Position numbers and translations under genes: made by a program. 64,000 bases of DNA from Paraphysomonas bandaiensis. Taxonomy: Eukaryota > Protista > Chrysophyceae. The stretch is taken from contig CBFFRP010000378.1 of the NCBI GenBank assembly GCA_965644295.1, positions 186,001-250,000 of the forward strand. The letters run 5' to 3'. Below are positions 1 through 64,000 of the stretch, one piece after another. The notes beneath the pieces are model-generated. The model did no database searches, was not told the DNA's origin, and saw only the letters and a program-made list of their open reading frames with translations. Position 1 is the stretch's first letter, and each line of letters starts with the position of its first letter.

Positions 1-1
1 T

Positions 2-1082
2 CACATTAGTCAACATAACTTGTTATTTGAAACTGTCTTGGTTGATGAAGCTGCACAGGCCACTGAGCCGGCGACACTTATTCCCCTTCGTTACGGATGC
101 AAGCGTCTTGTCCTTGTGGGTGATGCAAGACAGCTACCAGCATTTGTGTGCTCGAGGCAGGCGGAAGTGGCCGGGTTAGGGCAATCACTCTTTGAACGAC
201 TTGAACGGTGCGGTCATGAGATTGTCATGCTAAAGGTAGGACCATGTTAATCGCCACCTCTAATGCTGCTGAATAACTTTTTATCAGGAGCAGTACCGTA
301 TGCACCCAGAAATACGCCAGTTTCCGTCAGTTCAATTTTATGGTGGAGAGCTGACGGATGCTGAATGCATTGTGGAGGACATAAACAACTCGTGGAAACA
401 CAACACAATTGATAGTAAGAGTGGCGTTGTCTGTGATGTGGTTAGACGAGGACCGTTAAATCCTGTTATGTTCTTCAATTTGGGTGGTTTGGAGGAAGCG
501 CATAGAAAGTCTTACCTAAATCGGCATGAGGCGGATTTTGTGCTTGATTTTCTTACTCGTATGAGTGATCATTTCAAAGAATTCACAATAGCAGTTATAA
601 CACCTTACAAGTCACAAGTGCGACTAATAAATGATAAAATAGCGCGTGCTGGTGTTAGACACCTGTCCGTTGAGGTGAACACTGTAGATGGGTTTCAAGG
701 CCGGGAGAAGGATATCGTTCTTTTCTCCGCTGTTAGAACTCGCCGAGTAGGCTTTCTTTCGGATTACCGTCGTTTGAACGTCGCCATCACTCGTGCAAAA
801 AAATGTCTGGTGATCGTGGGACATGAGCCCAATCTTCGGTCTGATACAATTTGGAGCAATATGATTGAAAATCTCCGAGAAAGGGGATACACTCATTGCG
901 CGTCAGACGTTGATGTATTTAGCGAGTTCGTATTTAACACAGACACCGCCACAGACGATGCTTGTGAAGATGAAGATGAGGCTATGGAAGTCACTGTTAG
1001 GGAGGAGGAAGGAGAGATCACTTCAAGTACAGACCGTCATTCAGTACAGCAGAAAAAACGGAAACGCGATGTGAATGATTAG
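2..1082 (+). CDS. Sen1/Upf1-like superfamily 1 helicase, C-terminal part (AAA_11/AAA_12); 5' end lies outside the window; intron 236-287
   Basis: Motifs VLVDEAAQ, LVGDARQLP, QSLFERL, spliced LK|EQYRMHP, ITPYKSQ, TVDGFQGREKD, RRLNVAITRAK. The 52-nt GT..AG intron joins ORFs 20..250 and 300..1082 in frame. Acidic and basic (KKRKR) C-terminal tail. Confidence 0.92.
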
Positions 1083-1599
1083 TATCAGAGTCAGACAGGT
1101 TTCTTAAATATATTAGGTGTCGTCCCAACAATATGTGCGCATTTTGTGTACTACATGGACGACACAGTAGTAGTGTACTTGCATGCCACTGTCATAAATT
1201 CAATATAGTCCTATACATGTACTAATAGTTCCTTGCTATTTATCGCCAGTATTTATTCAGTATATAGCAATTAAGAACTATTAATTGAGCACCCGTTAAG
1301 ATCAAGAATATACAGAACTACAATGTATAAGAAGAAAATAAGAGAAGACTGAACTCGTATACCTGTCTAGACCACTCATCGGGTAATAAGTATTAGGTTG
1401 AATATACATCTCCATAGGCATGTGTGATGAGGTGTGATACTTTTAATTGGAAGTCTTATTATTTATAGCAATAGGCGTTAAAAATCTGCACCAATGTAGT
1501 GGCTAGTTGAATGCAGTAGGTGTGCTACTACTTAATTGTGATACGACGACTGATATATTGCTAGCAACTATTTATAGCCATTCCTTGAAATTATAATAC

Positions 1600-3173
1600 C
1601 AGGGCCTGATAACCATTAATGGCCCATTAATGGTAGTTCAGTTCCCGGCAATTATAATGGCCATTAATACTTACTAACTTAAAGTGGATAGCACCACTCA
1701 TATAATAGATAGTGTTGTGCTCCCTTAATTGCTAATTTTTAGTTAAATAGCAGACTACAAATTTTAACTACTTCTCGCTCTCTACTGGCACATCAGGATC
1801 TTTTTGCAGGGCTTTATGGAGGGTATAAACATCCCACAACATGTAATTGGCTCGTAGGAATAGCAACGATTCTAGACGATATGGATTCATGTTTCTACGC
1901 TCAGGTGTCATAATCAACTTTGCACGACTAAAGAGCCTCTCAACAACATTAGATTATGCTTCAATATGAAGCAAGCAGCGGTAGTTGGACTCATAGGTAC
2001 CAAGTCGATCTCTCGTGGTGACCACGGCGCTGTCCAGAACACCGTGTGCAAAATCAGTTCCTTCACTCTCGTCCTCGTTATTTCTGTCGGGTAAAAACCA
2101 ACCTCCATATGGATGAATCCAGTTGCAAATGTCTAACTGCTCTTCTCTCATTGCCTGTCAACTCTCTTTCATCGTTCCCTTGAATTTTAGCCACTGCCTT
2201 CTCAAAATTTGCACTGGCAACAATGCTTGCATTCGGGGAAAGGTATAGATGCAGCTCTGGAAATTCTTGTACTAGTATATCAAATAACTGGCGGGCTTGG
2301 TACAAATTGGTTCCATCTCTTCCGAACATACTTATTTTCCACGATAGAATGGTTCGTCGTATATAACTATCCATTCCAGCCACCGAAATAAGTTCCTTGC
2401 AGCAGAAGATACTTTCCTTCTTACAAAAGACAATAAATCGCCCCCGTGAAGTATTCCACTTTCCAAAATTTTCTCGAGTTCCTCTCGCCAAGAAAATCCG
2501 CATGTTCGGTGCCCTTCTTGGCTATATTATTCACACAACTCATGTAACCTCGCTTTATCTTGTTTAAGGCGATCATTGCACAACGAATAAATATGATACA
2601 GACCACTGAGAGGATTCTCTAAAACCACTCGGAAGAAGATTACACTGCCATCAATTGTTTTGGCCATCATCGTTGCTTAATATGCTGGATGGTATAAATA
2701 CAGAGTATAATTACTTTGCTTAGCTGTGTACTGTAGCTTCTTTCAACTTTGGGGGAAAATAGTGTGCGTATGAATGTTTCTAGGTGAAATATGCATATTT
2801 TCAATGATTATATTAGAGTTTTTGGGTATATGGGTACGTTGCTATATATATTGCTCAGAAAACTATTCTCTAACTCTAGAATGCATTCAGAAGATAGTGA
2901 ACAAGGTTGCCACAGAGTGCCTGTAGAGTTGCATGAACATTGTTGTCTAATATTGTTTTGAGTTTCTTCGGAATATAGAGAAGATCCTACATTCTATATT
3001 ATGTTAAAAAACTCTCAGTTCTATATGTAGCAGTACAGGTCATTAATGGTAGTCCAGTTCCCGGCAATTGTAATGGCATTAATAAAAAATGTCCCGGCAA
3101 CTATAATGGCATTACCATTAATGGCCCACTAATGGCCATTAATGCCATTGCCATTAATGGTTACCAGGCCCTG
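1600..3173 (-). mobile_element. hAT-superfamily DNA transposon, non-autonomous/degenerate
   Basis: 24-bp TIRs cagggcctgataaccattaatggc / gccattaatggttaccaggccctg (1 mismatch). 8-bp TSD tataatac (1592-1599) / tataatat (3174-3181), 7/8 match. Clustered subterminal CCATTAATGG motifs. Broken transposase fragments on the minus strand. Confidence 0.9.
1830..2503 (-). pseudogene. hAT transposase C-terminal remnant (frameshifted)
   Basis: RQLFDILVQEFPELHLYLSPNASIVASANFEKAVAKIQG (ORF 2078..2503) and, in another frame near 1830-1915, MTPERRNMNPYRLESLLFLRANYMLWDV, which resembles the end of the hAT dimerisation domain. Confidence 0.75.
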
Positions 3174-5014
3174 TATAATATTAGATAACAATTATATATA
3201 GTTATTTATTGTAGTTACTAATAGTTATGCATTTAGTCGTGAGAGCCTGATTATTACCAAGTAGTAGTGAATGTCCGATTATTAGTAATAGGTGTGTAAG
3301 AGTCAAAACTATTTAACTAACTAGTGCTTAACTATGAATAATTAACTTAACTATATTTAACTACTACTACCCACACAACTTCTAACAGTCATGTATTTCA
3401 TCTTTACTCATTATAGTTCTTTTGTTCTATTTGAATATAAGAAATTACATTTTTTACATATATAAGTAAACATAATGCAATCGTGGGATTTTTTTTCCCA
3501 CGTTTTTAGGAGTATTTATCGTTTACCGTAGTATATCATACTGCTGCAGGTACTGTATATGTATTCGTTTGTACGAGTAGTACCCTATGCGTAGACTCTG
3601 TATGTATGTGAGGAGGATATTTGAATTCTTGTGTAAATGATATATAAAAAATGAATATTCACTTTTTTTATAGTATATTTCTTGTTGCCTTTGTCTCTTT
3701 CAGTGGTTTATATTCGTCTTTAAATTCATTTTTTATGTTTAATACTATACCGTCAGAGTGTGAATTCTTATTATATCAATTAAACTCCCTTCTCTATCTA
3801 CAAAGCAAATGACAATATGACATTAACGATTATTATCATTCTTGCTATATATTGCATTTCTAAGGTTGGCCTTTAGTTTATCAATGCAAATTCAATTTTT
3901 ATATAGTCATCACTATCTGAATAATGAATTACACTCTTCATACCCACACATCAGGGCTCGGTAACAGTGTATGGAATTGCAATAATATAATATCGAACTG
4001 AACTTAGTCGTGTTGCTCAAGATTAAGAGGAAAGAAAGACACGTAATCGACCGTACAAGGAAACTGTACCTCTCAAAGTTTATAATGAGAGGTCAACTTT
4101 CCCACCATTTCAATATAGCCATTATAATAGCCATATAGGGTGATGGACATTAAGGGCAATAAATGGCTATCGTCCTTGATGTTCTCCAACTTCTAATTCT
4201 AATATAACGTTCTTCTACTATATGAGTAAAAAATTATTACGTATATTCCATGCAACTGCAATTGTTACGCAGCCATGACATGTACTAGCCTATAGCCTAT
4301 GCTATGTGTGACTCGAATATGTAATCTCGTCATTCTTGGTATAACCCTAACACCCTAACCCTAATTTACAACTGTGTGTGTGTGCATCAGTAATATAGAA
4401 ATGTGCGAATAGTTTCGCACTCTGAAAAGTGCAAGCAAATTGAGGTAACATAACTTGCCATGTGCTCTTGTGAGGAATAACGTTCGATGGGATTCCATAT
4501 TTACCATGCTCCAAGCTCCAAAGAGTTTTGGAGTTGGCAGGAGGTCTGGGCAGGTGTAATTTTGTCAATGAGGTCAACAAACAAAGAACAAAAGCGACTA
4601 GACACTACTAAACCAACTAAGTACCGCTGCTTGAAGCCTATTTACTACACTACTAATTGCGTAGAAATGCTTTTTAGTAAGCAAAAGTCAGCATGAGTGA
4701 TCTGCGCAAATCTATGGCACATCGTCGAATAGAGGACCTTATATTTTCTTGCGCTTCAATATACTTTTGTGGAATGCAAGTACGGTTGAGATGCTATACG
4801 CGCTTGTACTGAGTAACACAGGTAATTAGACAAGTGCACGAGCTATAAGTAACAATCACTTGCAATTAATTGTTACGCAGCCTTGGCACATGCAAACTAA
4901 TACTCTAGTATTCACTTGAGCTATAGCTAATAATAAAAAACAATATTGGAAACTTGGAGTCGTTTATTACAACTATTCAAAAACCTTACATGAATAGTGC
5001 AAACGTTAACTAGA

Positions 5015-6376
5015 TTAGTACTCCTCGCCGAAGTCCTCCTCTTCACCTTCACCCTCAGCGGTTTCGGCTCCGACCTCCTCGTAATCCTTCTCCAGTGCGG
5101 CAAGATCCTCACGGGCCTCGGAGAACTCTCCCTCCTCCATACCCTCACCAACATACCAGTGGACAAAGGCACGCTTGGCGTACATGAGATCGAACTTATG
5201 GTCAATGCGAGAAAGAGCCTCAGCAATAGCCGTGGTGTTGGAAACCATGCAGACAGCGCGCTGAACGCGGGCAAGGTCGCCACCAGGGACAACAGTTGGG
5301 GGCTGATAGTTGATACCACACTTGAATCCAGTGGGGCACCAGTCCACAAACTGAACGGTTCTCTTTGTCTTGATGGTAGCAACAGAGGCATTGACATCCT
5401 TAGGGACGACATCTCCTCTGTACATGAGGCAACAAGCCATGTACTTGCCATGACGAGGGTCGCACTTTGTCATCATGTTGCTGGGCTCGAACACTGAGTT
5501 GGTGATCTCAGCAACAGACAGCTGCTCGTGGTACGCCTTCTCAGCAGAGATAATAGGAGCATAAGAGGTAAGCATAAAGTGGATACGAGGGTAGGGCACC
5601 AAGTTTGTCTGGAACTCAGAGATATCCACATTCAGTGCACCATCGAAACGAAGAGATGCAGTGAGGGAGGAAACAACCTGAGCAATGAGACGGTTGAGGT
5701 TAGTGTATGTGGGGCGCTCAATATCGAGGTTGCGGCGGCACACGTCGTACAGAGCCTCGTTATCGAGACAGAAGGTGCAGTCAGTGTGCTCAAGTAGAGA
5801 GTGGGTGGAGAGCACATGGTTGTAAGGCTCAACGACAGCAGTAGCCACCTGAGGAGCGGGAGTAACAGTGAAGGAAAGCTTCGACTTGCGGCCATAGTCC
5901 ACAGAAAGTCTCTCCAGAAGGAGAGATCCGAGGCCAGATCCCGTTCCACCGCCCGTGGCGTGAAAGATCATGAATCCCTGAAGACCGGTACAGTTGTCAG
6001 CAAGCTTGCGCACTCTGTCCAAAACGAGGTCAACAATCTCCTTGCCAATGGTGTAGTGTCCTCTGGCGTAGTTGTTTGCAGCATCCTCCTTGCCACTGAT
6101 CACCTGCTCAGGGTGGTACAGCTGCCTGTAGGTTCCAGTGCGGACCTCGTCACATACACCAGGCTCCAAGTCAACCATCACAGCCCTGGGAACGTGCTTG
6201 CCGGCACCAGTCTCAGAGAAGAAGGTGTTGAAAGAGTCATCACCACCTCCGACAGTCTTGTCGCTAGGCATCTGGCCGTCAGGCTGGATTCCGTGCTCAA
6301 GGCAGTAAAGTTCCCAGCATCCGTTACCGGCCTGAACACCAGCCTGTCCAATGTGAATAGAGAGACACTCACGCAT
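5015..6376 (-). CDS. TUA: Alpha-tubulin (intronless, 453 aa)
   Basis: [13 protein letters not shown] start (ATG at 6376), GGGTGSG tubulin signature, Lys40 in PSDKT, acidic tail ending EEY. Confidence 0.99.
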
Positions 6377-7707
6377 GTTGTTATTAGTGGATTGGTTGTG
6401 GTAGAGTAAGTTTACTTGCAAACGTTTGACTTTGTCAAGGAAACAAAATTATGACAATCACAGCAGATTGCATTCAAATGCATTCAATTCATCTCAATTT
6501 TATATATAACTGCCGTATCTTAAACAGTCACAAGATCTTGAATGGGTACATGTTTTCAGTAATGAATTGTAATGATGTTTGTAGATATAGTTTATATAGT
6601 TTTCACTGGTTTTCGACTTTACAGAATCGAAAACCATGATTTTTTAAACTGTGTCAACTATTTTCCTCATTATCTACGAAAATCTAAAATTTTAATAGAT
6701 GTAATAAGATCTACAAGATACTGTGCATTGATGATGATACAGATCATAACTATCACACGAATTGCATCAAATCTCTCCCATTCCTTCCTACATAATGTCA
6801 TTATTGCAACAATGAATTGTGCTAGTTTATGGCAACACTTCGTTTGCTGTACCATTCCTTATCACGCTTATAGTTGATCTCATACACGGCTGTTGTTGGA
6901 TTGTATCGTGCTTATTGCATTAGCAGTTCAATACAGATTGTCGAATCATTCAAAACATGTTTTTCATGCAAGCAAAATAATGACTACTGATCAAACCTCA
7001 AACGCCCTGAATTATGATATCTTTCTAATGTTACAATCAGTAAAGTGGTAGAATAGACGACAGTATCACAGATGAGTGTCAGAGCATATTCTTGTTATAT
7101 TTGTGACTTTTAATTCATAACAACATGAGTGATACTAATAATCTTTCATATATCGATCTCTCATTCCTTCTGTAAAGAGCAATAACAGTGTTGACAGAGC
7201 GAAAGATCTACATGTCGATATCTCTCATCTCCTCTCTGAATTTTTGTTCCGCTTTTCTGTATTTTTGAATAGTTACCACGTCTGGGCTACAGGAGTAGAA
7301 CTCGTTTTGTATTGGTCAACAATGCGTAGCTAGCTACTATATACGAATGCACTTATCATTATAATTTGTAAGGAGTTTGAATTTAGCTCTTTGAGCCATA
7401 TATTAATTTGACGAATCGCTCATAATATATAGTAGTGAGCCTTTTCAACTATTTAGACCAGACTCAATACTAATATATCCTGACCGTACAGCTGAAACAG
7501 TGGCATTATGACTATGAGTACTCCTGTATGGAGAAGGGATACGTAATAATCGGCACCATCTACTGTCCACTGCGGGGATGCATTCAACTAACTTGCCATA
7601 CGAAAGCTTTTAGTGTTGCAGGAACAAAAGAAAAATAAATGTCGCTATTTCTCATCACGAATATGTGAGGGTTTTGAACATCCACTATTTATTTAAAATG
7701 TTCTTCG

Positions 7708-9029
7708 TTATTTCGTAATTTTACCACTCTTCAATGATGGCTCTCTCCATACACGTGGAGATGTATACTGTGCCAACTCGACGTCAAATATATCTTCCTG
7801 ATCAGAATCGCTACCACTGGCAGTTGGTAATTGACTAGCTGGGTCACATTCTCCATAAAGATCAGCAGTAAGTTCTAAAAACTCCACTGGACGCAACTCC
7901 TCAGGTCGCAAAGTGGCCCAACGAGGTGGCAACGATAGCCCATCTTGTTGAATCATCGCTAAAACCTCGTTATGTCAGATCAGCTCAATAAGAACACTAC
8001 ACATACCTTTCAAACTAGACCGAAGCATTTTACGCCGCTTTCCAAATGAGTTTATAATTACTCTAAAATTATACGATGAGCGGACACCATGCCTAATACT
8101 TAAGTCTTACTTGCGGAGATCCTCTGCTCTCACTCGATAAAGGTGTGGGTTCGGTTTCGTAAAGTCGAAAGAGACGAGGGCTGAGTCCACCTATATTCCA
8201 ATAAACGCAAGATATTAAAACAAAGAACACCCTACGCTTGGAACCGGATAAAAAGCGGACGGGGGTATTTTGAACTCAATCTTAGGCTGTGAATACAGTT
8301 GGAACACAGTACCGAGGATGCCATAGTTCTTCGCTCTGGGTTTCGATGTAACTCTCTCGGCAACCTATCCATAAGGCAGCACGCAACATACGTCATCGGA
8401 TGAAAGCAAACAAAAACATATATACCTCCAGTTGCATCGTGAATACTCCCTTGTTTATAGCCCGATGGTTATCCGCCAGAGAAAACAATATTTGACTTGA
8501 TATATAGTAAGGAAGATTGCCAATCACAGAGAGTGTCCCACCGCGCTCTACAGCATACTGTGGCCACTTAACATCCAAAACATCTTTATGAATTAAATCT
8601 AAATCAGGAATTTTATTTGATAAAAATGTAATTGCTCTTTTATCAATTTCTATAGCACCCTATTAATATAATGTTATATATTCATAGTATAGTAAGGCTA
8701 GATAATAATACCATGCGAGGATATTTCCTATATAACACTCTAGTAAGTGCACCTGATCCTGGACCTAATTCTAATACTCTTATACCCTCCTATAAATATA
8801 TAAGATATATACAGTATAGTTATATATATAAGTGTGATACCTCACTATCATCTGTGAAAGTATTCACTATATTGTTAATAATATTTTGATCAGATAAAAA
8901 ATTTTGTCCTAAACTTTGTTTTGGTTTAAATTCACCCGGTGGTAAAGTAAACGGTCTGTCAGGATCCGTTCTATATCCTCTCCATATATATTTATTAATA
9001 GATCGATTATATCGTATATGTTGTATCAT
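7708..9029 (-). CDS. rsmA: Small-subunit rRNA adenine dimethyltransferase, KsgA/RsmA family (multi-exon, probably organellar)
   Basis: Exon peptides KPKQSLGQNFL, VLELGPGSGALT, AIEIDKR, IGNLPYYISSQIL, QLE|VAERV, AFYPVP, VDSALV, FGKRRKMLRSSLK, separated by short GT-AG introns. Start codon uncertain. Confidence 0.9.
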
Positions 9030-9485
9030 ATGAAGTATATGAAGTTGAATTGTATTATCCAATAAAAACCCTGTATTTGAGTACTTCAAATAAGAAAGAC
9101 TTAAGTATAAAGTATGTGAATATAAGATGGTCTCGAAGTGAAGTGAAGTGAAGTGAATGACTATATCAGGCTATATATGTAGTAGATTAAGCATATCAAT
9201 GGAACCCTCATGAATACCACTACTTCCTATATACAGTATACACCATTGGAAAGAGACTACGGAATTATATCCTATCATTTATATATACGATGATATTATT
9301 GGTTGATTAGGGTACCTATATAACAATATGTATAGATGTGATATGAGGCAGTAGATGTGTACTATTAACAAGAGTGTGAAGGGGGTGTTAGATTATATGA
9401 GATATATACAAGCACTGGTTATAATAAGATGATATATGGAAATATGAGTAATAGAATACTATGAGTATGAATAACTACTTGAGTT

Positions 9486-11228
9486 ATGCGTAGTGTATTA
9501 GTATATATTCTACTAGTAATCACTGTATGTATATATCAGACACATGTACGAGGAGTAAGACATAACTCTACAATATCACCCTCATATTGTATTGATCCTA
9601 TTGTAGAGAAGATATTTTCTAATCGAGTGACTTCATGTCTTGAAGGGAAGTCTGTATTAGATGAATTAAATGATTTAAGGCTTTATAGTGTATCTGAGTA
9701 TCAGCGTGCACATGAACTGATTGCATATCAATACTTTCTTGAGAAATCCAATCCACATAGGAGAGATTGCTCGAATGCTCATTTTGAGTATGTGCCTTTT
9801 ATAGTGTTACCATGGAAAATTGGAGTTTCTTCTATGACTGGATGCACTGCATTCGGGAATTGTGCACAAAGCACTGTCAGAAATCGTGACTGCCGAATTG
9901 AAGCAGTTGTGAAAAGCATTATAGATTACGTTGGATATGTCAAAACGAAGCGTAGTACATCTATGCGAAACGGGAAGCCGCGCTTTGTTGTATCGTCTGT
10001 GTACAACTTGAAGACTATTTTAGGGCGTGGTATGCCTGTTCAATTTCGTCATGGAGATGCCTATAACACTGTGACCGAATTCATTGAGAACACGTTTATT
10101 GGCCATTATGAACGTATTCCTCAGTGTGCAGATTTGCTTCGTAAGCAATGGAAGAGACTTATTGAGCTACCTTATATTCCACTCCTTCCGTCCCCACCGT
10201 CGTCCAGGACCACGAGTATTGGACATGATAGTGTCACTTTTCTCTTCAGCGGTAGACTTGTGTTATGGGGGTCAGAGAGAGTGTGCTCGGTACGAGCTAC
10301 AATAGCTCAACACATGTCGCTCAGAGATGATGCAGTTGTTTTTAATATATCAGAGCCTCATACGATGGGTCGACGTATTGTAGACCCTGTCCTTGTTGCT
10401 GCCTTAAGCCGCAGTACTTTTTGTATCGTCTCTAAAGCCGACTCCTATTCCACTGCCGCTTTCTATAATGCCATTATGCATGACTGCATTCCTGTGGTTA
10501 TCAGTGACTGGTATGTGTTTAGCTTTTGGTGGCTTATTCCTTACACGGAATTTGTGATCCGTATAAAGGAAGAGGTCTTCTTATCTAATCCAGATGCTGC
10601 TCTAGACCATGTGAAAGAAACTTTTGGTCAAACGGATATCGTGAATATGAGAGCAGCTATGCAAAAATGGAAAAAGTTTTTTTCGTTTGGTATTTCTGGT
10701 GTTGGTATTGCAGCGGTAGTTCCCCCTCTCGACACCATGCTGATTGAAATGCACTATGCTCTTTTAGAGATGTCAACATCACATAAACAACCTGTGTATG
10801 GAAGTTCAGACGAACCAGATGTCATGGCCATTTCATATACTGACCGCATTCGATCAGAATATGGACACAAACTTGATGAGGTTTGTGTATACTGTCGTGA
10901 CCCAGTTGCGTGTACCCATGTAGTTCAACCACTTGTGATGCCTCAGTTCAAGGACGTCCGATCGCACATCTGTCAACACGCGCCACGCCTGATAGGCCAC
11001 TATAAAATTGTGTTTTTTATGCAATGCGTTCGAATGTTGTGGCCTTTGAAGCCAGGAAAGCTCAAACCAGTGGATATTTCAGGTTTGACAGCGGAGGATC
11101 GTGCTTTTATTTATGAATTTCACAATATTTCGAAAAGTGACAGCAGCATGTCTACTTTCGAGTTCAAAGAATGGGATGTCTATCCTCCTGTTTCCACAGA
11201 ATCGAAACACCGCATATTTACGTTGTAA
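9486..11228 (+). CDS. Exostosin-family (GT47) glycosyltransferase, secretory/type II membrane, intronless
   Basis: Hydrophobic N-terminus. TFLFSGR and SRSTFCIVSKADSYSTAAFYNAIMHDCIPVVISD correspond to the GT47 'S.FCL.P.GD....RL.DAI..GCIPVIISD' motif. Confidence 0.8.
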   Translation: MRSVLVYILLVITVCIYQTHVRGVRHNSTISPSYCIDPIVEKIFSNRVTSCLEGKSVLDELNDLRLYSVSEYQRAHELIAYQYFLEKSNPHRRDCSNAHFEYVPFIVLPWKIGVSSMTGCTAFGNCAQSTVRNRDCRIEAVVKSIIDYVGYVKTKRSTSMRNGKPRFVVSSVYNLKTILGRGMPVQFRHGDAYNTVTEFIENTFIGHYERIPQCADLLRKQWKRLIELPYIPLLPSPPSSRTTSIGHDSVTFLFSGRLVLWGSERVCSVRATIAQHMSLRDDAVVFNISEPHTMGRRIVDPVLVAALSRSTFCIVSKADSYSTAAFYNAIMHDCIPVVISDWYVFSFWWLIPYTEFVIRIKEEVFLSNPDAALDHVKETFGQTDIVNMRAAMQKWKKFFSFGISGVGIAAVVPPLDTMLIEMHYALLEMSTSHKQPVYGSSDEPDVMAISYTDRIRSEYGHKLDEVCVYCRDPVACTHVVQPLVMPQFKDVRSHICQHAPRLIGHYKIVFFMQCVRMLWPLKPGKLKPVDISGLTAEDRAFIYEFHNISKSDSSMSTFEFKEWDVYPPVSTESKHRIFTL

Positions 11229-11839
11229 CACTTTAGTACACTGTTTGTCTGTATGTTGTATATTACATGTTATTAATCGCTTTTAGCGTTCAGGGCTACG
11301 AATTCACGGCATAATCATTAAATACTAAATACATATATATAAAATATAAATATATAATATGAAGTGGGCCGCACGAACATAGGATCAATACAGTTCTAAT
11401 TAGAATGAAAAAGATATAGAATCTAGTGACGTAAAATTAATTTACAGTCTGCAATTGATCCTTTCTTCATTACTAATACTTTAGCCTAGTACTGTGAATT
11501 GTACTGCTGTTTTTTACTGTCTGTTCTACTGTAAAGTGTTGGAATACGTATGGTTCTCTAAGATAGTACTGTAGAATACGTTAAATACAATGTGAAAAAC
11601 AGTAATACGTAGTCAATAGTCAAAGGTGCTATATAGCTATAACTGTGAAACTGAAGTATTATATCATGACGATTCAAGATACGGAAGTTGAGCAGTGGTT
11701 GACATGAACGAAATAATTTATCATGTTGTTGACATGTGTTACATGACAACACACACAATTGTGTATACAATCATAATAAAGTAATCTATCTAGTTTGACT
11801 AACTTAAACTTCTCTTACAACGATCTTAATCATCTGAAA

Positions 11840-13195
11840 ATGGTCATTAGTCAATATGGTAGCGAATGCGGAGGAGAGAAGGAGGATAGAGCTGATGTTC
11901 CATGGTTCGACGAGAGCAACGTTGAACAATGGATCGAAGACTTTGAGACGTTCCTTATGAGAAAGGAGCAGAGTGAGGTGGCTCTAGAAAGGCCACCAGA
12001 GGAAGAGGATTTCGGAATTCAACCCCTGAATAGTCTTGAGACCAAGTCCTACAAAGAAGCGGTGGACAAGTATTGGAAGGCGAATGCAATTGCCTACTCA
12101 TACTGCAGAGAGGCGGTGAAGCGATCTCCGAAGGCGCTGCAGAAGTTTCATCTGAAGCACAAGGAGTTCAAGGCAGCTGAAGGAAGAGTTAATAAGTTCA
12201 GCGCCAGAGAGATGGTTAGCACTCTTAAATCGTGTTTTGAAGGGGGAACACAAAACAAGATTAGTGCTCTGCTTGCTCAGTTTGGATCATTCGAGATGAA
12301 GCCAGGGGAGACCGCGAAAGAGTATGTACTGCGTTTTGAGCTGCTTCTTCGTGAACTTCAGGCGCATAACCAAACGGTAACGGAAGAATCAAAAATTAGT
12401 AGGCTGAAGGAGGGAATTATCAGTGATGAATATGACGGTTTGAATTATGCCCTGTATTTAATGCCCGATGATGTACCATATGAATTGCTATCCAAACGTA
12501 TCGAACAGTTCGACGACACCAAGTATGGGAGGAAAATCATAGAGAAGAAGCGCAAGAGCACGGAGGAGCTGAATCATATTGAAAAGCCTCGAAAGAAAGA
12601 GAGAGTATCTACAAAGAGGAAGTGCACTTATTGCTCGAAGAAAGGTATAATACACAATCATAATACAGAACAATGTAGGAAGAAAAAGGGGGAAACGAAG
12701 GGACAAAGACCGGGCAGTAAGGAATATACAGGATGCAGAGTATGCAAATCCAAAAACCATCGCGCGAACGAATGTCCCCGAAATTCGACTGGAAAGACCA
12801 AGAAACCCCAGAAATCTGGGAAGGTTTTCACATTCGAGAATATCCGCAGAGGAGGAACCGAGTCTGACTCGGAGTCCGAAGCGAATATGCTTTATGACTG
12901 CGCTGTTGATATATATGATAAAAGTGACACATGTTGTATGATTGGTACTGCTGAACACTATACATACATAGATACATGCTGTTCATCATCAATGTTCTTG
13001 ATGAATGATGTGACCATGCTTGACACTCATATGAATACATCAAAGGTGATAAACGGATCTAAGAAGGGATCAGAGATTCATATCACAAGTGTGGGTTCCC
13101 GTGGAGCATGGAGAGACATAGAAATTTCAGATCAGATCAATCGATGCCTGTGCTCCGGACGTAAGCTGAACGAAATGGGCTATCGATTGATCTGA
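11840..13195 (+). CDS. Copia Gag (two CCHC-type zinc knuckles) plus aspartic-protease region, truncated by the fold-back
   Basis: FEMKPGETAKEYVLRFELLLRELQ (Copia gag-like), CTYC...HNTEQC, CRVCKSKNHRANEC, YIDTCCS (variant of the protease D-S/T-G motif), LCSGRKLNEMGY. ATG lies inside the LTR. Confidence 0.8.
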   Translation: MVISQYGSECGGEKEDRADVPWFDESNVEQWIEDFETFLMRKEQSEVALERPPEEEDFGIQPLNSLETKSYKEAVDKYWKANAIAYSYCREAVKRSPKALQKFHLKHKEFKAAEGRVNKFSAREMVSTLKSCFEGGTQNKISALLAQFGSFEMKPGETAKEYVLRFELLLRELQAHNQTVTEESKISRLKEGIISDEYDGLNYALYLMPDDVPYELLSKRIEQFDDTKYGRKIIEKKRKSTEELNHIEKPRKKERVSTKRKCTYCSKKGIIHNHNTEQCRKKKGETKGQRPGSKEYTGCRVCKSKNHRANECPRNSTGKTKKPQKSGKVFTFENIRRGGTESDSESEANMLYDCAVDIYDKSDTCCMIGTAEHYTYIDTCCSSSMFLMNDVTMLDTHMNTSKVINGSKKGSEIHITSVGSRGAWRDIEISDQINRCLCSGRKLNEMGYRLI

Positions 13196-13267
13196 TCTGA
13201 AATTTCTATGTCTCTCCATGCTCCACGGGAACCCACACTTGTGATATGAATCTCTGATCCCTTCTTA
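13060..13267. repeat. 86-bp perfect inverted repeat (13060-13145 / 13182-13267), 36-nt loop
   Basis: 13182-13267 is the exact reverse complement of 13060-13145. Confidence 0.95.
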
Positions 13268-13576
13268 CATGACAACACACACAATTGTGTATACAATCAT
13301 AATAAAGTAATCTATCTAGTTTGACTAACTTAAACTTCTCTTACAACGATCTTAATCATCTGAAAATGGTCATTAGTCAATATAAAGAAACTGTTACTCG
13401 CACGTTCACAACAGGTTGAGTCTACGAGATGCCCGTAATTACTTTTACACTTTAAATCTTCAACAATAGTTATTGTCTGTATTGCTAAGAAAAGGTAAGG
13501 CAGTGCAAATTCTTGAAACAATGAATAACACCCAGCACCCCAATGAAATATAGGAAATATTCCAAAACTAGGCAAA

Positions 13577-14706
13577 CTAGTTCTCCTTCTTCTGTTGCTG
13601 CTTCGCAAGCTTTTCTCTGTATCGGCGGCGGTGATCCTGATATAGTTACCCATATTAGTTGAATCTACAACAACGTAAACGTAACGAACCTCTACTCGTT
13701 TAAGAGCATTTGTAGCAGAAAAGGGGTTAGCCAGGGAGAAAAATTGCAAGACGGTGTGGAACCAGTATCCATTCACTTGCCATAAGTACTTCTTGCCTAA
13801 CTGAGCAAAAGTGCCTTTCACCAAAGCAATAGGCATAGGGGCAAACAATGTTCCTTTTTCCTTGCGATACTTGTTGGAGACAACATATAAAGGCATTACA
13901 ACGAGTATGTCGATTCCAGTACTAAGATACTCCATGTGCATTGATCGGGAGAACTGAGTCATGAATGCCCTGCAACAAGACAACAAAACATAAGACAGAT
14001 AAAACAGCATCTACATAAATATGAAATCTCACTTTGTCGCAGAGTAAATACTGATATAAGGCGATGGTAGGTTGCCGGAACCAGACGACACGTTCACAAT
14101 GGCACCAATGCCCTTCGGCTCCATGTATCGCAGAACAGTGCGGCTCATAAATATAGTGGAGTCGATGTTGCAATTAACCATATCAGAGCATTCTTTATCT
14201 GTAAGCTCTTGCAGTTTCTGAGGATATTGGTTTGCAATTCCAACATTATTAATTAGTAAGCCCAGACCACCCTCTTTGTCCATCTTTCCGCACTCTTCAT
14301 CTAATTTCTTGTAAAATTTCTCTCTTGCCGGGCCCATATCTGTGAAATCATATGCAATGTATCGAACATCAGTCTTATACATCTCTTTAATTTCAGTCGC
14401 CTGTTCTTTCAATTTATCCTCTGAGCGTGATATGAGCATGACTGAAACACCTCTCTTGGCAAGATAGTCCGCATATTCTTTCCCTATTCCAGAAGTTGAT
14501 CCTATATAAAATATCTTCATATAACTACAACTGTATTACTATCTCTTTCATATACCTGTAACTATAGCCCATTTTCCATATTTTAGTGGGTGTTTAGCAG
14601 GTTTAATGAATCTCCTGTAGATCCCTAAACACAGTCTCCATAACAAGACTGCGATAGTAAGAACACCAATATAATGAGCACACTGTGATAGAATACATGA
14701 TGACAT
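13577..14706 (-). CDS. KCR1: Very-long-chain 3-oxoacyl-CoA reductase (17beta-HSD12/KCR-like SDR), 4 exons
   Basis: N-terminal TM, KYGKWAIVTG|STSGIG Rossmann motif, LINNVG, NVSSGS, catalytic YSATK. The last spliced exon DHRRRYREKLAKQQQKKEN* ends in a KKxx ER-retrieval signal. Confidence 0.9.
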
Positions 14707-15559
14707 GTTTATTTTATGAATTAAATAATTAATTGTATCAATATATTGATATGTGTGTAGATGATTATGTATATATGAATCCTTAGGAGGTCACAGCATG
14801 TTAATTACGTGTACCTCGACTGCTGTATGTATATATATATGCATATACTAGTTAATGTACTTTTACCTATACAAAAAATAGTTCCATTTCATAGCCATTC
14901 CATACATTCCATCAGTGGTGTATGTAGTGGTGTCTGTATACAGTATACTGTATATACAGAGTGTAGTATGGAGATATTTCACAGATAAAACATCCAGTTT
15001 TTAGTAAAAATTAGAGTTTTATTTACAGTGTCCCAAATTTTTAACTATATGGGTACTCTGCTATGGTCTTGAGGTCGTGTAGAAACCCAGCAAATCTATA
15101 GAAACAGCCGTGTATAGCAGTATATAGCGTGCGTGTAGATACATCATACCACACATGCCATGTAGAGGATATTTACATACCAATCCACAGCACATGCTTA
15201 CATGCCAGTAATATACGTACACCAATCTCTCTCGTGCATAAAGGCTCCCCTCTCACATCACACAAGTCTCCTATCTATCTACTGACAATTATACATACGA
15301 AAATACAGCTATTTATATATAGAATACAGTTGCTAGTGGTATTAACAGTGTGATATACGCATAGATCACTGCACTGAACGATTGTCATTAAACATCACTG
15401 ATTGGATAACTCGAATTGAAGTGATCAGATTGAAGTGATCTGATTGGACGACAGATAGTGAAGTGAGTTCTGTGGTGTATATATACATATATAATGATAT
15501 CATATGACACATATAGGCATATAGGCATATAGAGCCCTCTATTCATACATAACAATCAC

Positions 15560-18434
15560 ATGAAAAGACCTTTAAAACCTCCCAAACCTCTTCCGAAACC
15601 ATCTTCCACACCATCCCCTCTGGAGACATCTTCATCACCACCTCAGACGGCTGCAGAACATCCATCTCCTCTACTAAACACGCCTGTATCATCCATAGAG
15701 TCTCCATCACCATTAAACTATGATAAACGATCATATTCTAGTAACCCTCCATCTCCATCGAAACGAATCCAGTTGAATGATGAAACTGACAGTCAGAGGA
15801 CACAGCCTGATAGGCTGCAGCCTCTAGATAGCTCTACACAGACCTCTACAATAGATTCCAATACATACACTACACATACTGATCGTATAGAAGAGAATAG
15901 TATCACAGACAATTCTCAATCTTCTCGTAAGACAAAATTTCTTTCACCAGAACATTGGCAGAAACCGACCCGTCCTCCTGTTGGCACTTCGTCACGCCCT
16001 TCTTATAACTCCTATAAGTATGAGCTCTCTCTGTCCGCTGATCCTCAGGGTGATGATGCTAGGGAAGATAGCGGAGGACGGAACCCCAGTCCTGCCCTTG
16101 GTGGCATTCATGGGGTTGATACTGATTCACTCCGCCTCCACATGTATCATAAGATTCATTATGGCGATGAATGGATGTTTATGACCGTTCTGATGCATGC
16201 TGTGCAGTTTTCAATTTTGATTACAATAGGCTATGCAGCACTTAACACTGTTGCATTTACGGTTCTGCTCTTTCTAGTTCTGCTTGTTATTTTATTATTG
16301 GGTCTTTCTCGATACTTCACTGTAAAACTTCCTCGGAGTCTTGATTGGTCGTACAAGACTATCCGTACCCCTGATCAAGAAACTGACATCGTGTCCGACA
16401 GTGTTATCTACTTGCTATCTGCCGCCGCTATCCTTGAGGGCGGGGCTTATGCTTTGTATCCTACGGCGTCAGCGGGGTATGATGAAGGAGTTATAAACCA
16501 GACTGGGTTTAGGTTTGTGATTGAGTTTTTTGTCTTCTTGTCATTGATATCTCCTCGTATAATTTCAGATCCTATGAAACACTATCTCAAACGCTCAGCT
16601 TTGCCTCCATCGTATTATTTGGCTTCCATAGAATATTAAGACCTTCCAACAGGCTTGACCCTCTCCGTACTGTATTCGAGGTATGTCGTGGTGTCGTAAA
16701 AATATTATTGTTACTGTTGTGTAGACATGTAATTGTGCATATTTTTAGTTAGAGATCGTGTCCATATGCTGGGATGCCCTCGATGGATCGTCTCTCTACG
16801 AGTTGATCAGTGCAAGTGTTATATCGCCATCGTTTGACACAAGCGCTCGGTTTCTCATGTGTTTTTGGTATCTATCTATTGGCCTACGTCTGGCGATGAT
16901 GTACTGTGCTCATTTAACGCCCACCACATACATATACCGCCACCTACTTTCCCCCGCATTGTCTTGGTCACCTGAGCCCACTGTGGACAGGACATTGTCC
17001 AGCATTTACTTCAGAGCATTTATCACCCTGATGATGTCATTTCCTCAGTTTTTTGCTGCCGGGCTCCGTATATCGCTGTGGAACAGAGGAGAATTGAGCT
17101 CTCTACAGCAAGAAATGATGGCCAAGAATATCCTTTTCTTGATACCTGCAGGAAGTGCTATTTTCACGCGCATGATGGTTAAGGGCCGGTACTGGAACAC
17201 AAGACAGCTATTGGTCGGAACAATACCATATCTGAATATCAAACTCAACATCATAAAACCATCAAGACAGTTTCAGATAGAAGTTCTACGCTACACTTTT
17301 GTCGTGACGTATTTGATTACTGGAGCTATGTTTTCATCGTTGCTGACCCATGTCACTGAAAGCTCAACTTTGTGGGTAAATAACGTGGCATCAGATGTCA
17401 TTTTATGTGCCATATTCTTACTACTCTGTCGAGCCGTGCATAAGCCTAAGGTCAGCAGTCTAAAGCCTGAACAAGTTAATCTAAGCATGACATAAAACAG
17501 GTTTGGATATTATTTCCACTCAAGTTGGCACTGGTGCTTGGAATAGTCATGTTCCTAAATTTGTATGTTGCTCGAATTCCAGCGATTTATAGGTAAACGA
17601 TTTATAGTTAGCACTGACGTTGCAGTTTCTTATATGAGTGATTAGGAATGTAAACGACATGGAGGAAGATGGGGAGACTTGGAGTTATAACAACGCATTG
17701 CTTATTGTACTTATTTCTATTGTTCCGATTTCCACGTACGCCTTGTTTTGGGCAGTATGTAACATGGTGTTCCACGCCGAGTTCACAGCTTGTCCAGAGA
17801 AGTAAGTCATTTGTTATGTGTATCTTATTTGTAATATATCGCAGTTACAATGCTGTTCATGATCCCGCGATTACTTTGGTGTCTTCTGCGACAATGCTGG
17901 AAGGTGCTTTAGATATAATATCCTGTGCTTCGCTTTTATCGCTGGCACAGATGGAAAATGTATGTCTCTGTTGTGAGAAGTGTAGGTCTCACCTCTTTTT
18001 TGTAGCTCCCAGATTATATGGATGGCGCTGTAATTTTCTTTGCCTTCATGGAAATAGTCAATGCATGCCAGTGTTTTGTCCTGCAGGTGCTGTTATCAGC
18101 GGGTTATGACGACACTCCAGCTCATTTAGTTCGATGGCGTGCCAATTTGCGACTGGGAAGAGGGGTTATTGATTTGGGAACATTCGCTCTTCGGCTTGCT
18201 CTTTGGATACAATTCAACGCTGTTACTAGTGTGTTTTTAGTCAAAAATTTGTATAATATTTTGCACACTATCAGTTTAGTGGAGAGAGGAAAAGGCGTAG
18301 AAAATTATCGCAAAGATGCTCTCTTTATGCAATACGTGCGACCAAAAGACTGGTATGGAATGAATCAAGACGAATGGAGAGAGGCTACAAGGGAAAGTCT
18401 ACCGGAGCAAGCGCAGTCGGGCCGAGCAGTGTAA
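15560..18434 (+). CDS. Multi-exon multipass membrane protein with a Pro/Ser-rich N-terminus and two TMEM121/CECR6-like repeats
   Basis: ORFs 15560, 16758, 17669 and 18018 are separated by short GT-AG introns. Many TM helices. Duplicated motifs ALDGSSLYEL...LRISLW...MMAKNILF and ALDIISCASLL...LRLALW...FLVKNLYN. Family call is by recall. Confidence 0.6.
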
Positions 18435-20066
18435 ATTATAGATCGTAGCCTTATATGCAATGTAGTCATCCGTCCTACTTAACAGTGCTTTTTGTGTTGT
18501 TGGCAAGTACTCTAGAAACAATGATATAGCATAAAAAGGTCATTGCCAATTGTATGTGCCCGGAATCGACGCCGCTGTTTGGTGTTTAATTCCAAACAGG
18601 GTTTTGCCAATTAATACAACAAATATTATGCACGACTAGCGACTGTACCCTGCAACATGTATTAGTGATATACTTACACTTGCTATTCTACTCAAAATTA
18701 ATTAAAATAGCATTATTTATAGAGAAATGAAGTATTAAATATAATCGTTGACTATTTTAATAGTCGCTGATAGTTGGCTGCAATGTGCATTTTATATAGT
18801 GTTACAATTAGAATCCAGATTCATTACTCGGAAACATAGTAGCAGTTTAATACTAAATACTATTGCTTAGTCGATTTCTCTCCACTGAAACAACAATTTG
18901 AAACATCAATATCATCTGAACAAAACATATATTCAAACGATTCTCAACATATAAAACGTAATATTATTCTCCAAGATATAGACAAGAAGGTATTCACTGA
19001 ATTTTATAATACTACAACACTATGATATAAAATCCTTCCAAAAATTGATAACATCGGAACTGTTAAACACTGTCGAATCAAAATCTCTTTTGAGCCGTTA
19101 TTGATCGATATATCTCATAATAACCATCATGGAAACAATACGTCCAAAATAATACAACATTCGATCCATTGAATACCGAAATATCATACACCTTATGTCG
19201 ATCACTGACACATATACACATGGGAGCTCTAAATTGGACATATCAGCCTTTGCAATATGCTGCTTACACCCTCTATATATATAGAAAGATAAACAGACAT
19301 ATCCATATCCTCTCTTGCTCTTTGCCCTTCCTCTTCGCCGTTTTAGGCGATGAATCTTGGGCTAGCAATTCCTCTATCGGAGGAGCCTTGCCTCTTTTAC
19401 TATCCATCATAATATTATAATATCCCCATTTTGACTCAAAAAAAGCTTTTTTTGACCTGATTTTGTCTCAACAGGGCGCTCATATCAGCACCGGGCAAAT
19501 ATAGACATTCAACTTCAATATTCGGTTCAACAGAAGCTCACTTCTATCCTAAGTATGATAATGACAGTCGTATGTATGTGATTCAATTATAGTACACAAT
19601 TATAGAGAAACCACAATCATGAGCCAAATATCAAGAGCAGATCATCTAACACTCCAGGTTATATTCCATCCTTCGACTTCTGTAGAAGATCACAACGATG
19701 TCAGTGCAAGCGATCTATCTTCATAACCAGAACTTCATAACAACTTCAAGAATGTTTCAGGAGATTTTAAGTGCCATATCTGATGCTGTACAGGTGGTTA
19801 AGGGCAGTGGCACCCAGTTCTTTCAGAATTTGTATGTCTCATATCATACTCATACACGCATCATTTTAAGAATATATATATGCGACATATACGAACACTG
19901 ATTCATAGTGAATACAGCAGATGGTTATGAGATGACTATGACAGATATATATACAGTATATACTATTAGATATAGTACTACAGGCAGCATACACATTTCG
20001 TAGTACATACCTCTGCATCATGCTTGTGCGTACAGGTATACTGTATAGCGACATACAGCAGTACGG

Positions 20067-20463
20067 TACATACATACATACATACATACATACATACATA
20101 CATACATACATACATACATACATACATACATACATACATACATACATACATACATACATACATACATACATACATACATACATACATACATACATACATA
20201 CATACATACATACATACATACATACATACATACATACATACATACATACATACATACATACATACATACATACATACATACATACATACATACATACATA
20301 CATACATACATACATACATACATACATACATACATACATACACACATACATACATACATACATACATACATACATACATACATACATACATACATACATA
20401 CATACATACATACATACATACATACATACATACATACATACATACATACATACATACATACAT
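20067..20463 (+). repeat. (TACA)n microsatellite, ~99 units, with a short satellite at 20543-20570
   Basis: Directly visible; one CACA variant unit near 20341. Confidence 0.99.
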
Positions 20464-20673
20464 CAGTGTCTCTATGTATATACGGTATATCCATATGAGA
20501 TATGCATAGTGCATTAACATTAAGATGGATTACGCATATATCCATACATACATACATACATACATACATACTTTAACATCTCTTTCAATTCATCTTATAT
20601 ATCTCATGTATTAAATAAACAAGTACTTATGCTGATATAAACAAACTATAACTGTATTTAGTATATCTCATCT

Positions 20674-21213
20674 ATGTCTCATCATACTGAAGTAGCTGCT
20701 GTTAGCTCTGTATTAGATAGCAACAGTGATATACATGATCCTGATATTAAATCTAAAGAATTCATTGATCAGAAAAATAAATCAAAATATATAAAAGAAA
20801 ATATTTCAGTTAATAGAATACAAAATTATCGTAAACGATCTACAGAAGAGTTTCTTAATACTGATGAGAGAAGAAATGCAGCTGATATTATTATCAAACG
20901 AGCACGAGATTATAAAATTGCTTTTGATACGGTTGAAAATGAATGTTCCCGTGATCCAACCTTAGTCGGATCAATTGCACAAGTAATGCATGCCTCTCAA
21001 GCGATAACAGATGGTAGTGAATGTAAAATTGAAACTTTACTACCATCGGCATTCATTGCGGCGGAAAATCTTCTACTGATGGAAGAAGCCATGCGCAATT
21101 TGACTGATTGTGGTGTACCTGGTTTGATACCGCTTGAATTGTCTCGGCGAGTATTGGATGCAGACATCGAAGATTCAAAAGAAATTGTTGTTACTGCTGA
21201 CTGCGACAGATGA
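20674..21213 (+). CDS. Hypothetical protein (may extend to ~21312 via a 49-nt intron)
   Basis: 179-aa ORF with protein-like helical composition downstream of a promoter-like microsatellite. No family recognised. Confidence 0.45.
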   Translation: MSHHTEVAAVSSVLDSNSDIHDPDIKSKEFIDQKNKSKYIKENISVNRIQNYRKRSTEEFLNTDERRNAADIIIKRARDYKIAFDTVENECSRDPTLVGSIAQVMHASQAITDGSECKIETLLPSAFIAAENLLLMEEAMRNLTDCGVPGLIPLELSRRVLDADIEDSKEIVVTADCDR

Positions 21214-21879
21214 AGCAAGACTTCATTTGTATTCACACTGGTATATTCAGCAATTACAACAAGTAAATTTGGAAACTGACCTTTGTATAGACGTTTTGAA
21301 CGCTAGTAGCTAGACCTCCCGGTGTTGTTTGTGTTGGTATGGGGGGATTGTATTATATAATTAATATTTATACTTATTACATTACTGAACAGGTATACCC
21401 CACAATACCACAAGACTAGAAGTACTAATTACCACCACAATCATTACCATACGATCTTATCTTATACAGTCAAATTTCAGTTTCCCTATTATTATTCCTA
21501 TCATCTCAATAGTCCATGTTGTTAATTGTTAATCACTACTATATTGTTCGTGGAACGGTCAAAGTTCAAATACCTTAGAATAACAGCTTTCAAACAGCAA
21601 AACTCATCATACGAAACTCTAAATACCTGCATACAATCATACTGACCAACTGACGAATAGTAGAGCTAGTGGTATGTAGAGTAGCTTCCTCTCTTTCCAA
21701 CGTTGTGTCTATGTGAATATTAGCACTTTCAGTCAAGAGATTCAAAACCTGATGACTGATGCCAGTATTGCAATTTAAACGCAATCACCATATTATTACG
21801 AAGAATCGAGACATAGACAACAAATAACAACTTAAATTCAAACCTATATTCTATAAGATATTTCTACATATCAAGTTTT

Positions 21880-23676
21880 CTAAATTTTTCGCATACGAGT
21901 GACTGGGAGATTTTGTTCACGGTCAATGACGAAATCTTGAAGAATTTTACACTGGGATGAATCCAAATAGTGGAGGATGCAAAATTCAAGCACTTGAGTT
22001 TCTGTGGAGATGCCGTTATCGTGTAATTCAAACACAACTGTATTTACGCTGCCACTTGGCTGTATATGATCGATACTCAAGCTAAATAATACTGGAGTAT
22101 CATCAAAGCACTTATACTGATCTTCTGTAGCGGCAGCATTGAAAGTGCTATTGAAATCTGGTCGTCTGGGTAGAGTCAGTGCCATATTGAAAATATCTAA
22201 CATAATATTCTGCCATGTCTCGCCAGTATGTGCACTCATCATCAAGCTACTGTGTGCTTTCGCAGCTTCCATAGTAATTCGAGAAGCTACTAGCATTTGC
22301 AATGCGCATTCAAACTCATGTTTGGTTCTATACGTTAGTACCGGATCGGGAAAAGAATCATACGAATCGTTGAATGCTGGTAATCCAAAGTCAGCACTCT
22401 CCGCACAGAGAATCATATCCTCCTCTAAATCCCACGGACAAAACGAGATAGCTACACTGTCAAGCAAAGTGGATTCAACAAGCGACGTTATTGAACTGAA
22501 TGGGAAGGAGTCAATGTGTATATCTGCAGCAATGTGGTACATTGCAGACGTGGCACCATCAACTGAATCCAAAAAAGTTACTTGAGACATGTTCACTCGT
22601 TTATCCTCGCATCGCTGTCTCCACACATCAGGAACGCCAATTGCAACTAAGCGAACAAACTTTGAATGCAACAAGGCTGGAATAATCATATCGATGTAGT
22701 CTGTCTGCTCCCCATACTTGTAAGGTGCAGCCATAGTTAGCAACACTGTATCGTGATCGCTGAAGCCTAGTACACGCCGACAATCTAATTTATCACGTAT
22801 TGGGGACATGAAATTACTCGCTGGTAGTGGCATTTTTAGATTTCTTTCGTTAGCAATTCCGCGCCGTGTTGACAGCCGTCGCGCAGCCTCACGATAGACA
22901 AGTCGCACATCCAGTACCGTGCTGCCGACCCACGGCAAGTGATCAGAGTGATCAAATAACGCCACAGGAGGGCCACTGTATCCAGCACCAAACGCCAATA
23001 AATGATCTTCGCAGAAATTATGAGTATGAAGAATAACTAAATCGAACTCTATAGCGAAATCTCTTAGCTGCTGAGCGCAGGCTAATCCATGAATGCTGCA
23101 TTGAGTGACACTTCCTCGCAAATTCGACAGACTGCTGTACCTAATAATATCTGGTACATCATGATAACTGTTTGTTATAAATACCGACTGTTCCAACTGA
23201 GGGAGAAATTCAAAGAAACTGATGAGTACTCGAGTATGTCCTCCGCTGGGATAAAATTCAGTTCCAACATGTAATATTTTTCGTACAGTTGGTGTTTGTG
23301 GTGCAATATATTCCCGTTTTTCTAAATGATTATCTGCAATGTGCCAGAGATAACCTTCCAGTTCTGGGCTCCAGAGATTATTAAATCCCCATACTTTTGT
23401 TGCACTGTGCTGTATTAGATGAATTGCCCGATCCAAATGACCATGCCGATAGCAATCCATTGACCTCCGTACAAAGGGATTTATCCCATCTTGTTGTTCA
23501 GGATATAAATTTGCAAATGTATCGTATATCCACTCTTTGTGAGGTTGGAATAAGTTGCTATCTGTTGTATGTCTGCTGTTCCTCTCAAACATACACCACA
23601 ATCCATGTGACTCATTGATGCCATTGACAATACCACATGCAAGAAAAAGAGTAATCAATAGTATGGGATACATCAT
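21880..23676 (-). CDS. GT-B fold (GT4-like) glycosyltransferase with signal peptide, intronless, bacterial-like core
   Basis: ILHVGTEFYPSGGHTR, DLVILHTH, PPVALFDHSDHLPWVG, RRVLGF...VLLTMAAPYKY, AADIHIDSFPFSSITSLVES. Hydrophobic N-terminus. Confidence 0.75.
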   Translation of the reverse strand: MMYPILLITLFLACGIVNGINESHGLWCMFERNSRHTTDSNLFQPHKEWIYDTFANLYPEQQDGINPFVRRSMDCYRHGHLDRAIHLIQHSATKVWGFNNLWSPELEGYLWHIADNHLEKREYIAPQTPTVRKILHVGTEFYPSGGHTRVLISFFEFLPQLEQSVFITNSYHDVPDIIRYSSLSNLRGSVTQCSIHGLACAQQLRDFAIEFDLVILHTHNFCEDHLLAFGAGYSGPPVALFDHSDHLPWVGSTVLDVRLVYREAARRLSTRRGIANERNLKMPLPASNFMSPIRDKLDCRRVLGFSDHDTVLLTMAAPYKYGEQTDYIDMIIPALLHSKFVRLVAIGVPDVWRQRCEDKRVNMSQVTFLDSVDGATSAMYHIAADIHIDSFPFSSITSLVESTLLDSVAISFCPWDLEEDMILCAESADFGLPAFNDSYDSFPDPVLTYRTKHEFECALQMLVASRITMEAAKAHSSLMMSAHTGETWQNIMLDIFNMALTLPRRPDFNSTFNAAATEDQYKCFDDTPVLFSLSIDHIQPSGSVNTVVFELHDNGISTETQVLEFCILHYLDSSQCKILQDFVIDREQNLPVTRMRKI

Positions 23677-24186
23677 TCGATCAATCAGAACTATTTCAAA
23701 CAGTTAAAATTATGGTGCAGATGTGGAGACACTCCAATGCACTAATTAAGAGTCATATGAGCAACCTGCTTTCCCAACTGTCCAAAATACTCGTAAAGAA
23801 AGTATCGTGCATAAAAAGCCGGATTTTACAAAAAAAATGGAGTTTACAGAGATACAGAAAGCAAAATATTAAGACAGACAGTGTAGTGTACACAGTGCTG
23901 CACATACAGTACACTGTACAGATAGCGACTCTGAAAAATAGGGAAATATGTCAAAAAACTAGATTTAATACTCTATAAACCATGTATTTTTGTGTGCTAC
24001 ATTTTCTACTACAGACACTGCTGCATATATATATATATATGTATGTATGTATGTACTCACATGTAGAGCTCTATACATTAAATAGTCTTCCCATTCCACA
24101 TCAGATAAATCCCTTCCATTGTCATCATGCAAGATACGTACACTCCTATTTCTCTCATCTCATATCTCTTACTATAACAATCCACT

Positions 24187-24342
24187 CATACATACATACA
24201 CAGTCATAGTTTACACACACATACATACACATACATACATACATACATACATACATACATACATACATACACATACATACATACACAGTCATAGTTTACA
24301 TACACAGTCATAGTTTACACACATATACACATACATACATAC
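24187..24342 (+). repeat. Compound (CATA)n microsatellite with three copies of acagtcatagtttacac/t, ending at the ATG of the next gene
   Basis: Directly visible. Confidence 0.9.
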
Positions 24343-24798
24343 ATGTTCTTACGTGAAATACTACTTGTTGGTTTACTCACCAGTCTATTAATCACAATCT
24401 CTCTCTACGTTCTCACTAATGATCACATGAACCCCCCCACTCTATTAACTGAACCATCTCATAAAATCATACCAAACTTAAGAGGATCATCATACAAAGA
24501 TATGCTTCATAATCATAATCATATCAAACCATTTTATTGTCATGATAATTCAGGACAAAAAGGAATTTTAAATGATGATTATTGTGATTGTTTAGATGGA
24601 TCAGATGAAACACTCACATCAGCATGTAGTTACATACTACCACAACATAAATATTTTCAATGTAAAGTTTCAAAAGAATATATATATCTTTCAAGAGTTA
24701 ATGATGGGGTATGTGATTGTCGTGATGGTTCAGATGAATCATCATCTGTTCGCTGTCGTGATCATATTGCGATTAGCCAAATGTATAATGCATTTTAG
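24343..24798 (+). CDS. Short glucosidase II beta subunit (PRKCSH)-like protein with two LDLa-like motifs
   Basis: N-terminal signal anchor; LNDDYCDCLDGSDETLTSAC and SRVNDGVCDCRDGSDE. Confidence 0.85.
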   Translation: MFLREILLVGLLTSLLITISLYVLTNDHMNPPTLLTEPSHKIIPNLRGSSYKDMLHNHNHIKPFYCHDNSGQKGILNDDYCDCLDGSDETLTSACSYILPQHKYFQCKVSKEYIYLSRVNDGVCDCRDGSDESSSVRCRDHIAISQMYNAF

Positions 24799-25570
24799 TT
24801 GTGAATACGTTTGTTTGTCGTACTATGGTGTATTCCGATGAGTACGTAGGTACACTCGAATAATTCATACAGGTAATACTATGCTGTTGTCCATTGAAGT
24901 ATATGACTCAAACGTTTTAGGGATGCAATCGGTTCATAAAATTTTCCCTGGAGTGACTCTATGGAGATCTTCCAATGCGGCAGGGATATGATGTGATCCC
25001 AACTACGAAATGTGCTATATTTGAGGAGTAGCACATATTGATATTGGATGCACTTCCTGGTTGAATTTGTACATGCATATTTCCCTGTTACGCAATGAAA
25101 AGAACTTTCCAGTATGTAGTGTATATACATTTTCTTTCCCGATCAATTAAAAAAATACGTGTACTCTTTTTTATTGGTATCTTAGCTATATATCGTTGCG
25201 GCGTTGTACAGCCAAACAATAAATTTACAGAATACAATACTTGTAGTGAATGTCTGATTATTTAGCAATAGGCGTTGAGACCTTGCATCAATTAGTGGCT
25301 AGAAGAATGCTAGATACAATACTTGAATGCAGTGAAAAACACTGCGGAAAACTTCAGAAAACTAATTCAATTAGCCCGAGTGACTATTTCATTTGCCAAA
25401 CTTGCTAGATTAAGGAGGTATGTACAACTCAGTTTATGTGACGACAAAGACCACCTCATATTTTTCAAATCATATGGTGCATCTCATAGCCTTCCATGTA
25501 TTATAATATGTTCTATTGTTCTATATCCAAGGTGAGAGAATAGATAATCCAGGATATTTTCTCATGCTTA

Positions 25571-26030
25571 TGTAGTAAATGTCTGATTAAGTAGGCAATA
25601 GGCGTGTAAGAGTCAGAACTAGTGTAGCAAAACAATATAACTAACTAGTGCTTAACTCTGATATCCTACTATTTAGTGCTACTGTGCGTCACTAAAAGCA
25701 CCAACCACTTTCACTCTCTGTCCTTAAGGTGAACAGCCCGGATGATTACTTCAGCAGGCATCCCAATACTCCGGATCCTCGGATGCCCTTGAGGTGGGCC
25801 ATTCCCGGATACTTGACTTCAGCAGGCAGCCTAATATCCCACAATGCCTGTTTATTCGTCAAGGCCAAAAGGCGTCTACAGTCTACACTAATTAGTCCCT
25901 TGTACCACACAAGCATAAATTAGACTATGAGAGGGCAGAAAGTTATCTGCTGACTACATATATATGCAACTCACATTAGTTTTCCGGTACGTATCCCTCA
26001 AAACACAACGAAAGGGTGCGAGTCTTCTTC
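25571..26030 (+). repeat. Dispersed repeat family copy (solo-LTR-like)
   Basis: Collinear similarity to 49425-49925; starts tgtagtaaatgtctgatt. Confidence 0.75.
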
Positions 26031-26437
26031 AATTGACGCGAACAAAAATAAGTTCTTTGTGCACTAGTAGCAACAAATGATAACAGTTGAGACTGAAAAC
26101 AGCTTTTAATTATACTTACGAGCTTATAAGATATTTTGATTTATACTAAAATTCCTACTTGGAATGTCTATTGCTTATAGTGCACCCTATAGCTTCTTCA
26201 TCAAGTCACGAGAAATACATGCTCTCATTGAATTTACCCTTGTAGATAAGCACGCTAAGGTGTCCACGGTGCCATTTATCAAGAAAACACAGAATTCGTG
26301 AAAATAATTATAGTAGTTTACACCTAGTCCACGGCATAGTGGGCTCAAATGAAATGAAAACCACTACATCATTAAGTGGATAAAGTTGTGTGAAAAAAAA
26401 GAGATACTCAGGAAATATACTTCTCTAGATATTTATA

Positions 26438-29400
26438 TCACGAGTGAAGACTGGAATACAATTCTGGACGCCTCTCTTGAACGAGACCGAAAGCACGCCT
26501 CTGGACGCGGTAGTATTCCAGGTCCAAATCAGCGAAAATAATGGCGCTCGATGAATCGCTTGCTTGCTGCACAATTTCCCCAGTACCGTCGGTAATAAAA
26601 CTGGAACCTGTGTACAGTTCAATTAACTAAGAAAATACATGTCCATGTGAAACTACCATAGAACGACACCGTAGATTCTTTGTGCACTTCGGTGCCAATT
26701 CTGTTGGATACAACAACTGGAATCAAATTGCATGCTGCGTGGCCGGTCACTGTCCTCTGCCACCGGCCTACGGAATCATGATGATGTTCGAGGGAGCCCG
26801 CTCCAATTGAAGTCGGAAACACTGTGGGTACAATAAGAAAAGTTCTAAACATTACATGACAACATTCTTACACAAAATCTCCGCCCCTTTTAAAGCCATT
26901 GCTCTGGCGGCTTCAGGAAACCACTACGGTAGTGCTTATATTGAGAAACTATCAATAATAACTTGCATACCTGATCTTGACAGATGCCAACCCCAAGTGA
27001 GCCGAATTTAGTCCGAAATACTCTAAAGCCAGTGTCTCCGGGGCTGGCATAACTAGATATATCCAATATTAGAAAAAAATTTATTTGGGGAACTACTTAT
27101 GGAAACCCACAATTTCTCACTGTATCCTGGGCTCTTTATAATATGAGACTTCCTGTAACAGCCAAGCACCTTTCCATCGGCATCAATGACCTGCAATAAT
27201 CCGTGGGTTAAGCACAACTGATCCCGCACTAATGTAACGACTAACCGCAACAGAGTTAAAGTACGACTTTTTCTTTTTCTCGAAGAAACTTAGGGGAATC
27301 ACCTGTGGAGCAATGATGGTAAGCTGGCCCTGGATGCGCGTGATAAGAACTTACCACACCGAGTTCTTTCGCAAGAGATGAAAAACGCAATAGCAGAGGA
27401 TTGGAATTGGGACTGTACGCTGAGGAAAGTGAAAAATTCGTGGGGTCTTCAACCTGCAAAGCAATAATTTAACAAAAAGCTATTAACACTTTCCCATGTA
27501 TGACGACATGTCGTGCCCAGTACACTTCATCACACACCTGGAAGAAATACGAAAACTGAAACAGCTCTGGAAGCAGCACAATGTTGGAGCCCTTCTTCGC
27601 AGCTTCTCTAACAAGACGTTCGGCTGAGTCAATATTGCATTGAGAGTCCTTACTATAATGTTCACCTATTCTTAATACTAGAATGAGAAATAAAAACCAA
27701 ATTACCTGATTGACATCTGAGCCGCTGCAACTCTAACGTTTCGACAACGATCAGACTGCAGATTTTTCTCAGAGATAGCCTCATCTTCGCCCTTCGCTAC
27801 GGCTTTCTGCTGGCGCTTGGAAATACGCTGCTCATGTATTTCCAGAGCTGTCTCTCTCCTCACCGTACACACCTTCACAGCCTCTTCATCAGGTGAAGTA
27901 CATATGGGAACCTTCAAGGGCCTGTCCGTCTCCTGCTGCCCCGTGAAGTGAATTCGAATCTTACGAGCTCCACCACGAAACTTTACACCACATGAAATGC
28001 ACTTGTATTGGCTAGGTCCACGAGGATTGTGGCGAACCACTTCAACGAATTGCTCTTCCGGGATACCTCCCGTGCCTTCTTTCTTGCTCTCTTCCATGAC
28101 GGGATGCTCTTCATTTGATGCAGCAGGTACAGCCTCATCTTCGCCCTTCGCTACGGCTTTCTGCTGGCGCTTGGAAATACGCTGCTCATGTATTTCCAGA
28201 GCTGTCTCTCTCCTCACCGTACACACCTTCACAGCCTCTTCATCAGGTGAAGTACATATGGGAACCTTCAAGGGCCTGTCCGTCTCCTGCTGCCCCGTGA
28301 AGTGAATTCGAATCTTACGAGCTCCACCACGAAACTTTACACCACATGAAATGCACTTGTATTGGCTAGGTCCACGAGGATTGTGGCGAACCACTTCAAC
28401 GAATTGCTCTTCCGGGATACCTCCCGTGCCTTCTTTCTTGCTCTCTTCCATGACGGGATGCTCTTCATTTGATGCAGCAGGTACAGCCTCATCTTCGCCC
28501 TTCGCTACGGCTTTCTGCTGGCGCTTGGAAATACGCTGCTCATGTATTTCCAGAGCTGTCTCTCTCCTCGCCGTACACACCTTCACAGCCTCTTCATCAG
28601 GTGAAGTACATATGGGAACCTTCAAGGGCCTGTCCGTCTCCTGCTGCCCCGTGAAGTGAATTCGAATCTTACGAGCTCCACCACGAAACTTTACACCACA
28701 TGAAATGCACTTGTATTGGCTAGGTCCACGAGGATTGTGGCGAACCACTTCAACGAATTGCTCTTCCGGGATACCTCCCGTGCCTTCTTTCTTGCTCTCT
28801 TCCATGACGGGATGCTCTTCATTTGATGCAGCAGGTACAGCCTCATCTTCGCCCTTCGCTACGGCTTTCTGCTGGCGCTTGGAAATACGCTGCTCATGTA
28901 TTTCCAGAGCTGTCTCTCTCCTCGCCGTACACACCTTCACAGCCTCTTCATCAGGTGAAGTACATATGGGAACCTTCAAGGGCCTGTCCGTCTCCTGCTG
29001 CCCCGTGAAGTGAATTCGAATCTTACGAGCTCCACCACGAAACTTTACACCACATGAAATGCACTTGTATTGGCTAGGTCCACGAGGATTGTGGCGAACC
29101 ACTTCAACGAATTGCTCTTCCGGGATACCTCCCGTGCCTTCTTTCTTGCTCTCTTCCATGACGGGATGCTCTTCATTTGATGCAGCAGGTACAGCCTCAT
29201 CTTCGCCCTTCGCTACGGCTTTCTGCTGGCGCTTGGAAATACGCTGCTCATGTATTTCCAGAGCTGTCTCTCTCCTCACCGTACACACCTTCACAGCCTC
29301 TTCATCAGGTGAAGTACATATGGGAACCTTCAAGGGCCTGTCCGTCTCCTGCTGCCCCGTGAAGTGAATTCGTATCTTACGAGCTCCACCACGAAACTTT

Positions 29401-29999
29401 ACACCACATGAAATGCACTTGTATTGGCTAGGTCCACGAGGATTGTGGCGAACCACCTCAACGAATTGCTCTTCCGGGATACCTCCCGTGCCTTCTTTCT
29501 TGCTCTCTTCCATGACGGGATGCTCTTCATTTGATGCAGCAGGTACGGCCTCATCTTCGCCCTTCGCTACGGCTTTCTGCTGGCGCTTGGAAATACGCTG
29601 CTCATGTATTTCCAGAGCTGTCTCTCTCCTCGCCGTACACACCTTCACAGCCTCTTCATCAGGTGAAGTACATATGGGAACCTTCAAAGGCTTGTCTGTC
29701 TCCTGCTGCCCCGTGAAATGAATTCGAATCTTACGAGCTCCACCATGAAACTTTATACCACATGATAGACACTTATATTGATGAGGTCCTCTGCGATTAC
29801 TATGAATGATCTCTACAAATTGCTCCTCTGGTATGTGATATGAAAGGTTTGATTGATGAGTTTGATGAAGTGAAGGAGAAATATGACCATTAGGGATCAT
29901 GAGTGGTGTGTGATAGTGATATGTGTGGGTTAAGTGGTCTGATGAGAGATGGCTGTGTGTTGATATCTGGCTGTGGATATCATAACCATAATACGACAC
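26438..29999 (-). CDS. aguB: Fusion gene: six tandem BED-type zinc-finger modules plus N-carbamoylputrescine amidohydrolase (nitrilase superfamily), 9 exons
   Basis: Exon 1 (29999-27706) ends VRVAAAQMSI. Intron 27653-27705 gives in-frame SKDSQCNIDSAERLVREAAKKGSNIVLLPELF. Later exons give VIPLSFFE, YFNS, IDADG..LGCYRKSHI, GYSEKF, PGDTGFRVF.TKFG.LGVGICQDQWFPEAARAMALKGAEIL.FPTSIG, WQRTVTGHAACN.IPVVVSNRIGTE, FYGSSFI, RRPELY and a TGA at 26438-26440. Confidence 0.85.
27778..29835 (-). repeat. Coding tandem repeat, 354-bp (118-aa) unit, six zinc-finger-bearing copies
   Basis: Shadow ORFs recur at exactly 354-bp spacing (27997, 28351, 28705, 29059, 29413). Units differ by only a few SNPs; the N-terminal-most copy is more diverged. 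Confidence 0.97.
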
Positions 30000-30105
30000 A
30001 TTCCTATAGAAAAAAAGAACAAATACAGTGTGAGGTGTGTACTAGTGGACTATGTATACCCACATACCACATACAAGTGCCCAGTTGTGGACTTGTATGG
30101 ATATG

Positions 30106-30108
<3 letters not shown>

Positions 30109-30137
<29 letters not shown>

Positions 30138-30376
30138 TGTATGTATGTATGTATGTATGTATGTATGTATGTATGTATGTATGTACGTATGTATGTATGT
30201 ATGTATGTATGTATGTATGTATGTATGTATGTATGTATGTATGTACGTATGTATGTATGTATGTATGTATGTATGTATGTATGTATGTATGTATGTATGC
30301 ATGTATGTATGTATGTATGTATGTATGTATGTATGTACGTATGTATGTATGTATGTATGTATGTATGTATGTATGT
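30109..30376 (+). repeat. (TATG)n microsatellite with TACG/CATG interruptions, between two divergent genes
   Basis: Directly visible. Confidence 0.98.
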
Positions 30377-30564
30377 ACAGCAGTGTGTATGTATGTACGT
30401 ATGTTTGTATGTATGTACATATAGATATGTATGTATACAGATATAATATAGCACTCTATATGAAGATATGCACACCAACACTTCCCACAATTCTTCTACA
30501 TACATATATGGATATGGTATCATAGCCAATAGGGGGTCAGCATATCCTCACTTCATACTTCTCA

Positions 30565-32910
30565 ATGTATGTGTGTCATATCTGTATATATATCGTCTGT
30601 GTCTTATATACAGTCATAAGTAAACCAACTCATCAATTATCAATATTTCAATTTAAAAATACTCGTGCTAGAGATACTCTCCAAACATGGGCTAATAACC
30701 TCATCCAGACTGATGGTACAGTATCACATAGTGAAGCTGTATTGAGAGAACAACTTGTGGTTGATAAGATATCTAAAGGCGAGTGGCCTGAGGAGGTGTA
30801 TCATGAATATCAGCTATTTGCTGCCTCTTATGGCAATGTAGACTCTGCCCGACTCATGCTAGAGTATGGCATAGGGTATCGTCTACAGGAAGAGACAAGT
30901 CACGGTGTGAGTGTTAATGAGGTGGTCTCTAGTGCCTTCAGTTGCTCGATACCACAGCTACATCATGCTCTAGACTCTGGGAAGAGCCCGAATGTGCCTC
31001 TGTCCGATGGTACCACAGCCTTGATGGCGGCTTCGTATTCAGGTTGTACCGAAGCTGTTGATGTGTTGTTGCAAACGGATGCTGAAGTGGATGCAATTGG
31101 TCGCCATGGTGCCACAGCTTTTATGATTGCTTCTGCAATGGGGCATACAGATATAGTTCGTAAACTTTCAGCAGGTGGTGCTGATGTCACCATAAAACAC
31201 AGATTTGCCAATACATCTCCCCTTCATATGGCGTCTGAAATGGAACAAGTGGAAGCGATCAAACTACTTTGTGAATTAGGCTATAATGGACGACATGTTA
31301 CTGCTTTGGGGGGTAATGCTCTCCATACTGCTGCCCAAGTTGGGGCTGCGAATTCAGTCCTTGCATTGGTATCTTCTCCGTGCTCAGTACCCGTGGACGG
31401 TCTCATGAATGGAGATACCACCCCTCTTTACTTAGCTTCGCAGCATGGACATAGCAATACTGTGAAAGCACTGTTACAGTGTGGAGCCAATGTATCCTTT
31501 TCAATGCCAGTATCACCCTACAAGGGAAGTCGCGAACTGAGCACGAGCAAGTCCGATAGTGCCACCAACTTTGCGTTTGTGCCTAATAGTGAAGCTGGCA
31601 ATGGTGCCAGTGCTCTGCATGCAGCAGCAGAGAATGGTCATTCGAATATTGTGAGACTTCTTATCGAACAGGGTGGAGCTGATGTCGATATGATGGGCGG
31701 AATCGGAGTGACAGCACTGCATCTGGCTGCACAGTATGACCGCAAACCTGTCGCGAAAGAGCTTCTCTCTATGGGTGCAGCAGTTGATGTACATGCAACA
31801 ACTGACGGGTCTACTGCCCTTTACTATGCGGTAGGGTATGGATCTCTTGGCATGGTGCGAATTCTTCTTCGTGCAGGTGCTAGTCCCCTTCGACAGAGAG
31901 CAATCCCTAATATAAAAGGACAGGATCGTCATGAAAGCGCTGGAGGTATTCCAGTACGAGGGACACCTCTCATGTATGCTGTGCTTCTTGGACGGTATGA
32001 AATAATGCAAAGTATTCTTAACTATGAACGCAAAATTGGCTCAAGTGAGGCGGTTGTCAATTATGTGGACACGGATGGTACCACTTTGGTGCATGCAGCT
32101 GCTGGGATGACCGGTCCTTCCAGGCAAGACGATGTGTATGATGATATCCTCTCCTTATTGATATCTTTTGGGTGCGATTCGAGACGAATTCAGTCTAGTA
32201 GTGGTAAAACTGCACTGCACTTCGCAGCGCTCGGTGGAAGTACTCGTGCTGTTAAGTTGCTACTCCGTTCCGTTGATGATGCTACACTGCAGACGTGGGT
32301 TAACATAAAGGACGATGCAGGGTATACAGCGTTGCATTACGCCGTTTCCACAGTGGTTGCGGGTGATGTGGAGGAAAACTCTGCTGCAGTGGAATGCATT
32401 AGTGAGATTATTCGTGCTGGTGGAAATGTCGATGCACGCGTCGAGCAGATCGGTGGGTTGCAAGGAGCCACTGCTTTATACTTGGCTGCGAGTGGCGTGA
32501 ACGCCCATTTCACGACAGTTGCTGTCAGAGCTCTACTCAAGGCAGGAGCTGACCCTGACGTGACATTAGAAGACAGCGCTAAAGGATTTACTCCGCTCTT
32601 GGCAGCTATAGATAGAAGTAATTCAGCTGTCGTAGAAGCCTTACTGTTTGATGGACACGCAGATCCAAATAAGGGTGTCGCGCAGAGTACATCGTTGACT
32701 CAATCACCTATATTGTTTGCTGTCGTTAAAGGATCAACCCCCGTTGTTGATTTCCTACTACAATCTGGGGCTACATGTGATATTAGGATCATGCATCCTT
32801 CTTCCGACAATCCATTGAGCTTGATAGGTTTAGCTAGAATACGTAGAGACTATGATATGTTGCAATTACTTATGGCTAGCAGTAATTGCACCGAAGATGT
32901 GGAAGTTTAA
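30565..32910 (+). CDS. Ankyrin-repeat protein (roughly 15 repeats); 5' end uncertain
   Basis: Repeated G.TALH.AA..G....V.LLL..GA consensus, e.g. GTTALMAAS, TPLYLASQHGH, SALHAAAENGH, GKTALHFAA. Confidence 0.92.
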   Translation: MYVCHICIYIVCVLYTVISKPTHQLSIFQFKNTRARDTLQTWANNLIQTDGTVSHSEAVLREQLVVDKISKGEWPEEVYHEYQLFAASYGNVDSARLMLEYGIGYRLQEETSHGVSVNEVVSSAFSCSIPQLHHALDSGKSPNVPLSDGTTALMAASYSGCTEAVDVLLQTDAEVDAIGRHGATAFMIASAMGHTDIVRKLSAGGADVTIKHRFANTSPLHMASEMEQVEAIKLLCELGYNGRHVTALGGNALHTAAQVGAANSVLALVSSPCSVPVDGLMNGDTTPLYLASQHGHSNTVKALLQCGANVSFSMPVSPYKGSRELSTSKSDSATNFAFVPNSEAGNGASALHAAAENGHSNIVRLLIEQGGADVDMMGGIGVTALHLAAQYDRKPVAKELLSMGAAVDVHATTDGSTALYYAVGYGSLGMVRILLRAGASPLRQRAIPNIKGQDRHESAGGIPVRGTPLMYAVLLGRYEIMQSILNYERKIGSSEAVVNYVDTDGTTLVHAAAGMTGPSRQDDVYDDILSLLISFGCDSRRIQSSSGKTALHFAALGGSTRAVKLLLRSVDDATLQTWVNIKDDAGYTALHYAVSTVVAGDVEENSAAVECISEIIRAGGNVDARVEQIGGLQGATALYLAASGVNAHFTTVAVRALLKAGADPDVTLEDSAKGFTPLLAAIDRSNSAVVEALLFDGHADPNKGVAQSTSLTQSPILFAVVKGSTPVVDFLLQSGATCDIRIMHPSSDNPLSLIGLARIRRDYDMLQLLMASSNCTEDVEV

Positions 32911-33710
32911 AGAAGAGTACAAGGCACGACAGCGTAATGATCATGTGTTAGTACTTGATATAGAATACTTGTATTGCACGTAATAAATTCCCGCAAACTT
33001 CTCATGAGCTGCTGTCTACAAAATTCTGTTGTTGCATAACGTATGTGTACTTGATCATGATGTGTTTGTATAAAGTACGTCTACAACAGTTATAGCTCTA
33101 TATAGTTAGGTACTACTAAAATAAAAGAAAGAGCATGTAAATTAAGTAAGCAGATGAAGATATGTTCGGAAGTGGTCGCACCTTGGTGCTTGCGGCGACG
33201 CACAAGCAGCTTCTGTAGCGCTAAATAGTAGGATAATAGAATTTGTGCTGATTAGTTATGGGTAGAGGTCTAACTAGCATGTCTAGCATTCAACTAGCCA
33301 CTATATTGGCACGAGTTTTTAACGCCTATTGCTAAATAACAAGACTTTCTTTCAATATATATATGAAGATATGTTGTGAGACACAGTAACAATTGAAGTT
33401 CTAGAAAGAAATTATGTATAATGATACAATGATGTAGTCGACTACAACCAGCCTTTGTGGCGTAAACATATGCTACACATAATCTTACTCTGCGTTATCG
33501 TAGGTACAAACTGAACCATGTAATAATTACGAAATAGGCTATTGTAGTTGACAATATCATAAATAATTCTTAACTATACACGGCTGTGGTTATAGTAGTT
33601 ACTAAGGTCGGATTAAACCATATTCCTCCCTCTAAATTAAGGTAGTGTTGCTCTCTAATTAGGTGGGTATATACATATCGATATATATATCAAATGGTCA
33701 TCTTATTAAG

Positions 33711-34859
33711 CCCTCCTGACTCCTGAATATGTACCAGCAGAATAATATCTTGATATCCGGACACAGACATCGAGTTTTTTGTTTGAAAGGTGTGAATTTT
33801 TAAAAGTAAGCAGTGGCTTTTCTAATAGAAAAGTGTTAAAATGTGAGTTTAAACTCTCATTCTTATATCATTTCAGTGATATTGAAATACTGGTCTTAAA
33901 CTTGAAAGTAATGGACACGAATCTGCAACCAGATAGTCATAGCGCATAGCGATTCTTTCATTTTCAAAATCATTCATGTTTCGGGCAAATTCATCGAGTA
34001 CTTTTAACATCCATCCCTACTGATCCACACCCCTACAGTGAAGTTTAAACATGAAGCCCTTAAAAGGCTACTATACGGCTGGGCCCTCACATATATATGA
34101 GTGCGACACATTTCCCTCAGCTAGCCTAGATTCTCTCAGTGACTTGTCTCAATGGTTTCAAGATCATACGAAAGACGCCATGACCAAGGTCCGGACAACT
34201 AAATTTGAAATAGTCCAGTCTAAAGACATTGATGGATCAGATGTCGACCTCAATTATAGATTTAACTACTGCATGATTGCGCAGATAGACAGTGTAAAAG
34301 AGTTCTTCTGAGAGCATAACACATCTCAAAAAAATCTCCTCAGGTAGTAGTGACCTCATGGCTTATGTCGGACATGATTACCACACCGCTTTCTCCCATC
34401 CAGGCCGGGTTTATTGATCATGAGGTCTTTCTCATTCTGTTCTCGCATGATCTTAAAATCGTGTATAGTGGTCACTAAGAGAATACTAATAAAACCTTAT
34501 GCAAAAACTAGTAGAAGGAATTGCACAGCTGTGTATGTATAGCAACCGTTTGAGGGCTTCATATCTACACTTCATTGTACGGATTGAAGAAGTAGAGCTG
34601 AATGTGAGAGGTACTTGTGAGAAATGATAATATGATTATATGAATGCATATTAGTGTCTAGTTCTCTATGATTGATAGAGAATGAGACTCTTAAGTGAAA
34701 GATCAGTTCAAGTGTTGTCTAATAATGGGAGTTTTAATGTCATAAAAATTAGAATTTACAATCACATTTTTGACTTTTTAGAAAAAAACGCTGTTTTATT
34801 TGAAAAATATACTTTTTTAAACGACGAACTAATATCGCCGATGTTTTTGGACAGCAGGG
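33711..34859. mobile_element. Old DNA-transposon relic with degenerate long terminal inverted repeats (CCCT termini, piggyBac-like?)
   Basis: 33781-33873 aligns at roughly 70% (by eye) to the reverse complement of 34738-34822. Ends read ccctcctgac / rc ccctgctgtc. No clean TTAA TSD. Confidence 0.4.
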
Positions 34860-35285
34860 TTGGACATACACAACATCAAAAATGAGGAAATATCTCATAA
34901 CTTTCCCCAATAAATGCTTATATAAAAGAATATGTTCGAAAATAAAAATGCCACATCATAAAAAAACCAAAATCATTTTTTGACTATACAGAGTTCAGTA
35001 CAATAGCAGACATACATACACATACATACATAGATATGGTACTGTATATGTATATGGACAGTGTAGTGTATCATATACATGTATGTCCAGGTTGTTCTAA
35101 ATACGAGCTTCGACAGGCAGAACGGAATGTGTATGTATGTATGTATGTATGTATGCATATATATATACATACATGTCTAGAAGATCCACTCGTCTGATTC
35201 CATTTCTATGCATTGAATTGAATCAAATCACATAAACACACTTTATCAAACTCCATCCTTGACAAACAACCATATCATTCATAGA

Positions 35286-37399
35286 ATGATACTATCAAAA
35301 ACATGGAAAAAGAAGACTTCTACAGAGGAGAATGTCAACAATGCCACTGAACAAAGCTCATCTACTACAAGTGGATGTAAGAGTACTGGAGTAGCTACAT
35401 TAACACTTCCTGATGGAACAACTACTGAATTACCTATACTATATGGAACTGATGTAAGATACGTGTGTATAGTGATGTGTATCATGCTATATGTATAGTC
35501 ATATGAATCATATGGGATTATATGGATAATGCATTCATTAATAGGGTCCTGGTATGATAGACATTCGATCACTCTATGCGAAAACTGGAATGTTTACTTA
35601 TGATCCTGGATTTACTTGTACTGGGAGTTGTGACTCTCAGATCACCTTCATTGATGGGTTACGGGGTATACTTCTATACAGAGGATATAGCATTGAGAGT
35701 ATTGCTGAGCGCTGTGACTATATGGAGGTCTGCTACCTCCTTATGTTCGGTGAACTTCCTTCAAAAGAACAAAAACAAGCCTTTGAAAGGAATATTAAGA
35801 GGGAGAGCATGGTTCACGAACAGCTTATTGCATTTTATAAAGGATTCAAAAGCGATGCTCATCCTATGGCAATCATGGTTGGGGTTGTCGGTGCATTATC
35901 ATCTTTCTTTAACGACAACCTGGATTTTTCTTCCATGTCATCTTGTGAATTGGCATGCACTCGATTGGTGAGATAATATTAGTATAAAGTTTTCATACTT
36001 ACACCTCTGCTCTTCTAGGTTGCCAAAATGCCTACAATTGCGGCCATTGCATACAAGACACACTTAGGTCAACCAATTGTGTATCCAAGATCCGATTTGA
36101 GTTTCAGCGAAAATTTTCTTCATATGCTCTTTGCGCTCCCGACGGAGGAATACCACGTCAATCCGGTATAGTAGCTATCGATGTATGATTTTTTCTAATG
36201 CGGTGGATAAGGTGTGTGCGCGTGCTCTAGATCTCATTTTCGTGTTGCATGCCGACCACGAGCAAAATGCTTCAACATCTACTGTACGTATCGCCGGGTC
36301 TTCCCAGGCCAACCCTTATGGTTTGTGTATTCCTTAACAGAGGAGTCCTTTGTCATTTGTTACGTAGCATGTATTGCGGCGGGTATTGCCTCACTATGGG
36401 GTCCTGCCCATGGAGGGGCGAACGAAGCAGTTTTGAATATGCTAGAAGAGATCGGGAGTGTCGAAAACATACCTGCTGCGATAGAAAAAGCTAAGGTTGG
36501 TGTTTTATAGCTGCTCTAGTGTGTTTTAACTATTGTAATTAGGATAAATCGTCGAACTTCAGGCTCATGGGCTTCGGACATCGGTATTACCAGCTAACGA
36601 TTTATGTTCTATACTCTCAATCCGATGATTTTTGTAGGGTATATAAAAATCGTGACCCTAGAGCTACGAAGATGAAAGCAATGTGTGAAGAAGTGCTTGA
36701 AAATCTTGGTATCACAAACCCGTTGCTGAGTAAGATGAGACGTTGCATGCGATGTATGTTTAATGAAGAAATTCAGGTATCGCTGTTGCATTGGAAGAGG
36801 CTGTATTGAAAGGTTTATTTTCACTGTTATGAAAACGACATAACGTTGTATACAGATGATTATTTCGTGTCACGAAAACTCTACCCGAATGTCGACTTCT
36901 ATTCTGGCATCGTACTTCACGCAATTGGAATTCCGAAGCTTATGTTTACGGTAATTAATATGAAATGCACTGGGGCTACTTCTCTTACACTTGTTCAGGT
37001 TCTATTTGCAGTTGCTAGAACGATTGGATGGGTTACACAGGTGTGTTTATTATATTTTGTATGATTTTAGTGCTTAACTATTGGGCTTAATTTGTGTAGT
37101 GGAGGGAAATGATTTCTGATAAAACCCAGAAGATCGGAAGACCACGCCAGTTGTACACGGTAAATTTCAGTTTCATGAGTTACCTCGGTTTGGTATTTAT
37201 TTATGTACAGGGTCCGGCTGCGCGGGAAGTTCCTCATCTAACAGTGCGAGAGCCATCTCAGGATGTAAGCTTTCTCGGCAGTACACGCAGCATGAGAAAT
37301 CTCTCAGTTTCATCTTCTGAATCGGACCCGACACTGTCTACATCGGACATTAAGCCAAGCGGTAAAACAAAGTTCCATTCGTCATCTCACACATCGTAA
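35286..37399 (+). CDS. gltA: Citrate synthase, bacterial/peroxisomal (GltA-like) type, 12 exons
   Basis: [64 protein letters not shown]|[35 protein letters not shown]. Eleven GT-AG introns restore the frame. Confidence 0.96.
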
Positions 37400-37850
37400 T
37401 TGTAATGGCGGGATACCTTCTCCGGAGTACAGGTCGAGAGTCACCTACCCCTATTTGAGATATACAGCATTCTATGTAAAATTATTTCGTTTTGTATGAT
37501 GCAACCGTAGGTACAGCTGTGGTAGCCTTTTTGTAGCCTATATGACGGAGTATTGGCGAATTAGTAACATAGTAACGATTCATCTTTATGGTGTATTTAC
37601 TTGACAATGCTCATTGCGATAAATTGAGATTACTAATCTTTGAAGTATGATATGTAAACTCAGTACACATAACACTTGAATATATATAATCATTCATTGC
37701 AACCTCTACTTTAACCTATCCATCTATCAATGATTTACAACTTTAAACAGTCACGATCTTATACAATCATCATATCAGTTTATCGAGTAGTATATTTTAT
37801 ATCACTTCATTTAACACATGTGAATAGCACACTTCGTAACTGGAGCGATT

Positions 37851-39354
37851 CAGGCTTGCGTAACCATTAGTGGTAATGGCCATTTATGGCCATTAATGAC
37901 CTTCCCCCATAAAATGAAAAAAAAGCAATCCATTAATGGCCATAAAAATGGGGGAGAGATGTAGTGCCCATTAGTGGCCATTAATGGCAATATCCATTAG
38001 TTAGTATCTAGTTGTCAGCACCATGTAAGAATACGTGACAAGACACGTCCTTCCGGTCCATTATTAGTTATTAATATATTATATACGTATTTAAGTCATT
38101 TAAGCAATCTGTTTTAAGAATTCATATAAATTCTATTGGTGTGATAACATCACAATCATGTTGTGAATGTTAACATGAATTGATTGTACCATCTTCTTTT
38201 CTAGTTTTAAATTCACAACTCAGCCACTTGTCAACATAGGCAATAAAAACTTTATGTAATACAATACAAAAAAGATAAAAATATGTAAAGATTGTGAGTA
38301 TAGTGAATAAACAATCAACGAAGACTTTAATTTAAACGAGAAGAAATTACCACACGAGTGGTTCGATCATATTTGCAATGTGTACGTGACAACGCATATA
38401 TATGCAATATAATGAACAAATATTGCCTTTATATACTTAGTAGGTATCGGCATTCAGCATCTTGGTTTTCGGAAATAAATTGAAGCATAAATTATTTACA
38501 TTACTGCAATACAACTACGTCTGGAATACAGGTAATTATTGCCTCAATATTAGAGGCATCTTTGAACAAAAATATACACTAAATCGCCACGTTCTCAGTC
38601 ATGTTGATCTGCAACTTCATCCATCTCTTGTTTATGATTCCATTTTTTTCCCTGATTTTTGACTTTAAAAAACTTAAATAGTCCATTTTTTAAGGACCCA
38701 AAACCACCCATTTATATAGATTTAAGACATGCGATATGCAGCAGGATTACCATAAATGTTCTGTTCAATTCATACACCGTTTTAATAAATGCGCGATCCG
38801 TCGGTGCTGTGGTACAGAAGGTTGTAAGTCCGCAACACAAGAGTAAGTAACAAATACCGCTTCCATGAATGATGGACAGAGTTCCAGCTGCATTCATGGA
38901 AGCGGTATTTGTTACTTACTCCTGTGTTGACTTGTGATAATTTTAATGACGATGTTACGGACTTACAACCTTCTGTACCACAGCACCGACGGATCGCGCA
39001 AGTAACATCAGACCTTGCAAAGCTTATTATGAGAGATCAGCGCAAGCTAATGGAACCCCAGCATATGGAGCTGCTACTCTTTTTGCATTGCAACTAATTC
39101 TTATGGAACGAAGTTACCATTGATGATATTATAGTTGCTGATGATGTTTAAGAATATTGTTCGCATTAGCTATCTGACCTGTAACATGGGAACGAACTGC
39201 TCATCATTGCTGTTAAATAGCTAGTACTTAGTCTAATTATTAACACTTTCCATTTACTTCTTTCTAAAGCAATAGTAATCAAACCATTAATGGTCATAAA
39301 AATGGGGGAAGCGATGCGTCGCCATTAATGGCCATTAATGGTTACGCAAGCCTG
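37851..39354 (+). mobile_element. hAT-superfamily non-autonomous transposon
   Basis: TIRs caggcttgcgtaaccatta / taatggttacgcaagcctg. Perfect 8-bp TSD gagcgatt (37843-37850, 39355-39362). Subterminal CCATTAATGG clusters. Remnant AKLIMRDQRKLMEPQHMELLLFLHCN*FLW of the transposase C-terminus. Confidence 0.93.
38790..39000. repeat. Fold-back inverted repeat inside the hAT element: arms 38790-38871 and 38891-39000 with a 28-nt bulge
   Basis: 38790-38832 is the reverse complement of 38958-39000. 38833-38871 is the reverse complement of 38891-38929 (1 mismatch). Confidence 0.93.
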
Positions 39355-39623
39355 GAGCGATTTCATAGTCTTAAGAAAACTCGATACTTATGATGCTCTA
39401 TATTGCACAAACCCACAGAAAAGGGCAAAAAAATCTTTGTCGTAACTAAACTAGCTACCTTCTTCGTAGATGTTTCACTTTATACAACTTACAATTTTCA
39501 CAACAATCCGATGTTTGTGATGATTATGCTTAATACAACACCTATACTACATCAAATATCACACAAGGCAGCAGTCAACAGAATATCTAAATTACAACAT
39601 GGTCTTATAGCTACACCTTACAT

Positions 39624-40660
39624 CTAATTATGCCGTGAAACTAGGATTGCACCACCAGTTGCACTTCCCGTTGGTATATCATCCTCATCAATGCATCTCA
39701 ATCGCGGATCTGACGTGAAGCAGATGTGATTTTCATACATAGCTTCTATAATATCAGGGCTTTGTTCTGCATCTTCTAAGTTGTCGTCAGTACCAGTCAA
39801 ATTAAAAAATGTAATTCCTCGAATGGTAAAACGCAATCCCCATTTCTTTTGTGATGAACAACGAACAGGTTCATCCAACACAGTAGTGCCATATTCGGTA
39901 ACATAAAAAATCCCAACTGATACTTCAATAGACAAAGCCTTCGCTAGAGTGGAGACAGGAACAAGCATAACATCAGCAGGATCTGCAGATACGTGTCACA
40001 CTACTAAAGTACACAGTCAGACAATTTACCTAGCAGTTTCCGGAGGCACTGGAATGTCACACCACCACTGCTGGTTCGGCATATTGATTTCAGAGCAACA
40101 GTTGCAAAACACCTCTTTACGGAAGATGATATCGACGCTAAGGAACACTGTTCCATAATAACATCTATCGAATCACAAAGAGCAGCTATGATACCGTCCA
40201 ATCCATACCCTGCACCAGTTATACGGCGCCCATTAATCACAACCCGATCTCTCTCCAAATCACGTCGCAATTGCTTCAGAGAAACATCATTGAAAGCTGT
40301 ATCAGATAAATCCGAGTAATCCCTGACATCCACACGCAATGGTAGCTGCATAAGCAGCTCTTTTCGTGTCAAAAATGGAGTTGTTTGTTCGCTGTCATGA
40401 TTTGATTTCGACACCGATAGATTCCGCACACATCCACTACGTTTCAATGCATCACACTCTGCATCAAGTGATGCATATAAGAATTCCGCAAGTCGTCTTG
40501 TGGTAGTATGTATATGCATTGACTTTTTCTGATTCTTCGGAATAGGAATTATACTGTCACTGAAACTACTGACATCTAACCATTCATTAAATACAATTTG
40601 GTTATCACTGAGAAGTAACTGAGAGTCACTTTCAGCATCATTGAGTCCATATGAGACCAT
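39624..40660 (-). CDS. Hypothetical protein, two exons
   Basis: ORFs 40004..40660 and 39624..39968 can be linked by a short intron near 39980-40029. Contains LKQLRRDLERDRVVINGRRI. No family recognised with certainty. Confidence 0.6.
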
Positions 40661-41986
40661 GATGGAAAGTGGGGAGGTAAGGATATGTATGATGGATTAA
40701 GTGGGTGGAGAGATAATGTGTGTACGATATATATATACATATATATAGCAGGGTATGCACAGTGACTATATTGAAACACACGTACAAAGAGGCACTATAC
40801 ATACACCACCACCGATAGAGATCCATTATACTACATTATACACTAACACAGACAGAAAAGTCTAAAATAGTGCTGTTATGTGGAACAATTTCCCGTATTT
40901 TAGGAATTTAACTACCAAAAAACGGGGAAATTAACCAGTTGTTCAAAATATTGGGAGATGGATCAGGTCAGTGCAAGGATTGCATCATGTCTATGACTGT
41001 TAAGGCATTGATGTGTATCTATTGACCTGATTGCGTTCACAGCAAAGAAAAGTAGAAGATATTGGATAAGAGGCTAATACAGTATTACTAGTGAGGAGTA
41101 TTCATAAAGGCCAGGATGTGATCGCTACAGCCGACATCAGTGACTATCATTTTCAATCTACTAAATTTTCCATTTGTTCCTATTAAGCTCAACTAATACT
41201 ATCATTGATAGATACTATTACCAGTAAGAAGCGCTCCCAAACCAATAGAAACTATAGAATCGAAATAACTTATCGGCATAACCGTGATATCAAATCTTGA
41301 TAGCTACAGTATGTTATTTTAGATTCATATGAATAAACAAGGAAGCAGTTTTATGTGTATACAGTAAAGAGGCCGTATTCAAAATCAATGCATTTAGCTC
41401 TGATTATTACTTACTATGCTATTTTATTGACTTCACACTGTATGTATTTAAATATAAGAGCTGATGATACATAATAATATATATGTACTTTCCGGTGGCG
41501 TGGACATTGTTGATTGATCATTGGTTGCAAATATATGACCTCAAGATTCTCTGTGATACTCATTAAATAAAGGCTGCAGTCGTAGAACTCTAAGAAATTT
41601 TGTAATATCCACCTTCACCTCCGTCACTAAAATTATTTAATGCGATAACCATCTACCTATTGTCTATATTGTCAGGCATCGCATGCAGCGTACTTTTTCT
41701 GCAATATATAACCTTGTTGATATCACCTTATATATTATAATATTACGAAACTAGTGCATGAACATGGACCTTTATGACAACAGGTTACGGCTGTATACGG
41801 CATGATGTAATTCCAGGTACTATGAATCATTTTCTATATACAATTAGTAGTGTCAGAAACAGACACGGCACCGAAAATATGGGAGACACCTTCCCCAGAA
41901 GACCAAATTCGCAATCATGCAAAATCAATGTTACAACTACCCTCACTTTACTGATCAATTAAACATGGCGGGTTAACGAACACATT

Positions 41987-43357
41987 TCATGCTGATAAAT
42001 ACTGGACCGCGGCTTCAACTGAGTTGTCACATTCCTTCAACGCTTTCTCTGCATCCGCCATTGGAAACCCCATGTTCTATTATTAAGAAGTAACCACATG
42101 CAGCGCAGATAAGCGTTTAATTCCACTCACCACTAAGGAATTTAGTTTAGAATCATCAACAGCATGAGTACGAGAGGGAGGAGCAGATGATCCGGCTACA
42201 AATGAGGACGACCGATCAACATCGAGCCCCTTCTCGGACAGCGCCTTCAACCGCCTTGCAGCCATGGCTTCTCGTGTTGTTGCAGAAGACGACTGGCCAG
42301 ATAGCGCAGAACTCAATACAGAAGACCTAGAAGTGAGTGTACGCCCTGAACCGGGAAACTAAACAATATTATCCAGGTAGCGTCCAATCAATTGATGTCA
42401 AACCTGATCGACAGTGCTATTCGTATTCTGCTCTCTACCACCACGCCACAACGACTCCATTCCACTTGCTGTTGGGGCCGCCTGATAGTCTGATCTCGGC
42501 TGATCTCCGACATCTCCACTGTAAACAGCTAGCCCAAGAGCTGATTCTGAACCGACCCAGCCATTGTACCTGTAAGTGGCTATCATACAAAAAAAAAGCA
42601 ATCACATGATGTAGAGACCTTGTGCAAGAAGACAAGAACCCAGACTCCATTCGTTGTATAGTTGCAATAGATGGCTTTGCAAAGTTTAGATATCCTTTAC
42701 TAAACATATAACCCACGCTCATGGAAACTGCAAAGTCTAACTGCGGTCCGGAGAAGAGACAAAAAAATACATACAATACTAGAGGGAAATACTTAGACGG
42801 AATATCTACTGGAAAACATAGTAACCGCCGCGGTGCATCAGGTATCTAAAAAACAAGTTATACATATTCACACGTAGACAAATTAAAACCTGCATGCATT
42901 CGACAACAATCAAGCCAAACAATATGGTCCAGAACCCACTGCATCCCCAAAACAGCGCTTCTGGTACACCGAAAATATACGCAGATACACATATGGCATC
43001 AAAAATAATATTTGTTGCAAGAGAAAAAGTGCATAATTGAAGAAAATATTCGCATGATCCTAATGCTCTTTCCATTCTGGTTCCCATCATTGGATAGAAT
43101 AAACATATCATGATGATAGTAATAAGGCTATTTCCAACCACTGGAGAAAGGATTATTCTATATATTTCAAAATGCATAACAGAAAAATAAGGAATATTTC
43201 CTAAGACTACATCAGCTGAAAAGAAGAAACTTGCTATGTATAGAATAACAATACCGACCATTGAAGATCTTGTTATAAACGGTGTGTTACCACTCCATTC
43301 ATCATACATTCGTTTAAGGGGATTTGTATTCATGTTAGGAGCTGATGGGTCACTCAT
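41987..43357 (-). CDS. Rhomboid-like membrane protein with C-terminal UBA domain (multi-exon)
   Basis: TPFITR, EIYRIILSP (WR-like), MERALGS, GCSG, IPSKYFP, and UBA LVNMGFPMADAEKALKECDNSVEAAVQYL*. Confidence 0.85.
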
Positions 43358-44006
43358 TGATAAATCTATGGGTGATTATAGTGGTTTGTTTAGTATAATG
43401 ATATGATGGAGTGATGTTTATATATATATATGTGTATATTTAGCTAGTGTTGAGGTACTTTTATATACTGCTGTACATATATATGTACTGTATATGTGTC
43501 TGGTATCACCAGTATTGAAGTATATGTACACAGAAGGATAGGAGGATACACATACAATAGTGGACATTCTGCTGTGTATACACTATACAAAAAGTACATA
43601 CTAATGCTAAAAATCCCTAGTTTCCGGTTTCATACCATACCAAATGTACAAGAAATACGAGGCATATACAGTATATCGCTGTATAGGAGAGTCCAGGAGC
43701 GTTTCAAGTGGCGGTATATGTAGAGTGTATAGTCTACAGGTGTATCTATAGGCGTGGGTGTACAGCTAATTGTACAGGAGGGGTATGTATGTATATGTAG
43801 CGATATCTACTTAGAGAGATGTGTACTTACATACTCCACTATTACCCCGACTATTAATAATAACACATATCATAAACTATCTCATCACCCCTCTATAACG
43901 ATAGGTGGCTGTCCATTAAAGCCGGCCATGTTCACATATCTATAGTTAACTGTATACATATATACATATATACATACCGTTTCAGCGAATATTTTTATCG
44001 TTAGAA

Positions 44007-45280
44007 ATGCGAAACTCTTGGTTACTAAATTATGAGAACCGATGCAGATTACGGAGTAGTCGAAGACGTTGTTTAAGAGAAGTAAAAGTGAAAAGTAGAA
44101 ATCAGAATACTCCACAAGTTATAAATGACCGTCCTAGTGATGAACAAAACCATTCCAGCTCACGTGAACACTTGAATGATGACGACAACAGTGCAATTGG
44201 AAGTGTTATGAGTACAAATTCCACTGTTGTGTCTTTTATTGTTGATAAAGAGCATAAGCGCGGACAGCATATTTTGCAAATGGCTGAGAAAGGTAATGTG
44301 TTGCATTGTGGAGCAGGATCAGTTGGTGGACATATATCGCGACAACTGAAACGAGCTACACCAGAATCGTGCCACATAAAAAAAGACACCGCGACGTCTC
44401 CATTTAATTATGGCGCAAGCTCAAGTGAACTTTTAACGTTTCGCAAGGCCAAGCCAGTGGAACGTGAGGAATGGAACCAACGAATGTAATTTTTGAAATT
44501 TTACTATTGCTATAGTTTTATAGATGTGTCACAGATATCCCAAGTCATTATATTTTGATGAAATAACTCCACGAAAAGGTACTATGCCCAAACAACGGTA
44601 CGATAATACAAAGACCACCACAGTTCGAGATTCTGTTATTCGAGACAAAATGTACGGAAGCATTCAAAGTCCTGCGCCAAGCAAGCCTCACACAAGTGGC
44701 ACGTGTGAACATGAAGAAAATGATGTAATTTATCCTTCTTTCGAAAACGAGTCGAGCAACAACGTATGGGACTCTCTTTTCGATGAGTTTAGGACCGCTG
44801 GAAGTGCCATACGTCCCGCAGATCTAGTTGAACTCGCAAATATTCATGTTACGCCGGAGTATGTGTCCCCAGTATTTGAGTATATCCATATCCTTATACT
44901 TGGAAAGAAACCTGAACAAAAGAAAGTATATAGCAGTAAGTGTGATGCTAGAAAAATACTCTTGCGAGAAAGTTCGTCATTGCTACAGTATATGCAGCAG
45001 GTGTGTGTCGAATTTGTTTTTGCTGTGGTTTGGATCAACATTGTTTGCAGATTGATCCACGAAATATTCCATTGGACAACATTAAGGAAGCCACAGAATT
45101 CTTCAAAGGGAGTATAACACCAAATCAAGGTCACACTCTTGCTCGATTAAGTAAGCCATTTACGAAAGTTGTGAGGTAAGTAATTCGTTTTCTTGCTACC
45201 TATATAATAATATTCATGCAGATGGGCCATATCGATGAATAAGTTGTGTCAGATGCTTCTCCATGCAGATTCTATAAAAT
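44007..45280 (+). CDS. Hypothetical, largely hydrophilic multi-exon protein
   Basis: ORFs 44007..44489 and 44524..45117 with GT-AG intron candidates. 3' end uncertain. Confidence 0.5.
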
Positions 45281-45977
45281 AGACTGTTATTATATATCAT
45301 TCAGTATTTTATGGTGGAAGTAATCATAGTTAGCTGTTGTGTTTATTTTGTAAGTAAAGTAACATACATATGTTTATACGTGTATAACTGTTCACATCCC
45401 ATGAGAATACTCTCTAGAAGTCTAGAAGTACACATCTGAACACTTTGACTAACGCTATGACGACTTAAATCAGTAGATGTTGTAAACTCAGTGTGTGATT
45501 ACTTTAACTTGTGACGAATATCGTTTCACGTTTCACTGTGTACGCATAACACATAGTATGAGAAAAGAGGCACTCCTCCATTTTTCACTGATTTTCATTT
45601 AAGTCGTGTGTGAATAATTGATCATCTCTACATTTGTTGTAACTTGTAACTACCCACCAGTAGTAAATCGCCACCTTGCTACACAGGTACAATACAATTC
45701 GTTCACTACAAAACAAATACTTACCTTCCGTTTTCCATAACAAAGAACTAAACAATGTAAATCGTCATAGTCAAACGCAACAGATACCTAGTATTTTTCA
45801 TACACCAAAATTATATTCAATATATTATTATTGTACATTTCAAGAAACTTTGAAAGAAACATGTCGTAGTAGTAGTGCATCTTACTGAAGTTTATAACAC
45901 ATAGATACTGAGTATGTTAAAATATTCAAATGGCATCGCAGTGGATAATGAGTGCTGGCAACAGATTGCATATCTTG

Positions 45978-47230
45978 TTAAGATAACACGGAGGAAATGC
46001 ACTGCAGATACCATGGCTGAGCGTCAAGACGCCGGGCAGGTGGTCGCGGAGGTTGTGATTGAGTAGGAGGAGGGGCCTGAGAGCAGTTGTTCACAGCCTC
46101 GCACCCAGGGCAGTACACATACATTGCATCCCGAGGGGCGGAGAGCCACTGTTGACAATTTCCACAGCACACATACTTCAAGTGTTCTTGTACTTGTTGT
46201 TGCTGTGTACTGTTACTGACAGTGCTTGTCTGGGACTGCTGAGTGTGTTGAGTATACTGAGTGTTCGAAGGGTGCTGAACATAATCTTGACTACGATGCT
46301 GTTGCTGACTTTGTTGAAGGTTCTGCTGCTGGTAATAATAGGTACTTGAGTTACTTGTAGGTGCCATCGAATCCTGTAGAGATTGCAACTCTTGCTGAAG
46401 TCTCAGATTTTCGACTACCAGATCAGACATCACGTCATCAGCGGGATCCCCGCAAGTGACCGGCTGCTGCTGTGAATGCGGGTCTGACTTGCTTATAGTA
46501 GGAGCGAGGAATGGCGCCTATGGAAAACAAATTTTAAAAAATCATATAATACATCTAAAAAGTGATACGGTCAACGTAGGTGGGCGTAGGTGGGCTTATA
46601 CAATTGTGTGTAAAACTATCGATGAGGATACACTTGCAGCGGAAGGATAATTACCGATTCATCTTCCTGCTCATCATCCACTCCCTCGTTCAGTTGAGAG
46701 CCCAGGCAGGAATCATAGGGGGGAGGCTGACTTTCCAACATATTTCCATTATAGCACATCTGAGGAGTGCCATCAGGAAGAGGTGGGTAAGAAACTCCAG
46801 TCTCGCATCGCTACACACATGACCACAATGAGTGGATACGATGATAATGTGGAAGACTGAACAAGACTTACATCCGATCCATAAAGTAGTGCAAACTGGT
46901 GAGAAGATAATGTAACCTGTGCAGGAGTAGATACTATTGAAGATGTACACTCAGATTCATGTGTAGTTTGTTTGATTGGTGTGTCACTTAACTCAATCAT
47001 ATGATGATCCTACAAAAAGATTATCAAACATAACATCAACATATATAGATAGATCTATTAACCTCTTCTATATTCTTTTCTGTTATGATTTGTTTATTAT
47101 TTTCATTTGATTTTGTTATAACTACATGTGATTTAGGAGCTTCTGGAAATGTCAGACCAGCAAATATATTCTGCGTATAGTCACTCTGAGACTCCTCTAA
47201 ATCCTCATATTTAGGAGGGGCAGCAATCAT
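45978..47230 (-). CDS. Protein with PPxY motifs, Q-rich region and a C-terminal LSD1-type C4 zinc finger (multi-exon)
   Basis: PPKYEDL, QPPPYD, short coiled coil ENLRLQQELQSL, CGNCQQWLSAPRDAMYVYCPGCEAVN. Confidence 0.7.
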
Positions 47231-49424
47231 ATTTATATACAGTTTAATTTATTTAATTATTCATGATGTTTATATATGTGTATTTCTTATCTATAGAAGA
47301 GTAGAGTATGTATGTATGTTAAGAGTGTTGATGTTCAGAGTGTGTCGAGGTCTACGTACATACATATATATACAGCAGTATGTACACTATACCATATACA
47401 GTATATCCCTATCCATAGCCTGTATATATATATACGTATATATATATGCAGTGTGTACGTAGTATTGAACAGAACAGAAAACCTTCTATATACATATCCG
47501 TATTCCATCGTATTCCTAAGGTTAGAGAAGATTTCCAGAATTAGAGGAAAGGATCGTAGTATGTACTTCTGTACTGAAAATATAGTATTTTCAGCATTCA
47601 AATTCAGTGAAAATGTGGAACTTGTTAGCATAATGCTCAAATATCCCGCTTTTAGAATATTTCGAGTAGGAGTCGTATGATCTGCCATTTTTATAATATA
47701 AATATCAGGGATTTTAAGACCATAATACGATCTTTTCGGCACTTTTCAACCGTTAAAGGTCGCCATAAACAGCACTTAAGATCCATGTTCACACTGTATG
47801 CATATTATAACACACAGTGATGAGATTATCACTATAAATCAAACAGATATGATAAGTTATCATCAACAATACTTTTAATACCTTACCCACGTGCATTTTA
47901 ACATGGATAGCAGCATTGGTATGCACCATAACCGTCTATATATTCACTGTGAATAGAATGAATCACTGAAAACAGAGCGCATGTTCAACTCATGATATCA
48001 TTCCTCTCTGCACACTCAGAGAAGATCTTGACTAATTTTGCAAATTGATGCCACGAGTTGTTTGATTTATTAAGAGAGATGACAAAATTATAAAGCGACG
48101 AAGCCGTTATATGTGTATAGTGATAAGCTTAATATTTGACCTGCGGCGCACGAATATTTTAGTGGGAGCTAGTATGATAGCTTGAAAGTTGTGATATGAT
48201 CACCAATTATATTAAGTAATGCAAATTATAGATATTATAGCCAATACATTAGATTAGTAGGTGTTATCTACATATCGTATGTCGCAATAGTACTATTCTT
48301 TCGTTCAGACATCAATGACCTTGACGATGAGCCAGAAGTGAGAAGTGTTAGCTAAATAGTCCAAACATTAATTCCTCACAACCTCAAGTACAAGGCGGTG
48401 TCAAGCACCCAAAGAAAAGAACTCATGTCACAGTTCTCCAGTCTCCATCACATACATATTTTGACGAATTGTTTAGGTGGAGGGATTAAAGAGATCATGA
48501 CCATCATGTAGAAAATTTATTGTTTCTGGTGTAGATATTGTCTTGTTTCAAGGCACATGCGATAGTTTATGTATCACATAAAGAGATGCGTTTTGAAATT
48601 AACACACCTCGACATACAATAGTATACAAAAAATACAAACGTAGTATTATTTTGTGAGACTAGGTTTCGTAAAAGCAGACCTTCCTCTATAATAATTATT
48701 AAACACGAAAGGGGGTATTTACCTTAAGTGAGGTATTAAGACATTATTAGACAAGTTTAGTCATCGTGACAGCTATATTGTTGTGGATGCAGATAAGACA
48801 CTTACTGTTGGCAGGCCAGATCTCTGTATTGCAGTGGACAGTCTACCTGGCAGAAGCAACCCAGACGAACTAGGAGGGCAAACGTAGACCTAGAAAACAA
48901 CTTATGGGGACTAGTACTCATATGTTCTCTATCGCCCTCACAGTTTCGAAGCAAAGTAATTTAGAGCCAGATTCAGAATACCTTGACTGTAGTTCATTCA
49001 GCAATTCCTTCCTGCATGTGCAGATAGCATTGAGATAGCAGCATTCCGATAAGAATGAAGATTATGACTTGTCTCCGAAGATTAAGGACATCGACTTGAG
49101 TGAATTCATTGCTAAAGATGTGGAAGGGAAGGTGTTACGATGGAATAACATCCCAAAGACCGCAGTAGTAGGTAGATATTGCAATCGCGATTTCTGTTAG
49201 CCATAGCTCAATGCTTGTGTGGTACAAGGGAACTAACACGTGTCACTTGTGTAGATGTCTTCGGCCCTTGACGAATAAACAGCCATCCGGGATAAGTTCA
49301 CATTTTAAGGACTAGAAACTCCTAAAGTCAGCAGATGTCAGGTATATCACCTTGATTGCTTTGGGTGATTGATGCCGAATATGAATTCAATTTACTTGTG
49401 ACATCTGTGTGGCCAGTCGCCGAG

Positions 49425-49925
49425 GTAGTAGTGAATGTCTTATTGATAGGAATAGCCGTTTAAGAGTCAGAACTAATGTAGCAACACAATTTAACTAACT
49501 AGTACTTAACTCTTATATCCTACTATTTAACGCTACAAAGCTTCGTGTGCGTCACCGCAAGCACCAAGGTGCAACCACTTTCGCTCTATCACTTAAAGCA
49601 CACACAGTGAGCAAGCAGATCTGCTGCCTTCAGGAGTTTCGAGTCTTGAAGGTAAACAGCCCGGATGCTTGACTTCAGTAGATAGTCCAATACCCCTGGA
49701 TGCCCTTGAGGTGGGCCCAGTCCCGGATGCCTGTTATTCGTCAAGGCCCAAAGACGTCTACACATGTGACACTTATATTTGTGTCCCTTGTGCCACACAC
49801 GTATTCGACTACGAGTGGGCAGAACAATATCAGCGGATTGTATATATGCGGCTTAAGTTAGTTTCCCGGAGAAATATCTCCGGTACTGATCCCCCAGAAC
49901 ACCACGAAAAGGAGCGAGTTCGACT
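49425..49925 (+). repeat. Dispersed repeat family copy (solo-LTR-like); partial copies at 1451-1514(+), 3261-3336(+), 25242-25317(+), 33167-33349(-), 49195-49345(-)
   Basis: Shared blocks gtagtgaatgtc, gcaataggcgt, taactaactagt.cttaact, tatcctactattta.cgctac, gcaagcaccaaggtgc.accactt, ggatgcccttgaggtgggcc, ttattcgtcaaggc. Confidence 0.75.
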
Positions 49926-50605
49926 TTGTTTAGGGGGAGGGTAGAGTATCTCTAGCGCCGGGTCCACCCACGATCACGAAGCGGACTCTCTGGTGCAATT
50001 TTGCACACTGATGCATGAAACAGACATACACCGAATCTGTTACAAATTCAAGCTGACTCCAATGTCTTCCCTCCATTGTGTGCACTCGTCCAGCACATGT
50101 ATCCACCTTGCACTCTTCTCCCGAGTGACTTACGCTAGTTGGAAACCGTACACCTTCCTCGCTCAGATGAAAATCTACTAAGTAGAAATAACATAAAAGC
50201 ACCATAGGGGCAATGCCAAATAGAAGACCACAAAACAAAGCGACACATATAATCGCCTAATTCCGTCGCATTACTATAGTAACATATATTATACACAATA
50301 CCTTTTTGGACATGAACATAAAGACATAGCACCAATCAGTTCAACAGCAGTAATAGAAAATTCTAGCACTAGAGCTGTAGACTAACACAATTACAGTAGC
50401 AGCCGATCTCGAAAAAAAGTAATTTGACATTGCCACTAAGCGGCATTTAAAATTCCATATACATATCACAACTCCATTACTATTTTAAAAAATAATTTAA
50501 ATACAACCTAAAAACTCCGAAAACCTATTATTTTTAAGCATGTGGAAATTTCATCATATAATTACATCCAATAAATTTTCACCACATTACAGTATTACAT
50601 TAGCT

Positions 50606-53600
50606 TTAAGAACCTTCTTCAGATACATCACTCAAGCTATCCATTTCTCTAAGCAGTGCTGACATTCGCTTCGTTTTCACCATTGAGAAAGTTCGTTTGG
50701 CGGAATTGGAATCATTAAAATCATCCGGTTTATGAATGTCCTCCTCTGCTCCAGCAGATACGATAGTGCCACGGACATGGGGATGGAACTTTCTTTCAAC
50801 ATTAGTTCCGAGGGACAAGGAGTCATCTACAGCCGACCAACTTGATTGTCTCGAGGCGAGGAGTCGATTACCTGCCTCCTGTACATCCAATGCCCCTCTT
50901 GCGGTCGACGCCAATGCGCGATTTTGCTTTGATTTCTTCGTCGTGTCCCCGACCAATACCGGATCATCAAACTCTAAAATACTACTGCCTTCAGATATAA
51001 ATTCCTGGGGTAGTTCTGCTTCGTTCCTTGTGATAATACTACGATATGACGATGGCTGATTAGCCCTACGCGCTGGCCTCTCTCGTCGCAAGGATACATT
51101 TCTACTGTTCTTTGAGTCAATAGATGATACAGACATATCACTGTCTAACACATCACTGTTGTCAAATAAATCTGACACTTGCCGCTCTGGTTGCTTCACT
51201 CGTGCTATACTTCCACTTGAAGCAGAGAACTTAGTGCTGTACATTGTAGGAGATTTGTGAGACACCTTTCCGGTACTCATCGGGGTGAGTTTACTGGCAC
51301 GGTATGCGCTGACATTATCTTCTCTGGTGGTAGTGGTATTGAGCTCCTTCAGCACATTGTCTAGCAAATTCAGCCTTTCATTGAACTCTACTTCTGTCTC
51401 TCTTCTTTGTTCAGGTGTCCTTGCAGTGTGTGTGCTGTATGGCTTGCTCATATGCTTGCTCTGGGACTGGCGACCTGTCTGCATGCCACTACGGGATAGA
51501 ATAGGACTCGAGGTGACGTCAAACAAATCTTGTGTTTTCATAGGAGTAAAACTTCTCGGGCTTTCTACTCCAGTCTCATCTTGAGATGCACCTGGCGTCA
51601 ACGGAGGCAGTGTGATCGAGTTACGTGAACCTTCTCCTTTAATATTAAGTATTTCATCCATCATAGCTATTGTAGTTCTTAACTTTGACGGTTTAGGGCT
51701 TCTAGAGGGCAAGTTCTCTGCAGCTGCAACTTTTCCTGTAGCATTATTCCTATATAAAAGCTTAGATGTTCGATACGAATCGGCAGGAACGACAACTGAT
51801 GAATCTCTAGGGGCCATAAGTTTATCAGAACCAGGCGCGTTAGTGTCTTTAGCTGCAGCAGTCATGTGCAAAACGGTATCTACCACGCTAAACATACTTT
51901 CTGTTCGTCCTTCTTTGATTGTAGGTTGACGTGGTTTCTGCTTATCCCTTTTACTCGAAGGTTCAGATTTTAGTAATTGACTTGACCTATGACTTGAGAC
52001 TGAATACTTGTCAGCTTTAGCTTCGTCGTCATCCATTGCGCTCGACAGGGCAAGCGACGTGCTCCCATCAGCAATAGTCGAAGTTTCATGTATAATATTC
52101 GACATATCAGGTGCACTTTTTACATCGTCGTCGGAAGAGGAGTAGTAGGATGCATCATCAGCATCTCCTTCCATTAATCTCTGCTGAATGTGAGAGTGAA
52201 TCTTGTTTCTTATGTTCCTCACAGACTTCAAGCGGTTAAAATATATACAGAGTACAACTGATAGTATCCCTGCACCTAGTCCTACCAGAACGATAAAACC
52301 GTGGGCAAGGTACAGTGCAACAATGACAAGTAAGCATATTCCTACCAACGACGAAACCATAAGCTCCAGTACGATCTCGCCCAGAATAGGAACATGAAAT
52401 AGATATGCTACAAACGCAACCATCCACGGATCACGGATACTTTCTGGGTCGTAATCAGGGCCTAGCATGATCCCATCGTTGTTATCAACTGTCAAAGCAG
52501 AAATCGCATGGTCTGGATAGGCGTGAATATGCACACTGCGACGAGGGATATTCAAGCATAGTGCTAAGAAAAGCTCGCCTAAACGATTGTCAAAAAACTT
52601 TGCAGCCACCCTGGCAGATGAATACAACATTAAACTCCACTTAAATATCTCGGGATTCATTTTAAATCGATTTAGGTCTACTATACACCGTACCAGCATG
52701 GCCTTTATCTTTTCGACTTTTTCGTGTATTAGCAAAGGGACTGCAAAATCTGAAACTATCACAACCAATCCCCGTAAAATGACGACTTCCAAAACGACCC
52801 ATGCGAATAAGGAGTACAGCCATAATATTTGTAACCGTTCTACCCTCGTGTAAGCAAAAAAGAAAATAAACACAACCGCCAACCACATATATAGAAGTAC
52901 AGTAGATACGGCCAGAAGTTTAACTCCGATGTACTTTGGTTCGTATGTGGTGGCAATATGCTCATCTCTGCGGTATTTCCACCGGAATATGGTGCTCTCC
53001 GCATCAGAGAGAAGATCTTCCACAAGGAGCTGGAGTATTCTGAAATCATCTAGTGGGTTGTTAGTATACTTTAATTTCCGCACAATTTCGCTCTGCTCAC
53101 GTGATATACTCGTATGAACTCTAATTAATTCTTGCATCAATATATCATCGTTTGTGCGACCAGGAAAGCACCTATAAGTGTTACAATCACTGTCGCTTTC
53201 AGTGCTGCTTTCGTAAGTATGTTCACTCACATCCACCCCACTGTTGATCCCCCACATCGATGCAAACTGGGCTTTGCTTCTGGAAGATGGCATCACATCT
53301 ATGTGTGCTGAGGCCTTTTCCTTCAATAGAATTAAGTCGCTCTCAGCCGCACTGTATATGTATTCATATTCCTTGCTTATTTCTAATTTGTCAAAAATAC
53401 GCACCCATGGATTCTCATTCCTCCTAGCCCGTATGATCCAACAGATAAAAGACGTCGGTAAAAAGTGCAGAATCCAATTGAAACCACGCGCAGCCGTGCT
53501 TTCCTTTAGCGATGGGACCATGACATAATACCGCAACACATATCGTACAAGATTGGTTACTGGTACACCAATTACAGCAGCGACACATGCGCCAACAGCA

Positions 53601-56600
53601 ATACTCCATACTGCTGCTGATGGAGACCGCAGGTCACATGATTGCTCATTGTCATCCCATTCGCACCTCCGACCCAGAAAGTTTCCCATCGATACTCCGA
53701 GTATATAGTGCCGATGGCACTTCGCTTCGGTTTCGTAATGAATGCATGTCTCATTATCAACATGTAGAGGGTCAAATACAATGCACACAAGCCCTTGAAT
53801 AAAAAACATGGTGATAGCATCACATGTCAAGAACATGCTATCCGAAAGTAAATTACGCAACCTACCGAACTCTGGGAATATAGGGGATAGAGCGAGGAAA
53901 AGAAAATGAATTCCTCTGTGGTACTGAAGTAATTCAATGGCAATTTTACGTAACCATGAAAAACTTTGTACGCCATGAAATATCTGTGGTAATGCTTTTT
54001 CCACAACCTGAATGGCTTTACCTTCATGACCAATACCGTCGGCCATTATTTCTAACCCCTTCGTCTTTGATGCTTCCTCAACAAATACTTTATGACCATC
54101 TATAACAGCCAATTCTTCCAATTGATATTCAACACAATATCCAATGACAACGGCTAACCCACATGCTATGACCAGCGTCGTAAGAGCGTATAGAGTTACT
54201 GTACCAGCAACAAAATTTGAATTATCAAACGCTGTAAAGTCCGATATGATAGCTGCATCCCCGAAAGAATAAGCCTTGTTGATAGCGGAAGCAAACTGTA
54301 GTGTCTGTACATCACCCTCAGCTAGCCTTCGCCGTTCGTTTCCAATCAAAACATTACCCAGTAGTGCATCTTTAAGTGGACAAAAACATGTAGTGCTGAG
54401 AGCATCAAAAGAAACCAACGTACAAGCACCATGGACAGCGTCAGTTTCATTCCATGGGAAACATTGAGGGGTGACCTCAAGACTTCGTGATGGGCAAAGC
54501 GTAGTAAATATACCAGCAGTCTTATTGCAGTAAACGGAAAATTCAAGCCCAGATAGGGGACAATTCAGAGTGATATACCCTTGGTCGTCAGCATGGCAGG
54601 TGGTTGTCACAGAGTATCGCCAGCTGTCACTGACTGATGTGTTGTCAAATTTTTGGGCTTCGTAATTATGCACAGTTACGAGTACAGAAGCGTTGGTTGT
54701 GTTTGCGATGAAATCACTAGATGTCAAAAAACTTGCTCTCACAATATCAGACAAAAATGCAGATCGGCCATCTGACTTCAGTACCTGATAAGACTTCAAG
54801 GAAGCAACCCATCCCAGTACTGTGCTGTCGTAAAACATATCATCTAAATTCGACAGAATAATGTCATCAGACGTAACACCAAGAGCAGATTCATAGGACG
54901 TCAGTGGGGTGGCAACACTAACATTTGCTTCTCCTGCACCATCAAGAGAAATAACTGATACGCGCAAGAACGATTCAATGTCGGTGGTTGGATTTTCTCC
55001 CACCGACATTTCAGATAAAATAGCAGAACATAAGTCATCTACAACGCCAGCTAAATAACCTCTATCGACACTCGAAACCAGAATTTCCATTGCGGTAGCC
55101 AAGGAGAAAAACAATTTGGCCAGCACCTGTGTTTGAATAGACAGCCCAGAGCTGGCTGAAATGATCGATTCAACAGCTGTAACTACATCACTCGCCGCAG
55201 TCAGGGATAATTCACTACTTTGTTGACACAATGCTGCAAGTGAGTCGATATTACTGGCAATTGTTTCCGCGCTGTTGTCTTGAGTTGATAGCAGCACTAG
55301 GAGGGCAGATATTGACTGCTCCCGCAGAGAAATTTTTTCTTCGAATTCCGATGTGCTGTACGAACAAGCTGGGCCAGCATAACCACTGTAGCACACACAC
55401 TGCGCGGAACATGACAGCGACCCAACAAAGCAGTTGTTGATAGTAGCTCCTTTATCTGTAAAATACGTACACGACCCATGACCCGAACAAGTTTTGTCTG
55501 GACACTCCTTGGAATCTCGAACACACACGCCTCCACCAGATGATGGGTCCAATTCGCAGTGTTCCCATACCCCACATCCGGGATGGCATGATACACTGCT
55601 ACTTGAATCCAACCGTCTCAATCTTATGGAGGTCTGAAACAAGTCTTCCGCCACACATTCTGAGTTATCACTTCCATCTTCACCCACATATCCCTCCAGG
55701 CAAACTCCACATGTGTGAGGATATTCAAAGCACTCACCACGATTTAAGGCAGTACAATTCGGGGCAGTAGAACAATTTACTTCATTTAGAGTTCCTGATA
55801 TCACAGACAAATCCCCTTCGCTCACAGAACCAGAGTCAAGAAGACCACTAACTGCGTCAAAAATATCAGTGTCATTTGACTGTTGCATTACAATGAGAGA
55901 CCGAAAAGATGATGCATTGGCATTTAAAGAATCGTAAACTGTGACTGATGTTATGACTTCGAAACTGGGAGCACGCCCTTTCGACATAATGGTGTTCACT
56001 TCCGTTGTCTCAGATAACGCTTGAAGCACTAAAGCATCCCCTTTCGTAGAAATGTATCCGAATTCATAGGCAATTGGTATATCATCGTCGTTCCAATTAT
56101 ACGCGCTGAAGGCAAATACCGTCAACAATTCCTCACCTTCAGTGGGTGAGACTTCTAGACTCCCATCAGAAGGTGGGCCGTTGGTAATAATTTCAATTCT
56201 CTCGTATGAACTAGAAATTGCACTACTAGTAGGTTCGCAACTCAGTGTGAACACATATGTCACCCCACCATCCAATGCATTCGGTTTCAAAACAAGGTTC
56301 GTTGAGTACCGCATTGACACACTCGGATTATTTACAGATAACGTCCGTGACACTGCAGTCGTGGACTTCGATGGCAAGTTAAAATTCGGATTCACTGCAA
56401 ATCCTTTTTCGTTGACCGCCCATGTCATTATACATGTGTGGGCAGTACGAACACTTGCACTTATTGTGATTTTTTTGGATGGGTTGAACTTACTACCGCG
56501 GATAACCGTATCAAATGCAATACTCGGAGTTGTGGGGTCTGCAACCTCAACAAGTACAGATGTTGAGCTACTTCTTTCGTCCGATGATTCTACAAACACA

Positions 56601-59600
56601 GTGATAAGAGCAGTTGAGTTCACAGACAAATCATTAGTTGTTACGGTAGCAGTTCTACCATGTGGCATGCTAGGAGTCATGGACAGCGGGCACGCAGCAC
56701 TAAGAGTAGGTGCATAAGTCGTGCATGTCCACGTGTAAGTAAAACTTGGGGTATAGGTAATCGGTTCATTCTCATCATAACTGTATGATGCATCCAGAGT
56801 AAGTGATTGTCCATATGGTAATGACTTCTCGTAACCACCACCTATCACAGCTTTTATTCCTGCAGATTTAACCAACACCAAAACACTAGTGGAAGAAGAC
56901 TTTTCCAGAACAGTGTCAAATGCAGTAACAGTAAACGTGTACACCTCATTAACTGTGAGAGAATACGGCTTCAGTAAAAATATACTTGACGATTTTGACG
57001 ACGATTTTAACGATGTTAATAGCTTGCTGTTCGAGTCGTACACTGCCCAACTGAACACTATATTATTGGAGGACGATACTTCTTGTCCAGAATCACAAGT
57101 TGTAGTCGATGCGGTCGCTTTAAGAGACAAGGAATCGGAGCGCATAATCGATCTTGAAGGCGAACCACTGATGGAAACCTTAGGGGCTGTTGAAGACAAA
57201 ACCGTGACGATAGACTTCGCGGAACCACACCCCGAAAGGAAGTTACACAACTTAGTGATAATCGTGTAGGTAGTAGATGGTGATAAATACGACCTTGGTA
57301 TTACAAGGGGTGCTCGATAAGGCAAAAGTCCAAGTGTATTCATGTACGACTGAAGTGCAAAGAGAGATGACGCGGGTGTTGTTGTACTACTTATAGTAAA
57401 GGTTTTTGAGAGCCAATCACGACCGGCTGACCCTGTAGAGCTAGCCAAGTCCAACTTCATATCGTCACACACACCCAAATATGTAGACGTAGAAACTTTC
57501 ACAGTTGGGACCAATATTGCTTGTGGTGATTGTATACTGAGTACAGTTTTCGGAGTGTATTTCCACGATGAGCAGTCTAATGCAGTGCATTCTGCTTGAA
57601 TTCTATTACTCAACACAATAATTTCCGTTCCAATGCTAAGCTTTGAATTGGTCGCCAACGAAATGGAGCAATTCATGTTCGAAACCCAACGACAACTAGA
57701 TGCGGTGCTGTCGATAAATGAGAACAAGCGGCTACAAGTAAATGATCCAAATGGTAAACCTCCCAGGTTAGTTGCCGAGTCAAATATGATGTACACAAAA
57801 CTACCAAAATTTCCAAACTGTGCTTTGATGGGTGACGGAACTGAGGGTTCATCGTTCTTACTTAATACTGTAAAAGTAGTGGTTCCAGATGTAATTAACG
57901 AGAACTCCGCTTCCGAGGGACCGAAATATGCAAAAGATAGGGTATATTCCCCAGATTGCGCAACCTTATTCAGAGAATACCTATCATCCTGCACGGCAGT
58001 GGTATACTTCACTACTCTTTCCGGATAAATATACACCGAATAATCACTCACCGAACTATCGATTGATGATGTATATGAGACAGTGATATTAAGGTATAAA
58101 GACACAGTTGGAGCGCTCTCAAGAGATACCGATAAGATATCCAACAATAAATCACCTTCAAAGTAAGTCTTAGAACTGACAGCAGTTGATACTCTTATTT
58201 TTTTGCAGCACGATGTTGACACGGCAGTTTTTGAAGCCAGAGTTTCGCTCAAAGACGAACGTGAACCTTCCAATGATTCTGCCACGCAATATACGTTGTA
58301 CGAAGTTGAGCTGAGTAGATTACTGAAGGCTAGGGTAGTACTCACGCCAGCAATAACAGCTGATTGCTGACCTAACAGTACCACTTGAGAAACAGCATAC
58401 GGCACCGCTGAGTTAATCAGGGCTAGACAATAAACTGTCCCGTTGCTATTTATTTCAACGGTCACTGAAACAGAGTTGGCACCTGTGCTGTTGGTGACAA
58501 CGGATGTAATCGCAGGGGCAGGGTCATATTTTACATACTGCACTTTCAATAATCTCGCAGCACCTGTTGGAAAAGGGCATGTCGTGTCCTCCACACTTAC
58601 ATCTGAGCACGGGGCAGTTTCTAGTCTAGGAAAAACACCACAGTATGAGACATGAGGCCGACAAGGGTTATCACAGTCCACACAAAGCGCAGTGGCGTCG
58701 TTTGGACACTTCTGAATACGCCACATATGGTTTTCACAAGTTATATTCGTCGGAATTGATGTAGATATCGCAGAAGTAATAGCCGCTACCTTAGTTCGAT
58801 TTGTACATGAAATATTCGTTGATTCTCCTAATGGCCAATTATAGTACTGCATAAAATCAATCCATACCGGATATGCTGACAGTTCTCGGAGTGGTAATGT
58901 AGTTTTTCTGAAACTAGTCCATGATTCACACCCTCCTAATATCTGATTACCATTGTAGAATGATTCCACATACCAATCGTATGCAGAAACTGGCAAGTCC
59001 TTAAGAAAACTGTTCACATCTTCATTAAATGCAGACACAGATGATAATGTTGGGGAAAATGACGGCACAGAAGTTGGACATGACGAAGATGGTACAGCTG
59101 TTGGCATATGCGAAATAGTCGGAGCACTTGTTGGGGCACCACTAGGTTCACCGGAAGGTAAACTCGATGGTCGTTTGCTAGGTTGCCCAGACGGGACACT
59201 GCTTGGCTGTCCAGATGGTTCACTTGTTGGCCATCCAGATGGCACTTGTGTGGGTGCTCCAGTTGGTTCCCCAGTAGGTTCTCCAGTTGGTTCCCCGGAT
59301 GGGTTTACTGACGGTACACTCGTGGGTTGACCACTTGGTTGTCCAGTTGGAACTGTTGTTGGCTGGCTGGAAGGAATAGAAGATGGTTGACTTGACGGAA
59401 TGCCAGTTGGTTCCGAAGAAGGTTGGCTGCTGGGAATTGATGATGGGTAACTGCTTGGTACGCTGGACGGAAAACTACTTGGTTCTCCGGTGGGTTGTGT
59501 AGAAGGTTGGCTTGTTGGCTCGCCTGTGGGTACACTTGAAGGTTGACCAGTCGGCTGACCAGTCGGCTGACCCGTAGGTTGACCAGTTGGCAGGCCCGTG

Positions 59601-62600
59601 GGTTGCCCTGTAGGTAGACCTGTTGGTCGACCTGTGGGCTGTCCAGTGGGCTGCCCTGTAGGTTGCCCTGTAGGTTGCCCCGTGGGTTGACCAGTAGGCT
59701 CACCTGTAGGTTGACCCGTTGGTCGACCAGTAGGCTCACCTGTAGGTTGACCCGTAGGTTGTCCAGTAGGCTCACCTGAAGGCCGACTTGTTGGTTGCCC
59801 TGTGGGTTGACCAGTAGGCTGTCCGGTGGGTTGTCCGGTAGGTTCACCAGTGGGCTCGCCTGTCGGCTCACCTGTCGGCTGGCTTGTTGGTTGCCCTGTC
59901 GGCTCGCCAGTAGGTTGCCCAGTAGGTTGCCCGGTAGGTTGACCAGTAGGATACCCTGTAGGCTGTCCGGTCGGCTGACCTGTTGGCTCTCCCGTTGGTT
60001 GACTAGAGGGCTGACCAGTAGGTTGACCCGTCGGTTGCCCAGTCGGCTCACCAGTCGGCTCACCAGTAGGTTGACCTGTAGGTTGTCCTGTAGGTTGTCC
60101 TGTCGGTTGACCAGTCGGCTGTCCTGTTGGCTGCCCAGTAGGTTGTCCAGTGGGCTGGCTTGTTGGTTGCCCTGTAGGAAATCCTGTAGGCTGACCAGTG
60201 GGCTCCCCTGTCGGCTGTCCTGTTGGTTGCCCCGTCGGTTGAACAGTAGGCTGACCAGTAGGTTGGCCAGTAGGTTTTCCGGTGGGCTCACCAGTAGGTT
60301 GTCCAGTGGGCTCACCCGTTGGTTGCCCAGTTGGTTGCCCTGTGGGTTGACCAGTAGGAAGCCCTGTCGGTTGACCTGTTGGCTGACCAGAGGGCTGTCC
60401 AGTGGGCTGTCCAGTAGGCTGTCCAGTAGGCTGTCCTGTGGGTTGTCCGGTAGGTTGTCCTGTGGGCTCACCTGTCGGCTGTCCTGTTGGCTGCCCAGTA
60501 GGATATCCTGTAGGCTGTCCGGTTGGCTGACCTGTTGGCTCTCCCGTTGGTTGACTAGAGGGCTGACCAGTAGGTTGCCCCGTCGGTTGTCCAGTAGGCT
60601 CACCCGTCGGCTGACCAGTTGGTTGTCCTGTTGGCTGACCAGTCGGCTCACCAGTAGGTTGTCCAGTTGGCTGCCCCGTCGGTTGTCCAGTAGGCTCACC
60701 AGTAGGTTGCCCGGTAGGCTGTCCAGTAGGTTGACCAGTAGGCTCACCTGTCGGCTGTCCTGTTGGTTGCCCAGTAGGATCACCAGTGGGCCGACCAGAA
60801 GGTTGCCCCGTCGGTTGCCCCGTCGGTTGACCTGTTGGCTGACTAGTAGGTTGCCCGGTAGGCTGTCCTGTAGGTTGACCTGTAGGTTGTCCAGTAGGCT
60901 GACCAGTAGGTTGTCCTGTTGGTTGCCCAGTAGGCTCACCTGTGGGTCGACCAGTAGGTTGACCGGTCGGTTGCCCCGTTGGCTGACCAGTTGGAAGCCC
61001 TGTCGGCTGGCCTGTTGGTTCACCGGTCGGCTGACCAGTAGGCAGACTAGTAGGTTGACCTGTAGGTTCTCCTGTCGGTTGTCCTGTTGGTTGACCAGTA
61101 GGAAGCCCTGTCGGTTGACCTGTTGGCTCACCTGTGGGTTGACCAGTAGGCTGACCTGTAGGAAGACTAGTAGGTTGTCCACTAGGCTGACCAGTAGGCT
61201 GACTAGAGGGCTGACCAGTAGGTTCTCCTGTCGGTTGCCCTGTTGGTTGACCAGTCGGTAGACCAGTAGGTTGACCAGTTGGCTGAGCAGTAGGTTGCCC
61301 CGTAGGCTGTCCTGTCGGCTGACCTGTAGGCAGACTAGTTGGCTGGCCGGTGGGCTGACCAGTTGGTTGTCCAGTAGGCTGTCCAGTAGGTTGTCCAGTA
61401 GGTTGTCCAGTAGGTTCACCAGTGGGCTGACCTGTGGGCTGACCAGTAGGTTGACCGGTCGGCTGACCAGTGGGCTGACCAGTTGGTTGACCTGTCGGCA
61501 GACCAGAAGGAAGCCCAGTAGGCTGTCCTGTTGGCTCACCAGTCGGCTGACCAGTAGGTAGTCCAGTAGGTTGCCCAGTAGGTTGTCCTGTTGGTTGTCC
61601 TGTTGGATCACCAGTAGGCTGGCCCGTTGGCTGTCCAGAAGGTTGACCGGTCGGCTGACCAGTGGGTTCACCCGTCGGCTGACCAGTCGGATGACCAGTT
61701 GGTTGTCCTGTTGGCTCACCAGTAGGCAGACCAGTAGGTTGTCCTGTTGGTTGCCCTGTGGGCTGTCCCGTTGGCACACCTGACGGCTGACCAGTAGGCA
61801 GACCGGTGGGCTGACCTGTAGGCAGACTAGTAGGCTGACCAGTAGGTTCTCCTGTAGGTAGTCCTGTTGGTTGACCTGTCGGCTGCCCTGTCGGCTGACC
61901 GGTAGGTTGTCCTGTCGGCTGGCCCGTTGGTTCACCAGTAGGCAGACCAGTAGGCTGACCGGTAGGTTGTCCTGTCGGATGTCCTGTTGGTTGTCCAGTT
62001 GGTTCACCAGTAGGAAGCCCTGTCGGTTGTCCTGTTGGTTGTCCGGTCGGCTGTCCCGTTGGTTGACCTGTTGGCTGCCCTGTCGGCTGACCAGTAGGCT
62101 GTCCTGAAGGCAAACCCGTCGGCTGACCGGTAGGTTGTCCTGTCGGCTGGCCCGTTGGTTCACCAGTAGGCAGACCAGTAGGCTGACCGGTAGGTTGTCC
62201 TGTCGGATGTCCTGTTGGTTGTCCAGTTGGTTCACCAGTAGGAAGCCCTGTCGGTTGTCCTGTTGGTTGTCCGGTCGGCTGTCCCGTTGGTTGACCTGTT
62301 GGCTGCCCTGTCGGCTGACCAGTAGGCTGTCCTGAAGGCAAACCCGTCGGCTGACCAGTAGGTTGTCCTGTAGGTAGTCCTGTTGGTTGACCTGTTGGCT
62401 GCCCTGTCGGCTGTCCAGTAGGCAGACCAGTAGGCTGTCCTGTTGGTTGTCCTGTTGGTACACCCGTCGGCTGACCCGTTGGCACACCCGTCGGCTGACC
62501 AGTAGGTTGTCCGGTTGGCTGTCCCGATGGCACACCCGTCGGCTGACCAGTAGGTTGTCCTGTAGGTAGTCCCGTTGGTTGACCTGTTGGCTGCCCTGTC

Positions 62601-64000
62601 GGCTGACCAGTAGGTTGTCCTGTTGGCTGACCCGTAGGTTCACCAGTAGGCAGACCAGTAGGTTGTCCTGTTGGTACACCCGTCGGCTGACCAGTAGGTT
62701 GCCCGGTTGGTTGTCCTGTTGGTACACCCGTCGGCTGACCAGTAGGCTGACCAGTAGGCAGTCCTGTTGGTTGCCCTGTTGGCTGTCCCGTCGGCTCACC
62801 AGTAGGTTGTCCGGTAGGTTGCCCAGTAGGTTGTCCAGTTGGTTCACCAGTAGGTAGACCAGTAGGCTGTCCCGTTGGTACACCCGTCGGCTGACCAGTC
62901 GGCTGACCGGTAGGTTGTCCAGTTGGTTGCCCTGTAGGAAGCCCTGTCGGTTGTCCGGTTGGCTGCCCAGTTGGTTGACCAGAAGGTTGTCCTGTAGGTA
63001 GTCCTGTTGGTTGTCCAGTTGGCTGACCTGTCGGCTGACCAGTAGGTTGTCCTGTCGGCTGTCCTGTTGGTACACCCGTCGGCTGACCAGTAGGTTGTCC
63101 GGTTGGTTGTCCTGTAGGCTGTCCAGTTGGCTGACCAGTCGGCTGACCAGTAGGTTGTCCGGTTGGTTGTCCTGTTGGCTGACCAGTAGGTTGTCCGGTT
63201 GGTTGCCCAGTAGGCTGTCCCGTTGGCACACCTGTCGGCTGACCGGTAGGCTGCCCTGTAGGTTGTCCGGTTGGCTGACCTGTCGGCTGACCAGTAGGTT
63301 GTCCTGTCGGCTGACCCGTTGGTTCACCAGTAGGCAGACCCGTAGGTTGACCGGTTGGTTGTCCTGTAGGTTGTCCTGTTGGCTGACCAGTAGGTTGTCC
63401 TGTTGGCTGACCTGTCGGCTGACCCGTTGGTTCACCAGTAGGCAGACCAGTAGGTTGTCCTGTTGGCTGACCTGTCGGCTGACCAGTAGGTTGTCCTGTC
63501 GGCTGACCCGTTGGTTCACCAGTAGGCAGACCAGTAGGTTGTCCTGTCGGCTGACCCGTTGGTTTACCAGTAGGCAGACCCGTAGGTTGACCGGTTGGTT
63601 GTCCTGTAGGTTGTCCAGTTGGCTGACCAGTAGGTTGTCCTGTTGGTTGCCCTGTCGGCTGACCAGTAGGTTGTCCTGTCGGCTGACCCGTTGGTTCACC
63701 AGTAGGCAGACCAGTAGGTTGTCCGGTTGGTTGTCCTGTAGGTTGTCCAGTTGGCTGACCAGTAGGTTGTCCGGTTGGTTGCCCAGTAGGCTGTCCCGTT
63801 GGTACACCCGTCGGCTGACCAGTCGGCTGACCGGTAGGTTGTCCAGTTGGTTGCCCTGTAGGAAGCCCTGTCGGTTGTCCGGTTGGCTGCCCAGTTGGTT
63901 GACCAGAAGGTTGTCCTGTAGGTAGTCCTGTTGGTTGTCCAGTTGGCTGACCTGTCGGCTGACCAGTAGGTTGTCCTGTCGGCTGTCCTGTTGGTACACC
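50606..64000 (-). CDS. Giant (>4460 aa) cell-surface protein: PTGQ mucin-like stalk, REJ domain, EGF-like modules, GPS-like site, multi-TM region, long disordered tail; 5' end outside the window
   Basis: The frame stays open from 64000 to the stop at 50606. REJ-like [10 protein letters not shown] and [16 protein letters not shown]...AYEFGY; EGF-like CSGHGSC...[12 protein letters not shown]; GPS-like [15 protein letters not shown]; several hydrophobic helices between about 54200 and 52240. Confidence 0.9.
59120..64000 (-). repeat. Coding 12-bp (P-T/S-G-Q/E/L/V) minisatellite, ~400 units in the window, with higher-order duplications
   Basis: Directly visible. 63783-64000 duplicates 62859-63076 (offset 924); 228-bp tandem duplication around 61895-62353. 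Confidence 0.98.

Follow-up and report, generated by a model that had tools for sequence, protein, structure and literature searches.

A six-finger, BED-like repeat array joined in frame to an AguB-type nitrilase with a changed substrate channel in Paraphysomonas bandaiensis

What might a nitrilase of the N-carbamoylputrescine amidohydrolase (AguB/CPA) type be doing at the end of a long array of transposase-like fingers? The question is raised by a gene of the marine protist Paraphysomonas bandaiensis, located in the window analysed here (64,000 nucleotides; assembly GCA_965644295.1, contig CBFFRP010000378.1, positions 186,001 to 250,000), to which all coordinates refer. The finger array is contained in a minus-strand open frame extending from stop to stop over 27702–30041. 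The initial annotation had exon 1 running from the fingers into the first nitrilase strand, and both do lie in the same open frame with no break. The nitrilase frame is stop-free across eight GT-AG introns and ends with a stop codon at 26440–26438.

29835–30041, minus strand: His-rich leader sharing the frame of the array; covered by transcript contig L021 as far as 29943
29481–29834, minus strand: repeat unit 1 (divergent), with predicted BED-like CCHC finger, long helix and acidic linker; present in L021
28065–29480, minus strand: repeat units 2 to 5, 354 bp (118 residues) each, nearly identical; fold model and repeat search
27777–28064, minus strand: repeat unit 6, finger and helix with a shortened linker; fusion junction at 27777, bridged by L021
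27706–27776, minus strand: short joint and first nitrilase beta strand, in the array's own exon; aligns with the Medicago CPA N-terminus
27705–27653, 27537–27454, 27354–27303 and 27245–27191, minus strand: introns 1 to 4, GT-AG
27110–27053, 26970–26924, 26871–26822 and 26656–26608, minus strand: introns 5 to 8, GT-AG
27538–27652, minus strand: nitrilase exon 2, catalytic Glu (MtCPA E48); RNA joints and alignment
27355–27453, minus strand: nitrilase exon 3; RNA joints and frame
27246–27302, minus strand: nitrilase exon 4; RNA joints and frame
27111–27190, minus strand: nitrilase exon 5, K121 and E132 kept, P125I, D126K and G127S; RNA joints and alignment
26971–27052, minus strand: nitrilase exon 6, nucleophile C158 kept, W159Q; RNA joints and alignment
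26872–26923, minus strand: nitrilase exon 7; RNA joints and frame
26657–26821, minus strand: nitrilase exon 8, specificity loop with A183S, S186A, E187G and P188S; RNA joints and alignment
26438–26607, minus strand: nitrilase exon 9 to the stop, swapped C-terminal arm, W277F; RNA joints and alignment
26292–26437, minus strand: 3' untranslated region, transcript contig ends at 26292–26330; RNA contigs

The array consists of a 354-bp tandem repeat at 27777–29780 (5.7 copies, 98% matches) encoding six C-x2-C-x13-H-x15-C fingers that start at 29834, 29480, 29126, 28772, 28418 and 28064. Six tandem modules of 118 residues had been described; the six fingers are present, but six complete units are not, the sixth being truncated past its helix and followed in frame by nitrilase strand beta-1. 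A coding start had been placed at 29999, where a GTG codon lies; ATG first occurs in frame at 29900 and gives a product of 1004 residues, about 720 of which form the N-terminal finger array. An acceptor-like site at 30004 makes an additional 5' exon possible. For introns 2, 5 and 8, other splice sites were rejected, as they disrupt the frame or motifs.

All eight introns appear as joints in the contigs of three RNA runs, with no joints in the compared DNA run, confirming the splicing predicted for the nitrilase part. RNA contigs also contain a joint that goes back by 354 bases, the length of a repeat unit. Transcript evidence had been sought across intron 27705–27653 and the array; the JGI transcript contig L021 supplies it, opening with the leader and unit 1 and, after a gap, continuing through 1.4 units into the spliced enzyme, with 495 bases of repeat contiguous with the latter. 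In runs of a second sample label, 97% of the words from 26300–28200 are present. Furthermore, no Met codon occurs from the last finger to beta-1, which leaves no start for an unfused enzyme. That the fusion is an artefact of assembly or gene modelling, or that the enzyme is produced without its fingers, could be argued from three observations: the Logan RNA contigs enter the repeat by only 30 bases, one below the bridging threshold; the array is not covered end to end by any one record; and the start codon is provisional. Set against the contiguity in L021, the words recovered from the second label, the excluded unfused start and a repeat that evolves under purifying selection (see below), this reading is already largely refuted and scarcely credible, and we regard the fused protein as real with near certainty.

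Units 2 to 6 show 0–3 base differences in their first 255 bases, and unit 1 shares approximately 87% protein identity with the others over the finger. Comparison of units 1 and 3 revealed 18.5 synonymous changes at 80 sites and 13.5 non-synonymous changes at 274 sites (dN/dS approximately 0.18, Fisher p 1e-5); judged from these sequences, the finger repeat is under purifying selection. The finger and helix are basic (pI 9.5) and the 30-residue linker is acidic (pI 4.4), with one Met in each linker of units 2–5.

The repeat had been called a BED finger, for which the Pfam zf-BED profile (PF02892) was the proposed check. No match of a single repeat unit to this profile was obtained; genome-wide, its sole match was a separate hAT at C236, and 6 of 47 finger relatives match it. 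The BED label consequently rests on other evidence. By language-model features (ESM Atlas), the finger scores 0.95–0.97 to zf-BED and zf-BED_2 clusters, and the fold model of the unit (pLDDT 92) aligns with models of BED_2-DUF659-hAT proteins at TM 0.75–0.76 over 77–81 residues, predicted structure against predicted structure. Approximately 70 sequence relatives point to the BED-like CCHC fingers found in domesticated host genes and in DUF659-type hAT transposases, and some of these relatives carry DUF659 downstream of the finger. The C-x2-C...H...C ligands are invariant in 47 aligned relatives, with a GG core, and one close relative gave a weak match to zf-BED_2 (PF26664). Among solved structures, BED domains 2CT5 and 2DJR came within the top 50 at Z 2.6–2.7, which is noise level; a Foldseek search with the finger model, and searches of the PDB by VIA and by profile, returned nothing specific. 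A word-based homolog search using one repeat unit found no relatives, and single-sequence folding of the finger was poor (pLDDT 52). Small-finger matches in a Pfam scan of the whole exon were discarded as summed and repeat-inflated, with no passing stretch.

We consider it highly probable that the repeat has a BED-like fold and assign the finger to the BED-like CCHC type shared by DUF659-type hAT transposases and domesticated genes. The earlier assignment is thus retained as BED-like and hAT-related, on features, fold and relatives, and is given up as a PF02892 match. With the DUF659-type hAT/SLEEPER finger (zf-BED_2 PF26664 / PF02892) the repeat shares the C-x2-C-x13-H-x15-C ligands, the GG-x-x-x-I-x-x-H core and a beta-hairpin/helix/long helix fold (TM 0.75). 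It differs in having no PF02892 score, in its six near-identical tandem copies, in the absence of a transposase body and terminal repeats, and in being merely 18–39% identical to its relatives. By analogy with these proteins, it is reasonably likely that the fingers bind nucleic acid.

Where did the array come from? Capture of a transposase finger followed by amplification had been proposed. The fusion, the amplification and the hAT kinship are upheld, but direct capture from a transposase is one candidate origin among others: no transposase with a matching finger was found in the genome, a domesticated single-finger gene is present there, and transposase and host fingers are mixed in the finger tree, which does not separate the donor type. 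Neither the finger tree nor the enzyme tree resolved a donor or sister. Most of the finger relatives are free-standing host proteins that resemble regulators and carry one to four fingers. The DNA of the fusion gene is single-copy at a single locus; a domain search found no DUF659 or dimerisation domain in the protein, and no convincing inverted or terminal repeats were found around the locus. A mobile element was rejected for want of a transposase body and terminal repeats and on account of the single-copy DNA.

Host-transposase fusion genes are known, among them SETMAR, PGBD3-CSB and KRABINER (bioRxiv 10.1101/2020.05.07.082677). As in these and in plant BED-NLRs, a transposase-type DNA-binding module sits on a host domain under selection, here with a chimeric transcript and purifying selection on the captured domain. 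The known cases place such domains on chromatin, repair and immune proteins, whereas here six are found on a small-molecule metabolic hydrolase; moreover, the module shares an exon with the start of the host domain, is tandemly amplified, and has a transposon origin only as a candidate. We infer a route in which a BED-like (zf-BED_2 type) CCHC finger and helix would have been joined in frame 5' of the single aguB, then multiplied to six copies via tandem duplication, with unequal exchange keeping units 2–6 alike.

The enzyme was searched with either the genomic exons or the transcript-derived protein P0001 as query. P0001 scored 179.9 bits on PF00795 (cut-off 23.2), as had been anticipated. 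TIGR03381, the second profile suggested, was by far the best family and was covered in full, but at 378.2 bits the enzyme falls below a cut-off (410.25) that was set on prokaryotic proteins. The best solved match was the Medicago CPA, MtCPA (E 3.5e-91). The sequence places the enzyme by descent in the AguB/CPA clade. It resembles AguB/CPA-NLP1 enzymes (MtCPA, PDB 5H8I) in fold, in 52–58% identity to plant and bacterial AguB members, in the catalytic Glu-Lys-Glu-Cys set (E48, K121, E132 and C158, all kept), in Y54, Y130, W162, I184 and the fold core, and in the accompanying aguA in the genome. It departs from them in its approximately 720-residue N-terminal array, in the replacements E187G, W159Q, P125I, D126K, A183S and W277F, and in lying under the family cut-off on a long branch (0.85–1.27 changes per site). 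The chance that all four catalytic residues would be kept is 0.53 at the background change rate and 0.06 at the channel rate, so their retention alone is weak evidence of activity; on the sequence as a whole, we consider it likely that the enzyme is still catalytic.

Five of the replacements (E187G, W159Q, P125I, A183S and W277F, MtCPA numbering) alter the substrate channel at positions that are otherwise almost fixed: among 203 homologs, E187 is found in 202, P125 in 203, A183 in 203, W159 in 201 and W277 in 202. Changes affect 5 of 10 conserved channel positions and, outside the channel, 15 of 102 that are conserved (p 0.016), given a channel residue list taken from one paper and an enrichment test made after the changes were seen. 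Over 112 conserved columns the enzyme departs at 20, and 176 of the 203 homologs at 0–3. The neighbouring Asp126 is also replaced. In CPA, Glu187 determines the substrate's charge and length (PMC4812014). H. pylori CNH is without the Glu187 loop and is thought to bind putrescine via another acid (PMC12961655), a precedent that counts against re-tuning here, though Asp126 too has been lost. Francisella AguB accepts both N-carbamoylputrescine and citrulline (PMC9251427); this citrulline ureidase (Ctu/AguB) likewise belongs to the AguB family and handles a broader set of ureido substrates (PMC9251427, PMC9007349), but is a single-domain bacterial enzyme, unlike the P. bandaiensis fusion. Given catalysis, the sequence offers good grounds to expect a changed specificity. 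The original suggestion of an N-carbamoylputrescine amidohydrolase for local polyamines sits poorly with the replacement of Glu187 and four further channel residues and with a TIGR03381 score of 378 against 410.

The genomic context bears on this in both directions. A second aguB-type gene, sought in three ways, was not found in the genome, and the unfused paralog that had been called for is thus missing, leaving the fusion as the only gene of its type; a nitrilase at C363 was rejected as belonging to another subfamily (115 bits on TIGR03381). The genome has an agmatinase (above cut-off), arginase, AguA (agmatine deiminase) and several ODC-family decarboxylases, by sequence probable ornithine decarboxylases. 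Agmatinase and the latter would provide other routes to putrescine; the retained agmatine deiminase counts against re-tuning, because its product needs an AguB. Metagenome and viral scans yielded no close ortholog of the enzyme, only relatives at 40–56%; the channel changes may have come with the fusion or earlier. No close relative with a finger-nitrilase fusion was found. Two probable eukaryotic aguB genes, P0130 and P0157, are canonical and unfused.

As a whole, we tentatively favour a nucleic-acid-tethered amidase of altered specificity rather than a putrescine maker, at somewhat below an even chance. Because its nitrilase catalytic set is kept, the enzyme would most likely still cleave a ureido or amide C-N bond; because the acidic anchor and aromatic walls restricting CPA to N-carbamoylputrescine are lost, it would most likely accept another carbamoyl substrate, either bulkier or non-cationic. 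The other putrescine routes may have freed aguB to change. Judging by their family, the basic fingers would most likely hold the enzyme on nuclear DNA or chromatin, and nitrilase oligomerisation could multiply the finger number further. The expressed fusion to six fingers, together with loss of the usual substrate-selecting residues, suggests a DNA-tethered enzyme with a new job.

Alternatively, the protein is still the cell's N-carbamoylputrescine amidase, maybe also a citrullinase, and the array a tolerated passenger or localisation tag, an account close to the earlier local-polyamine idea. In its favour are the sole aguB in a genome keeping aguA, TIGR03381 as the best family by far, the intact catalytic set and the dual use of N-carbamoylputrescine and citrulline by Francisella AguB (PMC9251427); we nevertheless think it unlikely, in view of five replaced residues held by 201–203 of 203 homologs, 20 departures where most homologs have 0–3, and the canonical, unfused P0130 and P0157. 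Equally doubtful is a decaying or dead enzyme that would now sense a ligand or act as a scaffold for oligomers, making the six fingers a highly multivalent DNA-binding regulator. The long branch, the lost substrate contacts, the regulator-like character of most finger relatives and the formation of CPA octamers via the C-terminal arm (PMC4812014) speak for it, yet all four residues of the catalytic set are retained, as are Y54, Y130, W162 and the fold core, the changes are concentrated in the channel rather than dispersed, and the oligomer-building arm is itself altered (W277F and the next conserved residues). The fingers might instead form an integrated decoy for transposon or viral DNA or a parasite effector, switching the amidase on, in line with what has been proposed for BED-NLRs. 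Plant NLRs have repeatedly integrated BED from single-BED and BED-DUF659/hAT proteins (PMC7761493), and recent copy-number growth is compatible with an arms race. We consider this improbable: the protein has only fingers and CN_hydrolase, with no immune or death domain (no NB-ARC or LRR), it occupies a single locus, the repeat is homogenised under purifying selection and not diversified, and the genome has no transposase bearing a matching finger. The multivalent decoy first envisaged likewise finds no support, given the missing immune domain and the single copy.

One further, very improbable reading would be a chromatin-tethered decarbamoylase acting on carbamylated lysine (homocitrulline). 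The homocitrulline side chain has a ureido group and four methylenes, like N-carbamoylputrescine, but ends in peptide backbone where Glu187 would hold the amine; it is the loss of Glu187 and of the aromatic walls that would let it in, and hydrolysis would restore lysine. We know of no established enzyme that reverses protein lysine carbamylation. The fusion comes so far from one protist lineage, and its function is a prediction. It nonetheless offers a compact, testable case of a fusion accompanied by a change of enzyme specificity with the catalytic set kept, and puts the structure-based claim that CPA specificity is fixed by Glu187 to a natural test.

The architecture had been thought to be without a described example. 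This holds for the literature searched, in which no description of BED with nitrilase was found, but not for annotation: in the ESM Atlas, a cluster of 84 proteins from Zoopagomycota, approximately 729 residues long (score 0.89), carries CN_hydrolase in 100% and zf-BED in 21%. The likeness, a BED and a carbon-nitrogen hydrolase on one chain, lies in another kingdom and is one of database annotation. None of 115 finger relatives carries a nitrilase, and the Zoopagomycota fusion is therefore probably independent. This fungal domain pair hints at a repeated origin of DNA-tethered amidases and, were the decarbamoylase reading true, would represent a convergent nuclear amidase.

The contig carrying the fusion belongs to a 62.6-Mb eukaryotic genome rich in introns, and near-identical sequence is present in sequencing runs under three organism labels and in marine metatranscriptomes. 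The marine origin of these records and the short introns are consistent with a protist. On the minus strand, a single open frame running from 30041 to 27702 contains an array of 5.7 copies of a 354-bp repeat, encoding six fingers of the form C-x2-C-x13-H-x15-C. A long helix lies behind every finger, followed in units 1-5 by an acidic linker; unit 6 passes into the first strand of the nitrilase domain. There are eight GT-AG introns (47-84 bases each), and the spliced frame is free of stops down to 26438. The start at 29999 proposed by the initial annotation had to be abandoned: the codon there is GTG and the earliest in-frame ATG lies at 29900, giving 1004 aa. An acceptor-like site at 30004 leaves open the possibility of an extra upstream exon. 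Searches used the database protein of the fusion (P0001) and genomic exons as queries, exon joining in scripts serving only as a frame check.

All eight splice joints were found in contigs assembled from three RNA runs, each belonging to a different study (one recorded as poly(A) RNA, two taken as RNA by guess), and none of the eight in the DNA run compared with them. The spliced contigs stop 30 bases into the last repeat unit, one base below the threshold for calling a bridge and at a point where any assembly graph has to branch. The RNA also holds a circular contig of the repeat unit with a 354-base 'goes back' joint. Depth ratios of repeat unit to unique part (3.9, 5.6 and 4.1 in the RNA runs, 3.9 in the DNA run) are no more than a rough sign of several unit copies. 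The junction itself is crossed by a JGI transcript contig (L021), which begins at 29943 with the leader and unit 1 and, beyond a scaffold gap, runs through 495 unbroken repeat bases into the spliced enzyme and 3' UTR. Together with the splice joints, this bears out the proposed transcript from repeats to spliced nitrilase. Inspection of the frame revealed no Met codon from the last finger to nitrilase strand beta-1; an internal start would therefore still include at least one finger. The six-finger/nitrilase fusion is real and transcribed, and an artefact is scarcely credible.

The BED label attached to the finger stands in part. The Pfam zf-BED profile (PF02892) gave no match to the repeat unit, but language-model features (0.95-0.97 to the zf-BED and zf-BED_2 clusters), sequence relatives and predicted fold agree with a BED-like finger. 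Searching 1.84 billion proteins with a profile recovered ~70 relatives with the same finger, in whose alignment the four ligands and a single Gly do not vary. They comprise host-like proteins carrying a tandem pair of fingers, small proteins with one finger each, proteins of hAT transposase type with the finger N-terminal to DUF659, and plant-type BED proteins in which the PF02892 match is present. A finger model built from the relatives' alignment (pLDDT 92) matched BED_2-DUF659-hAT proteins at TM 0.75, and solved animal BED domains at noise level only. None of the 115 other finger hits has a nitrilase domain.

The finger tree does not separate a transposon from a domesticated-gene donor, and no transposase with the array's finger was found in the host genome. 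One further finger occurs there, in a small two-exon, single-finger gene on the minus strand (L018:1162-1899, G000:C30). This gene has relatives in other samples, shares a C-terminal motif with database proteins P0002, P0016 and P0021, and resembles a domesticated BED-like regulator, conserved and so far without annotation. Separate from and unrelated to the array, a conventional hAT-type element, whose finger does match PF02892, lies in pieces at L011:1429-2476 (G000:C236). Elsewhere, P0003-P0027 are eukaryotic proteins of 200-940 residues that lack Pfam domains and bear a tandem pair of fingers of this type amid low-complexity sequence; they form a candidate protist transcription-factor family so far undescribed. 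The finger-DUF659 transposase P0239 (L042:2600-6871) stands in head-to-head orientation to an RNase H-like gene (RVT_3), with a sulfotransferase gene also adjoining, an arrangement seen in two metagenome assemblies.

Units 1 and 3 of the array differ at 18.5 of 80 synonymous and 13.5 of 274 non-synonymous sites (dN/dS = 0.18, p 1e-5); the repeat is thus conserved as protein. Their differences are concentrated in the first 50 codons, and units 2-6 are almost the same, a pattern that would be expected from unequal exchange within a tandem array. A transposon reading of the locus was rejected, since the array DNA is single copy in the genome and no convincing terminal repeats were found around it.

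The closest solved structure to the enzyme is Medicago CPA (E 3.5e-91) and its TIGR03381 score is 378 bits, below the cut-off of 410; by sequence, it descends from AguB/CPA. No second aguB-type gene was found in the host genome, leaving the fusion's enzyme as the sole one. Catalytic residues E48, K121, E132 and C158 (MtCPA numbering) are all retained. Among the substrate channel residues described for CPA (PMC4812014), the substitutions are E187G, W159Q, P125I, A183S and W277F, the original residue being present in 201-203 of 203 homologs in each case, and a further change is D126K. Changes affect 5 of 10 conserved channel positions versus 15 of 102 other conserved positions (p 0.016, in a post hoc test with mostly bacterial homologs). 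Of 112 conserved columns, the enzyme differs at 20, a level otherwise seen only in divergent viral copies. Two probable eukaryotic AguB members are canonical and carry no fusion, and homolog and metagenome searches found no close ortholog. Divergent AguB-like genes occur on viral contigs L140-L145, two with channel changes (W159F in L144, E187S in L145). On host contig C17 (L002), a minus-strand 348-aa frame places what reads, by sequence, as a HAD/5'-nucleotidase-like domain before the start of a Nit1-like nitrilase, a possible second nitrilase fusion in this genome.

We tentatively favour a DNA- or chromatin-held amidase with altered substrate. The AguB-derived domain would still hydrolyse a ureido or amide bond, presumably in a different substrate because the residue setting substrate charge and length is lost and the channel walls are opened; the fingers are basic (pI 9.5) and, their number raised by oligomerisation, may hold the enzyme on DNA or chromatin. 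That it remains a putrescine-making enzyme, perhaps broader in range as Francisella AguB is (PMC9251427), is unlikely. Besides agmatine deiminase, the host genome encodes an arginase, several decarboxylases of the ODC family and an agmatinase scoring above its cut-off, with no clear SpeA-type arginine decarboxylase. An incomplete route of this kind with reliance on ODC is common among microalgae (PMC6356823). Putrescine therefore need not depend on the fusion gene. We give equally little weight to a dead or dying enzyme kept as scaffold or sensor, and regard a decoy array, as in BED-NLRs (PMC7761493), as very doubtful.

Membership of the BED-NLRs was rejected for the fusion protein. Its way of working would be that of host-transposase fusions (bioRxiv 10.1101/2020.05.07.082677) and integrated BED domains, but its partner domain is a metabolic hydrolase. 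The enzyme is assignable from its sequence to the nitrilase superfamily and, by descent, to the AguB clade; it lacks the features that mark the specificity of an N-carbamoylputrescine amidase and should not be classed as one without assay. The initial annotation knew of no described protein with this architecture, which holds for descriptions of BED plus nitrilase in the literature searched but not for databases: 84 Zoopagomycota proteins in the ESM Atlas (~729 residues; CN_hydrolase 100%, zf-BED 21%; score 0.89, an annotation-level lead) already place the domain pair on record. The Zoopagomycota pairing and the protist fusion probably arose independently.

The following neighbours were observed in the window.
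11795-16640: frame resembling a Copia-type gag (weak PF14223), together with several frames without match; possibly a decayed retroelement.
21880-23676, minus strand: 598-residue frame without introns or Pfam match, which we take to resemble a bacterial-type glycosyltransferase.
30565-32910, plus strand: gene with ankyrin repeats, in divergent orientation to the fusion gene, a TATG microsatellite lying between the two.
50606-63999, minus strand: open frame of great length (at least 4207 aa) with a 4.4-kb Pro/Thr-rich region of 12-base-unit repeats, then a REJ domain, which reads as a giant surface protein.
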